From NCBI GenBank assembly GCA_964187785.1, contig OZ076409.1:8310001-8374000 (forward strand): a stretch of DNA of 64,000 nucleotides. The letters run 5' to 3'. The notes beneath the pieces were generated by a model that worked only from the letters and a program-made list of their open reading frames with translations, was not told where the DNA came from and searched no databases. The position numbers were made by a program, and so were the translations under genes. Shown piece by piece: positions 1 through 64,000 of the stretch. Within the stretch, counting starts at the first letter, position 1, and each line of letters begins with the position of its first letter. The DNA comes from Amphiscolops sp. MND2022 (taxonomy: Eukaryota).

Positions 1-2106
1 CGAATTTTGGTGGACGGAAGAGAAAGAAAGCACGCTTCTTAGAGCGGGAAAAACGATCGTGGAGAAATAGGGAGAAAATAAATAATAATAAGAATAATGA
101 AAATAATAACACAAATACTGCAATTTTGGGAAAACAAACTATGAGATAAATAGTAGTACTAGCTGTAAGAGGCAAAGAAGCATACGAGCTGAGAGAGAAA
201 ATGATAAAACAAGCGGCGTTGGTTGTGGTTTAGTTGTTCGTTGTGGCTGAGAAAAAGAGGGATAGATTATGAAAAAAAACGACGGCGCAGGAAAAACGAG
301 CATAGCATAGGATGCATTTGTTTATACGTCGTGCTTCGATATCATTTATGGTAGCTAATACAGTCGTCGGCCTTCGATTCTATTTAGTCGAACGAGGATA
401 ACAAGGAAGACACAATTCACAAGCGCAAGGAATTCAAATCAGTCCGCCGCTACGGCTAATACAAAAATATGAGATGCGGCGGCGATATTCCCAGATATGC
501 ACGCATATTACGAATTTATATTATTCCTGCCAAAACTGCGCAGTCTTAATTTTTCACGATACGACGCAACGATTGGACCGAAAATCGAAAAAATAGAACC
601 GCGCCACCACCGCCGCTGTAAAGCTTCTATTTTTGAGAAGCACGATTAAGAAGGATGAATTTCTATGTTCTACAGCCTCCAGCCAATGTGTCACATGCTA
701 AAGACATAGTTTGCGACGAATCTAACAGAAATTGCATTGAAAAATACGCTTCCTGTCAGAATTCATGTTTTGCACCGAAAAAAAACGGAGAAAATGCAAA
801 CATCTGAACATCAATTGAAGGTTAGCAGAATCGACAAAAATTGGCAGAGCCTCAAATTAATTTCCTTTTTCGCATCTTTGGAACAGGTCTGCAAAAAACG
901 AAGACAATTTAGCAGTGTTCTGCACGTGATCAAATGCGTGAAAAAAAGATGGATTGAACGAGCAACTGAAACTTGCATGCGTTAAAACATGCAAGAAATT
1001 TTAAAAAAAGGCATGAATAAAACAGTCAACAGGTTGAACAAGAACAAAAAGAAACAATAGAACTTCGATTGGCCAAAAACGAGACAGAAAACGGGTGGAA
1101 ATCATGACATACTCTGCCATGGAACAATAAGGAAGCAGGAAATGGCTGTATCTTTCTCATTCAAAACGGAATTGCAATTTGAAAAGACCCTTTCAGCAAA
1201 GGGGGAGAATGAGATTTGAGAATGAGGGAAAGCGCAAAAAGTAATGCAACTTCATAATAACATGGTAGTGGTTTCGCAATTTCCAATTCCACGATAAGTC
1301 CTTCCCTACGGGAGCCATAAAATGAAACACATTAACATATGCAATTAACGCCTGCATTTAACGTGTTTTTTGTTATGTAATTGCTCAAAGTCGCAACAGT
1401 CAGTTTGATGCTTACCTTTGTAGTGCACGTGCCATTTTAATACCATTGAAAAAACAAACACACCAATGAAGGCTTCAGCGCCATTCCCAGTTTTACCGGA
1501 GCCATTAAATCAAATCAAGGGGTGGGATTTTACATGTTATTTCAACAACACAAAGATTTATGAATTACCGTGATTATTTTCTGACCCCCCCCCCACCATC
1601 AAAATGTTTTTGAAAAATCAGTGGAACGATTAGCATAAAAAGACTTGAAACTAAAACAAAAACCTTCAAAGTTAAATGTATTTCCAGATTGACAGTTTGG
1701 GATCCGGATATAGATTTTATTCACATTTTTCTCCTTATGAAGTCACGCATTCTCGATTAAAAAATCAACGTTTGATTTTTAACTGCAGTCAAATTATCAT
1801 GTTCGAAAATTTTGAGAAATTGGGAAAAACTGAATAAAGGATTGCATATTTTTTTTAAAACGAAGAGTTATTTCAGTTTAGCCTGAAGTCTACAATTACA
1901 AGACGCCCACGGAGCACAGGGATATTTTCCGCTCTGATTTGTCTTAAAAACGACATGTTTTTAAGGGTCGAGCGCATCCAATAAACACGCTAACAAGAAA
2001 GTTCGAACCCTTGCAACAAAATTTGAACAATTGAAGAAAGTCAGGATTTTTCGACAAAATGTTACGACAAAATTGACAACAATTTTCAAATCAAGTTTTA
2101 TGAACA

Positions 2107-2489
2107 ACAAGACGCCAGCTAAGCACCGGAAATATTTTCCGCCCTTTCGCCTTCACCAATTAAGCCATAGCTATTTTGGGAGGGAGAATAGGATCTGAAG
2201 AGTAAGATCTAAAATTTAGTGATTTTAGATCTTATTCGCTTTAGATTTTATTCCCGTCCTGAAATTTTAGATCTTATTCCCGTTAGATCTTATTCCTTTT
2301 TTCGACTTTAGATCTTATTCCCCACTCTAAGATATATAGTTACTTGACTATTTTAGCTGCTAAAATAGTCAAGTAACTAAAACTAGTCACGTAACTAAGT
2401 GAGGTCGGAATATTTGGCAGAATTTGGAAAAAACGCATCACAGATCATGATTTTCCTGCCCCAAATTTATTTTTGGGGTCGGAAAATAA
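2107..2489 (+). repeat. Interspersed short repeat family B (5' ACAAGACGCC(C)GCTAAGCACCGG..., internal TTAGATCTTATTCCC tandem units, 3' hairpin)
   Basis: The same 5' end recurs at 1898 (partial), ~8498, 12873 (minus) and 59240. The shared 3' block is GGCAGAATTTGGAAAAAACGCATCACAGATCATGATTTTCC followed by a CCCCA...TGGGG stem-loop. Confidence 0.8.
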
Positions 2490-4355
2490 CAAGTGACTGA
2501 ACTTCAGCTTTTTCATACCAACCTGAAGCTCTGGTTTCCGGAAACGCACGATCTGGCCTAATTTTATGTTGATTAAGAGTTGGCCGTGTTGTTGATATCT
2601 TTTAAAATGTGAAAAAATGGTTTCTGTTGTGTCGGTAAAACGTAATAAAAGTTTACAAATTGTTGTCAACGTTGCCGTAACAGACTGTAAATACGTATTT
2701 AGTGAAAAGTAAAATTGAACAAGCTGGGAACGGCATAAGTCAGCACACGCTTGAGGATCAAAAAGAACAAAATTACTTCAAAGGTTCGAGCAATCGTTTC
2801 TTGAACAAATCTCAATCTTCGCCAAAAAAACTCAAACTGGACCCACTGGGTTGAAAAGGGCTTTTTTGCAAAAAAATACAAAAACCGAAGCTTATTTTAC
2901 TTGAAGCATCAAAGAACTAAGGCGAGAACCCTTATGTGAGATAAGTTTCCGAAAAAGTCGCAGTGCCAAAAAATCTTCGGATGGGATCCTGAAAACGTTT
3001 GTTTTTCTATCCAAAAATATCAGGAAAACTAAAAGGGGAGCCTTTTGGAAAACTGACATTATTCGAAGAAAACGTCGGACAGTTCGGAAAAACACTCGAA
3101 TTCTTCTGCAATTCAACTACGTATGTCAAAAACGAATCAGTGCACCCTTTCAATCAACTTTGTGGAGGGTTTTTATCACTTCGGATATCGGCTCTTTTCT
3201 GTTCCCCCCCCCACCACCAAAATTTTTGAAAATAAATTTCCTTAAAAACTTCAGACTAGCCTAATTAAAAATAAAGCCTTCTTTCATAACAGGAAGTTAA
3301 CTTCTATTAGAGTAGTTTTCCGCTTGAACAAAACATTGTTCACACATTTTGACTATAATTATGCTCGTATTAAGTGTTTATTGATGACTCAAAACAGGAA
3401 GCTGTTGATTTCTTCATCGAAAAAAGCGTGACTACATATTGAAAAAGTGTGAACAAAGTTTGTATCTGAATCCTAAACGATCACCCTGAGAATAAATTTA
3501 AAATTGAAGCTTTCTGGTTTGGATTCAAGTCTATTTGCTATAAGATTTTCACTAATTCTCCAAAAAAAATTTTGGTGGTGGGGGGGGGACAGAAAAGAAC
3601 CCGGATATCTTAAGAAAAAAAACCGAGAAAGCAAGCCGGGAACGGTCCAAGTCGAAATGTTACCCTTGAGACTCGAAAATAGTTTTTCTTAACAAATGGA
3701 AAGATCAGAAAAATCCACGTGTTAAAAATAAATTTCAGAATTTTTCAAGCAAAGTTTTATAGTGCCGAAAATCCCAAAAGGCTCACAGAAAGCACCTACT
3801 AACACGACGAAAAGCCATTATAATAGTCGCATGTCACTTTATAAAACGCCGACTAAACTTGACAATGTACACTATCACGAATATAGGCAAAACGTTGTGC
3901 GGGCGCCGACTACGGCAGTTCAGTTAATCAATGCGTTTTTCAAGCCTAAAGGGCCCCCTTGTGGTTTTTCGCATAAATTACATAATGTGTTTTTTGGTTT
4001 AGTATTTTATCGTTTTCTCGTTATGTTTTCATGTATTAGTATGTATTAGTATACTTTGAAATTAAATGGTTAGTTCAGTCTTTGCGAGAAAAAAAGCTAG
4101 AATTTTTCATACTGTGTGGGTTTTACAAGGACAAGAGTTGGAATTTTTCGAAATTCATTTTGAAACTCAGTGTATACTCAGAAATTTTGAATTAAACAGT
4201 TTAATATTTGACACTAATTTGAATTGATAATAGAATTGCTGAAAAAATTTGCGCGGCCGCTAATGCGCTAATTAGCGGGTGTCAAAACTCCGATAAAAAG
4301 TAAAATCTTACGTAGGATTATGATTCCAACTCATATACCCGAAAGTTTTTCAACA

Positions 4356-4533
4356 TACATTCAACTTCGGTTAATTCGTACCCGGATAATTCGGATCTTC
4401 GTTTAATTCGTACGCATCTGAGATCCCTATTTTGGGACGACCAAAGAAATATCATCCGGTTAATTCGTATTTCTCACTATTCGTACTATTTTATTCGGTC
4501 CCTAGCTATACGAATTAGCCGGATTCCACTGTA
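4356..4533. mobile_element. Short MITE-like element (Tc1/mariner/pogo-type ends)
   Basis: The left end TACATTCAACTTCGGTTAATTCG and right end CGAATTAGCCGGATTCCACTGTA are imperfect inverted repeats bounded by TA. There are internal TAATTCG repeats. Confidence 0.5.
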
Positions 4534-5039
4534 ATTTGGTTGCGAATTAGAAGTTTCATCTTTATAGATAAAAATATGCGTAAGCTTTTGATTATTTACT
4601 CACAAATTTTGGGTTGAATAGAATGTTATTCTAGAACTTCAAGAATGCTGAGTGGTCGTATTATAAGATGGGAGCGCCTCAACTGAAAACGTTAAATAGT
4701 GAAATATCATTTTGAAAAAGATGCCTGAAAAAAACAGTCAGAAAAAATGTCTGAATGTTTTGAAAAACAGTTTGAAAAAAGTATGTAGGATGGAGCGCTG
4801 CCTGGTAATTGCAAAAAAAAATCCCTTTGAATTATTTTTTTTTCAAAATAGGCTCTCACATTTGATTCTTAAAACCCCATTAGGCGGGCCCCTTAAGTAA
4901 ATTTGACAAATTCTTTGCATTATTCGGTGCTTATTTTTAGATATTTAAAGAAAATGGGTAAAATTGTTCCCAAACACTTAGTTTCCATCAGCTATCTTTT
5001 TTGTGGGTATTTCTACCGCTCGCGTTGGTCTTTTTCAAA

Positions 5040-5441
5040 ACAAGCCGGGAACGCGCCATAAGTCGGCGCCATATCTAAAGCTCAAAAATAGCAAAAGGAC
5101 TTCAAAGTGTCAAGAATTCTTTCACAGTACCCGAAAAACCCAAAAGTTGGACCGAATTGGCGCGCCCTTTCAGATTTTTTAACATCCATTCTGTTGCAAA
5201 TTATTTTAAAAATTGAAGGAGGACCCTTTGAAGACTATAGAAATTTTTCGAAAAAAAGTCTCAATGCCAAAAAAACTGAAAGAGGGACACTTTAGAGGTT
5301 AAGTTCCTTCGGTCAAATGGTCCAATTTGACACCATAAAATTTCGTAGAACATTGTAGAACTATTTTGGTCAGTTCGTGTGGATTGAAAAAAAAGAGTCA
5401 CTATAATAGTCGCATTTCACTTCATGAAGCGTCGACTAAAA
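5040..5441 (+). repeat. Interspersed short repeat family A (5' ACAAGCCGGGAAC...AAGTCGGCGCCATATC; 3' GACTATAATAGTC...GCGYCGACTAAAA)
   Basis: Further copies lie at ~5465-5780(-), ~7385-7696(-), ~7850-8099(-), 9872-10302(+), ~15200-15472(-), 24243-24582(+) and ~27555-27755(-). They carry a subterminal inverted repeat AGTCGGCGC/GCGCCGACT. Confidence 0.8.
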
Positions 5442-8400
5442 ACGAAACGTGTAAGAGATAATTGTTTTTACTCGGCGCTTTTATTAATAAAAGAGCCCGA
5501 CTATTACAGTCACTCGTTTTTTTCTTTGAGACAGACTCGAAGCGACGAAATTTTTGTTCAGTTTATTCAACTAAACGAATACCTGGGAAACGCATCTAAG
5601 TTATCGCAAAGGTCCCCCCTTTCCGTTTTTACTTTTTAAACGTAACATACAAAACCGGATGAGACTAAAGGGTTTCCCTTTTCAATTTTTTTTCAGCGCT
5701 GTGAGACTTTTTTCGAAAATTTTTGTCTTCAAAGGGCCCCCTTCGATTTTATTGAAGTCCCCGCTCGTAATATCCGGAGTTATTTTCTCTTTCGCTTTTG
5801 TTCCTAACTGTGTTCATGCCGCTGTGGAAGCGTGAAATAATTTCATGCACGTGACCTGAAAAGTGTCATTTTCTATGGTATGACGTCACAAAGCACATGA
5901 CGTCGAAGCGCCCACTGGCAAAACAAACGCCAATCAGGATAAGCATTCTAGAGAAGTGGAAACTTAATTTCTCAAAGGAATGTTAAATGGGCAGCCTGGG
6001 AAAAGAATAAACGAACACAGGAAGGGATATATACCCCATAAAACACAGCCGATGAATTTTTAATTTATTTCACGACGCAACCTCTTTATGTCATCACGGA
6101 ATCACGATTTTTCAAGTCTTGGTCAGTCAGGAATGTGAAATTTTTTTCTGACTTGAGAAAACCCACACACACATACACATTAGAAGGGCATCCTTTCAGC
6201 GGAAACAAATGAAGTAGATTGACCATCCTTCCAAGGTTGTTGAGGTGTTTTATTCATGAATGACACACAAGAAAAAACATGAATTAAACATTTTTTTTAA
6301 AAAAAACCAGTTTTTTCACGTTTTTTTCAGACACTTCTTTCCAGTAGTTTATGGTCTAGTTTCTGACTGTTAAATTTGTTTGGTACCTTTAAGCTTTTTC
6401 AGACCAAAAAACCTCAAGTGAAAGATGATATCTGGAAAAAATTCAAAAAAAGTGGATGACTTTCATGTTTTGTATTCATTTGTTACATTTTTGTACAATG
6501 AAATATTTGACAATAAATGGAAAACAGTTCTACTTAACACATTGTTTTCCACGGTAGTTTTCACAAGTGCAAAAAACAATAAAATACAAAAAAACAGTAT
6601 ATTTCGTTACAAAAACATGCTTAATACATTTTTCGTGAAAAAAACTGCATAATTAACAACCTTGCATTCTTCCACTGTCCATTTAAAACGAGCCGAATAG
6701 CATGTGTTTGAAAGCCGACATTGTGGAACTGATTTGGGAATCGAAATAGAGCAGTCTCCCCCAGACTTAATCTGTCCCCAAAAAAGTCTCTGCTTCGCTC
6801 CATTTCATGAAGCAAAAAAAAACTTTCGATTAAAAAAAGGATGGAAAATTGATTTGACTTTCGATACCTTACCAGACAAGGTTGAAATAAAAACTATACC
6901 TGCCTGATTGTGAAACGAAAGATTAAAAGTTTTTTCCGGGAAAAGTTTGTAAATGAAATCTACATCCCTGGTTACAGCAAAGAGTGTTGGAATGATTTCC
7001 GTTTTACTTAACTGTTTTGAACATTCAAAGTAAATGATTTTAAATACATTACTTTTTTAAACTTTACACTGCCTTGATTTCTTGAAACAAAATCTTTGTT
7101 TTAACAAATAACAAATATTAATTCAACGTTTCTTTTTTAGTCGGCGCCTTTTCCCTTAAAGAAAAAAAGCCCGACTATTACAGTGTGTAGTTTTTAGTCG
7201 GCGCCTTTTCCCTTAAGGAAAAAAGCCCGACTCTTACAGTGAGTAGTTTTTTTTTCAGTTGACAAACTCACTCTGAGTGGTCCACTTTTCTTACAATTTG
7301 TTCATCTTTCATATTTGTTCATCTTCCATCTTCGACCAAGCCGGAGAGCGTGGGTTCGATTTTAATGCTTCCAAAAGTACAGGTGAGACCAAAGGGTCCC
7401 CACTTTGGGTTTTATTTCGGCACTATGCGACTTTTTTCGAAAATTTTCGAATTTTATCAAAAGGTACCCCCTTGCATTTTTTTGAAGTTTTCGGTTTGTA
7501 GAAATCGTTGAATGAGCCTGAATGGCCTCTTTTTGAGTTTTTCGGCATTGTGCGACTTAAAAAATACTTTTTTCGAAAAAAAAATTCAAAAATAATTTTT
7601 TTGAAAAAAAAATTTTTTCCAAAAATTTCCAATAGCTGTTCCTTGAATATTTTTGAGCCTAAGATATGGCGCCGACTTGGGACGTTCCCGTCTTGTTTTC
7701 TTTTTCAGCTGACAAACTCACTCTGAATGGTCCAGTTTTCTTACAATTCTTACAACCTTACAATTTCTCAATTTCTCAATTTCTCAATTTCTTACAATTC
7801 TTAGCTTACGAAGTAGTATTTTTATATCATTTGAGAAACTCAATGGGGCCAAAGAGTATTTTCGGCTCTGTGAGACTTTTTTTCGAAAAAGTTTTTTTTC
7901 ACCGAAGGGTCCCACCTACAATTTTTTGATATTTTTGGACAGAATGGATTTTGAAAAATCCCAAATGGTCCCCCTTTCAGTTTTTTCGGCATTGTGAGAC
8001 TTTTTTCGAAAAAAATTCCATAAAAGGGTCCCCAATTCACCAATACTTTGACATTTTTGAGCCTTAGATATGGCGCCGACTTGGGCCGATCCCGGCTTGA
8101 TTTTCGATTGCAATTGGCTGATGCTTTATTTGAGTAACAATCCGAGAACGGCATACATGGTTTACAGTTCATTTTAATAAATTTCAACCATCTTTTTATG
8201 ACGGAAGTTAAAGTTTCATATTATGCAAATTCCTTTTCATTTCCGGTCGTGATTTGTTAATTACACAACAATTAACGTAAAACTCATTTTCATTTTACAC
8301 CGCTCAATTTTATTATTACTTGCTATTAAATATGCAAAACTCCAAAAAGCGGCCGCTATTCAGATGAAATAGGACACATGGTTGTACAAATTTATTTGCA

Positions 8401-8497
8401 TGATGAGAAATGCATTCAAATATGCCGCATATTTGGAATGTCACAGGAAACGATTTTATCTAATATACGAGTGTACATGAAAGAGAATAGAGTAGAT

Positions 8498-8843
8498 CAA
8501 CGAGACGCCTGCTAAGCACCGGGATATTCTCCGACCTGCTCGCCTTCACCAACTGAGCCATTGCCATTTTGGGAGGGAGTTTAGATCTTATTCCTTTTAG
8601 ATCTTATTTCCGCCCTGAAATTTTAGATCTTATTCCCTTTAGATCTTATTTCCTTTTTGACTTTAGATATTATTCCCGCTGTATGCTATTTTAGTTACCT
8701 GACTATCTTAGTTACTAGTAGCTATATAAACTAGTCAAGTAATCAAAATGTGGAGATTGTGGAGATTTGGCAAAATTTGGAAAAAAACGCGTCACAGATC
8801 ATGATTTTGCTCCCCCACTTTAAAATGTGGGGTCGGAAAATAA
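8498..8843 (+). repeat. Repeat family B copy
   Basis: GACGCCTGCTAAGCACCGGGATATT start, TTAGATCTTATT tandem units and terminal hairpin CCCCCAC...GTGGGGTCGGAAAAT. Confidence 0.75.
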
Positions 8844-8849
8844 AAAACC

Positions 8850-9660
8850 CGTGGAGCTCCGAGACGCCAGATTTCACGATGAACTTCGTACTTTCATCAA
8901 AAACCAAGTTCAGGAAAAAGCTGATATTACCCTGAAAACATTGAAGCTGAAAGTTTTCGAAAAATTTGAAGTGAGCCTCTGTGTCACTTCTATTAATTTT
9001 GTCTGTCAGATTTTCATCAAACCTTCAGAAGAATTCATGTTGTTACTAAGAGATCGGTGAATGAAGGAATCCGAAATCATCGAATAGAGTACGCACAGAG
9101 CTTCCAAGACTTGATAGTTGAAAAAAATGCATCTTTAATGTGGATGAAGTTGGTTTCAATGTTTCCATGCGATCTAAATGGAGGGGCCCCTCCATGCCGG
9201 GCACGTAGATGTGAAACGCCCGTGATGACCGCACCAGGTATCAGAAAGAAAAAAATAAGCATTTGTGCAGCGATGAACAAAAATGGAGACATATTCACAG
9301 TTAAATAAAATATGCCTTTCAATACAATTTCTTTCAACGATTTTGTCATTGACCTAGCGTTATACGCAGAAAAAAAGGCTACTTTAGTTGCACTTTCGTT
9401 ATGGATAACGTCCCTTTCCACAAATCGGAATTACTGTCGGAACTCGTGGTCATGAAATCATTGTTTTGCCACCCTATTCGCTACAATTGAACTCACTCGA
9501 AAATATGTACTCTAAGGTGAAAAATACCCTCCGCTAGGCTGAAGCAAGAAATGCTGATCAACTTGATTTACTTATCGAAGACGCTTTCAGAGGTGTTACC
9601 AGAATGACTGTTGTGACTACTTTCGTAACATGTTATGCGAAATGCGTTCTCTGGAGGACT
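8850..9660 (+). pseudogene. Degenerate IS630/Tc1-mariner superfamily (DDE) transposase
   Basis: Frameshifted fragments read ...ADITLKTLKLKVFEKFEV..., RIEYAQSF...MWMDEVGFN, ISICAAMNKNG, FVMDNVPFHKS and LPPYSLQLNSLENMYSKVK. This is the D, D and LPPYSP.LNPIE motif order of the family. Confidence 0.8.
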
Positions 9661-9871
9661 AATTAAAAAGAATAAAACATTTTTCAAAATTCGTTTATCA
9701 TCTGGTAAAATTTGTGAAAAATTATGAAAATGAATATATATTTATGAAATGTTCTCAGTACAAAATGAAAAACCTAATTCCGTTATGTAAAGATGGTTGA
9801 AAATTGTTAAAATGAAGTGTAAACCTCGAAAATGAATTTCGCCGCAAAATTGTATGTTGGCGTGAACGAAA

Positions 9872-10302
9872 ACAAGCCGGGAACGACATAAGTCGGCGCC
9901 ATATCGAAGGCTCAAAAATACCAAAAGTACTTTAAAGTTTCGACTATTTTTTACAGTACCTAAAAAACCCAAAAGTTGGATCGAATTGGCGCGCTAAAAG
10001 GGGCCCTTGATATTTGTCAACATTTCGGTCGCAAAACGTCAAGAAAACTGAAGGGTGGACCCTTTGCAGTCATTGAAAAATTTTCGAAAAAAGTCTCACA
10101 ATGCCGAAAAACACTGAAAGGGGTCCTTTGGTCTCGCCCGGAAATTTTGTTAGGCGAAAAAAAGGAACAACCTTTTTGGTTCAGCTCCCTGGGCCAAATG
10201 CTTAAATTTGACACCATAAAATTTCGTAGAACTACTAGGAACTATTTTGGTCAGTTCGTGTGGATTCAGTTGCGTTTCGCTTCATGAAGTGCCGACTAAA
10301 AA
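9872..10302 (+). repeat. Repeat family A copy
   Basis: ACAAGCCGGGAACGACATAAGTCGGCGCCATATC ... CTTCATGAAGTGCCGACTAAAAA. Confidence 0.8.
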
Positions 10303-10810
10303 CGTAAACAGAGTTGTTGCGTCGTGTCTTCAAAAACATCATTTTCTTGTTTTCAAATACAAAATTTTCAAAAACCAACATGAGCTCGATTCCTTTCGAG
10401 ATTCATATTCGATGAAAACATTCTCATGAATCGGCTAACTTTTGAGCAAACTCGGTGCAATTTTGAACGGCAAACGGCATAATTGTTATCGAATTAAATC
10501 AATTTCAAGACAGCATAGAACGACTTGCTCATCAGCGGGAATCTTCATTCTGATCGAGGGAGCAATCTATTGACCTGATGATCGACTTGAAAATGTGCAA
10601 TAGTGAGCTTATTATAACAGAGGGGGATCCATGCAAGTATCATCATCATTAGATGGTTAATTATTCCAGTAATTAGTTGAAAACATTCGATGATGATCTC
10701 TTGTTACTTCAAGCATCTATTTAGCCCCAAGCAAATTCAAACTATCAGCTATCTATCACTCAGGTTGATAATTGTTACAGCATTCCAGAATCAGAAACTC
10801 TGATAGCAGA

Positions 10811-13205
10811 AAAAGGGCAATAAACTCACAACAAACTTGATCGATTTGGTAAAATTGGAAATTTTGCAGTTTTTTTCACTTTGGCATAAAATGGGCTTCT
10901 TCGTTTTTGGTAAAACTGGCATTTCGTTCAGTGAAAAATCAGTCTCTCTGAAATGATAAGTGACCACTAGAAATTTCTATTGCAAACACTGTCTATGGGC
11001 TTAAGAATAGAGCAAATGCTGACTCATGGGAATAAAGGTTTTGACATCGCTGATTTTTTTTTGCAAAGCGCTAAACCGCTAATTTTACAATCCCTATTTC
11101 GCTGAAAAGCTGTTTCTGCAAACTATTAATTGTTTACCATCAAGTACGTTTCAAAACACCTTATTTCAGTTTTTGGGAGAGAAAAGACTAAAAATTTTTA
11201 TACTGTGTGGGTTTCACAAGGTTAGGTTTTTGGAATGTTTCCGAAATTTATTTTGAAAGTGAGAGGAAATTTTTAATTTGGACATTCTATAAGTTGCCCT
11301 TAAATGGAATCGCTGAAAGCTTCCTTTGTGGCCGCTTTCGCTGAATGGCTATACAGCAGTGTCAAAACTTGGCTCGGGATATACAGTACTGTGATTTTTA
11401 GAAAAAAAATTAGATTCGACTTTCTCGAAATCGGTTGAGAAAATTGGAGAAAATCGGAAGTAAGTTTTTTGAAACTTCATCTAGTTTCATCGTTAAAAAC
11501 TGATAAAGTTACAAATAGATGATTTTGAGCAAAATTGAGACTTTTTGCCGTTTTTCGAAATTTGACCGTTTGATCCACAGTTTTTGGTATGCTAAATTAA
11601 CAAATTAACTCCCACAATTCTACTGAATCCATGGATGTACTTTGATTTCAAAAATAATCAACAGTTTTCGAAATACCATGCTCGGAAGGTAAAATTTCGT
11701 CAATTTACTTGTATTAGGATAGGAAACTATATTTCGCGGTGAAAAATGCGAAATTTTTTTTACCTTTTCTCACTCAAAAAAATTATCATTGAATTCTAAG
11801 CAGCCTGCAGAATCCAAGGAATTTAATATTTTCAGAAAAAAATCAAAAGAAAATCACTAGAAAAGGGGCGATAAACTCAGCAAACTTGATCGATTCGGTA
11901 AAACAGGAATTTTTGCAGTTTTTTACACTTTGGCATCAAATGAGATTCTTCTTTTTTGGTAAAACTGGCATATCGTTCAGTGAAAAATCAGTCTGCTTTA
12001 AAATTTTTAGCGCAAATATTGTCAATGGGCTTAAGAATAGAGCGAATGCTGACTCATGGGAATAAGGGTTTTGACATCGCTGATTTTTTTTGCAAAGCGC
12101 TAAATCGCTAATTTTACAATCCCTATTTCGCTGAAAAGCTGTTGCTGCAAACTATTAATTGTTTAATTTCAAGTATGTTTCAAAACACCTAAATTCAGTT
12201 TTTGGGAGAGAAAAGACTAGAAATATTCACACTGTGAGGGTTTCACAAGCTCAAGATTTTTGGAATTTTTCCGAAATTCATTTTGAAAATGAGAGGAAAA
12301 TTTTATTTTGGAAATTCTATCAGTTGCACATAAATGGAATCGCTGAAAACTTCTTTTGTGGCCGCTTTCGCTGAATGGTTATATAGCGGTGTCAAAACTT
12401 GGCTCGGAATATACAGTACTGTGATTTGAAAAAATTTACATTCGATTTTCTCGAAATCTATTGAGAAAATTGGAGAAAATCAAAAAAAAAGTTTTTATTT
12501 TCCGCCCACATAAATGGGGGAAGAAAATCGTATCATAGTCTGTGATGCGTTTTCATTTTCCGCCCACATAAATGGGGGAGGAAAATCATAATCTGTTATT
12601 TTCCGCCCACATAAATGGGGGAAGAAAATCATAATCTGTGATGCGTTTTTTTACTAATTCTGCCAAAACTCCACTTTACCTCCACTCCATTTATGCACTT
12701 AGTTCAATTATGGTGGCTCAGTCAGGTTGAAGGTCCTGGGTTCGAACCCGGACTGGTGCTTGATTTTTTTTGTTTTCCAGCCAGTAGGTCGTGGGTTCGA
12801 ACCTCTCCTTCGCCATACTTTTTTGCAATACGCATGTTGCGGAAAATATCCCAGTGCTTAGCGGGCGTCTTGTTTTAGAATTTAATGTAGTTTCATCGAC
12901 AAAAATTGAGAAAGTTACGAATAGATGATTTTGAGCAAAATTGAAAATTTTCGCCGTTTTTCGAAATTTGACAGTTTGATTCACAGTTTTTGGTACGCTA
13001 AATAAACTCCCACAAATCTACTGAATCTATGGATATTTTTCGATTTCAAAAAATATCAACTGTTTTTGAAATATCATGCTCGGAAGGTAAAATTTCGTCA
13101 ATATCCGATTATTTTCCATTTAGACTGTTTTTTGAAAAAAAATTATCATTGAATTCTAAGCAATCTGCAGAATCAATGAAGGAATTTAATATTTTTAGAA
13201 ACAAT
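10811..13205 (+). repeat. Tandem duplication of a ~1 kb unit (10811-~11840 and 11861-~13205); second copy interrupted by a family B insertion
   Basis: The two copies are collinear and similar: AAACTTGATCGATT.GGTAAAA, GAATAGAGC.AATGCTGACTCATGGGAATAA, GTGTCAAAACTTGGCTCGG and AATTATCATTGAATTCTAAGCA occur in both. Confidence 0.85.
12497..12873 (-). mobile_element. Family B insertion with triplicated terminal hairpin
   Basis: It ends in GTGCTTAGCGGGCGTCTTGT (reverse of the family B 5' end). TTTTCCGCCCACATAAATGGGGG is repeated three times at ~12497-12630. It is absent from the paralogous site at ~11465. Confidence 0.8.
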
Positions 13206-14258
13206 TGCAGAAATCTGCCCAAAATTGAGAAAATAACAAAAGTGTTCTTTCTGCACCTGAGATTTCACTTGATGTGCCAATTAAAATTGAAAGTGAGACC
13301 AAAAAAGCTATTTTAATTGGTAGATGACCACGCTCAGCACATAGGGGGCGTTTTCTTAATCACAATACTAAAGCTCATTTGCTGAAAATGATACGAAAAC
13401 GAGACTCATTGATTACTTAATTCCAAAGTCTCTTGGCTTGTAAAATTTAAACAAAAATTTGGTAACTGATACTAATAATGGGTCATCAAATCATCGGATT
13501 TTTATTACCAAAGCCCTGGTTCCAGAGTAAAAGCGGCAAAATCATGAAGCGTTCTGAAAAAGTAATATATGAAAAGAACGTTTCTTTTTCTAAAATACTT
13601 ATTTAGAATTAATTTGGACTCGATAAATTTGATATTTTGACATTTTCGTTAGTTTTGAGAACCTTGACTGTCACAAAAATTCGTCACATTATTGTTTTCA
13701 AATCTTCCTGAGCCTTGTTCAATTGAGCTTTCAATCTAACAAAATTTCGACTTTTTTCAATTTTCGACTTAATTTTTTTTGAGTTACTTCGAAAGGTATT
13801 AAATTATGTTTACAGAATGCGTGATTCACGAGATGAATTCTTCATGAATTAGACATGTTTCAGCACAGTTGAAAGCAATAATTAGTCCCTCAATAGGTGC
13901 CTTCGATTTCGAATTCATTAGAACACCTTCTCAATTATTATTCAAACTTGCTACTAGTGATTGTCGAACATACATACTCAGTACCATCAGAGTTGTTACA
14001 TTGAACCGAATTGTCGTTTATCATGATTGATTAAAAAACATCCGTCATTCAGATTCGACATTGATAAATTGTAGCTTGATTGATGATCGTTTCGGATGAC
14101 CTAATTTTGGACAGAAAAGTCAACCGTATAGACTTAAGTTAAGACCCCGTCAGGCAGAGTTTTGACACCGCTAATCAGCCATTTAGCGAATTAGTGGTCA
14201 GGTATCTGGATTTACATCAATTACAGTACAGAAACCTAAAACAACGAAGCTTAGAGCC

Positions 14259-14615
14259 AGAGTTTTGACACCGCTAATCAACGATCTGCCGAATTAGCGG
14301 CCGCGCTGAATTTTTCAGCGGTTTTACTAGCGATTCAAATTAGCGTCAACTATTAGATTGTTGTCGAAATTCAATATATGATAATTTCATTATGAATTTT
14401 GAAAAATTCCAACTCTTTACTCTTTTAAGACCCACACAGCATGGAAATTATAGTATTTTTTCTTGCAAAAACTGAATTGAGCTATCGTTTATTTTTAAAA
14501 TATACTTGAAATCAAACATTTAATAGTTTGAAAAAGTTTTTCAGCGAAATAGCGGTTTTGAAATTAGCGGTTTATTGGCCATAAGCGAAAAAAAATAGCA
14601 ATGTCGAAACCATGC
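14259..14615. mobile_element. MITE-like element with short TIRs; related copies at ~4070-4290, ~11035-11371 and ~12065-12401
   Basis: Imperfect inverted ends CAGAGTTTTGACA...TGTCGAAACCATG. The shared internal sequence includes GGCCGC, CCCACACAG(T/C)AT and CAGCGAAATAG. Confidence 0.55.
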
Positions 14616-15818
14616 TTAGAGCAATATTTTAAAGTTTCAAGACTTGTTATTCTTGATCTGTTGTTTCAGCCGAATTTGAATTGGTTTAATGGACTAAATG
14701 AATTATGTAAGATCCGGCTTTGACCGCAAATGATGTTTCGATGCCATTTTATAAGGGCGCTCAATTCTATAGTGTATTCCAAACAAGGGATATCCTTGTT
14801 TTGTATTGATTAACAATACCTTCAAAAGCATTCAAGTTTGTTTCAAAAAACATCTGCACAATGCCATATCCTTTTGGAACATCAAAGTCCTGATGCCTTT
14901 TTGCATCATATACCAACCATTTTGAACCAACCGAAGACCCGCTCCTAATATTCTTTCATCGCCAGCGGGCGGAAACTTCCTGTATTTTTCCTATTGGTCG
15001 AAATCAAAACTTGCAGTTATAGAGAACTAATTCTTTGGCAACTTTCGAGATATGATTAAAGAAAGCTCAGATATAATAAATTGGGCAAATAACCCAATGT
15101 GCAAATAAAGTAGCGTACCCTCTGAGATAATTTAGGGGCAAAGTTCCAAGTTGAAATCTTTTTACGGCGCTTCATGAAGTGAAACGCGATTAAACTAGTG
15201 TTTTTAGCCGGCGTTTCATGAAGTGAAACGCGACTATTATAGTGACTTTTTTTTCAATCCACACGAACTGACCAAAATAGTTCTACAAAAGTTCTACGAA
15301 ATATTATGATGTCAAATTGAACCATTTAGCCTAGCGAACTGAACCAAAAAGGTTATTCCTGTTTTTCCGCGTAACATACAATACCGAGAGAGACTAAAGG
15401 TTCCCGACTTTCAGTTTTTTCGACATTGTGCGACTTTTTTCTAAAAAAATTCCCCAAAAGGTCCCGGCTTGTTTTTTTTTCAGAAAGTGCCGACTGAAAA
15501 TGAATTGGAAGACAAACTTACACATGCTGTAAGGAACCCAATTGCAAACATCATAACCCATGTTGTGAAAGCGTGGAACATTCTGTTCCAATGTATTTGC
15601 GTTTTGGGCCAATACATTGTGATATTTATTCAAGGATGGCAAATTTCAGCAAAAATATATAGTTTTAATCGTATAAGCGAAACGAATACGCCAGCAACAA
15701 ACAAATATTATCTATTTAAAAAATAATATTTAAATGCAATATTTCACATCCCTGCATGGTCAAGTTTCGTCCTATGTCATCCCAAACGATACAAAAGCAT
15801 GAAGGAAACGGTGGATTC

Positions 15819-16243
15819 CCAAATAACATAAGAGCAAATAACAAAAACTAAAATAGTTTCAAATGACAAAAATGAAATGAGTTTCACTAAACATAAAAAT
15901 AACATTGTTTTCGTGAAAATTTAAGTGGTAAAAAGTATTCACAAATCGGAAGATTCACTGAAAAAAGCATGAAAATTCCAAATAAAATTTCGTGAGTTCG
16001 ATTGATTAACCGGGTATTCGGTTTTATTTTTATGTTATATAACATGAAATTAAAACCGAATACCCGGTTAATCAATCGAACGCACAAAATTTTATCTGTA
16101 ATTTTCATGCTTTTTTCAGTGCAAAACGAAATTATTCCCATTTAACATAAAAATGAAATTACTTTCATATATATGAAAATAATTTCATTTTTATGTTAAA
16201 TGGGACTAGTTTCGTTTTTGTTATTTGCCCTTATGTTATTTGG
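15819..16243. repeat. Foldback / long inverted repeat (~425 bp)
   Basis: Outer arms are CCAAATAACATAAGAGCAAATAACAAAAAC / GTTTTTGTTATTTGCCCTTATGTTATTTGG. Inner arms are TTCGATTGATTAACCGGGTATTCGGTTTTA / TAAAACCGAATACCCGGTTAATCAATCGAA, centred near 16038. Confidence 0.85.
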
Positions 16244-17032
16244 TACGTAATCACGGAAACATAGGATGATCAATTTCGAGAACAGAAAGTTCTAGGCTTT
16301 GAGGAGATAGATAGAGTGAACCTTCGGTTCTTCAACCTACAGACGGGCGCTTTTGCTTGTTTTTCTTGGTTTGTCAAACGTTGCTTCTGTCGCTTCAGTT
16401 CTTACAAGTTGAACTTTGTCGCATTTAACAAACAAAGAATGGTTCGTTGTCTGTCCTCTTGTGTGAGTACATTGTGCAAACTCCTTAAAACCGAAGCAGA
16501 AGAGAGATAAGTAAACTTTGAAGCAGCTGGCGTTGTTTACATGCGCAAACCATTAGAAACAGTTGTTTCTCTTTCTCCTTTTAATCACCACCTATTTTGA
16601 TCAGAACGCTTCATTCAAACATCCACGTATAAACAAATAATGGATCGATTTGGTTCATTTCCAACCATTCGGATTGTCGCTCAATAATTCAAATCGATTT
16701 TCTGTACTGTGGAATAAAAGCTTTTGAAAATGAGTGAATTCAAAACTTAAAACTTGCCAACACCAAAACTATGCTTGATAACGGAATACGGTAATACCGT
16801 ATTTCTTCAAATACTGGCCGCGGCTTGTAAGTTTTTTTCCGCAGTCGAAGAAATATGGTAAGCTATCCCGGGTTTCCCTCCCATACAAAAACAGGTCAAT
16901 CAAACTCTGGGACCATGTGATCTATTTTCCCCCCAGGTACACCTTGTTAGGAATTCCCCCCCCCCAAAAAAAACGAAAACGGCTTTTTCACAAGTATACT
17001 AATTATTGAATGAATAACACAAGTTGATATGC

Positions 17033-17329
17033 TTACAAATAAATGTAAATTTGTATGTAAATTAAATGTAACCATTTTGATAACTGAATATTGCTTTGGG
17101 CGAAAAAACTTCCCGTGCGAATAGAAAAAATACTTTTGAATTTCGCACAATTTCCATTTTGACACTTCCAGCCAAAACCATCTTTGACTTTTTTAAATCT
17201 TGTCCAAAACAGACAATTTTTGCAGATGGGACAATTTAAACTTCGTGGCAAAAGACCCAAATTTTTTAAATGCTGAATGCAAAGTTCGTAGTTTTGTAAA
17301 TATGGAAGTATGTCCGTTTGGAAGCACAT
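17033..17329 (-). pseudogene. Merlin/ISXO2-like transposase N-terminal zinc-ribbon fragment
   Basis: LKNLGLLPRSLNCPICK...DGFGWKCQNGNC...FSIRTGSFFAQSNIQLSKWLHLIY matches the GLL...C..C...W.C....C...SIR.GSFF..S pattern of Merlin transposases. The DDE core is absent. Confidence 0.75.
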
Positions 17330-17374
17330 TTCAAAGAATAATGATCGATTTTAACTGTCAATCAATGTAAAAGA

Positions 17375-17555
17375 TTTAATCTTGATAGTTTTTTACTGTG
17401 TGGGTTTATCCACCATTATATCAAGGAATTATTAAGTGTTGTTTCTGCTTTTAATTTTAGCAGTTTAAATTATTGTATTTTGTTTTTTAGATTTACTGAT
17501 GATGACTTAAAGTCGAAAACGTTTTAATTAACATTGACTCTCTGACGTTTTCATT
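17375..17555 (+). repeat. PLE 5' direct terminal repeat (pseudo-LTR)
   Basis: It matches 20240-20420 with one visible mismatch (AATTAACATT vs AATTAGCATT). Confidence 0.92.
17490..17532 (+). ncRNA. Putative minimal type I hammerhead ribozyme in pLTR
   Basis: CTGATGA-T-GAC(TTAAA)GTC-GAAA-ACGTTTT gives the conserved core, a 3-bp stem II and a palindromic stem III. Stem I is weak. Confidence 0.65.
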
Positions 17556-17565
17556 CTACTCGTCA

Positions 17566-20193
17566 ATGTATTATCCGTATGTACTTTTCAAGAAGAGATT
17601 GGAAGAACAAAATTTGTGGGGAAATTACATCGCCTACATACGGAAGCTTTTCAAAATATCGGCAGCTAGACTGAGAATCCGCTTCCTGAATCAGTGCCTG
17701 CAGAATGATGTTATACCGAGGTTCCTCAAGTTTCGGGTCCCAGATAATGGCTGCTTTGAGAGTACTATTGTCCACAATTTCCAGCGAAGATTATTGCGGC
17801 GGGAACTAGCACAGGCTAGGAAAGTACTAGCTCAACATGAGAATGAACTCGGTGATGTGCGTAAAACGCTTTGTGGCCTCTACGAGAATTTGCTCGTTTC
17901 ATTGGGTTGGTACGCGCGTCATGCAGTTCGAGAGAGCCATTCGCGTATTGCAGCCAGACAGAGCAAGAAGCTCCGCGATTTGGCTTTGCAGCAGGAGAAA
18001 CCACTCCGATCTAACGAACGGACGGTGGTCGTGCTGGATGAAGTGAAATTGCCTGAATTTTGCCTCGACGTCCTCTCGCTAGGACCAAAACATCCGGTTA
18101 AGGACAAACTGAACGAGATGTCCTTTCTAGCGGATTTTGACGGCTGCTTGAACGACCTGAGAAATGTCGGTTCGGAAACATTGAATGGACTTAATGCCAC
18201 GGCCACGTGGTATCTGAAACAAAGTAAAAGGCTCAAAACAGACCGCTCGGTGGTCAAAGTCAGAAGATTCCTTAAAGAGCAGGGCCTCAAAGCGGTCCCT
18301 TTTGACAAAGGAACAGGTTTTTGCGTTATGAAGGAGGCAGACTATTTTGGGAAACTGACCAAACTGATGAATTGTGCCCAGTTTGAGAAAGTAGATGCCT
18401 CACGCAATATATGTCAAGGGACAGAACTGAGCCTCAACAAGAAACTACTGGGTCTCATGAAAGCAAAGAAGATCAGCCAACAATTTTACGAGAAATGCAG
18501 AAGTACAGGCGCGCAGCCAGCAAGGCTTTATGGGCTGGCCAAGGTACACAAAGCCAATGTTCCACTCCGCCCAGTACTGTCTCTGCCCGGTAGCTGCTAC
18601 GAGAACCTAACGAATCACCTAGCAGTGTTTCTGGAGAACCTGGAAGAAGCAAAGATTCAAACGTCAAGCAGGGATATACGCGATGCTGTCCAGGAACTCA
18701 CACTGAACGAGGATGAGGTTCTCATTTCATTGGATGTGAAGAGCTTATACACGAACGTCCCTGTGAGCGAATCCATATCTCTTGCCGCGGACCTTGCTTA
18801 TCGCCACCGGGAGATGCCGTTCGATAAGCAGACGTTTATCGACCTTCTTCGCCTGGCTCTAATTGATGTACTTTTCCAGGTGGGCAACTCTTGGTACAGG
18901 CAAGTTGATGGCCTGGCAATGGGCTCCAAGCTTGCTGTCTATTTGGCAAACATTTGGATGTCGCAGTTCGAATCAAGGTTGGGTGGCAAAAGGAATGCGG
19001 AATGTGGTGAGGACGACAAGTCGCCAGTTAATGTAACTGATGTGAAAAATCCGTGTGGAATTTGCACTAAGACAGTGAACAGAGGCTATGCGGTACAGTG
19101 CAGTAGATGTGGTTTTTGGTACCACCGGGTTTGCATTGGCTACACCACATCCCAAATACGAGCTTTGAAACCCGGATCGTGGCATTGTGGGTGTCGATGG
19201 AAGATAACGCCATCCGCGAGAGACGAATCGAAGCTCTTCTTCCGTTATATGGACGACATCATCAGCATATGCCATCGTGATCAAACAGAACATCTCTTAG
19301 AGGAAGTTAATTGTATCCATCGAAACCTGTCTTTCACAATTGAGGTGGAAGAGAATGGAAAGATCCCGTTCCTTGATATGATGTTAATACGTCAAGGGCC
19401 GAGGGTTTCGACGGCATGGTTCAGGAAACCCACGGATACAAACACTTGTCTCAATTACTATGCCTGCGCCCCCACCCGATATAAACGCAATACAGTGGAG
19501 GGAACGGTACACCGGATTTTTAACTGCACTTCAAGTTGGAAGCTGTTTCATGAAGGTTTGTCAGAAGCTAAGTGGATCTGGGAAGATAACCAGTACCCAC
19601 CTTCGTTTTACCAGCCGATTGTAAATGAGGCTCTCAATTTCATTATTACGGGAAAGAGGTCTCGCGGAAAAGCAGCTTCGGATGCGGAGGGGGCTACGGA
19701 AGATAGACCGAAGTCTGTGGAATCCACCCTGTGCCCGAGTCGGGACAGGTCACTTCTGTTGATGCAGTATCATGGAAAAATCTCCGATTGTTTTAGTAGA
19801 CGAATAAGAACCATTTGTCCTCGAATAAATGTTGTTTTTGTCACCAGGAAATTGAAGACATTCATGCCATCGCTAAAAGGTAAGATTCCAGACGAGCTGA
19901 AAAGTCGGGTCATTTATGAGATTACTAGTCCAGGCTGTAAGGCCTGCTATGTCGGCATGACCAGCCGACATCTGTGTACCCGACTGGAAGAACACCGAAA
20001 GGAATCTGCACCGGTAGCGCAACATTTGAAGTCGTGTGGAGTCTCAGATTTTGGTGCAAAGATTATAGACTCGTGTTTTAACGTGGTCAAGTTAGCGACA
20101 CTTGAGTCTCTCTACATTGAGAAACAGAAACCCTCTATCAACATCCGGGAGGAGTACAGGCAGCGCCCGCTGTCCATCAAGCTGATCCAATAA
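17566..20193 (+). CDS. Penelope-like reverse transcriptase / GIY-YIG endonuclease (875 aa) with internal PHD finger
   Basis: RT motifs are LYGLAKVHK..PLRP, SLDVKSLYTNVP, GLAMGS, RYMDD and PFLD. The C-terminal GIY-YIG reads VIYEI...YVGMTSRHL.TRLEEH...LESLYI...KPSIN. Confidence 0.95.
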   Translation: MYYPYVLFKKRLEEQNLWGNYIAYIRKLFKISAARLRIRFLNQCLQNDVIPRFLKFRVPDNGCFESTIVHNFQRRLLRRELAQARKVLAQHENELGDVRKTLCGLYENLLVSLGWYARHAVRESHSRIAARQSKKLRDLALQQEKPLRSNERTVVVLDEVKLPEFCLDVLSLGPKHPVKDKLNEMSFLADFDGCLNDLRNVGSETLNGLNATATWYLKQSKRLKTDRSVVKVRRFLKEQGLKAVPFDKGTGFCVMKEADYFGKLTKLMNCAQFEKVDASRNICQGTELSLNKKLLGLMKAKKISQQFYEKCRSTGAQPARLYGLAKVHKANVPLRPVLSLPGSCYENLTNHLAVFLENLEEAKIQTSSRDIRDAVQELTLNEDEVLISLDVKSLYTNVPVSESISLAADLAYRHREMPFDKQTFIDLLRLALIDVLFQVGNSWYRQVDGLAMGSKLAVYLANIWMSQFESRLGGKRNAECGEDDKSPVNVTDVKNPCGICTKTVNRGYAVQCSRCGFWYHRVCIGYTTSQIRALKPGSWHCGCRWKITPSARDESKLFFRYMDDIISICHRDQTEHLLEEVNCIHRNLSFTIEVEENGKIPFLDMMLIRQGPRVSTAWFRKPTDTNTCLNYYACAPTRYKRNTVEGTVHRIFNCTSSWKLFHEGLSEAKWIWEDNQYPPSFYQPIVNEALNFIITGKRSRGKAASDAEGATEDRPKSVESTLCPSRDRSLLLMQYHGKISDCFSRRIRTICPRINVVFVTRKLKTFMPSLKGKIPDELKSRVIYEITSPGCKACYVGMTSRHLCTRLEEHRKESAPVAQHLKSCGVSDFGAKIIDSCFNVVKLATLESLYIEKQKPSINIREEYRQRPLSIKLIQ

Positions 20194-20239
20194 GTTTTAA
20201 ATCTTCACCAATAGAGAAGACGGGGATTTTTGACAGTGT

Positions 20240-20420
20240 TTTAATCTTGATAGTTTTTTACTGTGTGGGTTTATCCACCATTATATCAAGGAATTATTAA
20301 GTGTTGTTTCTGCTTTTAATTTTAGCAGTTTAAATTATTGTATTTTGTTTTTTAGATTTACTGATGATGACTTAAAGTCGAAAACGTTTTAATTAGCATT
20401 GACTCTCTGACGTTTTCATT
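20240..20420 (+). repeat. PLE 3' direct terminal repeat (pseudo-LTR)
   Basis: Copy of 17375-17555. Confidence 0.92.
20355..20397 (+). ncRNA. Putative minimal hammerhead ribozyme, second copy
   Basis: CTGATGATGACTTAAAGTCGAAAACGTTTT starting at 20361. Confidence 0.65.
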
Positions 20421-20629
20421 TCGTAAAAGATATGATTATGTCGACATCAATTATTTTATTGGACTAAAATTTCAACGCAACGATGTCGACATAATGGTAT
20501 TTGACTATTTAAAATGTTATGTCGACATAATTAATTCGTTTAAAACTAGTATTTGAACCTACTGTATTTTTCCCCCGCCGCCACAGTTTGGGGGGAAATA
20601 GATCACATGGTCCAAACTTTGCCATCTTA

Positions 20630-20860
20630 CTCAGAGTATGATTCCATGCTGATCATACTCTGGACCATAAAGGTTTATGGTTCCAGGATGACCATGCTCT
20701 GGACGTATATGGTCCAGTCTATGATACGCCATGTTCCATAAAAAGCAAACTTTATAGTTCCAGCCTGACCATACTCTGGGCCATATATGGTTCAGTCTAT
20801 GATCAGCCTGGAACCATAAACATTTATGGCCCAGAGTATGATCAGCCTGGAGCCATAAAA
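20630..20860. repeat. Short tandem/inverted array of (TGATCATACTCTGGACCATA)-like units; related units at ~21295-21355
   Basis: ATCATACTCTGG / CCAGAGTATGAT units recur in both orientations. Confidence 0.6.
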
Positions 20861-21414
20861 AGAAAATTAGAATAATGTAGTCAATTAACGCATACACTGA
20901 TGAAATTACAAGATATTCGTCAACCAAAGGTCCAATACAATCACAAAACTGAACACAATGTCGCAAGCATCCATTTTTGGCAACTTTTACTGAATTATTG
21001 GTAATTTTTCTCGAAATAATCGAACAAAATCACACTGCAAATTGAGTACTGCTATAACAAAAGAGTTAGTTATTAACTAAGGTGTGAATGAGAACAAATT
21101 GAGTGACTATAGTTTGTCTTTAACTCCGATTAGAGCTTAACGGAGTTCTGACCTGCAATGTATCGTTCGCAGATACAAAAGGTCGAATGTGGCTCTATTG
21201 CCCTCAGCCTATAAAGCTGGCTGTTCTCAAAATTCGAAAATTTTTGTTTTGGGTTGCATATGCCACGTCAACCCGCGTTTGGAAAAAAAGTTTATGATTC
21301 CAAGCTGATCATACTCTGGACCATATATGATTCCAGGCCGATCATGGCAAGATCATAGTAAGAAAATTTGTATGATTTGTATCATTACGACGCATAACCC
21401 TACACTTTTTGAAA

Positions 21415-21740
21415 ACAGCGGAATCGACTGCTAACCGCAGGTAGGACCTACCAGACCTGGAATCCGCTGTTTTAAATGACGGATTTCTTCAAAGACACAC
21501 TTTATAACACGTGCAGCGGAATCCGCTCGCATTTTTTTCTGGATTCCGGGGACAAATCTCTTTACATTGAATTTTTAGTGCATGTCGGAGGCAAATCTTA
21601 TTAGCCGCGGATTCCACGATTTCGAGCTAACCGATGCAGCGGATTCCGCGGATTTGCCTTATCGTCAACTGGAAACGCGAGAATTAAACACTGCGGTATT
21701 GGTCCCTGAATTCCTCGCAGCGAATTCCGCTCTTTGCAGT
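21415..21740. repeat. GCGGAATCCGC-motif repeat / probable MITE
   Basis: Multiple GCGGAATCCGC / GCGGATTCCGC motifs within ~330 bp. Confidence 0.45.
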
Positions 21741-22544
21741 GTGCATGTTATAAGGCTTGGCCCAGGATTCCACTGCTCAAACGGCTCAACTTTGAGCCGC
21801 ACTAAAAGTGTAGGTATATGCGTCGTAATGATGGTGCCAGATTATGGTCAGATTATGATCGGCCTGGTCGGGAAACCCGGGATGGCTTTGAAGATGAAAT
21901 TTTCAGGCTTAATGTGGCTTCTAATCAGGGGCGACTTCTATTCGAAGAAATACGGTATGCATTTTGAATGAGTGATTTTGTTTCAAGGGAGACTTTTCAA
22001 GGTATTGATTTTATTTGGTCACCACTCATGGCCATTATAGTGACTAGTTTGTCCAGCGTTAAATTGAAAAAAGCTAATTTCTCAAATTTGTCTTTTTTAG
22101 ATTTCTTCAAAAATATTTCGCACTCGGCGGAAACATGACACGAACTTTTCTCCTGGACGTTTTCAATTTTCGTTGCGAAATAATGCCTTGGTTAGCATAA
22201 TGCCGGCTGGTTGAAGGAAGCATTAATTTTCATTCTCCTAATCAATTCAATCTTTCGTTCGGGCCAAATTTTAATGATACTGACTTCTTGGGAGTTCAAT
22301 GCGTTAATACCTAATTTTTATACCCTCTTCAATAATTTTGTGCCCTTGTTTCTTTTCGGTTTTCGATGCTGGTTAAAAATAGGGCGTTTCCATTCGTTTT
22401 AAAAAATCTGAAGAAAAATTTTAAATCATTAATACACTCTTGTTTGTAGCAACCGAACCAGTTTTAAGAATACTCTAGTTATAAGAGTTACAACAATTAT
22501 AAGAAAACTATGTTATTAATATTTATAAAACGGTAACGTAACAA

Positions 22545-22990
22545 GTCTTCGGACAAAATGTATGCGTATCTCTATTCTGCTCTCATCGCTGTATATCACT
22601 TTCTTCCAGTGAAACATCGTATTTTTTCTTTTCTGTTTGCACCATTTGAGACGAGTTGAAATCTGCATCTTGATCAAAAGAGGTTTTTTGGCACCACTTC
22701 TCTCGAAAAGCCCATATTTCAACAAAGTTCTTCTAATACTACTGACGTGATATTTGTATCTATCCATCTGCCCAGTCGTTTTTGAGCTTCTTAGATGTAA
22801 GTTTCGGACACATTACTGAGAGGCGTCCAAGAATATTTTTCGGTAGTTTCCGGTGCTCTGCCTGGCCGTTTTTGTGAGTTTTCAAAAATTTCGCATTTTT
22901 TTCCAATCGTATATATCTTCACAACTACGCGTACCAAAGAAACGAACTATAGCGCGTTTGAAAAGTCTGATATTAAAGTATGGTCACTAT
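22545..22990 (-). pseudogene. Tc1-like transposase 5' fragment
   Basis: VSSIRRTLLKYGL...AKKPLL......RLKWCKQ...WKKVIYSDESRI covers the Tc1 HTH region and the first catalytic D, then truncates. Confidence 0.8.
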
Positions 22991-24242
22991 CCGGCTGAAT
23001 TTCATACCCAGTTATCCAGTTATTCGAGATGGTACTAAAATTTACATCGGCATAAAAATTACAATGTCATAGACGGCGTGAAAAACGTTTTTAAATGAGG
23101 AACTAGCAACAATGAAAAAAAAACACTTATCTATTTTTGTGAACACGATGAACCGATTTTGAGTTCGGCAAATGATGAAGGAAACATTTTCGAAGACAGA
23201 AAATGAATTTTTCGATCACAATGTCAACTCAAGTAACCTCTCAGTATTGACTATTTCACCACATGAAGCTGTTAAACCCTAGATTGTTTATTTGCCATTC
23301 ACTGAACCGCTTTGAAAGTGTTATTTCACGAACCCTGTGGTGAATGATTCTAGTTATATCACACAGAATTCACAAATTTGGTGTTTATTTTCTGCTCGGT
23401 TTGCGGTTTACGCTGTTGAAGATCTCGAAAGAATCTTGCAAAACAGCAGCTTCACGGAGCCAGTAAATTGTGAAATCAGACTGAAATGAAATTTATTCGC
23501 GATTTCAATGTTTGTTGCTGAAACTTGGCATTAATTTAGTTATAACTAGAAAGTTAGTAACTAGAAAGTTACTTTAGGGCAATGGGAAGCCGACGGCGCT
23601 TGCATTTCATGTAAACAATCATCGGGTACAATTAACATGAACCGGAAATGCTCCGAGGGTTTGCAAGTTTTGGAATTCTTTTCCCAGAAACGGATATTGC
23701 TCAAACCCATTAGCGGTGGTGTGCTTTGATTTACGGCTAAACGCTTGGCAGAAAACCAGGCAAGTAAGAATTATTGTCCTGGCGGGTTTTTCATAGAGAG
23801 TTTTGTAAAATATGGCGTTAAACAGAAAAATAAACTGATAATCTTTCACAAAATGACCGCATGAATAAAGAGAAACAAACTTTGTTGGAGATAATGATCA
23901 ACCAAACAGGCGAACATGAAAAAATGCATGTTTTCACCATCGAAAAGAAAGATTACCGTTGGTTGGAAATGGAAATTTTATTCAAGTTGTCGACAATTGT
24001 GTCGAAAATGACATTGAAGGAACTCGTCAACATTTGATTCGATTTTAAAATTCTCTCCACCAATTCTAACTAATGCATAAATTGGAAGATTTTGGGAAAA
24101 ACGCGTCAAATAAATACATGAAAATTAGTTGAAAATAGTTTAATAACTTTCCACAATTTACCAAACGGAATAATCCAATTCCAAAAAAAATTTTCATAAA
24201 AGCCACCAAACTTTAATGTAACACAGTCAGGGTTGGCTGAAA

Positions 24243-24582
24243 ACAAGACTGGAACGTCTCAAGTCGGCGCTATATCCAAGGCTCAAATAAAATCGAAGGG
24301 GGAACCTTTGGAGAGAAAAAAATTAGAGAAAAAGTCGCACAGTGCCCACAAAAATTGAAAGGGGGGACCGTTTACACTCATCCGGTTTTGTAGGCTACGT
24401 TTAAAAAGTAAAAAAACCAAAGGGGGGACCCTTTGGAATAACTTAGATGCGTTTCCCGGGTATTCGTTTAGTTTCCTTTAGTTGAACATTAACGTTCGTC
24501 GCTTCGAGTCTGTCTTAAAAAAGAAAAAAACGAGTGACTGTAATAGTCGGGCTCTTTTATTAATAAAAGCGCCGACTAAAAA
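24243..24582 (+). repeat. Repeat family A copy
   Basis: ACAAGACTGGAACGTCTCAAGTCGGCGCTATATC ... GACTGTAATAGTCGGGCTCTTTTATTAATAAAAGCGCCGACTAAAAA. Confidence 0.8.
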
Positions 24583-26409
24583 TATGTTGAAAAAAAAACA
24601 GCTCCCAATGTAAAAATTGTCAATTTCAAGAAGTCCCATGATATTTTGGGAGCCTATCCCACACTTCTCATGGAGTTGGCGCTAGATCTACTGGCCATAG
24701 CGCCCAATAAATGGGGTCTAGAGCTAGTATTTTCAACCATGGGTTTCATTCATTCTGATCTTAGGAACAAACTCGGGATTGAAAAAGTTTCAAAACTGGC
24801 TTTTTGTCTTTGAGTTTTGAACGAATAAAACTTTTTTGAACAAAAAAGATTTTTCTAACCCTGAACAGACTTAAGAACTGGATGTTTTCTAACTTGAAAA
24901 GACCGCCCGGAAAAGCATCTTGCCTAAGCAACAAACAACCGAAATCCCTTCAGCCAGGGTTGGTAATTATACAGTTTTTCCAGAAATCATCTTTTACACG
25001 AGATTTTTTGATCTGAAAAAGGTAAAAAGTACCGAACAAATTGAACAGTCAGAAACTAGACCATAAGCAACTGTAAAGAAGTGTCTGAAAAACAAGAAAA
25101 AACTTTTTAAAACCGTTTTATTCGTTTTTTTCTTGTGTTTTAATCATAAATAAAACACTTGAACAACCTTGCCTTTAGCTGTTAAGTGAATCAAGTTATT
25201 TCAGCAATTATGTTTTAATATCTTCCACCTTTATATTACCATCCAAAATTCAGTTCGAGGCACCGCTTCTTCTCGCGTCTGCAGAATTGTGCCGCATTTG
25301 AATACAAAAATATGCTGCCGGCTATCTTTGATTGTTCTTCCAAGAATTTATGAAAAAAACTCGAACGAACCTCTCTTGAGACTTTGGAAGCAAATCGAAG
25401 ACGCCTTTGAAGTTTTACAGAAGTGTCAACCTCGGGACATACTTCTAACGACGCGATAATTCGAACACAAATGAATCAATTATCGGAGCAAGACTGAGCT
25501 AGATCAAGTTTTTAGTCTCGTTTTAATTGTCAGACCAAGTCTAGCCTTTAGTCAAGGCGCTCTTGTAAAACCTGCGTCATTGGTGAGAACTAGAAATCAA
25601 GGAAGCCCAAAATTGCTCCCGGGAGAAAGGATGCTACAATTGAACATGCTTCAAAAATAGGCCATTATATGGAAAACGATGGCGCCTTTTTTGGAAGGTT
25701 AAGGTAGCTAGGGGACAATAGTTGGCGAATGATGCAAGGCATCTTTTTACGTGAACAAAGTTCAAGATTTTACGAACATGACGGAGCCATTAGCTAGCTA
25801 AGGTTAAAACAATACACTCTAAAAGTGTAACTATTTGACTCAGTGAGAAGGCTGAAATGAATTTCTCTAACTTCCACGATACAAATCGGTGAGAACTAAA
25901 GATTGAATCTGTGGAAACGAGCTGGTGTTGTAGAAAACTTCCAAAACATTTCCTAAAAACTAAACGTTTGAGAATTTCTGTTGCGGAAACAAAGAGCATT
26001 TTCATTGATTCATTTACTGCTTTGCACACTAAAGTTAGAATCAGAGAATTCCAAAGCCCGTGACTTTCGCACCACCGCTAGCTCTAGTATTACTACTTCG
26101 ACGCATCAAAAAGCAGAAAGCGGGTCGCAGAGATATTGGTGTGAAAGTCTTAAATTTTGTCGCAATCAATGCTCCACTTCAAATCTTGACACGTTGACGA
26201 AAACTGAAGAAAAGTTCGGAACATAAAAACATAGGCGCTAAGGTTCTTTGCGCAAGGCTTGCGAAAAATACTTGTTTGACACCGAGTAAATTCAGGATAT
26301 AAATCACCTGCAACGCAGATAGTCTCGAGCATATAGGCATTAGAAGCCTGGATTGGCAAAACCGCCTCAATTCATCAATGATTAGTTTTTTTTAAAAAAA
26401 ATTGCACCA

Positions 26410-27180
26410 ATTAGCTACTCTAGCGAGATGAAAGTAGTTCCACGAGAGGGACCCAGGACTGCACCATGAAACACTAACCGAACCATGCCAGTACTTTGAA
26501 CAGTTTTAGAGATATTAAAGGCCTTCTGGCTGGAAATGGGATTATACGCTCAACTTTCCGAATTTCTTACAGAAAAGACTATGATGGAGCCTGCTCTGGT
26601 TCAATTTTCATGCGCTAGATCAGAGACAATTTAAAAATGCGTTTTTCAGTGGACAAAACTTTACAGCAGCAAGAATCAGCTAAAAGGCTAAAAAGTAGCA
26701 TTTCATCATTTTGGTTAGGAAATGTTTTAAGGAGCTACTTTAGCGAGATGAAAACAGCTCCACAAAAGGAACCCATGATTGCACCCGGAAAAATAATGGT
26801 GTATCATGTTAGTTTCTCGAATGGATTCGGAGGTTTGGCTGGAAATGAGATTATAAGCTGAACCTACCAAGTTTTTTCACAGAACAAATGATGAAGCTTG
26901 CTCTGGAACAATGTTTTAGCACTGAATTATGGGCCATATACTTCGGGCATTTCTTTGAGAAAGAAATTTTACTGCATCACGAAAACTCTCCGACATATAG
27001 GCCTTAGAAAACCAAACCAGCGAAAAAGTTGCATTTGATCAATGAACATCTTTATCACAAAATTAACAAGTAGCGAACCAAGGAGCAACGTTATTTGGAT
27101 TGAACCGGTTCCACAAAAGGCTCCGGGAGTGCTTCATGAAAAAGCATAACCCATCAGGTGATTAGCTCGAATGGTTCCGA
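26410..27180. repeat. Degenerate tandem repeat, period ~320-360 bp
   Basis: AGCTACT.TAGCGAGATGAAA..AG.TCCAC.A.AGG.ACCCA.GA.TGCACC occurs at ~26412 and ~26733, with a weaker third unit near 27105. Confidence 0.6.
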
Positions 27181-28419
27181 AATATTTCAGCTGTTCAATT
27201 TTACACTCGGTGTTGTCACAAGAATTCCCCATTGTCCGTGTTATTACCACCAAATTCGGTGTTTTCACAATTCAGGAGACTTCTAATTGAACTAATTTTG
27301 TTTACAAGATATCCGCGAAAATATGGGAAAATGTCAAAAAATAAAATCTTCTAAACTTTCAAAAATGTTTTGAAGTCAACTTGTCGAATCAGATGCATAA
27401 CGTGGTAATTGTTAAGAAGTTAATTAAAACACGATTTCGTACGAATAAATACACCATCTTTTGGTGTCTTCCTACGAGTCCGAAAGATCACGAGTCCAAA
27501 AATGAATTTTAATTCCCATGAGTCCGAAAATATATCTTGCACAAAATGAACATGGGTCCCCCCTTCGAGTTTTTTGATATTTTGCAACAGAATATATGTT
27601 AGTAAATTCAGAACGGTCCCCCTTTTACACTTTTCGGCACTATGCGACATTTTTCGAAATAAAAAATTCAAAAATTTCAAGTTTTTTTCAAAATAAAATG
27701 TCTTGCGCTTTTCGAGCCTTAGATATAGCGCCGCCTTTAGGCGTTCTCGTCTTGTTGAGTTTTTGTTGATGAATATTTCAATTTAAAATTCCGCGGGACT
27801 CGTTCTCTCGACGCGCAGAATAGTTGATTTTAATTAAACACCTGGATGAAGTTGCAAAATAACAGTGGAATACAAACAAAACAGTTCAACAATCTTTCGG
27901 ACTCGTGGGAATTAAAATTTATGTTCGGACTCGTGAACAGCAATCCGTCTTTTATTAGACGAGGGACTACTAAGTTCATTTCACCCATTCTCTAATTTAG
28001 AGGTATTTAAAAGAATAATTTTTACAAAATAAATGCAATTTGAGGCCTTTCATGTGGCGTTTTTATCCATGGCATGATGGCTTCTCAAGATGAGTTTTAC
28101 AAAAAGTTACAAAATTTTCACACGGAATGCTTTATAGAATGTTATGAAACAACACTGTTTTTTGCAGCTAAAAAATGAAGTTTTCCCCGAATCTTACCAT
28201 CAATGTACAAACGTTTGAAACAAATTGATGGTACTCCTGACTAAGTGTCTTCAGGACTAAAACTTATCCAGCCGGCCTGAAAACTCCTGACGACTAAGTG
28301 TAGAAGAGGTTAGCATAGAAAGGCATCGCTGATACTGGTGGGGGACTATTAAATCGTAGAATACTCATATTGTCAAAAAGTTTAATCTATTTAAAGCGTC
28401 GAAAGATTATTTTCAGATT

Positions 28420-29103
28420 TTATTTTGAAAAGGTTAGCATATTTGTTGTATGGCTCGGTCGCTTCGCTCCCTTCGCCAAGTAGCAACACTGAGGCATGGC
28501 CATATGGCACGTCGCTCCGCTTCGCTTCGCTCCTGCATTTAGGGCACTAGGGGTGTAAGAACCATGACCCATGGTATCTCTTAAATCTCCTACAGATCTT
28601 GAATCTTTCTTTGCAATTTTTATTTTAGGCCCGGGTGCGCTTTCCCTGTTCTCCTGACTATTTGGAGACGAACTGGCCTCAGTGTCCCTGTGTCCCATAG
28701 AGGACATCGAGTTTGCAATATTCTGGATTTCTGGAATAACTCTTTCAGCTATAGCTGTCGATATAGCCCCATTTATTTGGCTATGCATTATTGACATCAT
28801 AGATTCCATTTCTTGAGACAATCTAAGATTAAACTCACTTGAAAAGGCTTCAAAGGATTGCCTGACTTCGTTTTGTCTCAAAGGTTCATTTTCATGTAAG
28901 TAACCTCTAAACTCATTTTCATGGTACACATTCGTATCACCGTCCCCGTGGGCCGATGACTGATCTATTGCTTCAGCTAGCTCTCTTTCAATGGGATTGT
29001 TATTTTCATTTCCCAGCATCACATCTAGGTTATCATAGTCGGACAGTATGTCCATTTCTCTAGATCTCCTAGCTTTGGCTTTCTGTCGTCTAGTGGAAGG
29101 CAT
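28420..29103 (-). pseudogene. Duplicated Gag N-terminus in the 3' LTR, reading out into flanking DNA
   Basis: The first ~183 aa are identical to the 41459-43147 ORF. It diverges after ...GHGSY at the LTR edge (28554). Confidence 0.9.
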
Positions 29104-30113
29104 AAGAGATTATTGCAAGAGGCAAGAATTTAAATTAATATCTTGGGCTTGCAAAGTGAAAATGAACGGGTAGTTTTAATAAACAATTCGCAACAGTAAC
29201 ACATCAAAGTATCATCAGGTTAATTCTGTCTCCGAGCCCACCAGTCCCGGTTATATATATTTGAATTTGCATGACACTCAATAAAATGGTGGTCATAATC
29301 TAAAAATAGCCTTAAAGGCTTTCTAAATATAGCTACAATCTATAAATAGCAGGCAACGTCAACATTACATCATGTAGATCAAAGGTCCCTCTTGGCGGCA
29401 AATATGGCGGTGGGACCATGAGTCCGTTAGGACAAGCAACTGCTTACATGCGTACTAATCAACGTGCTACATGTATGAAATACATATTACATGTATGAAA
29501 TGCTTATTACATGTATAGATGGTAACTTTACATATATTCTAAATATATCGCGCAAATTACATATAAAGCAACACCATCAAACTAAGTCTAAAATATTAAG
29601 TCAGTCCTTTGAGGACTAATAGCGCCTTTTATTAGCTATCAAAAGATTAATTATTACATAACCAGTACTGCTAGATAGAATAGCACTCTCAATTAAAGCG
29701 CGGACTCAGTGTCCAATAGACTGGTACAGCCCAGCGCTTTATTAGCAGGCGGCATATAGCCGTCTAGTCTTTTAATTCTATTAAGCCAGCACGAGTAAAG
29801 GTTACATAACACTGCGCTATGATTGGATGACGAGTTAGTCGGACTTGCGGACCAAGGCGACAGGCAAGAAAACATTTGAACGCGTTTCCTTTACCTGTAC
29901 GCCTTGGTGTCCAATTAACTCGTATTAATGCATAGAATTACATAATATAACTTGCACAAAATGAAATATATAGAGTTTTACATGACTTTTTAGAGCAACA
30001 ATAATAGTTTTCCTTGTAAGTTTTCTAATTTAATGGAAGGGTGAAGGGTTCTGCTTTCTTGTAGCTATGGCAGATTGAGTATGTGTTGCCATCACAGGCG
30101 GACGCCTGGGACA
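28554..30113 (-). repeat. Element 1 3' LTR (1560 bp)
   Basis: Direct repeat of 42598-44157 (offset 14044). No difference was seen by eye. Confidence 0.97.
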
Positions 30114-31068
30114 CTCCCCCTGGAATAAGCATAAAGCAGCCCACCTTCATTCCTTCCAAGAAGGCTAGTCGTCTCGCATTGAACTGCTTGGCGGATTCTC
30201 CTCGGACGGACGTCTTGTGTAGATAATCTATGACCGCTTCGTCCTGAATCTGTTCCACAGATTTTCCACACACGAGACAATCTGTGCACCCTGTAATATA
30301 CGGGTTATCTGCTGCGGTCGGTCCACGGAAGTGAATACCACCTTCGTGTCGTTGGGAGCTGCCACAAGTGGCTTCCGCGGTTATCCTCCAGTCGCCCGTA
30401 GGATATTTATCAATTGCTGGGGGCGACATGGGTGTGTCGACCAACGGGATCAGTTGGCTGCACAAGTTGATTGGATGGTCGTTTCTAAGCCGTGAATCCC
30501 TCGCAATTGGTCCTCTGCCCATTCCCAGCTCAAAGTACCCAGCGTCGAACATCGGTCCCGGCACGTATGCAAGCCTGGGAGTAGTAGCTCGGGTCACTTC
30601 TTGCTTTCCTGAAGCTGAGGGGATTTGAATTCCTGCTGAAGTCGACGGCAAGTCCAGTTGTCTTTCCACACATTGGGCCAAGAGGGCCATTTCGTCGTCA
30701 TCAGACAGGCTCTCCAAGTCATCCACGGACGCCCTGCTTGCGCACTCCATGTCGTCGTCACTAGAGATGCAAATAACACCGTCTCCCGGGGCTGCTCCTT
30801 GAAAATCTTCAGGGTAATACTCAGGGGACTCTGAGTCAAATTGACTTGCAAGGAATTTATTCATTATTGCTTTTTTGGCAATCTTGGAAGTTGTTAGTTC
30901 TAGGTTTTGAAATTTGATAAGCAGCTGAATTTCGAGATTGAAACTGAAACAATGGCGATTTCTTCCTCCGTCGACTAGCGGGATTTTCTTCTCAGTTTCC
31001 CGGGGTTTTACGTCTCCCGAGAAGGATAAATTTTCAATAACAAATTCTATCTTGGTAATATCTTTCAT
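30025..31068 (-). CDS. ORF3, accessory protein of unknown function (likely start Met at 30864, ~279 aa); not env-like
   Basis: Open 347 codons. It is homologous to element 2 ORF3 (PMSPPA; CxxCG.S...I..E...DY; RGE; G.F..IP..VSQA..C.G) and has a SIM-like VICISSDDD. There is no obvious signal peptide or TM anchor. Confidence 0.8.
   Translation of the reverse strand: MKDITKIEFVIENLSFSGDVKPRETEKKIPLVDGGRNRHCFSFNLEIQLLIKFQNLELTTSKIAKKAIMNKFLASQFDSESPEYYPEDFQGAAPGDGVICISSDDDMECASRASVDDLESLSDDDEMALLAQCVERQLDLPSTSAGIQIPSASGKQEVTRATTPRLAYVPGPMFDAGYFELGMGRGPIARDSRLRNDHPINLCSQLIPLVDTPMSPPAIDKYPTGDWRITAEATCGSSQRHEGGIHFRGPTAADNPYITGCTDCLVCGKSVEQIQDEAVIDYLHKTSVRGESAKQFNARRLAFLEGMKVGCFMLIPGGVSQASACDGNTYSICHSYKKAEPFTLPLN
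30114..30121 (-). promoter_or_regulatory. Polypurine tract (AGGGGGAG)
   Basis: Purine run abutting the TG of the 3' LTR on the minus strand. Confidence 0.75.
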
Positions 31069-32138
31069 CTTTCCGTCTTGCCTTCTTTGATAACGCCGAC
31101 AACTGCCTTGTTGGCTTACATCAGTTCTGTCAACACCTCCATATTAAGAGTGCCGCTTCAAGTGTTTATTAACACTCAACAAGCACTTAAAAGATTCAAG
31201 AGGGTGAAGCTATGGCAGACGGCCACGCCGTCCATCAGCGTTTCTGATCAACCAATAGGAATGCAGCAAAATTTCTCTTGAATAAAAATGGCTTCCCAAG
31301 GTCGTAAATCCATATAAGGAATAATATAAAATGACCTGAAATTAAATAAAATCCTGGTAAAATCATGAAATATCTAATAAAATGGTAAAGTTTCGAAATA
31401 AGATAAATGGAAGAATGTAGATATTGCTGGCAGACTCTATCCACATAATAGTGTAAATTGTAAATATCTTGTAAATTTGACACCAAATTGTATAGCCACG
31501 AACTCCAACTTTGACATCTTGTCACATTGCCAATTCTCTTTTCAATTCATTATTTTCAAATTCTTTCCAGTTACTCTTTGTATTATCGTCCAGTATTTAA
31601 TCATCTCTAGTCTTTTAGTCTTCTAGTCGTATTTACTCCGTATTCATTTAAAGTAGTCATTTGTAATTTCTTCCAATTACGTCTTTTGTGGATTTCTTGG
31701 GTTATCCTAGGACAATCGACACTGAGTCCCTTTTGCTAATTCATCTTCAGCAATCTTTCTTGTCCTTCATCAAAGAAGAATTTGTCTTCTCTCTACAACT
31801 GCTGCTGTATTGTCACCAGTCCAGCTTCGTCATCCTTCTCTACTGATCGCTCAGCTTCCAATTCAGTGACCACCAGTCTAACTGTACACAGTACTCCCTT
31901 CTCAAGACATCCTTCTTTGCTTTCAAACAGGTCAGTAGCTTTTCAGGTTTTGTTTCTATTTTAGTATTGAATTAATCTGAGGCTTGATCAGGGCTCTCAT
32001 TTCATTCACGTACTTCCTGTCCCATAACACAAGTATTCACTTGAGTTCGAAATATCTACTTCCGGAAGATTTTTTAACGCGGTAATGGACTCTTTCTCAG
32101 GAAGTTATCCGCTTGAGTTTATCTCTTTCTGTTTAGAC

Positions 32139-35100
32139 ATGTCGTCCGAAGAGCAAAACGATATTGTTCCTGCCACCGCTACTACATCCATGATTGAAGA
32201 AGAAGTTGCCATCCCCAAAGAAGCTGGTACTAGTCAGGCCACTTCGATCCCTGTTGACCCTGAGTCCACGCAACTTGTGCCGCCAGGAGATGATCCTGAT
32301 AAGGCTGCTCCGACCCCAAGCCCTTCTACGGATGAAAGCATTTCCGCTTACATTGACCGTCAATTGCAGACTTTGGGTTGCCAGGGCCTTGGACTTGACA
32401 TCTCCTTCTTGCCCCCTACTACATCTGCCATTGTAGACAATGCACCAAAGTCAATCGCTGAGAAAACTTCTGAGTCGGAACCAATTCCCCAGGTCACGAC
32501 TGGGTCGCAAGACAAGGAGTCTCCTGAGGCTGAGATTGAGCGAGGCGGTGATGCTGCCAGTGAAGCTGGATTTTCCGTCACCAAGGCGGATTACTTCCAA
32601 ACTGATACCAGCGACACTGAAGAAATACTCGATAGTTCCGGTGCTGAGACCATCAAGGAACCACCTTTCGTGATTGCACTGGATGCGCTAAGCTCCACTG
32701 GGACTGAGACCCATGAGAATGTCAAGCCATCCACCTCGGCTGAGATACCTGGCACATGTTCTCCGAAGCTCTTCAGTCCAACCAGACCTTTATCTGCCTC
32801 TGCTAGAACGCTGATAAATCAGCATTTCAATGAGACCAACCCATGTATCCTCCCGGTAGGCCATGCGACTGTAGCCTTCAATCAGGGGCAAGTCCATTCC
32901 ATCTTGCGTGCCGTCTCCACGGAGACCATTACTTCTTCCCTTCATCAAATGAAGAACATGCTGGAAGAAGCGATCCGGGCAGGAATTCGCTCCCAAGGTA
33001 CTCCTCAAGGATCCGGGAAGCAGCGAATCAAGATCTTCCGTAAGCAGAGCGGCAGCCTTGGATCAGGTGCGGAAGACAGTGACGTTGGGACTGAGGGGTA
33101 CACTAGCGGAGCCCTCAGTTCGGAAGATGAGTTCGTCATCAATTCTCAGAGAACCAGCAAGGATCTGAGCATCAATCCTCCTCCAAGTCCTCCAGATCAA
33201 GGTTCGACATCAACACCTGGCCCATCGTCCGCACAGCAAGTCCCTAGTCCAGGATTCTGCTCGACTGACTATGAGCCTCTAGCCACATTGACCGCTGACC
33301 AAGCTTCTGCCTCAAGTCCACCTCGCAAACGTCGTCGGCTTCCAGTACGCACAGGCAAAGTAATGAAAGAAGCCTATTTCAAAGGAATTCAGTGGACTCG
33401 GACATTCGTCACTGGCCCCCTTGATCCAGAACACAACAAACATAAGTTCTACTGCCAGATATGTAAGACGAATGTTTCCATTTTCTCAAAAGGAGCCCGG
33501 GAGATTGTTCGCCATTTCCAGTGTGAGTCGCATTTTCGCAAAGACCAGCGCTGGAGATATGAGCACCTAAGGAAGAAGGACAAGGTGACTGGCCGGACTG
33601 TGTACGAAGTCAGGGGGAAGAAGGGCCAATTGTTGACCCCCTTGGAGCTTGAGAAAGAGAAGCCTTTCTTTATGCAAGTCCCTTTGGTCGAAACTGGCAG
33701 CAGTAACCCCTTCTACGAGGACCATATGGCTGGCCTTGGCTCCATCGCTGGGCAGGAGGAGATCAGACTGTGTGTTCAAATCTCCATGGTTGCTCTCTTC
33801 GCTCCCCGTTGTGGAGATCTAAACGTCCTTGAGTCGCTATGGTCACAGATTGGCACTGTTACCAATCATCAGAGTCTGTTCTCTCCTTACGATTGGGGCT
33901 CCTCCAAACTGACAGTAAGTATCGGCGGTTTCTAGCCTCAGGGTCCTTTAGTCCTAACGTAGACCCGACTCATTTTCATCCTGGTTGATTTTGTTTTAGA
34001 CGATCTTTCATCACATCTTCCTCTGCGGCATCGCTGACATCGCCTATCAAGTCAGTGTCACGGGTCAGTACTCTCTGGAGTTTGAAATGCGAGGCACCTA
34101 CAGCTTCATCTCGATCCGGTTCTGGAAGGGCGAATCCCTCAATGTCGTCCGTTTGCTACGATACCGGACTGCTTCAGAGCCTGCAGCTGGTTTCCTGTTG
34201 GTACTTTCCCGCCTCTTGTCCGTCCTATCAACGCAACCTCAGATTGTGAGCGTGTCCGGGTGTCCTGCAGAGGTGATTCCTCTTCTTGAACGTTCTTGCC
34301 TCTTCCAAAAAGGGATTGAGTACCCTTTCCGATTTGATGCTCTTTGTCTGCCAGACCTGATGCATGAACGATGGGGCAGCGTGTTTGGCAGTATCAGCTT
34401 CTTCTCTCAGTTGAAGTTTCTGATTACCTTCCTGGACGGTTGCGGTGGACAGCCCTGGGCCGCCCTGATGCCAGAATTCGTCAAGGTAAGGTCACTGTCC
34501 GTAAGACTGTAGGTCCAGTTTTGAATTGCCTCCAATAAGCATGTTGATTGTAGGCGATGACTACCTATCACCTGGAGATTGCCGCTGTACCAGCCATATG
34601 TTCGGAACTAATTGCGAACTGGAAGTCTGTGCACCAACATCTGACGAAGATAGCACCACCACAGGTCCACCAGGGGGTCAAAAACAAGCCCCAAAGCCTC
34701 GAGTGGGAAATCATAGCTGATGATTTCTTCACCATCAAGCTGGAGTTCTTCGCACGAATTGTCCGCGATTGTTAGTATATTGTTTTTTCTCTTGTCTACG
34801 GACCTCATGGTCCCAGTTTGTCTTACCACTATTTGAGGCTCATGCTAGATATAGTAGATTGACATGCTAGGTCTAATGGTTTCATAAAGACCCTTCAGGA
34901 TGGTAATGTTTTGTTTTCCAGACACCAAGAGCTTCGAGAGTCAGTTTGCGCAACGAAGGGATAGTGGCTTCTACACCTTCCGAGAGTTCCATACTTTCAT
35001 TCGCAAGTTGGCAGGTCGAGCACTACTTCCCAGACACGTGCCTGATATTCTGGACTGGAAGTCGCTGGGAGATTTGCAAGGACAGAATTGGCGACAACTG

Positions 35101-36072
35101 TCTAATCGAGATTTCTTGAGTCGCTTGAAGCTCAAAGAAAATTTGGATGCCGCATGCCATGCTCGCGTCAGGAGAATTTATAACGAGAAGCAACTGACGC
35201 CTGAAGAGACGGAGACAGCAGCTGAGGCCCTTCGGGACGATTTCGCCACCAAGGCCCGAGGTTACCTCGTCCACCTTTTGAAAGTCTTCCTGGCCGACAT
35301 TAGCTTGAATGCCCGTATCGTAAGAGGTCTGGGCAGTTTCGATCCAGTAGCCCTCCTGAGTCTGCCGCTTGAGCAAGCCACATACTGTTTCTCCGCTCTG
35401 TACAGATCCTTTAGTTTGCGAGGCTGGTTAGAGAATTCCCCAGAGACTGATGCCCGAGACGAGTACATCGATTTCGTGGAGTTCTTCCGCCAAGCCAACT
35501 CTGGAGTCAAGGATACCCCAGAGGTCTTCACCGACATGGTAGCCTTTCTGATTGGTATGCCTGAATTGAAGTTGCGGAAACATCTGTTCTACATCTTCCA
35601 GTTGAGTTGTCTGTGCCTGACTTCTAAGTTGCCAGAGCTTCCAGCCATCAAATTCTCTGGAGTTGACTGTAATGATCCCCGAAGTAGACTTTTCGATGTC
35701 ATCATGCCTGCACAGTCTTACCTAGCTAATGTGGCTAATTCAGTGGCTGTGTGCACTACAGAAGCTTCCCTGGGCACCTTCAAAGATCTGGAGTTCCGAT
35801 TCAGTATTGGCAACGTCCCAGGAGACCCTTGGTCACACGTAGACAGTTTCGGCAAGGCTAATTTGCATAAAACTTTAATTGCAGTCTACAAGGCTCTGGG
35901 CAAGAGTGTCCGTCCTGACATCGAGTCCGCTTCCAATTCCTCGTCCAAAGAAGGGGGGAAACAACGTAAGCTGTCCCCTGGTAAAGGCAAGAAAGTTGGC
36001 TTTCGGGCAGCTGGTGAGACTGAAGCCGCAAAGTCCAGTGATGCAAACGCTCCTGGAACTTCTAAATCTTAA
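32139..36072 (+). CDS. Spliced antisense gene, ~1209 aa: disordered N-terminus, NLS, BED/TTF-type zinc finger, inactivated hAT-transposase-like body. Coding exons 32139-33914, 34000-34485, 34554-34770, 34922-36072
   Basis: Three GT-AG introns join four ORFs in frame with no stops: 33915-33999 (GTAAGT..TTTTAG, phase 0), 34486-34553 (GTAAGG..TTGTAG, phase 0) and 34771-34921 (GTTAGT..TTTCCAG, phase 1). Motifs include W...FYCQICKTNVSI...G..EI.RH....SH and PPRKRRR. Confidence 0.88.
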
Positions 36073-36308
36073 ATGTACAAAGAGTACATTTGTTTCTAGA
36101 CTGTACTTGTTGTAAATTGCTTTATATTTATTTCTTCTTTGTTGCCTGTTTGTGTGGCTTTGTATTATTCGCCACTGAGTCTCTCTTTTCGTATATAATT
36201 AGTTCCAGTAATCGATAAGAAAAATCAGTCAGAGTAGTCCCAAGTAAAAAATAAAAGTCCTCAAGGGCTGGAAGTGAAGTAAAGGGACTGGTAATTCAAG
36301 TTTTCTGA

Positions 36309-39300
36309 CTAGTATCTGTATTCATCAGTAAAGTTGGGGGTAGGGTTAGGTCGAAGATTGTATTTCCCTCCTCTAGGGCTCGAATTTTCATTTGAATTTC
36401 CATTTTTTGATATTCCGGGCACGGTAATATCTGCGCCTTTGTTTGAAACGTTTTCCGTATCTTGTAAATCATTAGTGACGTCATTTTCATTCTCAGTGCG
36501 CTGTGACGTTTGAGTCGGGGGGGACGGTTCGTCACTGCTATTGTTCTCTCTCGGGGATATTTCGTCCTCGGTAACGTCATATTCTGTCGTACGCTCATTG
36601 TAACTTTCATTGCTGACGCGTTCGTTCTCGGTGACGTAATTTCTTGTCGTGCGCTCGCTGCAGCTTTCATTGATAGTTCTTTCCTCGTCGGTAACGTCAT
36701 TGTCCGTATTAGTGGACTCGGCGTCCGTCGGCCGGCGTGTGGCCACGTCTGTCCAATTTTCCTTCCTCGGTTCAAATAAGTCGTACTCAAAGTCTACTTC
36801 CCATGAGATAGTGTACAAATCGTCTTGCGGGATTACTATCTCATTGTCGGGTTGTAGTTTTTCTCCATCGTATTTGTCCTCTAAAGGGGCATTCGGGACG
36901 AATTTCTTTAGTCTAATGCGATGAAGTATTTGAGTTTTATTTGTATTTAGACGACGGACAATATAATTGTCGTTGGACAGTACTTTTTGAATGACGAATG
37001 GTCCAATCCACCTGTATTCCTTGAATGGAATTTTTGATGCTTGACTGTCCGCTTTAGGTTGTAGAACAAAACAATAGTCCTTTTCTTTAAGCGGGGCAGC
37101 CTTTGCCTTTCGGTCGTAATAGTCCTTATATTTCAAATAAGACTGCATGATGTTCTTTTTCGTTTGATCTATGAGGATTTGTGTCCTCTGCTGTACTTCC
37201 TCCGCAAATTCTGTAGTTGGCAAAAAATTTTTATTGGGGTTATTTCCCAATTTGTGGTCTAGGACGTTATAGGGAATCCGGCCGTGGAAGACTTTACTCG
37301 GTTCGCATCCAATACTAGAGTGGTATGTGGTATTGTAGTTGAGTACTGCTAATGGTAAATATTTATGCCATTGGCGTCGATATTCCCCTGAGGCCATTTT
37401 CAAATTTGTTTTGAGTGAGGCATGCGTCCTTTCGAGTTTGCCAATTGTTTGCGGGTGCTTTGTAGTAGCACATTTGAGTGTTATACCCAAAATTTGAGTT
37501 ATCTCAGCTATGATGGTCGATGTAAATGCGGACCCTTTGTCTGTGATGAGAGTTGTTGGTAAATATGAATGTTTCGTCATGATATCAATTATCACCTTGG
37601 CTACATTCGTGGCTGTTGCCTCAATTAGCGGGTAGGCGAATAAGTACCTTGAGAATACATCTATAGCTGTCATCACCGTCTGGTATCCGCCACTAGTCGG
37701 TAAGTTTGGTAATAAGTCTATCTGCATGGCATCTTCTGGACCAAGGTCCCATTCGGGCAAGTTCAACAATTCTGGTGTAATTGTATTATTTGGGACTCTT
37801 TTGTCTCTAGCGCACGTTTCGCATCCCTCTACCCATTTTTTAACGTATTTTGCTATGCCAGGGTAGTAATATTTTTGGCGGATCTCTTGCAGCATTTTAG
37901 AGATGCCAGGATGTCGATGTGCCGTGCCATGTATTGCTTGCAGTAGTTCTTTCAACAGGTGCTTTGGTAGTAAGATTTGGTGGTATTTGATTTGTCCCGT
38001 TTCGTCGTAATACTGTCGGGTCACTATTTCGTCCTTGAGGACTATACGGTCTAAATTATTTAAATAATGTTTATACCGGCTGTCCTGCTGAAGGATTTCC
38101 TCAGAGTATTCTTCATTTTGAATTTTTGCTTTTAAATGAAGCAAAATCGGATCTTTGGATTGTTCTAGTAGTATTTGGTTGGTTCTACGTAGTTTCTGGG
38201 TGAAATTGGTAATTTCATCCACTACATTTTCAGATATAGTATCTATTTGGATGACGGTCTCGTCGACCTTGAGTCCTGCTTTTGATTGTCTTTTCCTTTC
38301 CCAAATTTGTTCTTCTGTTTCATTGTCTTCTTCGGTAAAGAACACTTGTTCTTCTTCAGACACGCCGGCTGATTGGACATTGACTTCAATGGGTTGGGTT
38401 TCAACGTCCGCTCGGATTTTTAGGACTAACTTTTCAGTGGGGTCCATTTCCATGCGGGACAGGTAGTCCGCCGCTGTGTTGTTTTTGCCTGGAATGTGCG
38501 CTATAGTGAAATTGAACTGAATGACAAAGTCACACGCGTTCCATAATGGCGGCGGTATTATTTTAGTCTGGAAGAACCTTGTGACCGATTTGTTATCTGT
38601 GAGGATAATCACCGGCTTAGGTGTGCCCCAGAATATATGTCCAAATTCTTTGAAGGCGTAATAGATGGCTAAGAATTCCTTCGCATAAATTGACATTTTA
38701 AGTTGTGAAGGAGTAAAAGTTTTTGAACCATATGCAATAGGCGCATAGGATTTCTTGGTTGAGGTAAATTTCTGATTTGGATCATCTTCAGTAAGTATAG
38801 CATATCCGGCTGCTGTAAAGCTAGCATCTGTCATCAGGACTAGCTGTCGATTTGGCAAGGGCTGCCTAAGGGCCAGCTGGGTGCATCTGTCCAAATCTCT
38901 ATTGATCTCGTTGAATTGTTCGATCAGTTCCGTTGTGACTAAGACCTTTTCGTCTTTCTTTAATAGTTGAAAGAAAGGGACTAATTTTTCTGATAACCTC
39001 GGTATGTAGTTTCTATAATAATTAAGGAATCCGAGGTAACGTTGTAAGGCTTTTTTGGATTTTGGGAATTTCGTTTTTTCTAGGAATTGTGTGACTCGTT
39101 CCTTCTGGGGCTTGACACCCTCAGGGGTGATTGTCCTTCCTAAGAAATCAATCTCAGTTGCTCCAAAGTGGCATTTATGCATCGTTAATTTCAATCCAGC
39201 CTCTCGGATGCATTCGAAAGTTGCTCTGAGATTTTTAATGAGATGCTCCGCGTCGTTGGCTGCAATGCCAATATCGTCCACGTATTGGGCACATTGATCG

Positions 39301-41456
39301 GCTTTGATGACACGGTCCAAATATTCTCTCATAAAACTGGAGAATGCCGATAAGGCTCTGCTGAGACCTTGGGCCAATCTTCGATATGCGAACGTTCGGC
39401 TGGCAAAGTTGAAGGCCAACATCTCTATAGACCGTTGGTCCGCCATTTGAAGGCAGTGGTACGCTTGCGAACAGTCAAGTTTACAGAAAAGTTTCTTTCC
39501 GGCCATATGTTGAGCAGCGTCCGTTAAGGTGCTGACTGGATGGTTGTTGTTGATATAATCATCAGAAATAAGATTGTTGATCTTCCTGAGGTCTACCAGT
39601 AGTCGTAGTTTCCCATTAGGCTTCTTTTGTGCAAAGATAGGGCTAGCGTACTTTGAGAATGGTAATGTTGTTATAATTCCATATTTGTGTAGTGACGCTA
39701 ATTCGACCAGTATGTCCTCTTTTAAATTGACCGGAGTTGGTAAGCTCTGGCTGTAGGCAGGAGAGTCGTCCTTTGGGGTCAATTTGACCGTGAACTCCTC
39801 ATTCATACCGATGTCAAACCTATGACGGGCAAATATGTCGTGAAATTCGACTAATAGCGCTTCTATCTGTTTGATTTCATGCTGTTGTAGCATTGAGTCC
39901 TTCCAGTCAAAGTTACTGAGGAATTTTTGTCGAGATTCTTCATTGTCTTGTGGGTTGAGTTTTTCTGCTTCTTGCAGGTTTCGTAATTCTCTAAGAATTC
40001 TCTTTTGTATTGGAGTATGGGACTCTTCGTCCCCTGGGTTTTCGGGTGTTGGAAACCAGTATTGTTCGTATTGGTCATTGTTCCTGTTGGCTTTGAGAAG
40101 ACTGCTGATATAATAAATAGCGTCTTCTTCATTTTCATTGAGTAGGTGCCAAGTGGACACTGGGTCTATTGGCCTAACGTGCTTCATTTGCTCTGGAGTC
40201 ATCACAGAGAAATTCGCTATGTGCATCCCTTTTTTGAGTTTAAAGGGCTGATCAGTGAAGTTGTTGACATGGATCCTCGTAGTCCCTTCGTCCAATGTGA
40301 CTATGGCGGCACAAAATGTTATATCATTTTCTTCATTTAGAAGGTCACTGGGTTGTAAGATTCCAGTGACAGCGTTTTCTGCATAAATTTGAGATTGGAT
40401 AGGGATGATTGTGCGTCCATTTGGGGGAATCGTTATATCCTCGGGGTTGAGGATGGGTTCCATCACATTGGAGTACTTATGGTCAGCTGTTTTCAATTGC
40501 ATCGAGAAGAAGGGAAAGTTAAGTATGCCTTGGCGCATATCTAGGACTGTGTGGTTTCTTTGTAAGAACATAAGTCCGATTATGGGGCTGGATAATTTTT
40601 CCATCACTATGAAGATTTCGTGGAACTCTATGTCCCCTACTTCGAACTTCAGTTCTACTGTACTCTTCGGAGTTTCCAGGTCTCCATTGGCGACCATAAT
40701 TTGGAATGACGGGGCAGGACCCTCTTTCACTATTGATTGGGGTGCAAGTAGCCGTATTTTCCTAAGGTCAGCTTCTGGTATCGCACTGGAGTGGGCCCCA
40801 GTGTCTATGAGACCATCTAATGTTAGTTCTCCAAAGTCCATTGGGAAATATAGCATCCTCCTTTTGATTTTGAGGCCAAGGTTGGTGGAGAGGGGAACGT
40901 ATGACGGTTCTCCTTGTTTTTCCACTAAAATGTGCAAGAAGGCTGTTTCGTCTAAAAGGCTATCGGGGCCTTGAAAGTCTTCTTGTTCTTGAGTTTCCTC
41001 TATTTCTTCTAAAAGTGCTTCGGAATTTGGCTGCCAAAGTTCAATGAGGGCTCTGGATAGTTTATTGTCCACTATCGGGGGATCATCCTCATCGTCCGTT
41101 GGTGGATATTCGTCTTGTCTAAACTGGAGTTTTTGTCTGTCGTAGAGTTCGTCGTCCCAATACGGGTCTTTGCCGTAATCAGGATCGAGGTATTGAGGGT
41201 GATAATCTTCGATCAGGGGTAAGGGACGGAATTGAGTCTCGAAGTCTTTAGTATAGTCTATTTCGTAAAATCGGTCTGGGCGATCATTATGTACTATTTT
41301 ATAAGTTCGGATACAGGCTTTTTCCATTTGTTGCTGCCAGACAACAGTGGGAATTCCTTTTGTATCCTTGATTATTTGGCTGTATTTGATTATTGGAGGA
41401 TCTGAAATGACATATTGTCGAACCGACATGTAGTCATGTATTTGGAGTCGTGGCAA
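36309..41456 (-). CDS. pol: Pol polyprotein (protease, dUTPase-like spacer, RT, RNase H, integrase), translated by -1 frameshift from gag
   Basis: LIDTGA (protease), KLDCSQAY/YVDD (RT), TDAS...ADYLSR (RNase H), H..AH.HPG...CETC, QIDLL/TDKGSAF/LERTH (integrase) and WIGPF (GPY/F motif). Confidence 0.97.
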   Translation of the reverse strand: MPRLQIHDYMSVRQYVISDPPIIKYSQIIKDTKGIPTVVWQQQMEKACIRTYKIVHNDRPDRFYEIDYTKDFETQFRPLPLIEDYHPQYLDPDYGKDPYWDDELYDRQKLQFRQDEYPPTDDEDDPPIVDNKLSRALIELWQPNSEALLEEIEETQEQEDFQGPDSLLDETAFLHILVEKQGEPSYVPLSTNLGLKIKRRMLYFPMDFGELTLDGLIDTGAHSSAIPEADLRKIRLLAPQSIVKEGPAPSFQIMVANGDLETPKSTVELKFEVGDIEFHEIFIVMEKLSSPIIGLMFLQRNHTVLDMRQGILNFPFFSMQLKTADHKYSNVMEPILNPEDITIPPNGRTIIPIQSQIYAENAVTGILQPSDLLNEENDITFCAAIVTLDEGTTRIHVNNFTDQPFKLKKGMHIANFSVMTPEQMKHVRPIDPVSTWHLLNENEEDAIYYISSLLKANRNNDQYEQYWFPTPENPGDEESHTPIQKRILRELRNLQEAEKLNPQDNEESRQKFLSNFDWKDSMLQQHEIKQIEALLVEFHDIFARHRFDIGMNEEFTVKLTPKDDSPAYSQSLPTPVNLKEDILVELASLHKYGIITTLPFSKYASPIFAQKKPNGKLRLLVDLRKINNLISDDYINNNHPVSTLTDAAQHMAGKKLFCKLDCSQAYHCLQMADQRSIEMLAFNFASRTFAYRRLAQGLSRALSAFSSFMREYLDRVIKADQCAQYVDDIGIAANDAEHLIKNLRATFECIREAGLKLTMHKCHFGATEIDFLGRTITPEGVKPQKERVTQFLEKTKFPKSKKALQRYLGFLNYYRNYIPRLSEKLVPFFQLLKKDEKVLVTTELIEQFNEINRDLDRCTQLALRQPLPNRQLVLMTDASFTAAGYAILTEDDPNQKFTSTKKSYAPIAYGSKTFTPSQLKMSIYAKEFLAIYYAFKEFGHIFWGTPKPVIILTDNKSVTRFFQTKIIPPPLWNACDFVIQFNFTIAHIPGKNNTAADYLSRMEMDPTEKLVLKIRADVETQPIEVNVQSAGVSEEEQVFFTEEDNETEEQIWERKRQSKAGLKVDETVIQIDTISENVVDEITNFTQKLRRTNQILLEQSKDPILLHLKAKIQNEEYSEEILQQDSRYKHYLNNLDRIVLKDEIVTRQYYDETGQIKYHQILLPKHLLKELLQAIHGTAHRHPGISKMLQEIRQKYYYPGIAKYVKKWVEGCETCARDKRVPNNTITPELLNLPEWDLGPEDAMQIDLLPNLPTSGGYQTVMTAIDVFSRYLFAYPLIEATATNVAKVIIDIMTKHSYLPTTLITDKGSAFTSTIIAEITQILGITLKCATTKHPQTIGKLERTHASLKTNLKMASGEYRRQWHKYLPLAVLNYNTTYHSSIGCEPSKVFHGRIPYNVLDHKLGNNPNKNFLPTTEFAEEVQQRTQILIDQTKKNIMQSYLKYKDYYDRKAKAAPLKEKDYCFVLQPKADSQASKIPFKEYRWIGPFVIQKVLSNDNYIVRRLNTNKTQILHRIRLKKFVPNAPLEDKYDGEKLQPDNEIVIPQDDLYTISWEVDFEYDLFEPRKENWTDVATRRPTDAESTNTDNDVTDEERTINESCSERTTRNYVTENERVSNESYNERTTEYDVTEDEISPRENNSSDEPSPPTQTSQRTENENDVTNDLQDTENVSNKGADITVPGISKNGNSNENSSPRGGKYNLRPNPTPNFTDEYRY

Positions 41457-41458
41457 AA

Positions 41459-43147
41459 TTAGTTTTTTGAATCAGATTTTTTAGTATTGGATTGGCTTGA
41501 AGTAGCCGTTTCTGAGTCATTTGCTTTTTTAGGCTTTCCTTCGGAGTCTATAGCATTTCGGTCATTTTGTTCTGTCTGCATCCTTTTGGGTCGCAGGTGG
41601 GCGCCAGCGCCTTGCCAGCATCTTTCGGTTGGGTGGTTCTTTTTGCCACATGTGTCACACGGTGGGTAAGTTGGACGTTGAGGTTTTTTACCGTCTTTGT
41701 CCTCCATTTCCTTTTTCTTCTTGAGTTTCGGGCAGTTTTTGTAATAATGACCTGTCGCTTTGCAGTATGAGCATTGGGCGTCTTTATTTGTGTTGATACC
41801 ATTAGACAATAAGTTGTTATGGCTCGTGGACGCCGAGGCCATAGTGGCCATTGGTAGATCATCTGACTCTTCTAATGCATTGAGTTCCAGTTCTCTTTCA
41901 AGATGAGCTACTATTTCTTCATACGTGCCATTCTCCAGACGGGCCATGTTGACAGATCGTTTCAGTTTTGGGGGTAATTTCGCGTATAACAAGCTGTCGA
42001 TCATGCTTTTAGCGTTTTCCCCAAATGCTTTTTCTGCACCTTGGTTTAGTTCTTCCAAGAAGTCTGGTAGTTTCATTGTACTTGGGTCGAAGGTTAATCG
42101 GTGCCATTTATGCTTTGCTGTTGCTTGTGATTCCGGTTTGACATATTTCCTCCGGAATATGACCAGTACGTCCTCGAGAGTTTGACGGTTGATTGAGTTT
42201 ATGTTCCTGAATGTCTGTAATGCTCCCTTTCGTAGCAAAGAATGAAAGTGATTAATTTTCATTTGTTCTGTCATTGTGGGCTGCATTTTGATCATCGTAT
42301 GGAACAAGTCCTCAAAGAGCTCAAATTTCTCACTTTTCCCATCAAATGTCATCGGGGTTGTTTGTACGGGTCTGATTGTCATAGATTGCGGTTTGTTTTG
42401 CAAATTGACCAATACGTCGGCTAATCTATTAAACGGGTCCTGAGGAGGTTCAGGAGCCTCTGGGGCCGGGGCTGGCAGAGTCGTGTCCAGAGAGATATTG
42501 TGGGTAGATTGTTGTCTCTCTAGGTTCGGGATTGAGTGGATTCGTCCGGTCAGAAATTCGGGAATTTGCGGTTGGGTGTCGGTAGCTCCTGTCACCATGT
42601 AAGAACCATGACCCATGGTATCTCTTAAATCTCCTACAGATCTTGAATCTTTCTTTGCAATTTTTATTTTAGGCCCGGGTGCGCTTTCCCTGTTCTCCTG
42701 ACTATTTGGAGACGAACTGGCCTCAGTGTCCCTGTGTCCCATAGAGGACATCGAGTTTGCAATATTCTGGATTTCTGGAATAACTCTTTCAGCTATAGCT
42801 GTCGATATAGCCCCATTTATTTGGCTATGCATTATTGACATCATAGATTCCATTTCTTGAGACAATCTAAGATTAAACTCACTTGAAAAGGCTTCAAAGG
42901 ATTGCCTGACTTCGTTTTGTCTCAAAGGTTCATTTTCATGTAAGTAACCTCTAAACTCATTTTCATGGTACACATTCGTATCACCGTCCCCGTGGGCCGA
43001 TGACTGATCTATTGCTTCAGCTAGCTCTCTTTCAATGGGATTGTTATTTTCATTTCCCAGCATCACATCTAGGTTATCATAGTCGGACAGTATGTCCATT
43101 TCTCTAGATCTCCTAGCTTTGGCTTTCTGTCGTCTAGTGGAAGGCAT
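41459..43147 (-). CDS. gag: Gag (562 aa) with two zinc knuckles; starts inside the 5' LTR
   Basis: Capsid-like TFDGKSEKFELFEDLF region, with CSYCKATGHYYKNC and CDTCGKKNHPTERC knuckles. Confidence 0.95.
   Translation of the reverse strand: MPSTRRQKAKARRSREMDILSDYDNLDVMLGNENNNPIERELAEAIDQSSAHGDGDTNVYHENEFRGYLHENEPLRQNEVRQSFEAFSSEFNLRLSQEMESMMSIMHSQINGAISTAIAERVIPEIQNIANSMSSMGHRDTEASSSPNSQENRESAPGPKIKIAKKDSRSVGDLRDTMGHGSYMVTGATDTQPQIPEFLTGRIHSIPNLERQQSTHNISLDTTLPAPAPEAPEPPQDPFNRLADVLVNLQNKPQSMTIRPVQTTPMTFDGKSEKFELFEDLFHTMIKMQPTMTEQMKINHFHSLLRKGALQTFRNINSINRQTLEDVLVIFRRKYVKPESQATAKHKWHRLTFDPSTMKLPDFLEELNQGAEKAFGENAKSMIDSLLYAKLPPKLKRSVNMARLENGTYEEIVAHLERELELNALEESDDLPMATMASASTSHNNLLSNGINTNKDAQCSYCKATGHYYKNCPKLKKKKEMEDKDGKKPQRPTYPPCDTCGKKNHPTERCWQGAGAHLRPKRMQTEQNDRNAIDSEGKPKKANDSETATSSQSNTKKSDSKN
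41462..41468 (-). promoter_or_regulatory. -1 ribosomal frameshift heptamer A AAA AAC
   Basis: TCA AAA AAC TAA lies at the gag end, and the -1 frame continues K-L-I-L-P-R-L-Q into pol. The identical heptamer is present in element 2. Confidence 0.85.
42586..42597 (-). promoter_or_regulatory. Primer-binding site TGGTGACAGGAG (tRNA-Leu-like, inferred)
   Basis: It begins with TGG directly after the LTR CA. The identical 12-mer follows the element 2 LTR. It is one mismatch from the TGGTGTCAGGAG Leu-type PBS. Confidence 0.8.
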
Positions 43148-44157
43148 AAGAGATTATTGCAAGAGGCAAGAATTTAAATTAATATCTTGGGCTTGCAAAG
43201 TGAAAATGAACGGGTAGTTTTAATAAACAATTCGCAACAGTAACACATCAAAGTATCATCAGGTTAATTCTGTCTCCGAGCCCACCAGTCCCGGTTATAT
43301 ATATTTGAATTTGCATGACACTCAATAAAATGGTGGTCATAATCTAAAAATAGCCTTAAAGGCTTTCTAAATATAGCTACAATCTATAAATAGCAGGCAA
43401 CGTCAACATTACATCATGTAGATCAAAGGTCCCTCTTGGCGGCAAATATGGCGGTGGGACCATGAGTCCGTTAGGACAAGCAACTGCTTACATGCGTACT
43501 AATCAACGTGCTACATGTATGAAATACATATTACATGTATGAAATGCTTATTACATGTATAGATGGTAACTTTACATATATTCTAAATATATCGCGCAAA
43601 TTACATATAAAGCAACACCATCAAACTAAGTCTAAAATATTAAGTCAGTCCTTTGAGGACTAATAGCGCCTTTTATTAGCTATCAAAAGATTAATTATTA
43701 CATAACCAGTACTGCTAGATAGAATAGCACTCTCAATTAAAGCGCGGACTCAGTGTCCAATAGACTGGTACAGCCCAGCGCTTTATTAGCAGGCGGCATA
43801 TAGCCGTCTAGTCTTTTAATTCTATTAAGCCAGCACGAGTAAAGGTTACATAACACTGCGCTATGATTGGATGACGAGTTAGTCGGACTTGCGGACCAAG
43901 GCGACAGGCAAGAAAACATTTGAACGCGTTTCCTTTACCTGTACGCCTTGGTGTCCAATTAACTCGTATTAATGCATAGAATTACATAATATAACTTGCA
44001 CAAAATGAAATATATAGAGTTTTACATGACTTTTTAGAGCAACAATAATAGTTTTCCTTGTAAGTTTTCTAATTTAATGGAAGGGTGAAGGGTTCTGCTT
44101 TCTTGTAGCTATGGCAGATTGAGTATGTGTTGCCATCACAGGCGGACGCCTGGGACA
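42598..44157 (-). repeat. Element 1 5' LTR (1560 bp)
   Basis: TGTCCCAGG...GGTTCTTACA on the minus strand; repeat of 28554-30113. Confidence 0.97.
43295..43325 (-). promoter_or_regulatory. Putative LTR core promoter: TTGAGTGTCA + 12 nt + TATATATA
   Basis: The same two motifs with the same 12-nt spacing occur at 48619-48648 in the otherwise unalignable element 2 LTR. The site is ~150 nt upstream of the gag ATG. Confidence 0.6.
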
Positions 44158-45799
44158 AGGGGTATGTGAACATAGCTGACGACGCAATAATAAAAATTCC
44201 GACAAACTATGCAGGGACCACACTTATAAAATAGGGACCACACTTAGTCAGGAGAAATCGCTTGGGACCACACTTAGTCAGGAGTACCCAATTGATTGTG
44301 ATCTTCGAAGTCATGGATTGTCATACCATCTGTAATAATATTTAATTCTGAAAGAATAAATAAATGGGTTCAGAAAGTCTTCATAGCAAAAAGACACTCA
44401 GAACAAATGAGCGATTCGGCAAAGCCAAAGTCGAATAAACGTGAACATGTTTGACCCTGATCGGCGTGTGTCGCAATAAGCTATGTTGAAAAAACGATAT
44501 CTGAAATGACAGCTTCGTAATTTCGGTTTACTTAGTGCAATTTTCAACACTGTTTTTCTCAATTGAATAATAAAATTAGTAGTAACAAATAGTGCTCGAA
44601 TAGCATACAAATGTACCGAATTCAAGAAAGAAGAAAAACACTAACCGCTGTAAAAAGGTAAACAATGACAGGCAATAACTGTAAGCTCCAGGGACTCGAA
44701 ATTGGTTAGTTTTTTGATATCGAGTTTTTCTTCTACAATTATAGCGATGACTGCTGCTGACTAATAATACTAATCGAGTGTAATTGAAATTCTAGCCAAC
44801 AATAATTGAAAAGGATGGCCCCTTTAGCTATTTTTGGCGTGAACAGTCACTGACGAAATTGTCGAGCATAATATAATTTAAGAAAAAACTCCAATCACAG
44901 TGGCTAATGATCTGATTTTTTCTTCTTCAATTTGCTGAGATTTTGCTCGTTAAACAATTCTCTCGGAATAACTGAAAATTACTGGTGCGTAAATTAATTA
45001 AGCATCGAGAATCACAGTCGCAGTAATTTGGTTCTAAATGGTTTCAGAATTGCGTTTCAGGCTCTATTTATATGCATTTAGAGTATCTCCTGAGTCTACT
45101 TTAGAAACTGATCTAAGAGCTTTTGCTTTGTTCGAGAAAACATCAACCTACCTAGGCTTGCATCGTTCCGATAAACTCAAACAAATTGTTAAACAGTGTT
45201 TAAGTTAACATGCGTTGCTCTTCATCCAATTTTGCACAAGACAGTGACGAAACGAGACGATGACAAACGAAGTTGCCCGAACAGGCGCCGAGATCAGTGT
45301 CAGATCTTCGGCTAATTGCCGTCATCAATCTTTCACATGAAGAGATATCGCATTGTTTTGCCGAAGGATGTTTTTGTTGTCGTTCGGGTGAACGAACTGA
45401 ACTATTCGGTCAACTAATGAAAAGACATCATCAGTTACATAACATCAGTTTCGTGGTACGTCTCTTCAGTTTTGTGACTGATTCACAAAGCACGAAATCA
45501 GAAATTGCGCCGCTTTGCTGGTGTGAATAATTAGCCGATTAAAAGTTGATGATCAACTTTGTCACTAAGTTTACGTCTGTTACGACAAAACGAATTTTTG
45601 TCGGACGAAACTAATAAGACGATTTTTGCCTTTAATCGGGGGGTCTTTTCAGAAGTCAATTGCAACTCAAGTGGGCACATCTTCACAAGAAGGATCTCAG
45701 GTTAAACAAACTCGCGTCTCCCATGTATTTATTTGCTACTGGCAAATAATTGAAGCCCTCTCAAGCAGTATCGATTGTTTTGACAAGGATGCTGATTAG

Positions 45800-46260
45800 G
45801 TTACTTGTCTTGTGAAATACCCGAGAGGGCGTTTCTTGATTTATAACTCAATTTTACAAGATTACTTTTACAAGGCTTTCAACTGTACGTCAGCCAGCTT
45901 TCAGCAACTACATTTTAATGTCTCAAGGATAAAACATTTTCGATTGGCAAGGGAGAAAGTTTGCCTGAAAAGAAAATACAACAAATCCCATGTCTCGAGA
46001 CTCCCGACAGTTATTATTCAGTTCAAGCGCAGCAAATCTTCTCGGAATAACTGGACATGACTTAATTGCCATGAAATACACCACTATGGAATAAATACCA
46101 CTAGCATAGAATTTATTCAGAGAAGAATCGAGATAAGATTTACCCCAAAGAGTGAATATATCGGACAAATCCAAACTTATTTAAATTAAACCCCAAATTG
46201 ACTTTCTCAAAAGGGGATATTATAAAAGTTTGCTAACGTTCATTCACAACAAGGAAACTC
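45800..46260 (-). pseudogene. Possible highly degraded non-LTR (CR1/L2-like) RT 3' fragment
   Basis: Weak resemblance of ..WGKSYLDSSLNKF....IYSIVV.. to the KFLG..lDs.L.f..hi motif. Many frameshifts. Confidence 0.3.
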
Positions 46261-47119
46261 ATATATTTGTTTAATATCTTTGTCAAGGTAATGTTACTAC
46301 AAGGGTGTTCAATACATGTATTGTATTCGAATATTATTATTGCCTGAAATGAATTATTCTATTTTCAGGGTGGGAAGATGAATAATTTCGTTATTTTTTT
46401 GCTAAAATGATTGTTTATTCTCAGCGAAAAACGGATATCATCAAAAACTTAAATTATGCTCTGAACATCACAAAGGGACCAATACTTTTTTGTTCGCCAT
46501 CAAAAAAATTTGCGACTCAAAATTCACTGGGCTGAGTTTTTGGCGGTGATCTCTCATGAATTTCAATATGGCTAACAATTCTCGAATTTAATTGGCTGGC
46601 GATATGTTAAATTAAACGCTTTTAGTTTTAGTCATCTCAAGAATAATTCTCTTCAATTCAACAGATCCAAAAATAAAAATTTATTTGAGTGTAAAAAGAA
46701 ATTATTCTATATTTCTTATATTTTTAACCAACAACTTATTGAACACGCCTGCTTTACTATATACTCACCGAAAAAAGTTCTTAATAAAAGTCAGCTGAAA
46801 AACAGGAAGCAAATGAAAAATTTTCTTCTGCAGGCAATTTTCTTCTGCATTGACACTTCTATCCTAAACTTGAAAAACTTTTCACAGAATTGAAATTCAA
46901 GCAGCAGTTTTTGCAGCTTTCGTCGAAAATCTCGGCACTGGTGACATGTATCAGAAAAAATTGCAACTTTTGGTCAGTTTTTGCCTCTGCAGAGAATTTG
47001 CACAAAAATAAAGTATATCCATTAGCCCTGTCTTAAAACACGGTGAGGAAAGTTTTTTTTATTTCCCCCTGCGATTTTTTTCTAAAATTTTCTTTGTAAA
47101 TCTAAAACTTGTAGGCTAG

Positions 47120-49272
47120 TGTCGCAGGCTGCCGCCTGCAATGGAACAATCATCACGACATCAGCAGACGGACAAAACATCGCACCAGGAATGCTTCCTA
47201 CATTTTATTGTTAAAACTGAAAATTAACCAATCACAGTGCAGTATAGCTAGTATTATTTTTCAGTAATACATTATTTGGCCGGTTATGGCCGCTTGCCTT
47301 AATCTAACTACTATGCTCGCACACGCTGGTCCAATGTCCGGTTCCGGCCTATTTAGCTTTCATCAAGTAGTATGTGCTATTTAATCAGTAGTGCTGTGTA
47401 TTTTCTTAGAAAGTACTTGAAGCTGTCTTAATACGTCAGATGCAATGATTAAAAGTGTTAGGAGAAGAATTGCTAATTGTTTTAATTATAGTTGCTATTG
47501 ATAAAAACCTGTACCAGAAACGTCATTTGAGCACGCGGCCTTGTCCAATCAAATTACTCCATTTGCTACGCAGTTAATACTTCCATTCATTAATGGCCGA
47601 ATAAGGCCTGTGGACATAACTTCGCTGCTTTTAATAAATATTCAGTCAAACGGCCGGTTCCGGCCATTTCACATAAAGTGCAATTGTGATGCTAATTGTT
47701 CCCACACTTAACCAGGATTCATGTGCTTGTACTCTTAGGCTAAATAACCCCTCTAGTGCAGTAATATCTAACTTTATCCCAAACTTAGCTCTTTCAAACG
47801 GTTAAGGCCGTTTTACCAGTATTTAATAATGATTACTTAGTACGGGGCAATTAGCCTATTCAGGCCAGATTGTGTAAAGTGCTGTACACATTTTTAATTG
47901 ATTGGCCGTATTGACACTTGACATTATATTAGATTGGTAATGCAGGACAAAAGGCAGATGGCCGGTTTAGGCCATTTTGCCTATTATCATTAGAGATGCT
48001 TTTAAGCATGAATGAGTTTGTTGTACAGTCATGTAAGAATATATTTATATACTTGAAGATGTTAATGAGCTTTTTAAATCCAATTAGTGCAATAATAACG
48101 ACCAGTAGTAGCAATCCCAATACCCGTCACCTGTCCTTTTCCGGCCTTCGCTATTGGCCAGCTTCCAAGTCCAATGGCCGTATCGGGCCATATTACTATA
48201 TTATGTTCATTTCTATTGCATGAAACTGTGTCTTTGTTTTGTTGATTCTACGCACGTGTGTTGGCACGTGACGCTAAATAGTTTACATTCCTCTCACTGT
48301 AAACAATTTGAAAGTATTAGTTTTGACGTTTGGTCAAAGTGTTGTTTGCCTTATATAATAAGGCTAAATTCCTCCGCTTCCCTTTGATGATAGTATTTGC
48401 AGTTAAAAATGCACTTGAGTGCATTCCATATTTTATGTAAACTTTAAATGATGTTGCTGCGAATGAATTAGGTATGAATGCCCTTTGACCCTAACGGGAC
48501 AAATTCCTAAAGGGTTTTGATGTAGTTGACGCCGCTAAAAACGAATGAATGTTAGTGGTCACCCGCCGTAGTCACGTGCCATTTATGAAATCTGTAAATA
48601 GATTGTTATGCAAGGAATTTGAGTGTCACCCTCTCAGGGGTATATATATTAGTATTTTTCCCGAGAGCGACACAATTGTATTTTGCTTCTCCAAGTTTAG
48701 TTTGACATACCTGTTTACGATATAATGTACAAAATCCTAATTTCCGAACAAGATAATTCACTATTTTCGCTCGGACTTTCTCCAATGCATATTCAAAGAA
48801 AGAGGAGAAAGCTTAGACAGGAATCTTGCTAGAAGGCCCGAAAGTGCCATTAGCAATAACTTTGGAAATGACGATGAAAAAATGTACTCAAGTCTACGAG
48901 TTGTCAGTACAGGGATAAATGCCGATTACGGCCAGAATTCAGTCGGTACTAATTCTAATGCTGAGATTAACAGATTGTTGAGCGAGTTGAACTCGATGAT
49001 ATCTAGAGAATTAGATGGGATGATGAGTAGTGTCAATACCCAGATCCAAAGGGCAATTAGTGATGCAATTGATAGTCAAATATTGCCTCAGATTCAAACT
49101 GCCCTATATTCCGGATCAGGCCATTTGACACAAAATAGATGGAACGTTCCGTCCGAGAGACCGGAAATTAATCCCGAAGAAAAGTGCTCTAAGAAAACTA
49201 GGAAAAACTCAAGAAGTGAGCAATTCCGTGATCGTCCAATTGACGGAACCACAAATGCTAGTGCTTACGACA
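47120..49272 (+). repeat. Element 2 5' LTR (2153 bp)
   Basis: TGTCGCAGG...CTTACGACA. It repeats 56551-58697 with scattered substitutions and small indels. Confidence 0.95.
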
Positions 49273-50405
49273 TGGTGACAGGAGAAAACAAATCTCCAAT
49301 CGATGTTCCTGAGTTTCTCACGGGTCGAATGCCATCAAGAAGTCATCTACACAGATCCCATGAGGACCTCAATCCCTTGCTCGACACGACGATCCCAGCA
49401 CAAGAAACGACCATTCCGGCTCTAGAACAAGACCCTTTCAACAGGCTAGCTGATGTCTTGACAAGCATGCAGAATCGTCCAACAGCCCAACAACTCACTA
49501 TCCGCCCAGTCAATTCAAACACAATGACCTTTGACGGCAAAAGTGAGAAATTCGAGCTGTTTGAAGATCTATTTCACACGATGATCAAGATGCAGCCTGA
49601 CATGTCCGAACAGATGAAAATCAATCATTTTCATTCGTTGTTGAGAAAAAACCCCTTTCAAACTTTCAGAAACTTTAGCACAGCTAACAGACAAACTCTA
49701 GAGGACGTATTACTCATATTCAGACGAAAATACGTCAAACCCGAGTCACAAGCAACAGCCAAACTTAAATGGCACCGTCTGGTAATCGATTCGAATACAA
49801 CAAAACTGCCAGATTTTCTTGAAGAGCTGAATCAGGGCGCAGAAAAGGCATTTGGAGACAATGCCCAAAAGATGGTTGACAGTTTCCTATACGCAAAACT
49901 GACACCAAAACCGAAGAGATCAGTGAAAATGGCCAGATTGGAAAATGGCTTTTATGACGAAATTGTCGCGCATCTAGAAAGAGCATTGGAGCTAAATGCC
50001 CTTGAAGAATCTGATGACCTACCAATGGCATCAATGACATCTTCAACCACCAAAGCAAACACTGTTCCTTCAAATGTGCAAATGAGTGACATTACGTGCA
50101 ACTATTGCAAAAAAAAGGGCCACATGCTCAAGGACTGTGAAAAATTGAAAAAAGAAAAAGAGAAAATTGCCCAACAAGGCAAATCGACCCAGAAAAAGGT
50201 TTACCCTAAATGTGGTACTTGTGACAAGACAAACCATCCCGAAGAGAGATGTTGGCAAGGGGCAGGCGCGCATCTCAAGCCCAAGCGCACCAGACCAGAG
50301 GACCAGTCGGACAACGATCCTGACTCCAAAGTCTCAAAACCCCATTACAAACCAGCATCATCCAGTTCCCAATCTTCATCAAGCAAGGATGATTCAAAAA
50401 ACTAG
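48882..50405 (+). CDS. gag: Gag (507 aa open; true start may be upstream and decayed), begins inside the LTR
   Basis: Highly similar to element 1 Gag: TFDGKSEKFELFEDLFHTMIKMQP, CNYCKKKGHMLKDC, CGTCDKTNHPEERC. Confidence 0.9.
   Translation: MYSSLRVVSTGINADYGQNSVGTNSNAEINRLLSELNSMISRELDGMMSSVNTQIQRAISDAIDSQILPQIQTALYSGSGHLTQNRWNVPSERPEINPEEKCSKKTRKNSRSEQFRDRPIDGTTNASAYDMVTGENKSPIDVPEFLTGRMPSRSHLHRSHEDLNPLLDTTIPAQETTIPALEQDPFNRLADVLTSMQNRPTAQQLTIRPVNSNTMTFDGKSEKFELFEDLFHTMIKMQPDMSEQMKINHFHSLLRKNPFQTFRNFSTANRQTLEDVLLIFRRKYVKPESQATAKLKWHRLVIDSNTTKLPDFLEELNQGAEKAFGDNAQKMVDSFLYAKLTPKPKRSVKMARLENGFYDEIVAHLERALELNALEESDDLPMASMTSSTTKANTVPSNVQMSDITCNYCKKKGHMLKDCEKLKKEKEKIAQQGKSTQKKVYPKCGTCDKTNHPEERCWQGAGAHLKPKRTRPEDQSDNDPDSKVSKPHYKPASSSSQSSSSKDDSKN
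49273..49284 (+). promoter_or_regulatory. Primer-binding site TGGTGACAGGAG
   Basis: Directly after the 5' LTR; identical to the element 1 PBS. Confidence 0.8.
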
Positions 50406-53400
50406 CTTCGCCACGACTCCAATATAACCACCTAGTCTCTGTCCAACAGTACATCAAATCGGACCCTCCAACTAACAACTTTCATGATTACGAACAACAA
50501 TTGATGGGCTATCCTCCTGTTGTCTGGCAGCAGCAGATGGTAAAAGCTATCATTATTACATACAATGGTACCCATTTGTTCCAGAAACCAATTCCTGTTT
50601 GGGATCCTGATTACACCACTACATTCACTGCCCGATTCAGGCCCATTCCCTTTGTAGACGACTACAATCCGACATATATCGACCAAGATTATGGAAGAGA
50701 TCCCTATTGGGACATAGAACTCCACAAACAGGACCTATTGCAATTTCAATACGTCCTAGGCGACATCGACCACTACAACAAGACAGTCCACGAGAACCCT
50801 CCAATTACCCATAACAAGAAAACCTGAGCGCTAAATGAAAATTGGCAAATGAATGATAGTACAAACCAACCGGTGTTCCCAAACCCCTTGGGAACCGAGA
50901 ATACCGAAAATCGTGCCGAATCAATACCACAATCGCTACTAGACGAGAAACCGTTCCCGATTGTACTCATTACCAAAAATGATGAACCAGACTGTACACC
51001 CCTGTCAACCAACCTTAACCTTAAATGCAAAAAACGCATGTTGTGTTTCCCAATGGACTTTGGGGAATTGACCATAGATGGACTAATCGTCACTGGGGCG
51101 TTATCCAGTGCAATCCCAGAAATGGACCTCCGGAAAATCCGACTTCTATCTCCACAATCTGTTATCCGGGAAGGTGAGCCTCCAAATTTCCAAATCATGG
51201 TCGCAAACGGGCAACTAGAGACTCCCAAGAGTACGATAGAGCTCAAATTCGAAGTTGGTGACATTGAGTTCCATGAAATGTTCATAGTAATGGAACATTT
51301 GACAGGACCGAGTATTGGACTGATGTTCTTTCAGAGAAATCATACAGTTCTGGACATGAGACAAGGAATCCTGAATTTCCCGTCCTTTTTGATGCAGCTT
51401 AAAACAGCTGACCACAAATACTGAAATGAATTAGAACCAATCCTCAATCCTACCGAGATAACCATTTTGCCAAACGACTGAGTCCTAATTAGGACCAATT
51501 ACCTACTTTATCCTGAGAATGCTGTCACTGGGAGTTTGCAATCGAGCGACCTTCCCATGAAGAAGGCGACATCACATTCAGCACAGCTTTGGTCATTCTG
51601 AATGATGGCAATATATTAATACCCGTGAACAATTTCACAGACCACCCTTACAAACTTAAAAAAGGACTCCATTTTGCCAATTTTTCTGTCATGACGCCAG
51701 AACAGATGAAGTATGTCAAACCGGTAGACCCAGCATCAACCTGGCATCTTTTGCAAAATGACCAAGAGCAGGCGGCCCACTACGTCAGCAGTCTCATCAA
51801 AACTAACAAAAATCCGCAAAACTCAGAAAACTACTGGTTCCCAACTCCAGAGAACCCAGGCAACCCTGAGGAACACACGCCAATACAAAAGAGGATCTTA
51901 CGAGTGTTACAGGCCTTACAGGACCTGGAGACACTTGATTCCACAAAAGATGCAGAATCTCTGGCAAAGTTCCTAGAAAACTTCGGTTGGAAAGACTCCA
52001 CTCTGACTCCTGAAGAAAAAGAGAAAATCGAAGAATTGTTAGCGGAGTTCCACGACATTTTTGCAAGACACAGATTTCGTATAGGCATGAACGAGGACTT
52101 CAAGGTGAAATTGACAACCAAGGACGATTCCCCAGCCTATAGCCAGAGCCTCCCCACACCAATAAACTTAAAGGGGACATCTTAGTCGAACTAGCCACGC
52201 TCCATAAATATGGAATCATCACGACTCTGCAATTTTCGAAATACGCCAGCCCAATATTTGCGCAAAAGAAACCAAATGGGAACTGTGACTCTTGGTTGAC
52301 TTGGGAAAAATCAACAACCTAATTTCCGATGATTATATAAATAATAATCACCCAGTCAGTACACTAGTCGATGCCGCCCAGCACATGGCGGGCAAGAAAC
52401 TCTTTTGCAAATTGGACTGTTCACAGGCGTATCATTGCCTCCAGATGGCTGACCACCGATCTATTGAAATGTTAGCCTTTACGTTCGCTAGCCGCACATT
52501 TTCCTACAGACGTTTGGCACAAGGTCTTAGTCGGGCATTGTCCGCACTTTCCAGTTTCATGAGAGAATATTTTGACAAAGTCATTAAAGCGGATCAGTGT
52601 GCCCAGTATGTGGACGATATTGGCATCGCAGCCAATGATGCTGACCACCTCATCGGTAACCTGAGAGCAACATTCAAATGCATTCAGGAAGCAGGCCTTA
52701 AATTGACAATGCACAAATGTCATCTCGGTGCCACGGAGATTGATTTCCTCGAAGGAATGGTTTCCCCACAAGGCGTCAAACCCCAAAGGCAGAGTGTTCA
52801 GAATTTCCTCGAAAAACCCAAATTTCCAAAGTCGAAAATGGATTTGCAGAGATATTTGGACTTCCTGAACTACCACCGAAATTATGTCCCAAGACTCTCA
52901 GAACGCCTTGCTCCATCCTACAAGATGCTCAAAAGTGACGAAAAGGTCCAAGTCTTGAAAGAATTGGTCCAACAATTTGAAGAAATAAACAGAGCTCTAG
53001 ACAAATGCTGCGACTTGGCCTTGCAACAACCGATCCCGAACAAGCAAATTGCATTGATGACAGATGCTAGTTTTGGAGCTGCCGGATACGCAGTTTTAAT
53101 CGAAGACGATCCAAGCCAAAAATTTACATCAATCCGCAAATTTTATCCATCGGTCACTTACGGTTCAAAAACCTTCACCCCAGCCCAGATAAAGATGTCC
53201 ATATACGCAAAAAAATTTCTTGCAATTTACTTCGCATTCAAAGAATTTTGGCATATTTTCTGGGGTGCACCGAAACCGGTCATTATACTCACTGACAACA
53301 AAGCTGTAACCAGATTTTTCCAGACAAAAATCGTACCCTCAGCCCTGTAGAATGCTTGTGACTATGCCATTCAGTTCAATTTTGTCATACCGCACATCCC

Positions 53401-54136
53401 AGGAGCACAGAATACGGCCGCAGATTATCTGTCACGATTGGAAGCTGACCCGAAGGACAAATTTGTCATGAAAATCCGTGAAGATGTACAAACCTTACCG
53501 ATTGAGACAAACGTCCAATCAGCAGGAGTCCCACAGGAAGAACAGATCTTCTACACGAATGATGACGATGAGACAGAAGAGCAAAACTTGGCGAGGAAAG
53601 AAGCAATCATTAAAAATCCCGCCATAGAAGAACCTGCTGTCACAATACAAACTATCTCTACAATTTTGGTTAAACAACAACCTGAGATACAACTCCGAGT
53701 ACGGCAGAAGCGAACGCAGATGATGCAAGCGAGAATGAAACGGATGATGTAATCACGACTGACTGTCCGAATGACGTCAATGATGCAGTGCAGAGCCGAG
53801 ATAAAAGAATGAAAAGTGACGTCAGCAATACAAATGAAGCTAGTGAAGCTGCTAGAAATGAAAACTCTGATTGGCCGGATTCGGTCGTTTACCACAAAAA
53901 TCAAGAAAAATCTTTGCCGGGTCTGTCCGAAAGACAGGAAAACGAAGCAATTTTTTCAGGAAAAAAATTCTACTAATGAAACCGATGCACAAAGGTCTCC
54001 AAAAAGGGGGGATGATATTATCGTGCCCGAAAAATCGCAAAATGATGAAGGAAATGATAATCTGAGTCCTAGAGGTGGACGATATAATCTCAGGCCCAAC
54101 CCTAATCCAAACTACTCAGAAGATCTCAGATACTAA
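50396..54136 (+). pseudogene. pol: pol pseudogene: stops, frameshifts, protease D mutated, integrase deleted
   Basis: AAAAAAC heptamer at 50396-50402. Fragments 50501-50827, 50849-51424 (LIVTGA), 51589-52185, 52292-53350 (YVDD, TDAS) and 53438-53700, then a jump at ~53704 to the C-terminal tail (GGRYNLRPNP). Confidence 0.93.
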
Positions 54137-54396
54137 GGAAAAGATTGAATTGCGTCCCGAAACGAACGCTGCTCTCTTTTTCCTTTTCATTTTGCCGACG
54201 TGGAAGACCCGGAAGACACTGTTTTCTGAATAAATATGGGGACTTTCTTTCGGCAACAATCCCTTTCAAGATAATACAGGGATTAAGAAATCAACACTAG
54301 ATGACAATGAAAAAATACAAGACAACATCAAAGAAATCGAAATAAAGAAACCAACAGAATATACAGTTTGATGAGTACATAAATACATATGTACAT

Positions 54397-54765
54397 TTAG
54401 TTCTTAGATCTGAGCACTGCCGTTTCCTCCACTAGTGAAGAAGAAGCCGAGCCAACTCCACTACTACCGGACCGTTTCCTTTTGAATCCACTTGAAATTT
54501 CAACTGCTGATTTTCCGACTACACCAGAAGACTCTGATGTTTCAACTCGTACAGCACCCACTTTTGGTCCGGCCTTGACGATATTATATGACAACGACAA
54601 AGACTTGTAGGTCAGAGACCGACTGAAAACGTCAAGATGTGTCCACGTGTCAAAGTCGGGCGCAAAAGCAGATTGACCGTAATCAGCAGATAGAACAGAG
54701 AACATGGGCAAGATTGGCAGTAGAACCAGGATCTGGTGTTTGATCATTCTCGGAACGATATTTAT
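54397..54765 (-). pseudogene. Remnant of the antisense gene (5' start fused to C-terminal end by deletion)
   Basis: DTWTHLDVFSRSLTYKSLSLSY aligns to DPWSHVDSFGKANLHKTLIAVY of element 1. It has the same position and orientation and is preceded by a TTTTGTTTAG acceptor. Confidence 0.75.
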
Positions 54766-55841
54766 CTAAACAAAAGGGAATGAAATTTGGCGGTGAGCTT
54801 CCTTCAAAGAAATCCATTTTGCCGCATTAGAAGCCTTCTTGAAGCATTTTGAAAATTTGAATGAAACGTGTTATCACGCGTTAAGTGATGGAAATAGGAA
54901 GCACTTTGTGAACAAAATTTAGCCCTGATCAAGTTAAATTAGTTCAAAATAAAAATCCAGACCAACCTTTGTTCGAAGACATTCTGCTGTGATGAGATTG
55001 CCTCCTGGGATTCAGTCCTTATCCGGTTGACAAAATTGGGGAAATTGGCAGAGTTGGGCTGAAGAAGTGAAAGAAGATTCGGAATGCTCCGAGGAGGAAG
55101 GAATCAGCAACAACAGTTGAAGACAGGCAACCAATGTAAAGAAGGTTACAGAAGAAGTCGAATGCAATGAATACAAATGGTAAAAGGAATTGAATCATGT
55201 AACTGTCAAAAAACATGAAAGTTGGAGTTCGTGGCTGAAGAAACTACCAGACTAATACTTTATGGCTATATACGAATTTAAAACTGGGCATGGAGTCTGC
55301 CAGCGAAATGTAAAAAAGATTGCTCATTATTTACAAACTAGTTAGTTAGAAGCCGATTATCGCCATTTACCTTGTTCCGTTTTGCCGTTTTGTTCCGTTG
55401 CCCTTATTACCATTTAGTTAGAATTTCTGCATTCTGGATTATTTTAGTTAATATTTTTGCCATTTTGCTATCCAATTTCCATAATACCGAAAGTCAAATT
55501 CGATTGGCTAAAGCCATTTTGAGAGAAACTTTTGGCGCGTGCCGTTAATTGCCTCCAAGCGACTCGTTAGTTACTCACTTGAGACGTGTGTATTTGATAT
55601 GAACAACTTGAGCGTTGTTCACACCTCTTCTGATGACGGAGGCCGCAGACCATTGATGGAATTCCATTCAGAAAAGTTTACGCGGACTTCGGAAGATTAA
55701 TCGAACTTTTGACCGCCGAGGTGAGAATCACGGAAATCGACCTGACTTGGCTTGAAGTAAAAGCATCAACAAAATCATTTCTCTCAGAAATTCAACACTG
55801 AATAGTTGCCCTTTCTAGCTCAAAACTGCGACAAACTCATA

Positions 55842-56645
55842 ATGGAAAAGAATATAGCAAGGAGACTCTTCGAAGAGAATGACTTCGACTCTGAAACTAC
55901 GAGTGATTCTGTGATCTACATCTCCACTGACGAGAGCGAAGGGATGTCAGAAGAATGGGACTCGGACTGGTCAACTAACACCTAGGACATGATCAAGAGG
56001 ATCGAGACAGAGGTGGTATCCAGCCCAAAGCTGATAGCTGGGAGAATAATGACTTCTAACAGTCATGAGGACTTGATTATGATCCCAGGGCCCAGCTCTA
56101 GTAGGACAGATGTGGAATCGACCCCTAAACTGGGTAAGCAGTATTTTGATAAAACTCTTTGTTACGCCCCCGCCAAAGAATATGCCAAGAAGAGGATCGA
56201 ACTCTGTAAGACGGTCATACCTGTGGATGACTCGCCCATGTCGCCACCCGCCCATGAGAGAGGGCCTGTGTTGGAAACGATGTTGGCCCCGTTGCCACAA
56301 CCGGCTAATTCTGGGTTCCGTGTTTCATACCATGTGCAAGACACGGTGCCTTACGAGAACGTCAGCAAGAAGATGTACAGAAGCTGCATCGTTTGTGGGA
56401 GATCAGCTGACGCTATCAAGAGGGAGAAGGCAGATGACTATATAAGGAGATCAACACCAAGAGGTGAGCCGGCCTACGTCACAGCAATGAGGAAGGAAGC
56501 TTATTTGAATGGACTGAATGCAGGGTTGTTTTTATTTATTCCACCCGCAGTGTCGCAGGCTGCCTCCTGCAATGGAACAATCATCACGACATCAGCAGAC
56601 GGACAAAACATCGCACCAGGAACGCTTCCTACATTTTATTGTTAA
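55842..56645 (+). pseudogene. ORF3 homologue with one in-frame stop (TAG at 55983); ends inside the 3' LTR
   Basis: MEKNIARRLFEENDFDSETTSDSVIYISTDESEG...* then the 55989-56645 ORF in the same frame, with motifs shared with 30025-31068. Confidence 0.8.
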
Positions 56646-58697
56646 AACTGAAAATTAACCAATCACAGTGCAGTATAGCTAGTATTATTTCTCAGTAATA
56701 CATTATTTGGCCGGTTATGGCCGCTTGCCTTAATCTAACTACTATGCTCGCACACGCTGGTCCAATGGCCGGTTCCGGCCTATTTAGCTTTCATCAAGTA
56801 GTATGTGCTATTTATTCAGTAGTGCTGTGTATTTTCTTAGAAAGTACTTGAAGCTGTCTTAATACGTCAGATGATTAAAAGTGTTAGGAGAAGAATTGCT
56901 AATTGTTTTAATTATAGTTGCTATTGATAAAATCCTGTACCAGAAACGTCACTTGAGCACGCGGCCTTGTCCAATCAAATTACTCCATTTGCTACGCAGT
57001 TAATACTTCCATTCATTAATGGACGAATAAGGCCTGTGGACATAATTTCGCTGCTTTTATTAAATATTCAGTCAAACGACCGGTTCCGGCCATTTCACAT
57101 AAAGCGCAATTGTGATGCTAATTGTTCTCACACTTAACCAGGATTCATATGCTTGTACTCTTAGGCTAAATAACCCCTCTAGTCCAGTATTATCTAACTT
57201 TATCCCAAACTTAGCTCTTTCAAACGGTTAAGGCCGTTTTACCAGTATTTAATAATGATTACTTAGTACGGGGCAATTAGCCTATTCAGGCCAGATTGTG
57301 TAAAGTGCTGTACACATTTTTAATTGATTGGCCGTATTGACACTTGACATTATATTAGATTGGTAATGCAGGACAAAAGGCAGATGGCCGGTTTAGGCCA
57401 TTTTGCCTATTATCATTAGAGATGCTTTTAAGCATGAATGAGTTTGTTGTACAGTCATGTAAGAATATATTTATATACTTGAAGATGTTAATGAGCTTTT
57501 AAAATCCAATTAGTGCAATAATACCGACCAGTAGTAGCAATCCCAATACCCGTCACCTGTCCTATTCCGGCCTTCGCTATTGGCCAGCTTCCAAGTCCAA
57601 TGGCCGTATCGGGCCATATTACTATATTATGTTCATTTCTATTGCATGAAACTGTGTCTTTGTTTTGTTGATTCTCCGCACGTGTGTTGGCACGTGCCGC
57701 TAAATAATTTACATTCCTCTCACTGTAAACAATTTGGAAGTATTAGTTGTGATGTTTGGTCAAAGTGTTGTTTACCTAATATAATAGGCTAAATTCCTCC
57801 GCTTCCCTTTGATGATAGTATTTGCAGTTAGAAAATGCATTTGAGTGCATTCCATATTTTATGTAAACTTTAAATGATGTTGCTGCGAATGAATTATGTA
57901 TGAATGCCTCTTGGCCCTAACGGGACAAATTCCTAAAGGGCTTTGATGTAGTTGACGCCGCTAAAAATGAATGAATGTTAGTGGTCACCCGCCGTAGTCA
58001 CGTGCCCGTTATGGAATCTGTAAATAGATTGTTATGCAAGGAATTTGAGTGTCACCCTCTCAGGGGTATATATATTAGTATTTTTCCCGAGAGGGACACA
58101 AATGTATTTTGCTTCTCCAAGTTTAGTTTGACATACCTGTTTACGATACAATGTACAAAATCTTAATTTCCGAACAAGATATTTCACTATTTTCGCTCGG
58201 ACTTTCTTCAATGCATATTCAAAGAAAGAGGAGAAAGCTTAGACAGGAATCTTGCTAGAAGGCCCAAAAGTGCCATTAGCAATAACTTTGGAAATGACGA
58301 TGAAAACATGTACTCAAGTCTACGAGTTGTCAGTACAGGGATAAATGCCGATTACGGCCAGAATTCAGTCGGTACTAATTCTAATGGTGAGATTAACAGA
58401 TTGTTGAGCGAGTTGAACTCGATGATATCTAGAGAATTAGATGGGATGATGAGTAGTGTCAATACCCAGATCCAAAGGGCAATTAGTGATGCAATTGATA
58501 GTCAAATGTTGCCTCAGATTCAAACTGCCCTATATTCCGGATCAGGCCATTTGACACAAAATAGATGGAACGTTCCGTCCGAGAGACCGGAAATTAATCC
58601 CGAAGAAAACTGCTAAAGAAAACTAGGAAAAACTCAAGAAGTGAGCAATTCCGTGATCGTCCAATTGACGGAACCACAAATGCTAGTGCTTACGACA
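56551..58697 (+). repeat. Element 2 3' LTR (2147 bp), includes truncated gag copy 58308-58616
   Basis: Repeat of 47120-49272. Confidence 0.95.
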
Positions 58698-59239
58698 GCT
58701 AGATTCAGAGCTTCCAGAAAAACACTCCTCAACTGGCATTCTTTGATATATCAACAATACAATATAAGTCACCAAAATATCGCAATTTCGTCGAAATTGG
58801 TCAAATACGAAGTTTCCAAAACTTCACGAAATCCACAGTGAAAAAAGTGTTCAAGTACTTTTGGTAACTCGTTTGAAATTTAAGCAATGTACGTATCCGC
58901 AGTTTGTCAAAATTCAATTATTGTGAAACGTATTGAAGCAGTTGGACTTATTCAGCCAGAGAGAAAACTTTTGTCGTTAAGTGGTCAACAAGACGAACAT
59001 ATTAAAGTATTTTCAAATTTTAAAATTTATATCATGCCCAAGTTTTCGGCAAATACGCGTTTGGGAAAACGTCTGAAAATGTCAACAGATCTATCAAAAT
59101 TTCCATGCAAACATGCATATAACGTGCCAAAGGGCTTAGAAAAAGTATATCTTTGCCTTGGTCATCGAAAAGTCCAATAGAACTCGAAGAAAGCTTCAAT
59201 GAATCGTGTATAACGCATTTTGAACGTTCTATGTAGTAC

Positions 59240-59476
59240 ACAAGACGCCCGCTAAGCACCGGAACATTTTCCGCTAAAAATGTAACGCATCAGCGCGGGT
59301 ACGAACCCACGACCTCGTGTCTGCCAGGCAGACGCACTACCCACATGGTGACTAGGTTTTACTAAGTAACTAGAATAGTCAAGTAACTAAAATAGTCAAG
59401 TGGGAGGAACTGGAAGGAGATTTGGCAGAACTTGGAAAAAAACGCCACACAGATCATGATTTTCCTCCCCCATTTA
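59240..59476 (+). repeat. Repeat family B copy
   Basis: ACAAGACGCCCGCTAAGCACCGGAACATTTTCCGC ... CAGATCATGATTTTCCTCCCCCATTT. Confidence 0.75.
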
Positions 59477-59769
59477 TCATTTTATAAGAAAAACTTATCA
59501 TTGGAAAACCGAAAACCTGATCTGGAGGTAAGGGCCAATGAGCGTGGTACGGTCAATCCGAGGAATAAGACTTTTTCTGACAATTCTTTTGCTATTCTGT
59601 GCATCCACCCGATTGCAAGCGGTGCCGTTTTCTGGTTCCTTGGAAAATTGAAAAAAAATTCAGCCTCATACCATGGTTGGCGAGAGCGTTGAATCCAGTA
59701 ATCTGAAATACAATTTACATAAAAGAAAGCTTCCGCACAGCATAGGTCTATCAAGCAGAAAGCTTACGT

Positions 59770-62700
59770 TTTGGGTCGTTTTATTACAACCCAAAATTGC
59801 AACGTGAAAATCGTCTTTAAAAATGAGGATGGAACCAACGAATCAGTGGTGGTAAAAATTGTACAATCAATGGTAGAAGTCAAACAATGTGCTGTCAAAA
59901 AGAAAGAAACTGAACTATCCAAATGCACCCGAATCTGCACCCAAAACTTTCTGTGTAGAGTTGTTTCCCAAACGTGCGCCTAAACGAATACGAAGCTCAC
60001 CAGATGCAGAAAGAATGGCAACATTGAAAGCCCTTTGATTTGGAAAAGAAGCTCGATGAACCAGAAACAGACTTGCAAATACTATCAAATTGCCTTCAAG
60101 TGTCTTGAAATCAAAAAGAAAAACGATGTAACGTTAACTCAAAGCTTAAACCAAAAAACAGAAATTTTGACACGTTTGACTGCAATGTTTGTTGACCGAA
60201 CAATTCGTCAAAAACTCCGGAAAAAGTGTTTTTGAGGGATTGATATCCAAAAATAGTTTAATCAGATTAGTATCGGCAAATTTAGAATTTCTTGAAACTC
60301 TGGTTTCACAATGAAAACCTTCAGTACTTGCACTAAATGAAAAATTGTGGAACAACGAAACCGATGCAGAACTAATAAGCTCGAATGATAACAAAGATCA
60401 CTTGCTAGTACTGGAAATAGAAAGCGAGGATATGGACTAGCAATCAATGTTACTTTGAACACGGAAGCCGACTTATTACACACAGCTGAGTAATATTGAG
60501 TCAAAATCCGTGAAAACGAGTAACTCCAAAACGAAGAAGATTGATAATTTCTTGACTTCATTGTGAACCCTCCGGGAATAGAATTCAGTATCTAGAGCAC
60601 GTTGAAGAAATGTTTGACAGAATTGGTGATGCTGTGCAAATAAGTTGTGGTGACTTTGAAACTGGTTTGTTGAACGACAACATTGCACTGTGATCAACGT
60701 TGGAAAATTTGATGACAGCTCAAGGTTTGCATTTTCTTACCTTTCGAGACCCTAACAGAGAAACAGCTACATCTAGTGCATGTATAGACTCTATTTACAA
60801 CAACTTTCCTGTTCACATAACCCAACTCAAAACAACTATTTTCCTGATAATGAAACCTTAAATATACTTTTCAACATACACAGTGAAAGCAGAAAACATC
60901 TTCCAATATCGATCCCTGGGAAAATAAACAGACACATGTCACTGTTGTTCTACAAATCCTCTTCTACGCGATTCATTCTCTTTGTGAAGTTGATGAACGA
61001 AAGACAGCGACCCAATCGTATTTTGACAAATCGCACATCAAATAAAAGACCCAACGAAAAAACATTCCAGTGTTTAAAAAAATGAAGTCCTGATTTCAAT
61101 TAATTGTGGATACCCAAAATGGTATTAAAAGACATATAGCAAACAGAGATAAACACTTCCAGATATAGATTGAAACGAAATAAAATCAACGAATACGAGT
61201 AGAACGAAAACAAACGAAATGACCTCAATATGGAAGATGAAGAACAACGCCAAACATTATTCAAGCCAAAAGTGACCAACTTCAAACAATGGTATGAAGA
61301 AGACATTACGAGATATGTTTCTAAAGTCGAAGAACCAAAAACCTCGCAAAAAAGTAGTTCTTCATCTGTTGAAGTATTCAAGAAATACGTCTCATTTGCT
61401 GTTTACACCCCCGGCACAATCGTAGCTCACCAACGGAATAGTCAGCAAGCAAGTTGATCAACCGCAATCATTGTTCCTTGTCCGAGTACTGATGAAGAAA
61501 TTAAGAAACAATTTTCAACTTGAAGAACAAAAGACATGTTTGTTTTGTGTTGTAGAGAAGTCAGGAGTGTTTTTAAATCGGCGAATTGTTAGTCCTTTTT
61601 CAAAAACTGCATTCCACAAGTGTACGTATGCAAGCATTTTTCTTCAATTTAAAAAATTTTTAAAAGTGTCCTGATCTTCAAAACGGAAGAATGAAGATAC
61701 AGACCAAGGTACAGAATGAAGGTACACTATTTCAAGTCTGGGTAAGTCATAAGAGTAGTCTGAGAAGTGATACATAAAAAATTGACAAACAAAAAGTGCT
61801 ATTTTCTCAAAAACGATGCAGCTTCACAAAAAAATCGAACGTTCTATCCAAAACTGCAACATAAAAAAGTAGAAGCATGCTGTAAGTCCAAACTTTAAAC
61901 AAACATCGTTTTTGTTGACTTCAAGAAAGCATTTTGATGCAATTGTTGATAATGGGTTATTTGAAAAATTGAACAATATCTATATCAGGGGCTATTCACA
62001 TAAACTGTTGTCAAGGTATTAATCAAAAAGGATTTAGTACGTGAAAATTGAAGAAGAATAATGAAACATTAAATTATTAAAACGGGAAGTCACACAGCGA
62101 TCTATTCTAGGCCCTATTTCATTTATTGTTATTGTAAAAAAATGGTCTGGGTGCACAATAAAACTGGAGTAGAGTGAAATTATAATGTACGTTGATAATT
62201 CATTTATGACATAATAACTGAAATCTAAGCCTTAGTCCTGATATAAAAATTTGTTCATCGGATTGTAATTACACGAAACCTGTGTTTCTTCTGTTTGAGA
62301 AGAGATCTGTAAAACTCCATACGTAATTTTTGAGGATATTGATAAATCATCCTGTGGGGTTTAAGAATTCTTGGGCTTACATTTCGATTAATAGTGATCT
62401 TTGAAGAACACAGTTTTTATAATACTGCCAAACTCGCATGACATTGCGGCATCCTTCTCAAATTAATGGAAACGTTGAAAGAAAAAGAGAAATACAAAAC
62501 TTTCGTATATACTCATCACCTTTTTCTCTATGGGTTATGCCCAAAGACGAAACTGCACAAAGTTTTTTGACATCCAAAAATAGTAAGGGCAGCCCTAATG
62601 TTCCATACCAGGATCAGTGTTACAGAAAAACTCAGAGATCTAAAATTTGGAACTGTGTTTGAGTTTATTTTCAACGGGGTTCCCAAGTTTTCCCTTAGCA
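59770..62700 (+). pseudogene. Heavily degraded non-LTR retrotransposon (CR1/L2/Jockey-like APE + RT); boundaries approximate
   Basis: Frameshifted motifs appear in the expected order: CGDF (~60645), DFKKAF.DAIV (~61918) and VTQRSILGPISF (~62089). Confidence 0.65.
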
Positions 62701-64000
62701 AGGTATAAAATGGTTTCAGAAATCTCAGCAGTGGAACTCAAAACAGACAAACAAGAAAAAGAAGTCCAAGTATATGGAACCTCGCTTGAGAAAGTGACAG
62801 AATAGATTCTCGTGCAATAAGACTGATCAATTATCCCGCCCATGTGGGATGTTTTACTTTCTGGCAAAACGATATGCGAAATGGACGGGAAACAATTTCA
62901 AAACTACTATCATCCAATTGCAGATCTTTACTTTTTTTGGGAATGGTGAATTAATTGATCTCATTTACAAGTAGGGTGGTTTTTGTTTACGTTTTTACTC
63001 TTTTTGTTTAGATATTTAGAAGCGGATGAATAAATAAAAAAACCAAAAAAAAATATCTCCAAAAAGTTTCCTCTGGAAAAGCCTCAGTGCTTATTTGGAG
63101 CCTTTCCAGGGGCCAAGATAAACTAAAGTTTATGTTTATAGTTAATATAGATGGTTATATATAGCATACAATACAATCAGCGGAAACTGAAAGAAATATA
63201 TTGTGATCCCTGATAAATTCAATAATTATTATCTTTATTACTATTATAATTGACCTCTTGATAGAATAGCAATGATGGGCAATATTTTCAACGTAAAAAG
63301 TTTAGCTAGGAATGCTCACGAAATACATACCTTACAGATGAAATATCCAAAATGGAATAAATTTCAGTTCTGTGAAATACAAATTTCAGTGCTTTATAAT
63401 CAAGTAATTTGAGAATTTGAAATTTGAACCTACGATAAGTATCTAAACAGCAAGTTCTAGCAGGGAATCTTCATTAACGGCTGATTCAATTACGGAGTTG
63501 TAAATTTGAGCAAGAAGTGTCGCAATCCCATAACAGTAGTTTGCAGAAGATAGCGACATAGCTTGTCTCAGAACATGAAAGAAAAGAAAATACCGAGGAG
63601 AAAGGATTTCGAACTATTTCCGTTCACAGCCAGTCAAACAAAGTAGCTTTGTTTTTGAATAATGGTCAAATAATTGCCCTCAAAATGGCGGTGCACTTGT
63701 ATATAAAAGTTTTCAGGCCGGTGTAGCCAGGAAAATGTTTTTACAGTGAATTGTTCACGCGTGTTAAAATTAAAGTTCAAACTGAGATGACATCATAACG
63801 TATCCAAGGCTGGTGACAGGGCAATTGGCCGACCTTTCAACTGGCCGACTGTGCAGTTAGCCGACCCAATCGAATATGATTGGATGTCAGAAAAAAATAT
63901 ATTCTCAGTTTTGTTATGCAACAATACTGTATTTCGCGAGCAATCAAAAGTTGAATGCGTATCAAAAAATTGTTTGTGAACACTTCTCAACAACTACTCA

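Follow-up and report, generated by a model that had tools for sequence, protein, structure and literature searches.

What lies between two catalytic motifs of a Penelope-like reverse transcriptase (RT) in the window, the 64,000-nucleotide stretch of Amphiscolops sp. MND2022 DNA that we analysed, and what might it do there? The RT is part of a single ORF on the plus strand at 17506..20193 (895 aa stop to stop; 875 aa from the ATG at 17566) that has no internal stop. From N- to C-terminus, we found an N-terminal region, a DKG motif as in Penelope-like RTs, the RT, an insert with a PHD finger, the thumb and a GIY-YIG endonuclease; the element has no separate ORF1. RT motif B' (GLAMGS) with the next helix is at 18910..18978 (+), as placed by motif reading, alignment and AlphaFold, and motif C (RYMDD), with the catalytic aspartates, is at 19243..19257 (+); its R, D and D are invariant in 131 aligned proteins. 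From the start of GLAMGS at 18910 to RYMDD at 19243 there are 111 aa. The initial annotation had described these motifs as about 111 aa apart in a stop-free ORF and had given a normal spacing of about 30-40 aa, and our reading of the ORF and its homologues agrees with both: among the 117 homologues that have both motifs (120 were listed, and 3 with no motif-B match were left out), the spacing is exactly 32 aa in 103, while 11 have a PHD insert and 3 have a Cys-free insert between B' and C. Compared with the normal 32 aa, the 111-aa spacing therefore means an insert of about 79 aa, and the Pfam RVT_1 match (aa 349-492) ends where this insert starts.

To which class of element the ORF belongs can be read from its endonuclease. 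The GIY-YIG endonuclease is C-terminal (19909..20190, +) and its motifs (VIY...YVG) were read directly. The HMMER searches that had been suggested for this locus returned PHD and RVT_1 matches but no Pfam GIY-YIG match in the window copy; homologues P0006 and P0098 match GIY-YIG only below the cut-off. The first Cys of the endonuclease CxxC is a Ser in the window copy and a Cys in the copy of the element on C4. In all seven full-length proteins inspected, the endonuclease is C-terminal with CCHH (CxxC plus HH) and there is no CX2-5CxxC linker finger. Based on such features, we assign the ORF at 17506-20193 as a Penelope/Poseidon-type RT and GIY-YIG protein. It resembles Penelope/Poseidon, as set out in the available text of PMC8557442, in the DKG motif, the order of RT and then GIY-YIG with CxxC and HH, the absence of a CX2-5CxxC linker finger, the pseudo-LTR (pLTR) and the target duplication; in contrast to Penelope/Poseidon, the window clade has 62-93 extra residues with a PHD finger between B' and C. 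Membership of Chlamys or Naiad was rejected because the GIY-YIG endonuclease is C-terminal, not N-terminal.

The whole Penelope-like element (PLE) is full-length, with a pLTR, the ORF and a 3' repeat, and spans 17375..20422 (+); start and end are approximate, and the boundaries are common to the C4 copy. It is flanked by an 8-bp target-site duplication (GTAAAAGA) whose left copy is at 17367..17374 (+) and whose right copy is at 20423..20430 (+). The 5' pLTR at 17375..17555 (+) is a 181-nt direct repeat, 99% identical to the 3' repeat at 20240..20420 (+) that is its source; this repeat, and a tandem array of a sister family on C1820, show the pseudo-LTR and tandem organization by which PLEs are recognized. 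Within the 3' repeat, the core boxes of a hammerhead-like motif (CUGAUGA...GAAA) and two stems are visible in the sequence; an Rfam search of the element repeat gave 0 hammerhead matches, and the hammerhead-like region has a folding z-score of 0.11. The second full copy, on C4, differs by 16 bases (99.5% identical) and has one stop. Given the 8-bp target duplication and this 99.5% identical copy, the family was therefore mobile recently. The element is inserted in a high-copy small repeat, and its two flanks are found joined in many empty copies. This host repeat, which has inverted ends, is present at 17200-17374 and 20423-20595 of the window, with arms at 16910-16933 and 20590-20613, and is itself nested in further inverted repeats.

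We found that the insert consists of a PHD finger at 19054..19194 (+) between two variable linkers, one N-terminal at 18979..19047 (+) and one C-terminal at 19195..19227 (+). The finger is a Pygo-like C4-H-C3 PHD with a W-x-C-G-C end, identified by Pfam, a PDB sequence match, fold matches and ligand conservation. The pattern CGIC-x11-CSRC-GFWYH-RVC-x15-WHCGC lies exactly at 19054-19194, where the initial annotation had placed it, and Pfam PHD (PF00628, cut-off 24 bits) matches it, with 27.4 bits when the whole protein is searched (E 3.3e-6) and 32.3 bits when only the insert is searched (E 1e-7). Among solved structures, the Pygopus PHD is closest in sequence (E 8e-7). Instead of C-x-x-C, the last two ligands form a C-x-C, as they do in 17 of 22 intact PLE fingers.

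The AlphaFold model (131 sequences) has a mean pLDDT of 91.5 for the protein. In this model, the motif C strands are at 89-96 and the finger is at 77-89, and the low-confidence stretches (pLDDT <50) fall in the N-terminal linker at model residues 480-490 and in the C-terminal linker at residues 545-547, so that the prediction shows the PHD finger looped out of an RT modelled with confidence, a point that the initial annotation had proposed to check. The top structural matches of the full model are telomerase RTs (Z 15.8, rmsd 3.9 Å, 388 residues aligned). A model of a fragment reached 80-89 in the finger and a mean of 54.9; its cut RT was unfolded and only the finger part was used. Compared with PHD folds, the fragment finger matched VIA at a middling Z of 5.7 (rmsd 2.4 Å over 54 residues). 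Foldseek on the predicted finger gave no match at E<=0.001; its top rows were all PHDs (best E 4e-3), and PHDs are thus the best matches of the predicted fold, alongside the PF00628 match. An ESM Atlas search gave no usable match for the window region and only low-score generic RT clusters for P0009. Taken together, these models predict an RT that folds normally in a TERT-like manner and a finger that forms a separate unit between two linkers.

To quantify constraint on the insert, we compared ten families that are 39-53% identical to the window family over the region. Seven zinc ligands are invariant and the eighth is kept in 9/10 families; two Trp and one Val of the finger are also invariant. 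The pN/pS ratio is 0.47 in the finger, 0.36-0.40 in the flanking RT, and 0.84 and 0.98 in the N- and C-terminal linkers, respectively (synonymous sites are saturated in this comparison, with pS 0.74-0.85). The N-terminal linker has a mean identity of 14%. Linker lengths, parsed in 24/26 families, range from 13 to 34 aa on the N-terminal side and from 5 to 20 aa on the C-terminal side. Zinc ligands are thus fixed while linkers drift, which is the pattern of purifying selection on the finger. Penelope-like elements are able to retain introns, and an insert that arose as an intron, as a nested fragment or through misassembly would lie outside the protein. We regard this as barely credible here: intact copies from many families have the insert in frame and free of stops, its length varies by whole codons, the codons of its Cys and His change synonymously without loss of either residue, and it is present in independent public proteins at <=74% identity to any sampled locus. 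The intron reading was rejected on the in-frame, stop-free sequence and on the synonymous codon change at kept Cys and His. By these comparisons, the finger is not intronic; it is a constrained domain of the coding sequence that hangs on free tethers.

To see how widely the finger is shared, we looked at further copies and families. All 4 copies of the window element's family that were found in its own genome (G000) carry the insert, and 21 families (85% identity clusters) carry a PHD finger at the same site, with 94-125 aa between the motifs; an accident of a single copy was rejected on this basis. These 21 families are the ones long enough for a tree, and they comprise 11 from G000 and 10 at <=74% identity to any sampled locus. 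Among the best 150 public representatives, 60 have a PHD finger adjoining motif B' and/or C, 19 of them on both sides; some of these 60 are decayed, and several belong to families that also occur in G000. A named organism is attached to just one relative, a member of the P0092 cluster labelled Symsagittifera roscoffensis (an acoel), which is truncated before the insert.

When we built trees on the RT columns with the insert removed, the PHD-carrying families formed one clade (FastTree 100, 149 rows; IQ-TREE SH-aLRT 100, 50 rows; 100/100, 56 rows). No PHD-less element falls inside this clade, and 8/8 PHD-less elements of the same genome that were placed fall outside it. Because the earlier queries had contained the PHD finger, the genome search was redone with the RT only, and 40 of 150 places were examined, mainly ones that had not been sampled before. 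We found standard spacing at 20 places, spacing that looks standard in broken copies at 3, a PHD finger at 11, a decayed PHD finger at 3 and no motif-B match at 3. The simplest reading of these sequences is one gain and no clean loss among the sampled families.

The same loop also takes other inserts. Cys-free, low-complexity inserts of about 40-200 aa are present at the B'-C loop in P0097, P0099, P0103 and P0191, which belong to a separate PLE clade (support 87/48 in the 56-row tree), so the loop tolerates insertions. This tolerance, and the numerous PHD-less PLEs in the same genome, are what one would expect if the finger were a tolerated passenger, captured once from a LINE transcript by template switching and retained solely since a misfolded version would be harmful to the RT. 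However, a clean deletion would restore the 32-aa spacing, yet the finger is lost in 0/21 families; partial deletions are found only in single copies (P0143, P0176 and L152), and the Trp that lines the Pygo binding pocket is invariant. A mere passenger is therefore very improbable in our judgement, and we take the finger to be real and, by its conservation, functional.

To identify where the finger may have come from, we searched with a profile of the finger. The closest non-PLE fingers are those of APE-type LINEs: P0283 (E 9e-14), P0294 and P0295, which rank above a Pygo-like protein (E 3e-8) or close to it, and L072 of G000. The W-x-C-G-C end is common to 8 LINE fingers and 17/22 PLE fingers, and the L072 and P0283 fingers also share a Y/W-S/A-I-x-C stretch with the PLE fingers. 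These similarities suggest one ancestral capture of the PHD finger, probably from an APE-type LINE module. In a tree of the PHD finger only, the PLE fingers are not one group (6 changes), and four PLE fingers that end in C-x-x-C (P0011, L093, P0092 and P0098) group with fingers of other types while their RTs are inside the PHD clade; this placement may reflect a finger swap or noise. The PHD-only tree has only 52 columns and is therefore too short to fix the donor or the direction.

The LINEs themselves come in more than one layout. Single-ORF LINEs at L072:965-5125(-), L073, L074 and L090 have a 2A-like GDVESNPGP followed immediately by a PHD, and then APE and RT, and in one such LINE of G000 the open frame is 1387 aa. 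Two further LINE families of G000, at L080:2530-3264(-), L077:3657-4796(-) and L084:2550-4431(-), end their RT ORF with a W-x-C-G-C PHD, which follows a DR..W tail, which we take to be RTE-like, or C2H2-like fingers. In the public protein P0230, a 2A-like motif and three PHD fingers are accompanied by a C-terminal region that is unlike APE or RT and presumably Helitron-like.

PHD fingers have been described in other retroelements, and the site distinguishes the window clade from them. According to the initial annotation, no PHD finger was known within a PLE RT core. This is incorrect: in the text available from Craig et al. (2021; PMC8557442), PHD inserts occur in five Chlamys PLE families, in the endonuclease in two of them and between RT2a and RT3(A) in the other three. 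The part of the supplement that is available for the same paper holds no PHD entry beyond these five families. Chlamys elements resemble the window element in having a single-ORF PLE protein with a PHD finger inside the RT, for which a chromatin role has been proposed (PMC8557442). In contrast to the window clade, which has a C-terminal endonuclease with CxxC and HH and an animal host and carries its PHD finger between RT4(B') and RT5(C), Chlamys elements have an N-terminal endonuclease and are green-algal, and their PHD fingers are in the RT2a-RT3(A) interval or the endonuclease (PMC8557442). By comparison with this published description, the capture in the window clade was likely independent of that in Chlamys.

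The layout 2A-PHD-APE-RT is on record for non-LTR retrotransposons in the available text of Odon et al. (2013; PMC3708506). Both L072 and P0283 are built in this way. Like the window clade, such LINEs carry a PHD finger in cis on an RT-containing protein; in these LINEs the finger is N-terminal and precedes APE (PMC3708506), whereas the window clade, which belongs to an unrelated class of element, has it within the RT palm. The portion of PMC6673714 at hand describes reader domains in retroelements (chromodomains, MBD and PHD) and PHDs as common in retrotransposons. Chromoviruses and CopiaMBD are alike in that a retroelement enzyme has a reader-type domain for which guidance of integration is proposed or shown; in those LTR elements the reader lies close to the integrase, whereas the window clade is target-primed and has a putative reader inside the polymerase (PMC6673714). 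In PMC3597677, PHD is not mentioned, and our literature search gave no confirmation of a group II intron 'RT4a' insertion at the B'-C loop. Apart from the Chlamys case, neither a B'-C PHD finger nor an animal clade of this kind turned up in the search, whose scope did not include Repbase, Dfam or most subscription journals; a curated Repbase or Dfam entry for the PHD clade may exist. What is new here is thus the B'-C site and the animal clade with a C-terminal endonuclease; a PHD finger inside a PLE RT was already known.

To ask what the finger could bind, we compared it with Pygopus, its best match in both sequence and fold. As described in the available text of Fiedler et al. (2008; PMC2726290), the K4me pocket of Pygo has W366, Y341 and D352 as walls and V350 and A356 as base, binding also requires I357 and E360, and the W366E, V350E and A356E mutants have lost all or nearly all H3 binding. 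Of 29 PLE fingers tried, 22 were intact and could be compared; 7 failed the strict pattern. The W366 position is kept in 22/22 and a small residue is present at A356 in 22/22; V350 is V or L in 21/22 (the exception is a mis-register of the pattern) and I357 is I, V or F in 21/22. In contrast, Y341 is aromatic in only 6/22, E360 is acidic in 7/22, and Asp is present at the D352 position in 0/22, in a register that is approximate since loop lengths vary; the window copy has N, R and S at Y341, D352 and E360, respectively. The finger of the window copy has a net charge of +6; the median is +5.5, 14/22 fingers are at +4 or higher, and families range from -6 to +10. The finger of the Pygo-like P0292 is at -7. 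Relative to Pygopus, the PLE finger thus keeps the W366, V350, A356 and I357 positions, while it is basic rather than acidic, has a shorter loop 2 and a final C-x-C, and has mostly lost Y341, D352 and E360 (PMC2726290). The peptide groove looks selected, while the methyl-lysine cage and the acidic surface do not. Since the second aromatic wall and the acidic residues are mostly lost, we do not file the finger as a K4me reader, and it is probably not a strict reader of H3K4me2/3.

We favour, at a probability of about 0.55, a putative chromatin tether that would contact the backbone of the H3 tail and nucleosomal DNA. The finger would engage the N-terminal tail of histone H3 through the kept groove (W, V, small and hydrophobic positions), further contacts, to nucleosomal DNA, would come from its basic surface, and the protein-RNA particle would be held on chromatin while GIY-YIG nicks and the RT primes. 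Against such a tether, the H3 tail is itself basic and should be repelled by a basic surface, and the Cys-free inserts of the separate clade in the same loop indicate that passengers are tolerated. The initial annotation had suggested a chromatin-reading module that steers integration; in the finger, which is basic, one half of the Pygo H3K4me pocket has been retained and the other lost, and we infer such a role only conditionally.

The same charge could have another meaning. If the finger bound nucleic acid (its own RNA, the template-primer or target DNA), it would be a module for RNP assembly or processivity and not a histone reader. The basic net charge, the basic residues where Pygo has D352 and E360, the attachment of the finger beside the catalytic strand and the lack of a separate ORF1 are all consistent with this; nevertheless, the Trp, small and hydrophobic residues of the peptide groove hardly vary among families whose charge spans -6 to +10, and sister PLEs are mobile without the finger. 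We consider this possible but unlikely. The groove, or the loop-2 face, could instead bind a non-histone host protein for nuclear import, anti-silencing or as a decoy. Pygo, the closest solved finger, binds its partner BCL9 on a second face (PMC2726290, available text), and the list of fold matches includes PHD structures with non-histone peptides. However, no partner was identified and the helix that separates C6 from the final Trp differs from family to family, and we judge a host-protein role quite unlikely.

A chromatin tether also suggests a wider picture, which we hold tentatively and at less than even odds: the PHD clade would be an undescribed animal Penelope clade in which a PHD finger of LINE origin sits in the polymerase palm, immediately ahead of the catalytic YxDD strand, and selects integration sites by reading nucleosomes. 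If true, this would be the first chromatin-targeting mechanism for a Penelope-like element, acquired by exchange of a module between two unrelated classes of retroelement, and the clade points to domain exchange between LINEs and PLEs. PHD fingers are recurrent in transposons, and our literature search found no report of what any transposon PHD binds. The PHD clade is a clean test system in this respect: the finger persists in many diverged families, and the PHD-less PLEs that share the genome are a control for insertion bias. The B'-C loop of a telomerase-related RT can, it appears, carry a folded domain (predicted here) without loss of mobility, which makes this loop a natural docking point of interest for RT-based engineering.

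Several repeats related to, or neighbouring, the element were also seen. On G000:C1820 (L040 and L041), a head-to-tail array of a PHD-carrying PLE family with a 2743-bp period takes up most of the 39-kb contig, and several of its units have 853-aa open frames. At L086:2-3160(+) and L087:2045-7000(-), there are in-frame tandem repeats of 216 bp (72 aa), with at least 11 and at least 20 units, respectively; the repeat unit is the motif C-D segment of the RT of the L040 family, and the repeats run into the normal C-terminus of that family. These repeats are either a satellite-like amplification or an effect of assembly. In the window itself, an LTR retrotransposon at 28554-44157 (-) has identical 1560-bp repeats (28554-30113 and 42598-44157), gag at 41459-43153 and pol at 36309-41471, with a dUTPase between protease and RT; it also has extra plus-strand ORFs at 32028-33935, 34000-34512 and 34888-36072 with little or no Pfam match. 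A second LTR element at 47118-58697 (+) has 2156-bp repeats at 97% identity and a fragmented gag/pol.

What the first reader, a model, noticed from the sequence alone, without database searches (positions are those of the whole stretch)
30025..30864. Conserved non-env ORF3 with SUMO-interaction-like motif that runs through the PPT into the LTR
Seen: both elements encode a ~270-280 aa protein with an acidic N-terminus carrying VICISSDDD / VIYISTDES, then PMSPPA, then a conserved CxxCG...RGE...IP..VSQA..C domain. The LTR TG boundary falls inside the Val codon of VSQA in both, so the last ~30 codons are LTR sequence. Established: V/I-x-V/I-V/I plus an acidic or Ser tail is the SIM consensus, and SUMO is used in transposon silencing. 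Inference: this may be a nuclear anti-silencing or regulatory factor occupying the env position.
Basis: partly seen in the sequence, partly recalled or inferred. Interest (0 to 1): 0.7.

Follow-up and report, generated by a model that had tools for sequence, protein, structure and literature searches.

The report
Retrotransposon accessory protein with SUMO-binding-like motif
A large family of jumping genes carries an extra, unnamed protein where an envelope gene would normally sit; it looks like a soluble two-copy protein with a SUMO-binding-like tail, which could help the element resist the host's silencing, but that role is untested.

Summary
ORF3 is real. In element 1 (Ty3/gypsy, 28554-44157, identical LTRs) it is an intact 279-aa gene whose last 29 codons lie in the 3' LTR, the boundary falling in the Val codon of VSQA. 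Element 2's copy is not intact (stop at codon 48) and has no purine tract at the boundary. The protein heads a large unnamed family (238 clusters at 90%, 503 at 50%), with no hydrophobic segment of membrane-anchor strength in element 1 and no Pfam hit: not Env. The boundary codon is V/L/M in 254 of 258 relatives, never Ile, so the LTR overlap is family-wide. Anatomy: acidic N-terminus with a phospho-SIM-like motif (14 of 24 divergent representatives; 0.6% in shuffles), then a CxxCG knuckle and helical hairpin predicted to homodimerise. It sits head-to-head with a second, spliced antisense zinc-finger gene that also belongs to the element. Best reading: a trans-acting nuclear dimer that binds SUMO and shields or boosts the element (0.4); rivals are a Tas-like transactivator, a CERV/Rev-like export factor, or an integration adaptor. 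SUMO binding, expression and localisation are untested.

The parts
30025..30864 (-). E1 ORF3, 279 aa, intact accessory gene
30751..30777 (-). Phospho-SIM-like motif VICISSDDD (residues 30-38)
   Evidence: SIM and CK2 consensus recalled
30655..30702 (-). Predicted amphipathic helix (residues 55-70) in the acidic N-terminal region
   Evidence: (pLDDT about 55-60)
30418..30474 (-). Conserved P-I-x-x-C135 ... D-T-P-x-S-P-P block (residues 131-149)
   Evidence: C135 76 of 79, S147 and P148 88 of 92
30265..30279 (-). CxxCG knuckle (residues 196-200), candidate zinc site with C257 and C135 or H178
   Evidence: C196 118 of 123, C199 119 of 126, C257 120 of 126; zinc binding inferred
30142..30258 (-). 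Helical hairpin (residues 203-241), predicted homodimer interface around Y214, A234, G238
30114..30121 (-). Short purine tract abutting the 3' LTR, read as P-G-G in ORF3
28554..30113 (-). E1 3' LTR (1560 nt, 100% identical to the 5' LTR); starts inside the Val251 codon
30095..30108 (-). Inverted repeat of 5-nt arms with 4-nt spacer at the LTR start, inside the Q-A-x-A-C codons
30865..32084 (.). Head-to-head spacer between ORF3 and the antisense gene; candidate internal two-way promoter (inferred)
31494..31512 (-). 19-nt motif identical in E1 and E2 (55218-55236), about 610-650 nt upstream of both ORF3 starts
   Evidence: 2 matches, 0.06 expected
32085..36072 (+). Antisense gene of E1, four predicted exons (32085-33914, 34000-34485, 34554-34770, 34922-36072), about 1227 aa, C2H2-type finger and basic NLS-like stretch
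36309..41471 (-). E1 pol: protease, dUTPase-like, RT, RNase H, integrase
41459..43147 (-). E1 gag; first 183 codons lie inside the 5' LTR, PBS lies in its frame
42598..44157 (-). E1 5' LTR; 5-bp target-site duplication flanks the element
47120..49272 (+). E2 5' LTR (97.4% identical to its 3' LTR)
55842..56645 (+). E2 ORF3, 267 codons, interrupted by a stop at codon 48
56551..58697 (+). E2 3' LTR; starts inside the Val codon of VSQA; no purine tract before it

Best explanation
ORF3 is an old, selected accessory gene of a complex Ty3/gypsy lineage (layout LTR/gag - pol - antisense zinc-finger gene - spacer - ORF3/LTR). Shown: it is a conserved, soluble-looking protein whose reading frame overlaps the LTR start throughout the family. 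Predicted: its C-terminal knuckle plus helical hairpin forms a homodimer. Inferred: it is made from its own mRNA out of the spacer, enters the nucleus, and the dimer presents two acidic, CK2-tunable SIMs that bind SUMOylated chromatin factors, competing with or diverting SUMO-dependent recruitment of the H3K9 silencing machinery at the element. It acts in trans, so deleted subfamilies such as E2 can spread without it.
For: Family size and standalone length. SIM-like 4-residue core with S-S/D-acidic tail in 14 of 24 representatives at <60% identity, a shorter core in 4 more, against 0.6% in composition shuffles; no such motif in gag, pol, the two antisense ORFs or 120 antisense homologs; two of the six negatives show a SIM-like motif outside the scanned stretch (P0333, P0341, read by eye). 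S34 is Ser in 53 of 53 aligned representatives. Third codon positions far more diverged than first and second (E1-E2 0.47/0.51/0.30 over 246 codons; E1-L001 0.53/0.66/0.32 over 217). Homodimer model scored 0.34 against best control 0.00 (mark reached by 21 of 30 solved pairs and 0 of 23 single chains in microbes; in eukaryotes 17 of 29, animals 7 of 16, only 1 of 7 without an older solved relative, 0 of 30 single chains; runs agree in at least 30% of contacts; pLDDT at least 43); its core residues Y214, A234, G238 are 87-94% conserved although the alignment was not used. SUMO-SIM contacts recruit SetDB1/Wde in piRNA silencing (10.1101/533091, passages); CK2 phosphorylation raises SIM affinity (PMC4276917, passages).
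Against: No SUMO-binding, localisation or expression data. Four of 24 representatives (P0230, P0231, P0232, P0252) have no SIM-like hydrophobic core, though three keep S-S-D, so the acidic or phospho tail may be the conserved thing. Classical NLS pattern in only 2 of 24. E2's subfamily appears to have spread with the SIM cut off from the rest. SIM-like motifs are short and acidic regions with hydrophobic patches also typify activation domains (recalled). Dimer model has low pLDDT (43-49); interface residues are only modestly more conserved than the rest of the hairpin (0.59 vs 0.45, p=0.024), as buried residues would be anyway. A broad SUMO decoy would harm the host germline; known TE anti-silencers are narrow (PMC6719617, passages). 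dS is saturated, so no dN/dS value could be given.
Confidence: 0.4

Rival explanations
1. A Tas/Tat-like transactivator: the dimer binds a site in the element (the LTR-start inverted repeat or the 19-nt spacer motif) and the acidic N-terminus with its amphipathic helix recruits co-activators; the SIM-like motif is part of the activation domain.
For: Acidic disordered N-terminus (net -15 in 70 residues) with a helix at 55-70; predicted dimer; inverted repeat at the LTR start in E1, E2's 5' LTR and L001, with a compensating V254/T256 pair in 6 of 7 Val254 sequences; 19-nt motif shared by E1 and E2; head-to-head layout suggests an internal promoter, as for foamy virus Tas (recalled).
Against: Protein is acidic overall (pI 4.6) with few basic residues; the antisense protein has the zinc finger and NLS-like stretch (106 of 120) and is the better DNA binder; 16 sequences (T254/A256) break the repeat and the V/T pair may be one event.
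Confidence: 0.2
2. A Rev/CERV-like factor that binds element RNA in the nucleus and promotes export or blocks splicing of the genomic RNA.
For: CERV of Cer1 is a nuclear, phosphorylated, Cys-rich, multimerising accessory protein with a helix-hairpin-helix (PMC10309623, abstract and section 9); ORF3 has a hairpin with conserved R231/R232 and a conserved S-P-P block.
Against: No sequence match to CERV was tested or seen; the basic patch is small; CERV shares exons with gag, ORF3 does not.
Confidence: 0.12
3. An adaptor for integration or nuclear entry: it rides with the pre-integration complex and uses the SIM to dock on SUMO-rich chromatin or pores.
For: SIM-like motif plus dimer would give a bivalent tether; no chromodomain was found in this pol.
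Against: No evidence of contact with integrase or Gag; nothing known of insertion preference here.
Confidence: 0.12
4. The most striking motif (VSQAAACDG) is conserved mainly for DNA reasons (LTR end, attachment site, inverted repeat), and the protein is a weakly constrained passenger.
For: Residue 251 is limited to residues with xTG codons: V 218, L 34, M 2, I 0 of 258, against V 170, I 84 at residue 198 (p=1e-13 on 126 representatives); V254/T256 covariation restores the repeat.
Against: C196, C199, E223, A234, G238 lie upstream of the LTR and are 93-97% conserved; the P-G-T-L-P end, about 70 nt into the LTR, is kept with in-frame length changes; third positions are saturated. So this explains a few columns only.
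Confidence: 0.05
5. A divergent envelope or small fusogenic protein.
For: Position 3' of pol, next to the LTR.
Against: Highest 19-residue hydropathy 1.44 in E1, above 1.6 in 2 of 106 relatives; acidic N-terminus, no signal-like stretch; 279 aa; no env family among Pfam hits.
Confidence: 0.03

Closest known systems
Non-env ORF3s of bdelloid Juno/Vesta LTR retrotransposons (PMC5408684, abstract and first part of Results read)
   Same: Invertebrate Ty3/gypsy-type elements with dUTPase between protease and RT and a non-envelope ORF3.
   Different: Those ORF3s are GDSL esterases, DEDDy exonucleases or TM proteins; this one matches no Pfam family, overlaps the LTR and has an antisense partner gene.
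HIV-1 nef (PMC11076291, passages read)
   Same: Accessory ORF that contains the PPT and att site and overlaps U3 of the 3' LTR.
   Different: Layout analogy only; no sequence similarity was found; Nef is a membrane-associated adaptor of a vertebrate retrovirus (recalled).
CERV of C. elegans Cer1 (PMC10309623, abstract and section 9 read)
   Same: Gypsy-encoded, orphan, Cys-rich, helical hairpin, predicted multimer, regulatory.
   Different: 517 aa, shares exons with gag, has a G-like domain; no SIM in the parts read.
Retand antisense ORFs (PMC11963269, passages read)
   Same: Several kb between pol and 3' LTR holding an antisense gene with likely DNA-binding role.
   Different: Plant lineage, TRP28 domain; here the antisense gene is spliced and a conserved sense ORF3 follows it.
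VANC anti-silencing proteins of VANDAL (PMC6719617, passages read)
   Same: Transposon accessory protein proposed to counter host silencing in trans.
   Different: Plant DNA transposon, DNA demethylation, function shown; here function is inferred.
Foamy virus Tas/Bel (recalled, no call)
   Same: About 300 aa acidic regulator 3' of the structural genes, made from an internal promoter; neighbouring bel2 overlaps U3.
   Different: No similarity tested; the internal promoter here is only inferred.

Membership tests
Ty3/gypsy LTR retrotransposon (host element) | pol order protease-RT-RNase H-integrase | tested here: met
Ty3/gypsy LTR retrotransposon (host element) | TG..CA LTRs, PBS, target-site duplication | tested here: met
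   both elements, 5-bp duplications
Ty3/gypsy LTR retrotransposon (host element) | Purine tract abutting the 3' LTR | tested here: inconclusive
   8 purines in E1, purine-rich in L001, absent in E2
Ty3/gypsy LTR retrotransposon (host element) | RT phylogeny to a named clade | not tested
   no reference RT set at hand
Envelope glycoprotein | Signal peptide and transmembrane anchor | tested here: not met
   hydropathy scan only: max 1.44; SignalP and TMHMM not available
Envelope glycoprotein | Sequence match to an env family | tested here: not met
   0 Pfam families for E1 ORF3 at E<=1; no env family among 19 weak hits for 124 members
Phospho-SIM proteins | Hydrophobic core V/I-x-V/I-V/I or V/I-V/I-x-V/I/L followed by Ser and acidic residues (consensus recalled) | tested here: met
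   E1 residues 30-38; 14 of 24 representatives, shuffles 0.6%
Phospho-SIM proteins | Motif lies in a disordered region | tested here: met
   pLDDT under 50 for residues 1-51; low confidence is only a proxy
Phospho-SIM proteins | Binds SUMO | not testable with these tools
   no host SUMO sequence was available to the complex tool
Rev/CERV-type export factors | RNA binding and export of genomic RNA | not testable with these tools
   needs experiment
Rev/CERV-type export factors | Shared fold | tested here: inconclusive
   fold searches matched only a generic hairpin, best Z 4.9, rmsd 2.6, 45 aligned
TE anti-silencing factors (VANC-like) | Lifts silencing of cognate elements in trans | not testable with these tools
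   needs experiment

The most novel reading that the evidence does not exclude
An animal LTR retrotransposon lineage with a two-gene counter-silencing module under one two-way promoter: the antisense zinc-finger protein finds the element's own DNA and the ORF3 dimer, through paired phospho-SIMs, blocks SUMO-dependent heterochromatin formation there. It would be an animal TE-encoded antagonist of the SUMO step of piRNA-type silencing and could help explain the lineage's expansion to many hundreds of copies.
Probability: 0.15. Interest if true: 0.9.

Novelty: new variant of a known kind. Interest (0 to 1): 0.6.

Why it matters
[quoted passage not shown] A small, soluble, strongly conserved retrotransposon protein with a phospho-SIM-like motif is a directly testable candidate. 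Whatever its function, it is an unnamed protein family in a retrotransposon with a complex-retrovirus-like layout: two accessory genes head-to-head, and both ends of the LTR coding.

Tried and rejected
No whole genome was held for this window, so no genome-wide copy survey or within-family dN/dS. RNA runs: none was listed; no evidence either way; read laying not used. Viral contigs: 0 of 54 candidate stretches for ORF3, 0 of 3 for RT. Metagenomes: 1 of 298 (L001, 1275 nt). ESM Atlas: no usable hit for ORF3 130-279; only scores up to 0.76 for antisense exon 4. PDB sequence searches: best E 0.63 for ORF3, 0.65 and 2 for the antisense gene. Fold searches: no Foldseek hit at E<=0.001, no chain at Z>=5 of 48161; this shows neither a new fold nor absence of relatives. 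Weak rows I set aside as generic: Deadlock N-terminal hairpin (5xyv_D, E 4.0) and RPB10-type CxxCG-plus-helix rows (E>=1.7). First structure model too poor (mean pLDDT 50.8). The E2 rows were out of frame by one base and were redone. Idea that the antisense gene is a nested DNA transposon: rejected; no terminal repeats, its cluster has 112 members against 128 for ORF3, and E2 keeps its start (score 71, 0 of 200 shuffles as high) and probably its end (63, 1 of 200). My first impression that it is a BED/hAT transposase was recall and found no database support. RNA hairpin at the LTR start: strong in L001 (z -4.5), not in E1 or E2 (z -1.3 to -1.7). No tRNA gene in the window to name the primer. 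Earlier scan notes: nothing.

Full report
Setting. The window holds two Ty3/gypsy elements. E1 (minus strand, 28554-44157) has 1560-nt LTRs that are 100% identical, a 5-bp target-site duplication, and open gag and pol; pol runs protease, dUTPase-like, RT, RNase H, integrase. E2 (plus strand, 47120-58697) has LTRs 97.4% identical; its pol is in several frames and lacks a match to E1 pol residues 1104-1661, most of the integrase. The host is not given. From memory I guess an acoel worm; that was not tested.

Observation. E1 ORF3 is an intact 279-aa frame at 30025-30864 with the motifs named. The 3' LTR begins at 30113 within the Val251 codon, and 29 codons including the stop are LTR sequence. 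E2 has the same motifs and the same boundary (56551), but its 267-codon frame has a stop at codon 48. Of the 15 listed members of E2's 30-member cluster none extends upstream of codon 50 and five start there, so the break is probably inherited in that subfamily. A purine tract precedes the LTR in E1 (8 nt) but not in E2.

Family. A single-sequence search gave 69 clusters, a profile 238 clusters at 90% among 3163 candidates (best 120 listed, all from ENA, none named, none with Pfam), and the full HMMER scan 503 representatives at 50%, 273 of them at E<=1e-10; the best 150 were listed, the longest 455 aa. Several clusters have more than 100 members (128, 138, 163, 136, 105). These records come without DNA context, so their link to LTR elements is inferred, not seen. 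One indirect test supports it: the boundary residue is V 218, L 34, M 2, other 4 and Ile 0 among the 258 of 386 sequences that cover the domain, while the comparable column 198 is V 170, I 84 (p=1e-13 on 126 representatives at 90%). V, L and M are the residues with xTG codons, so the LTR's TG seems fixed in this codon across the family. The tail from it to the stop is mostly 28-33 residues. The one outside DNA locus, L001, shows the same LTR-start sequence at that place.

Selection. Only three DNA copies were available. Synonymous sites are saturated (pS 0.74 and 0.77, pN 0.52 and 0.41); identity by codon position is 0.47/0.51/0.30 for E1-E2 over 246 codons and 0.53/0.66/0.32 for E1-L001 over 217. 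The part inside the LTR shows the same pattern (0.59/0.59/0.33, 27 codons). Aligning by protein favours this pattern somewhat, but the non-coding LTR parts of E1 and E2 do not align at all. This is long-term constraint on the protein; no dN/dS value can be quoted.

Anatomy. Residues 1-70 are acidic (net -15) and there is no membrane-strength segment (max hydropathy 1.44; above 1.6 in 2 of 106 relatives). Among 24 representatives at <60% identity, drawn from 152 full-length of 385 proteins, 14 have a four-residue SIM-like core with Ser/acidic tail, 4 a shorter core, 6 none in the scanned stretch; shuffles give 0.6%. Two of the six have a SIM-like motif elsewhere (by eye); four lack the core, three of them keeping S-S-D. 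The SIM and CK2 consensus are recalled; PMC4276917 (passages) states that CK2 phosphorylation raises SIM affinity for SUMO. C135, C196, C199, C257 are 94-96% conserved and H178 77%, suggesting one zinc site (inference). With a 124-sequence alignment AlphaFold gives a confident knuckle and hairpin (pLDDT 86-96 over about residues 195-234, mean 67.9). A two-copy model of residues 125-279 with zinc scored 0.34 against a best control of 0.00; the mark was reached by 21 of 30 solved pairs and 0 of 23 single chains in microbes, by 17 of 29 eukaryotic pairs (animals 7 of 16; 1 of 7 without an older relative) and 0 of 30 single chains; runs agree in at least 30% of contacts and pLDDT is at least 43. 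The closest contacts are at A234, G238 and Y214, 87-94% conserved. This supports a dimer; it does not show one.

Neighbourhood. ORF3 is 5.4 kb from pol. Between them lies an opposite-strand gene at 32085-36072 that reads open over four exons with GT-AG introns (about 1227 aa), has a weak C2H2 finger match in 34 of 37 aligned members and a basic NLS-like stretch in 106 of 120 homologs. Its cluster has 112 members, and E2 keeps its start and probably its end, so it belongs to the element. It and ORF3 start head-to-head 1.2 kb apart; in that spacer a 19-nt motif is identical in E1 and E2. An internal two-way promoter is the simplest reading (inference). At the LTR start the codons Q-A-x-A-C contain a short inverted repeat; V254 pairs with T256 in 6 of 7 cases, which restores it, but 16 sequences break it.

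Mechanism. I commit to a trans-acting nuclear dimer whose two phospho-SIMs bind SUMOylated chromatin factors and blunt silencing of the element (0.4). Shown: gene, conservation, motif, overlap, non-env character. Predicted: hairpin and dimer. Inferred: expression route, nuclear entry, SUMO binding, effect. Background: SetDB1/Wde is recruited by SIM-SUMO contacts in piRNA silencing (10.1101/533091, passages). Against: no NLS pattern in 22 of 24, SIM core missing in 4 of 24, the E2 subfamily's break, and no functional data. Rivals: transactivator 0.2, RNA export factor 0.12, integration adaptor 0.12, DNA-driven conservation 0.05, Env 0.03.

Comparison and novelty. Each layout feature has a precedent: non-env ORF3 and dUTPase in rotifer elements (PMC5408684, abstract and first part of Results), nef over PPT and U3 (PMC11076291, passages), antisense ORFs in Retand (PMC11963269, passages), a regulatory orphan in Cer1 (PMC10309623, abstract and section 9). 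The protein family itself matched nothing named. Searches for it in print: 'retrotransposon-encoded' with 'SUMO-interacting motif' gave 0 papers; 'SUMO-interacting motif', 'transposon', 'anti-silencing' gave 1, a Daxx/HIRA review seen only as a listing; one search listed 13, of which I opened three; PMC13524379 has no mention of acoels in its main text. PMC9911081 (passages) says LTR elements make up half of one acoel genome, relevant only if my host guess holds. 10.1101/2021.07.27.453956 (passages) added nothing. No supplements were read; repeat libraries in supplements, Repbase or Dfam may already list these elements. Verdict: new variant of a known kind, interest 0.6.

Noticed in passing
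window 32085-36072 (+): Spliced antisense gene (four predicted exons, about 1227 aa) inside the retrotransposon; introns would survive reverse transcription because they are on the opposite strand. 173 homolog clusters, none named among the 120 listed.
   Followed up: partly
window 42598-43147 (-) and 48741-49272 (+): gag starts deep inside the 5' LTR (183 codons in E1); the PBS lies in the gag frame and the LTR/PBS junction itself forms an in-frame ATG in both elements.
   Followed up: partly
window 56536-56550: E2 has no purine tract before the 3' LTR; the matching residues are T/A/P-P-A in 20 of 126 representatives, which cannot be coded by a purine run, so an abundant subfamily may prime plus strands unusually.
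   Followed up: partly
window 31494-31512 and 55218-55236: Identical 19-nt motif in otherwise unalignable spacers, with a second weaker match 72 nt further on in both.
   Followed up: partly
window 31235-31546 (-) and about 55200-55520 (+): A 103-codon stop-to-stop frame with a hydrophobic end covers the 19-nt motif in E1; E2 has a similar but interrupted reading. Coding status unclear.
   Followed up: no
window 17375-20420 (+): An 895-codon RT frame with a PHD finger inserted in it, flanked by 181-nt direct repeats; looks Penelope-like (class recalled).
   Followed up: no
window about 40200-40445 (-): dUTPase-like domain between protease and RT in pol.
   Followed up: no
window 47120-58697: E2 lacks most of integrase and of the antisense gene, yet its ORF3 cluster has 30 members: probably a non-autonomous subfamily.
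   Followed up: partly
window 2100-16100 and 24300-27700: Many short dispersed and inverted repeats of 60-660 nt, including a near-perfect 166-nt palindrome at 15956-16121.
   Followed up: no

Follow-up and report, generated by a model that had tools for sequence, protein, structure and literature searches.

A Ty3/Gypsy-type LTR retrotransposon of Amphiscolops carries a conserved, intron-containing antisense gene with a possible regulatory role

A four-exon gene was found on the plus strand of the window (the whole stretch of 64,000 nucleotides that was analysed), between pol and the 3′ LTR of a retrotransposon and antisense to its gag-pol (36309-43153, minus strand). Three GT-AG introns join the exons in frame into 3684 nt of coding sequence, and the gene is present at the same place in 20/20 other genomic copies examined, flanked by ORF3 and the LTR at one end and by integrase at the other. 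The antisense stretch is best explained as the element's own accessory gene, most likely encoding a trans-acting nuclear nucleic-acid-binding regulator; we put the probability of this reading at about 0.6. The features of the gene and of the elements are given in Table 1.

Table 1. Positions of the antisense gene, its carrier (element 1) and the related remnant in element 2.
Feature	Position	Strand	Remarks
Target-site duplication AGGGG, left copy	28549-28553	.	identical 5 bases beyond the outer end of each LTR
3′ LTR (element's sense)	28554-30113	-	TG..CA ends; 1560/1560 identical to 42598-44157
ORF3, sense strand	30025-31143	-	372 aa stop-to-stop; first Met 31068
AT-rich spacer 5′ of gene	31144-32084	+	candidate internal promoter and 5′ UTR
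Exon 1	32085-33914	+	610 aa
PRKRRR basic stretch	33321-33338	+	basic patch conserved in homologues
Single C2H2-type zinc finger	33453-33533	+	C-x2-C ... H-x5-H
Intron 1	33915-33999	+	85 nt, GTAAGT..TTAG
Exon 2	34000-34485	+	162 aa, 486 nt
Intron 2	34486-34553	+	68 nt, GTAAGG..GTAG
Exon 3	34554-34770	+	72 codons + 1 base, 217 nt
Intron 3	34771-34921	+	151 nt, GTTAGT..CCAG
Exon 4	34922-36072	+	2 bases + 382 codons + TAA stop, 1151 nt
Gap between convergent stops of gene and pol	36073-36308	+	236 nt
pol	36309-41471	-	protease, dUTPase, reverse transcriptase, RNase H, integrase
gag frame	41459-43153	-	DUF1759-like + CCHC knuckle; stop-to-stop frame enters 5′ LTR
Primer-binding site	42586-42597	-	TGGTGACAGGAG; adjoins 5′ LTR
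5′ LTR of element 1	42598-44157	-	1560 bp
Target-site duplication AGGGG, right copy	44158-44162
Remnant of gene family, element 2	54400-54765	-	antisense to element 2 pol, between pol and ORF3

The carrier, at 28554-44157 of the window, is a complete Ty3/Gypsy-type LTR retrotransposon with gag-pol on the minus strand. Direct LTRs, TG..CA ends, a target duplication, a primer-binding site, a polypurine tract and the pol order protease-reverse transcriptase-RNase H-integrase are all present, with an extra dUTPase between protease and reverse transcriptase. Since the LTRs are identical and the target-site duplication and primer-binding site are in place, the element is complete and young, and its insertion is very recent. 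ORF3, which runs across the polypurine tract into the 3′ LTR, is separate from the antisense gene; it matched no Pfam family and has a dN/dS of 0.12-0.24. Element 2, also in the window, has the identical 12 bases at its primer-binding site and an ORF3 homologue at the same place (55833-56630, plus strand; 26% identity, E 1.7e-22).

None of the four exon pieces contains a stop codon. Exons 1 and 2 close on whole codons, and the last base of exon 3 forms a Tyr codon with the first 2 bases of exon 4. Reading of the sequence confirmed the original prediction that four ORFs are joined in frame by three introns, antisense to gag-pol and inside the LTRs. Its single in-frame product also stood, while the size of ~1209 aa, counted from 32139, was revised to 1227 aa: the N-terminus common to the homologues begins at the ATG at 32085, 54 nt upstream. 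By our own arithmetic, open frames of 610 and 383 codons would arise by chance in DNA of 50% GC with p <1e-8 per start. In the spacer 5′ of the gene, the motif CAGGTCAGT at 31928-31936 is conserved, and near 31313-31335 there is a TATA-like run. A 44-nt intron in the 5′ UTR (31930-31973) was considered and rejected, its acceptor not being conserved among copies. In the gap between the convergent stops, the element 1 copy has AATAAA at 36250-36255; this was discarded as a conserved poly(A) signal, as it occurs in only 7/20 other copies and the rest have GATAAA or AATGAA.

The splice dinucleotides are retained in the 20 other copies with the exception of one AG to AA change. Among the copies that hold intron 1 (one has lost it through a deletion), the donor GT is found in 19/19 and the acceptor AG in 18/19, and the intron is 84-85 nt long. 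GT and AG of intron 2 are present in 20/20 copies, and intron 3 ranges from 151 to 155 nt. Exon 2 measures 486 nt in the 19/20 copies that hold it whole, and exons 3 and 4 measure 217 and 1151 nt in 20/20; the length of introns 1 and 3 thus drifts by 1-4 nt among the copies, and that of exons 2-4 does not change. All four exons are open in 11/20 copies, and 95/106 exon-4 matches in the genome are free of stops. Purifying selection, for which dN/dS had been proposed as a check, was evident in every exon: over 10 pairs from sublineages up to dS about 1, dN/dS was 0.02-0.29. For copies of a repeat, this ratio combines changes that went through selection with changes acquired after insertion. The bias is upward, and the case for selection is therefore not weakened by it.

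The homologues bear the marks of the same exon boundaries. The end of exon 1 reads Thr/Ser-Val, that is, the GT donor read through, in 8/8 homologues read, and Val-Ser, with GTAAGT read through, in 6/8. The donor-encoded end 'TVSI' is kept in homologues down to 45-50% identity. In four homologues without intron 3 (P0025, P0090, P0142 and P0042), the frame continues uninterrupted through the predicted junction, and the residue there is Phe, Tyr or Val where splicing is predicted to give Tyr. The splice signals suggest that the three introns are removed in vivo. With splice sites conserved and the 'TVSI' end maintained, the claim that the spliced gene survives retrotransposition was upheld.

The gene family is large and old. 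Its product has 434 database relatives at E<=1e-3, a first look at the Amphiscolops genome returned 7124-7713 candidates, and the lineages of the gene in this genome are 94, 78, 68 and 48% identical to one relative. A diverged lineage in which exon 4 is only 33% identical has the same convergent layout, and its pol, which is 62% identical, faces the gene from 160 nt downstream. Element 2 retains the remnant that the original prediction had noted; only the family profile HMM recovered it (positions 285-342, the C-terminal part of the exon-4 profile, E=3.9e-7), plain tblastn searches with the exons having given no significant match there (E 0.07-1.1). In a limited search, which included exon-4 forms of 691-2000 aa, no homologue seen exceeded 690 aa or lay outside the element layout. 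The same layout in the 33%-identity lineage and in element 2 thus indicates that the accessory gene is old and integral to the element and did not arrive as a nested insertion. The expectation that homologues sit within these LTR elements agrees with the collinearity of 20/20 copies. These comparisons establish the structure of the gene, its linkage to the element, the selection acting on it and its age.

It is hardly credible that a separate transposon, or an insertion of another kind, entered this one copy, or that the frames are open by chance. The gene is bracketed by an 11-nt inverted repeat (31572/36076), the one feature in favour of an insertion; as a terminal inverted repeat it was rejected, being at chance level for 6.6 kb and lacking duplicated flanks, and the earlier observation that no terminal repeats or target duplication surround the gene holds. 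Occupation of the same site in 20/20 copies, and in diverged lineages, argues against an insertion bounded by such repeats and absent from most copies, and selection on the coding frame argues against chance.

The protein begins with a conserved N-terminus, followed in exon 1 by about 440 aa that are acidic, Ser/Thr/Pro-rich and mostly disordered, then by PRKRRR, the CCHH finger and an alpha/beta region. The net charge over the first 440 aa is -25, and short conserved motifs are found in this acidic half. PRKRRR is a putative nuclear localisation signal, and the product is probably nuclear. Apart from the weak single zinc finger, no Pfam domain was found in any exon or in the relatives. The finger was weakly matched by zf-C2H2_ZN292 in 14/31 family members (best E 1.4e-4, below cut-off) and by zf-BED in 1/31 (E 4.1). 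A single C2H2 finger alone is no proof of DNA binding. The model of exon 2 predicts, at low confidence, the order beta-beta-beta-alpha-beta-alpha-beta, an RNase H-like order of elements; in the model of exon 4, an all-alpha domain (pLDDT >85 over residues 30-240) gives way to a basic, disordered tail. A complex prediction for the exon-2 and exon-4 pieces, run without alignments, returned no verdict, with a score of 0.00. Searches with exon 4 returned one chance-level match among PDB sequences (Mx1, E 0.8), none with PDB profiles, a best E of 1.2 for its model against the PDB in Foldseek and no usable match in the ESM Atlas; exons 1-2 gave only a chance-level PDB profile match to trigger factor (E 1.1).

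The placement of the gene suggests how it could be kept. The introns would act as splice signals on the plus strand only, and by the logic of these signals the minus-strand genomic RNA would retain them through reverse transcription, so that each new copy would inherit the intron-bearing gene. The spliced mRNA would encode 1227 aa comprising the acidic disordered half, the NLS-like patch, the C2H2 finger, a small alpha/beta domain and an all-alpha C-terminal domain. That a family with thousands of copies is under strong purifying selection implies that the protein serves the element. It may switch on or protect the transcription of the element, or blunt host silencing; such a role has been proposed for the antisense genes of plant Retand/Grande elements and shown for HBZ of HTLV-1. 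As no domain of known function other than the weak zinc finger was found, it is composition and analogy that suggest a regulatory function for the protein.

A very improbable alternative is that a cellular gene was captured and travels as a passenger, its frame open because the copies are young or because the host or the gene itself benefits. The base composition of the gene is unlike that of the rest of the element (50% GC, vs 42% in pol and 39% in the LTR), known retroelement domains were not found in it, and its introns would imply entry as genomic DNA and not as processed mRNA. The difference in GC fits a foreign origin, and the gene may serve something other than regulation of the element. 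Against a passenger stand the dN/dS values given above, which up to dS about 1 denote long selection within transposing lineages, the retention of the gene in the 33%-identity lineage and as the remnant in element 2, and the confinement of the homologues seen in the limited search to the element layout.

The other alternative, possible though unlikely, is that a hAT-type transposase with a BED finger, an RNase H-like core and an alpha-helical insertion domain was captured by the LTR retrotransposon, is catalytically dead and now serves it as a DNA-binding factor. The predicted order of parts, with a zinc finger, a beta-beta-beta-alpha-beta-alpha-beta region and a large all-alpha domain, is that of hAT transposases. 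In Foldseek with the low-confidence exon 1-2 model (808 aa, mean pLDDT 48.6), the best E was 0.039, which is not significant. Hermes took rank 4 with 2bw3_A (E 0.06 over 246 columns) and rank 11 with 8edg_A, and the top 25 rows also included the C-half of UvrC, retroviral integrases, poxvirus resolvase and RNase HI. In the structure check named in the original prediction the Hermes rows were thus found, although they and the RNase H-like rows are non-significant and were dropped on second look. In the ESM Atlas, a feature search of the finger region pointed to two clusters, as leads only: one of Spin-doc/GT2D2 fingers (0.90) and one of which 12% is zf-BED (0.89). The hAT reading concerns origin and fold, and it is compatible with the proposed regulatory function.

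Sequence comparisons did not bear out the derivation from hAT transposases. Pfam gave no hAT, BED, DUF4371 or dimerisation match for any of the exons or for the 30 + 31 relatives searched. The hAT dimerisation domain (PF05699) gave no match in exon 4 or 30 relatives at E<=0.1, while the same model scores 150 matches elsewhere in the genome; the BED zinc finger (PF02892) was likewise not detected, and the profile compared with the BED region of genomic hAT gave p 0.088. In hhalign, 5 hAT sequences from this genome, of which 2 are full length, gave probabilities of 0.1-0.2%; on two genomic hAT transposases the family profiles scored no higher than on 1000 shuffles (p 0.09-1.0), and PDB sequence and profile searches gave no hAT-type match. 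Neither terminal inverted repeats nor an 8-bp duplication were found around the gene. The motifs that had been read by eye as hAT-like, including the CCHH finger, are all where they had been placed; since the profile, hhalign, shuffle and PDB tests were negative, these matches are not above chance. The literal DDE, CxxH and RW motifs are absent, as had been predicted, and no statistically supported hAT alignment is available to place them. By eye, all the classic motifs can be seen in two genuine hAT transposases from this genome, in contrast to the antisense-gene protein. The catalytically dead hAT transposase is thus a lead and not a finding.

A broader conjecture, which we consider doubtful, is that a large animal LTR clade has long carried a multi-intron antisense gene for an exapted, DDE-less, transposase-like zinc-finger protein, with an RNase H fold and a helical insertion domain, by which the element controls its own chromatin or disarms host silencing. 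If so, a DNA-transposon protein would have been domesticated by a retrotransposon and not by the host, and introns would have been gained or lost inside a retroelement lineage, intron 3 being present here and absent in sister lineages.

The accessory gene has counterparts in other retroelements. In the fungus Botrytis cinerea, Boty-like Gypsy elements reportedly carry brtn (Zhao et al. 2011, Virology 417:248), likewise an extra antisense gene on a Gypsy-type LTR retrotransposon. HBZ/APH-2 of the deltaretroviruses (HTLV-1/2) are minus-strand genes whose mRNA is spliced and whose product is a nuclear regulator. The transcript of HBZ begins in the 3′ LTR, overlaps other genes and encodes a small bZIP protein, in contrast to the 1227-aa zinc-finger protein found here, with all introns inside the coding region. 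The likeness to hAT transposases (Hermes, 2BW3/8EDG) lies in the order of zinc finger, alpha/beta and long alpha-helical parts and in weak, non-significant rows from two models; the antisense-gene protein differs in having no sequence or profile similarity, dimerisation domain, recognisable DDE, terminal inverted repeats or target duplication.

In plant Ty3/Gypsy elements of the Tat/Retand and Grande groups, an antisense extra gene between pol and the 3′ LTR is characteristic of the lineage, and according to the available text of these sources the products are predicted to bind DNA and are proposed as element regulators (PMC11963269, PMC7264820). The gene described here resembles plant aORF-3R/TRP28 and the Boty brtn class in being lineage-wide, in the interval from pol to the 3′ LTR and on the opposite strand. 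It differs in lacking TRP28 (PF04195) or another Pfam domain and in having three conserved introns and 1227 aa, the word 'intron' being absent from the main text of PMC11963269 and PMC7264820; moreover, Retand and Grande are plant elements whereas the host here is apparently an animal. HTLV antisense genes are mentioned in the available text of PMC11963269. Among animal Gypsy-like elements, bdelloid Juno, Vesta and TelKA have a dUTPase between protease and reverse transcriptase and varied captured third ORFs (PMC5408684). Antisense extra ORFs or introns are not described in the available text of that paper, where 'intron' is absent and 'antisense' appears once, for small RNAs. Our full-text literature search, with subscription journals and Repbase reports outside its range, yielded no account of an animal LTR retrotransposon that carries an antisense gene with introns or a hAT-like protein.

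The findings extend antisense accessory genes from plants, fungi and deltaretroviruses to an apparently animal Gypsy-type clade, and the 434 database relatives constitute a new large protein family. Backward placement alone would let a retroelement keep an ordinary intron-bearing gene through thousands of cycles of reverse transcription. The family lends itself to study as a candidate regulator or anti-silencing factor encoded by the element, and it offers a natural system in which intron gain and loss can be followed within a retroelement. A practical point concerns annotation: thousands of such ORFs, open, under selection and apparently spliced, may pass as host genes.

Comparison of genomic copies demonstrates, at the sequence level, an intron-bearing antisense gene that is inherited through retrotransposition and kept under selection by its element. 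The carrier, element 1, is 15.6 kb long, a complete LTR retrotransposon of Ty3/Gypsy type and a very recent insertion. Its LTRs start with TG and end with CA, AGGGG is present on both outer flanks, and the primer-binding site TGGTGACAGGAG and a purine run adjoin the inner LTR ends. Between the LTRs, the minus strand codes for a gag-like frame (DUF1759, zinc knuckle) and a pol of 1720 aa with protease, dUTPase, reverse transcriptase, RNase H and integrase. Element 2, on the opposite strand, is of the same broad kind and has the same primer-binding site; it is older, with LTRs 97% identical. Each LTR of element 1 holds a 20-nt tandem repeat in 2.5 copies. The dUTPase domain (pol residues 343-425) lies between protease and reverse transcriptase, a location that one account (PMC5408684) describes as rare in retrotransposons and reports for bdelloid rotifer lineages. 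The tail of integrase contains a 20-aa repeat, encoded in the 3'-terminal part of pol by three 60-nt units that lie in tandem and are 72-90% alike; the alignment between subfamilies breaks at 36580-36717.

Base-by-base reading of 33841-35000 bore out all three introns proposed for the antisense gene, and the motifs listed in the original prediction were found in place, including the CCHH finger at 33453-33533. The predicted start was off by 54 nt: the N-terminus common to the relatives begins upstream, at an ATG at 32085, giving a coding sequence of 3684 nt (1227 aa). The four pieces contain no stops. Introns 1 and 2 fall between codons, and intron 3 splits a codon after its first base, the other two bases coming from exon 4.

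Coordinates of features in the window
Feature	Position	Strand	Length	Borders or identity	Basis
LTRs (direct repeats), element 1	28554-30113; 42598-44157		1560 bp each	identical at all bases	window self-comparison
Intron 1	33915-33999	+	85 nt	GTAAGT..AG	base-by-base reading of 33841-35000
Intron 2	34486-34553	+	68 nt	GTAAGG..AG	base-by-base reading of 33841-35000
Intron 3	34771-34921	+	151 nt	GTTAGT..AG	base-by-base reading of 33841-35000
20-nt tandem repeats in LTRs	29468-29516; 43512-43560
ORF3, element 1	30025-31143	-	372 aa
CAGGTCAGT motif	31928-31936	+
60-nt units of pol	36560-36700	-
dUTPase domain of pol	40197-40445	-
Element 2	47118-58697
Gene remnant, element 2	54400-54765
ORF3 counterpart, element 2	55833-56630	+
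Reverse transcriptase/PHD frame	17375-20420	+	895 aa

The reality of the gene was judged by comparison among genomic copies and database relatives. At least 106 exon-4 matches were scored among 7713 first-look candidates in the 1.07 Gb source genome; 104 of the 106 were 89-100% identical and 95 had no stop. The 10 kb around 20 exon-4 copies, picked to span 89-99% protein identity, were then compared. Intron 1 is held by 19 of the 20 (one has a deletion), with the donor GT in 19/19 and the acceptor AG in 18/19, and the GT and AG borders of introns 2 and 3 are present in every copy. Intron 1 varies between 84 and 85 nt and intron 3 between 151 and 155 nt. Exon 3 (217 nt) and exon 4 (1151 nt) are constant in length in 20/20 copies, as is exon 2 (486 nt) in all 19 copies holding the whole exon, and length differences of exon 1 in open copies are multiples of three. 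All four exons are open in 11 copies.

A public protein library holds 434 relatives at E<=1e-3; those among the 150 listed are all unnamed single-exon calls of at most 420 aa. In all eight relatives read, exon 1 ends in Thr/Ser-Val, the GT donor being translated, and in six of them in Val-Ser, from translated GTAAGT. Intron 1 is read through in frame, followed by exon 2, in two database relatives, and intron 2 likewise in one. Intron 3 is missing from some lineages of the family: in the relatives P0025, P0090, P0142 and P0042 the junction is read through, with Phe, Tyr or Val against the spliced Tyr here. Thus, judging from these alignments, an intron was gained or lost within a retroelement-borne antisense gene. 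A loss could be explained neatly if the spliced antisense mRNA had been reverse-transcribed.

Values of dN/dS, the measure named with the original prediction, were 0.02-0.29 over ten pairwise comparisons (0.16-0.29 in the disordered N-terminal part, 0.02-0.24 elsewhere), which is purifying selection; synonymous divergence in these pairs reaches about 1. Since post-insertion decay can only raise dN/dS, selection on the protein is strong. The evidence for gene structure and for selection is solid. Identity between subfamilies is 89-93% over the gene block 31927-36580, about 78% on the ORF3 side and about 87% in pol. Synonymous divergence drops from about 0.45 in exon 1 to about 0.16 in exon 4, and the introns have diverged less than synonymous sites. 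This pattern points to recombination among lineages or to additional constraints. The GC content of the gene is 50%, against 42% in pol.

The 20 copies all align collinearly with the window over the antisense gene and both its flanks, LTR/ORF3 on one and integrase on the other. As noted in the original prediction, neither terminal inverted repeats nor a target duplication were found around the gene itself, and with the copies collinear, an independent insertion bounded by such ends is ruled out. In one copy of a lineage 33% identical in exon 4, pol (62% identical) ends 160 nt downstream on the opposite strand, the same convergent layout as in the window. The predicted remnant in element 2 was recovered with the exon-4 profile (E 3.9e-7), antisense to pol and between pol and the ORF3 of that element; plain tblastn of the exons against element 2 missed it. 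The source genome holds many lineages of the gene (94, 78, 68 and 48% identity to one relative). The collinear copies, the layout in the 33% lineage and the remnant thus indicate an old, integral and faster-evolving companion of this retrotransposon clade.

A third gene on the sense strand, ORF3, is located 5 kb beyond pol, in the interval that separates the antisense gene from the 3' LTR, and extends into that LTR. Its product combines an acidic patch with a C-terminus rich in Cys; no Pfam family was matched, and no membrane segment is obvious. Element 2 has a conserved counterpart at 26% identity (E 1.7e-22), and dN/dS values of 0.12-0.24 place ORF3 under selection. The motif CAGGTCAGT, some 150 nt before the start codon of the antisense gene, is kept in 19/20 other copies and marks the precise beginning of the high-identity block between subfamilies. 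Read on the plus strand, it resembles a splice donor; read on the sense strand, it resembles a branch point with an acceptor, possibly for use in making a subgenomic ORF3 mRNA.

The first ~440 residues of the protein are rich in Ser/Thr/Pro and acidic residues (net charge -25) and mostly disordered in the model, yet they include a helical hairpin and some short motifs that are conserved. PRKRRR, one CCHH finger and an alpha/beta region follow. The low-confidence model of exon 2 has three strands, helix, strand, helix and strand; exon 4 is modelled with good confidence (pLDDT >85 over residues 30-240) as an all-alpha domain with a disordered basic tail. Searches with every exon and with 30 + 31 relatives matched no Pfam family, the sole signal being a weak sub-threshold C2H2 match in 14/31 relatives.

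Descent of this protein from a hAT transposase, as originally proposed, is possible but unlikely: sequence tests were negative, and structure gave weak hints, none significant. Two full-length and three partial hAT transposases from the source genome served for comparison; in the full-length ones the classic motifs of BED, the DDE region and the C-terminus can be recognised by eye. Profile-profile comparison of three family alignments with these five sequences gave probabilities of 0.1-0.2%, the family profiles scored real hAT transposases no better than 1000 shuffles of each (p 0.09-1.0), and PDB sequence and profile searches gave no match above chance. Foldseek with a poor exon 1-2 model did place Hermes at ranks 4 and 11, along with several other RNase H-like folds, all at a non-significant E of 0.04-0.2, but second-look and wide structure searches with this model dropped these rows. 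An Atlas feature search with the finger region gave faint indications of clusters that are GT2D2-type or contain BED. The Atlas relatives are labelled Mollusca; together with the DUF1759 of gag, these labels tentatively suggest an invertebrate animal as host. Two weak hints, independent of each other and neither significant, lead to one and the same protein and deserve a proper test; that a retrotransposon has tamed a DNA-transposon protein, the most striking claim of the first reading, is a possibility.

The introns would be invisible in the minus-strand genomic RNA, so that each new insertion would receive them. The plus strand would have a separate transcript, made from the AT-rich spacer (31144-32084) or the 3' LTR; once spliced, it would code for a zinc-finger protein of the nucleus, acidic and activator-like over one half, which might regulate transcription of the element or shield it from silencing. 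By analogy such a role is the most likely one, and is the weakest link of the scheme. A regulatory role of this kind is known for HBZ. For the antisense proteins of plant Retand/Grande elements, regulation or anti-silencing has been proposed in two accounts (PMC11963269, PMC7264820), the former placing the antisense extra genes of Tat/Retand elements between pol and the 3' LTR. An antisense extra gene is also described for fungal Boty elements. In the full-text literature searched, which excludes subscription journals and Repbase reports, no such gene was found in an animal element, and none that is hAT-like or that matches this one in size and number of introns.

Elsewhere in the window, a locally GC-rich stretch contains a different small retroelement: direct repeats of 181 nt, 99% identical and 2865 nt apart, flank an open frame that codes for a reverse transcriptase together with a PHD finger.
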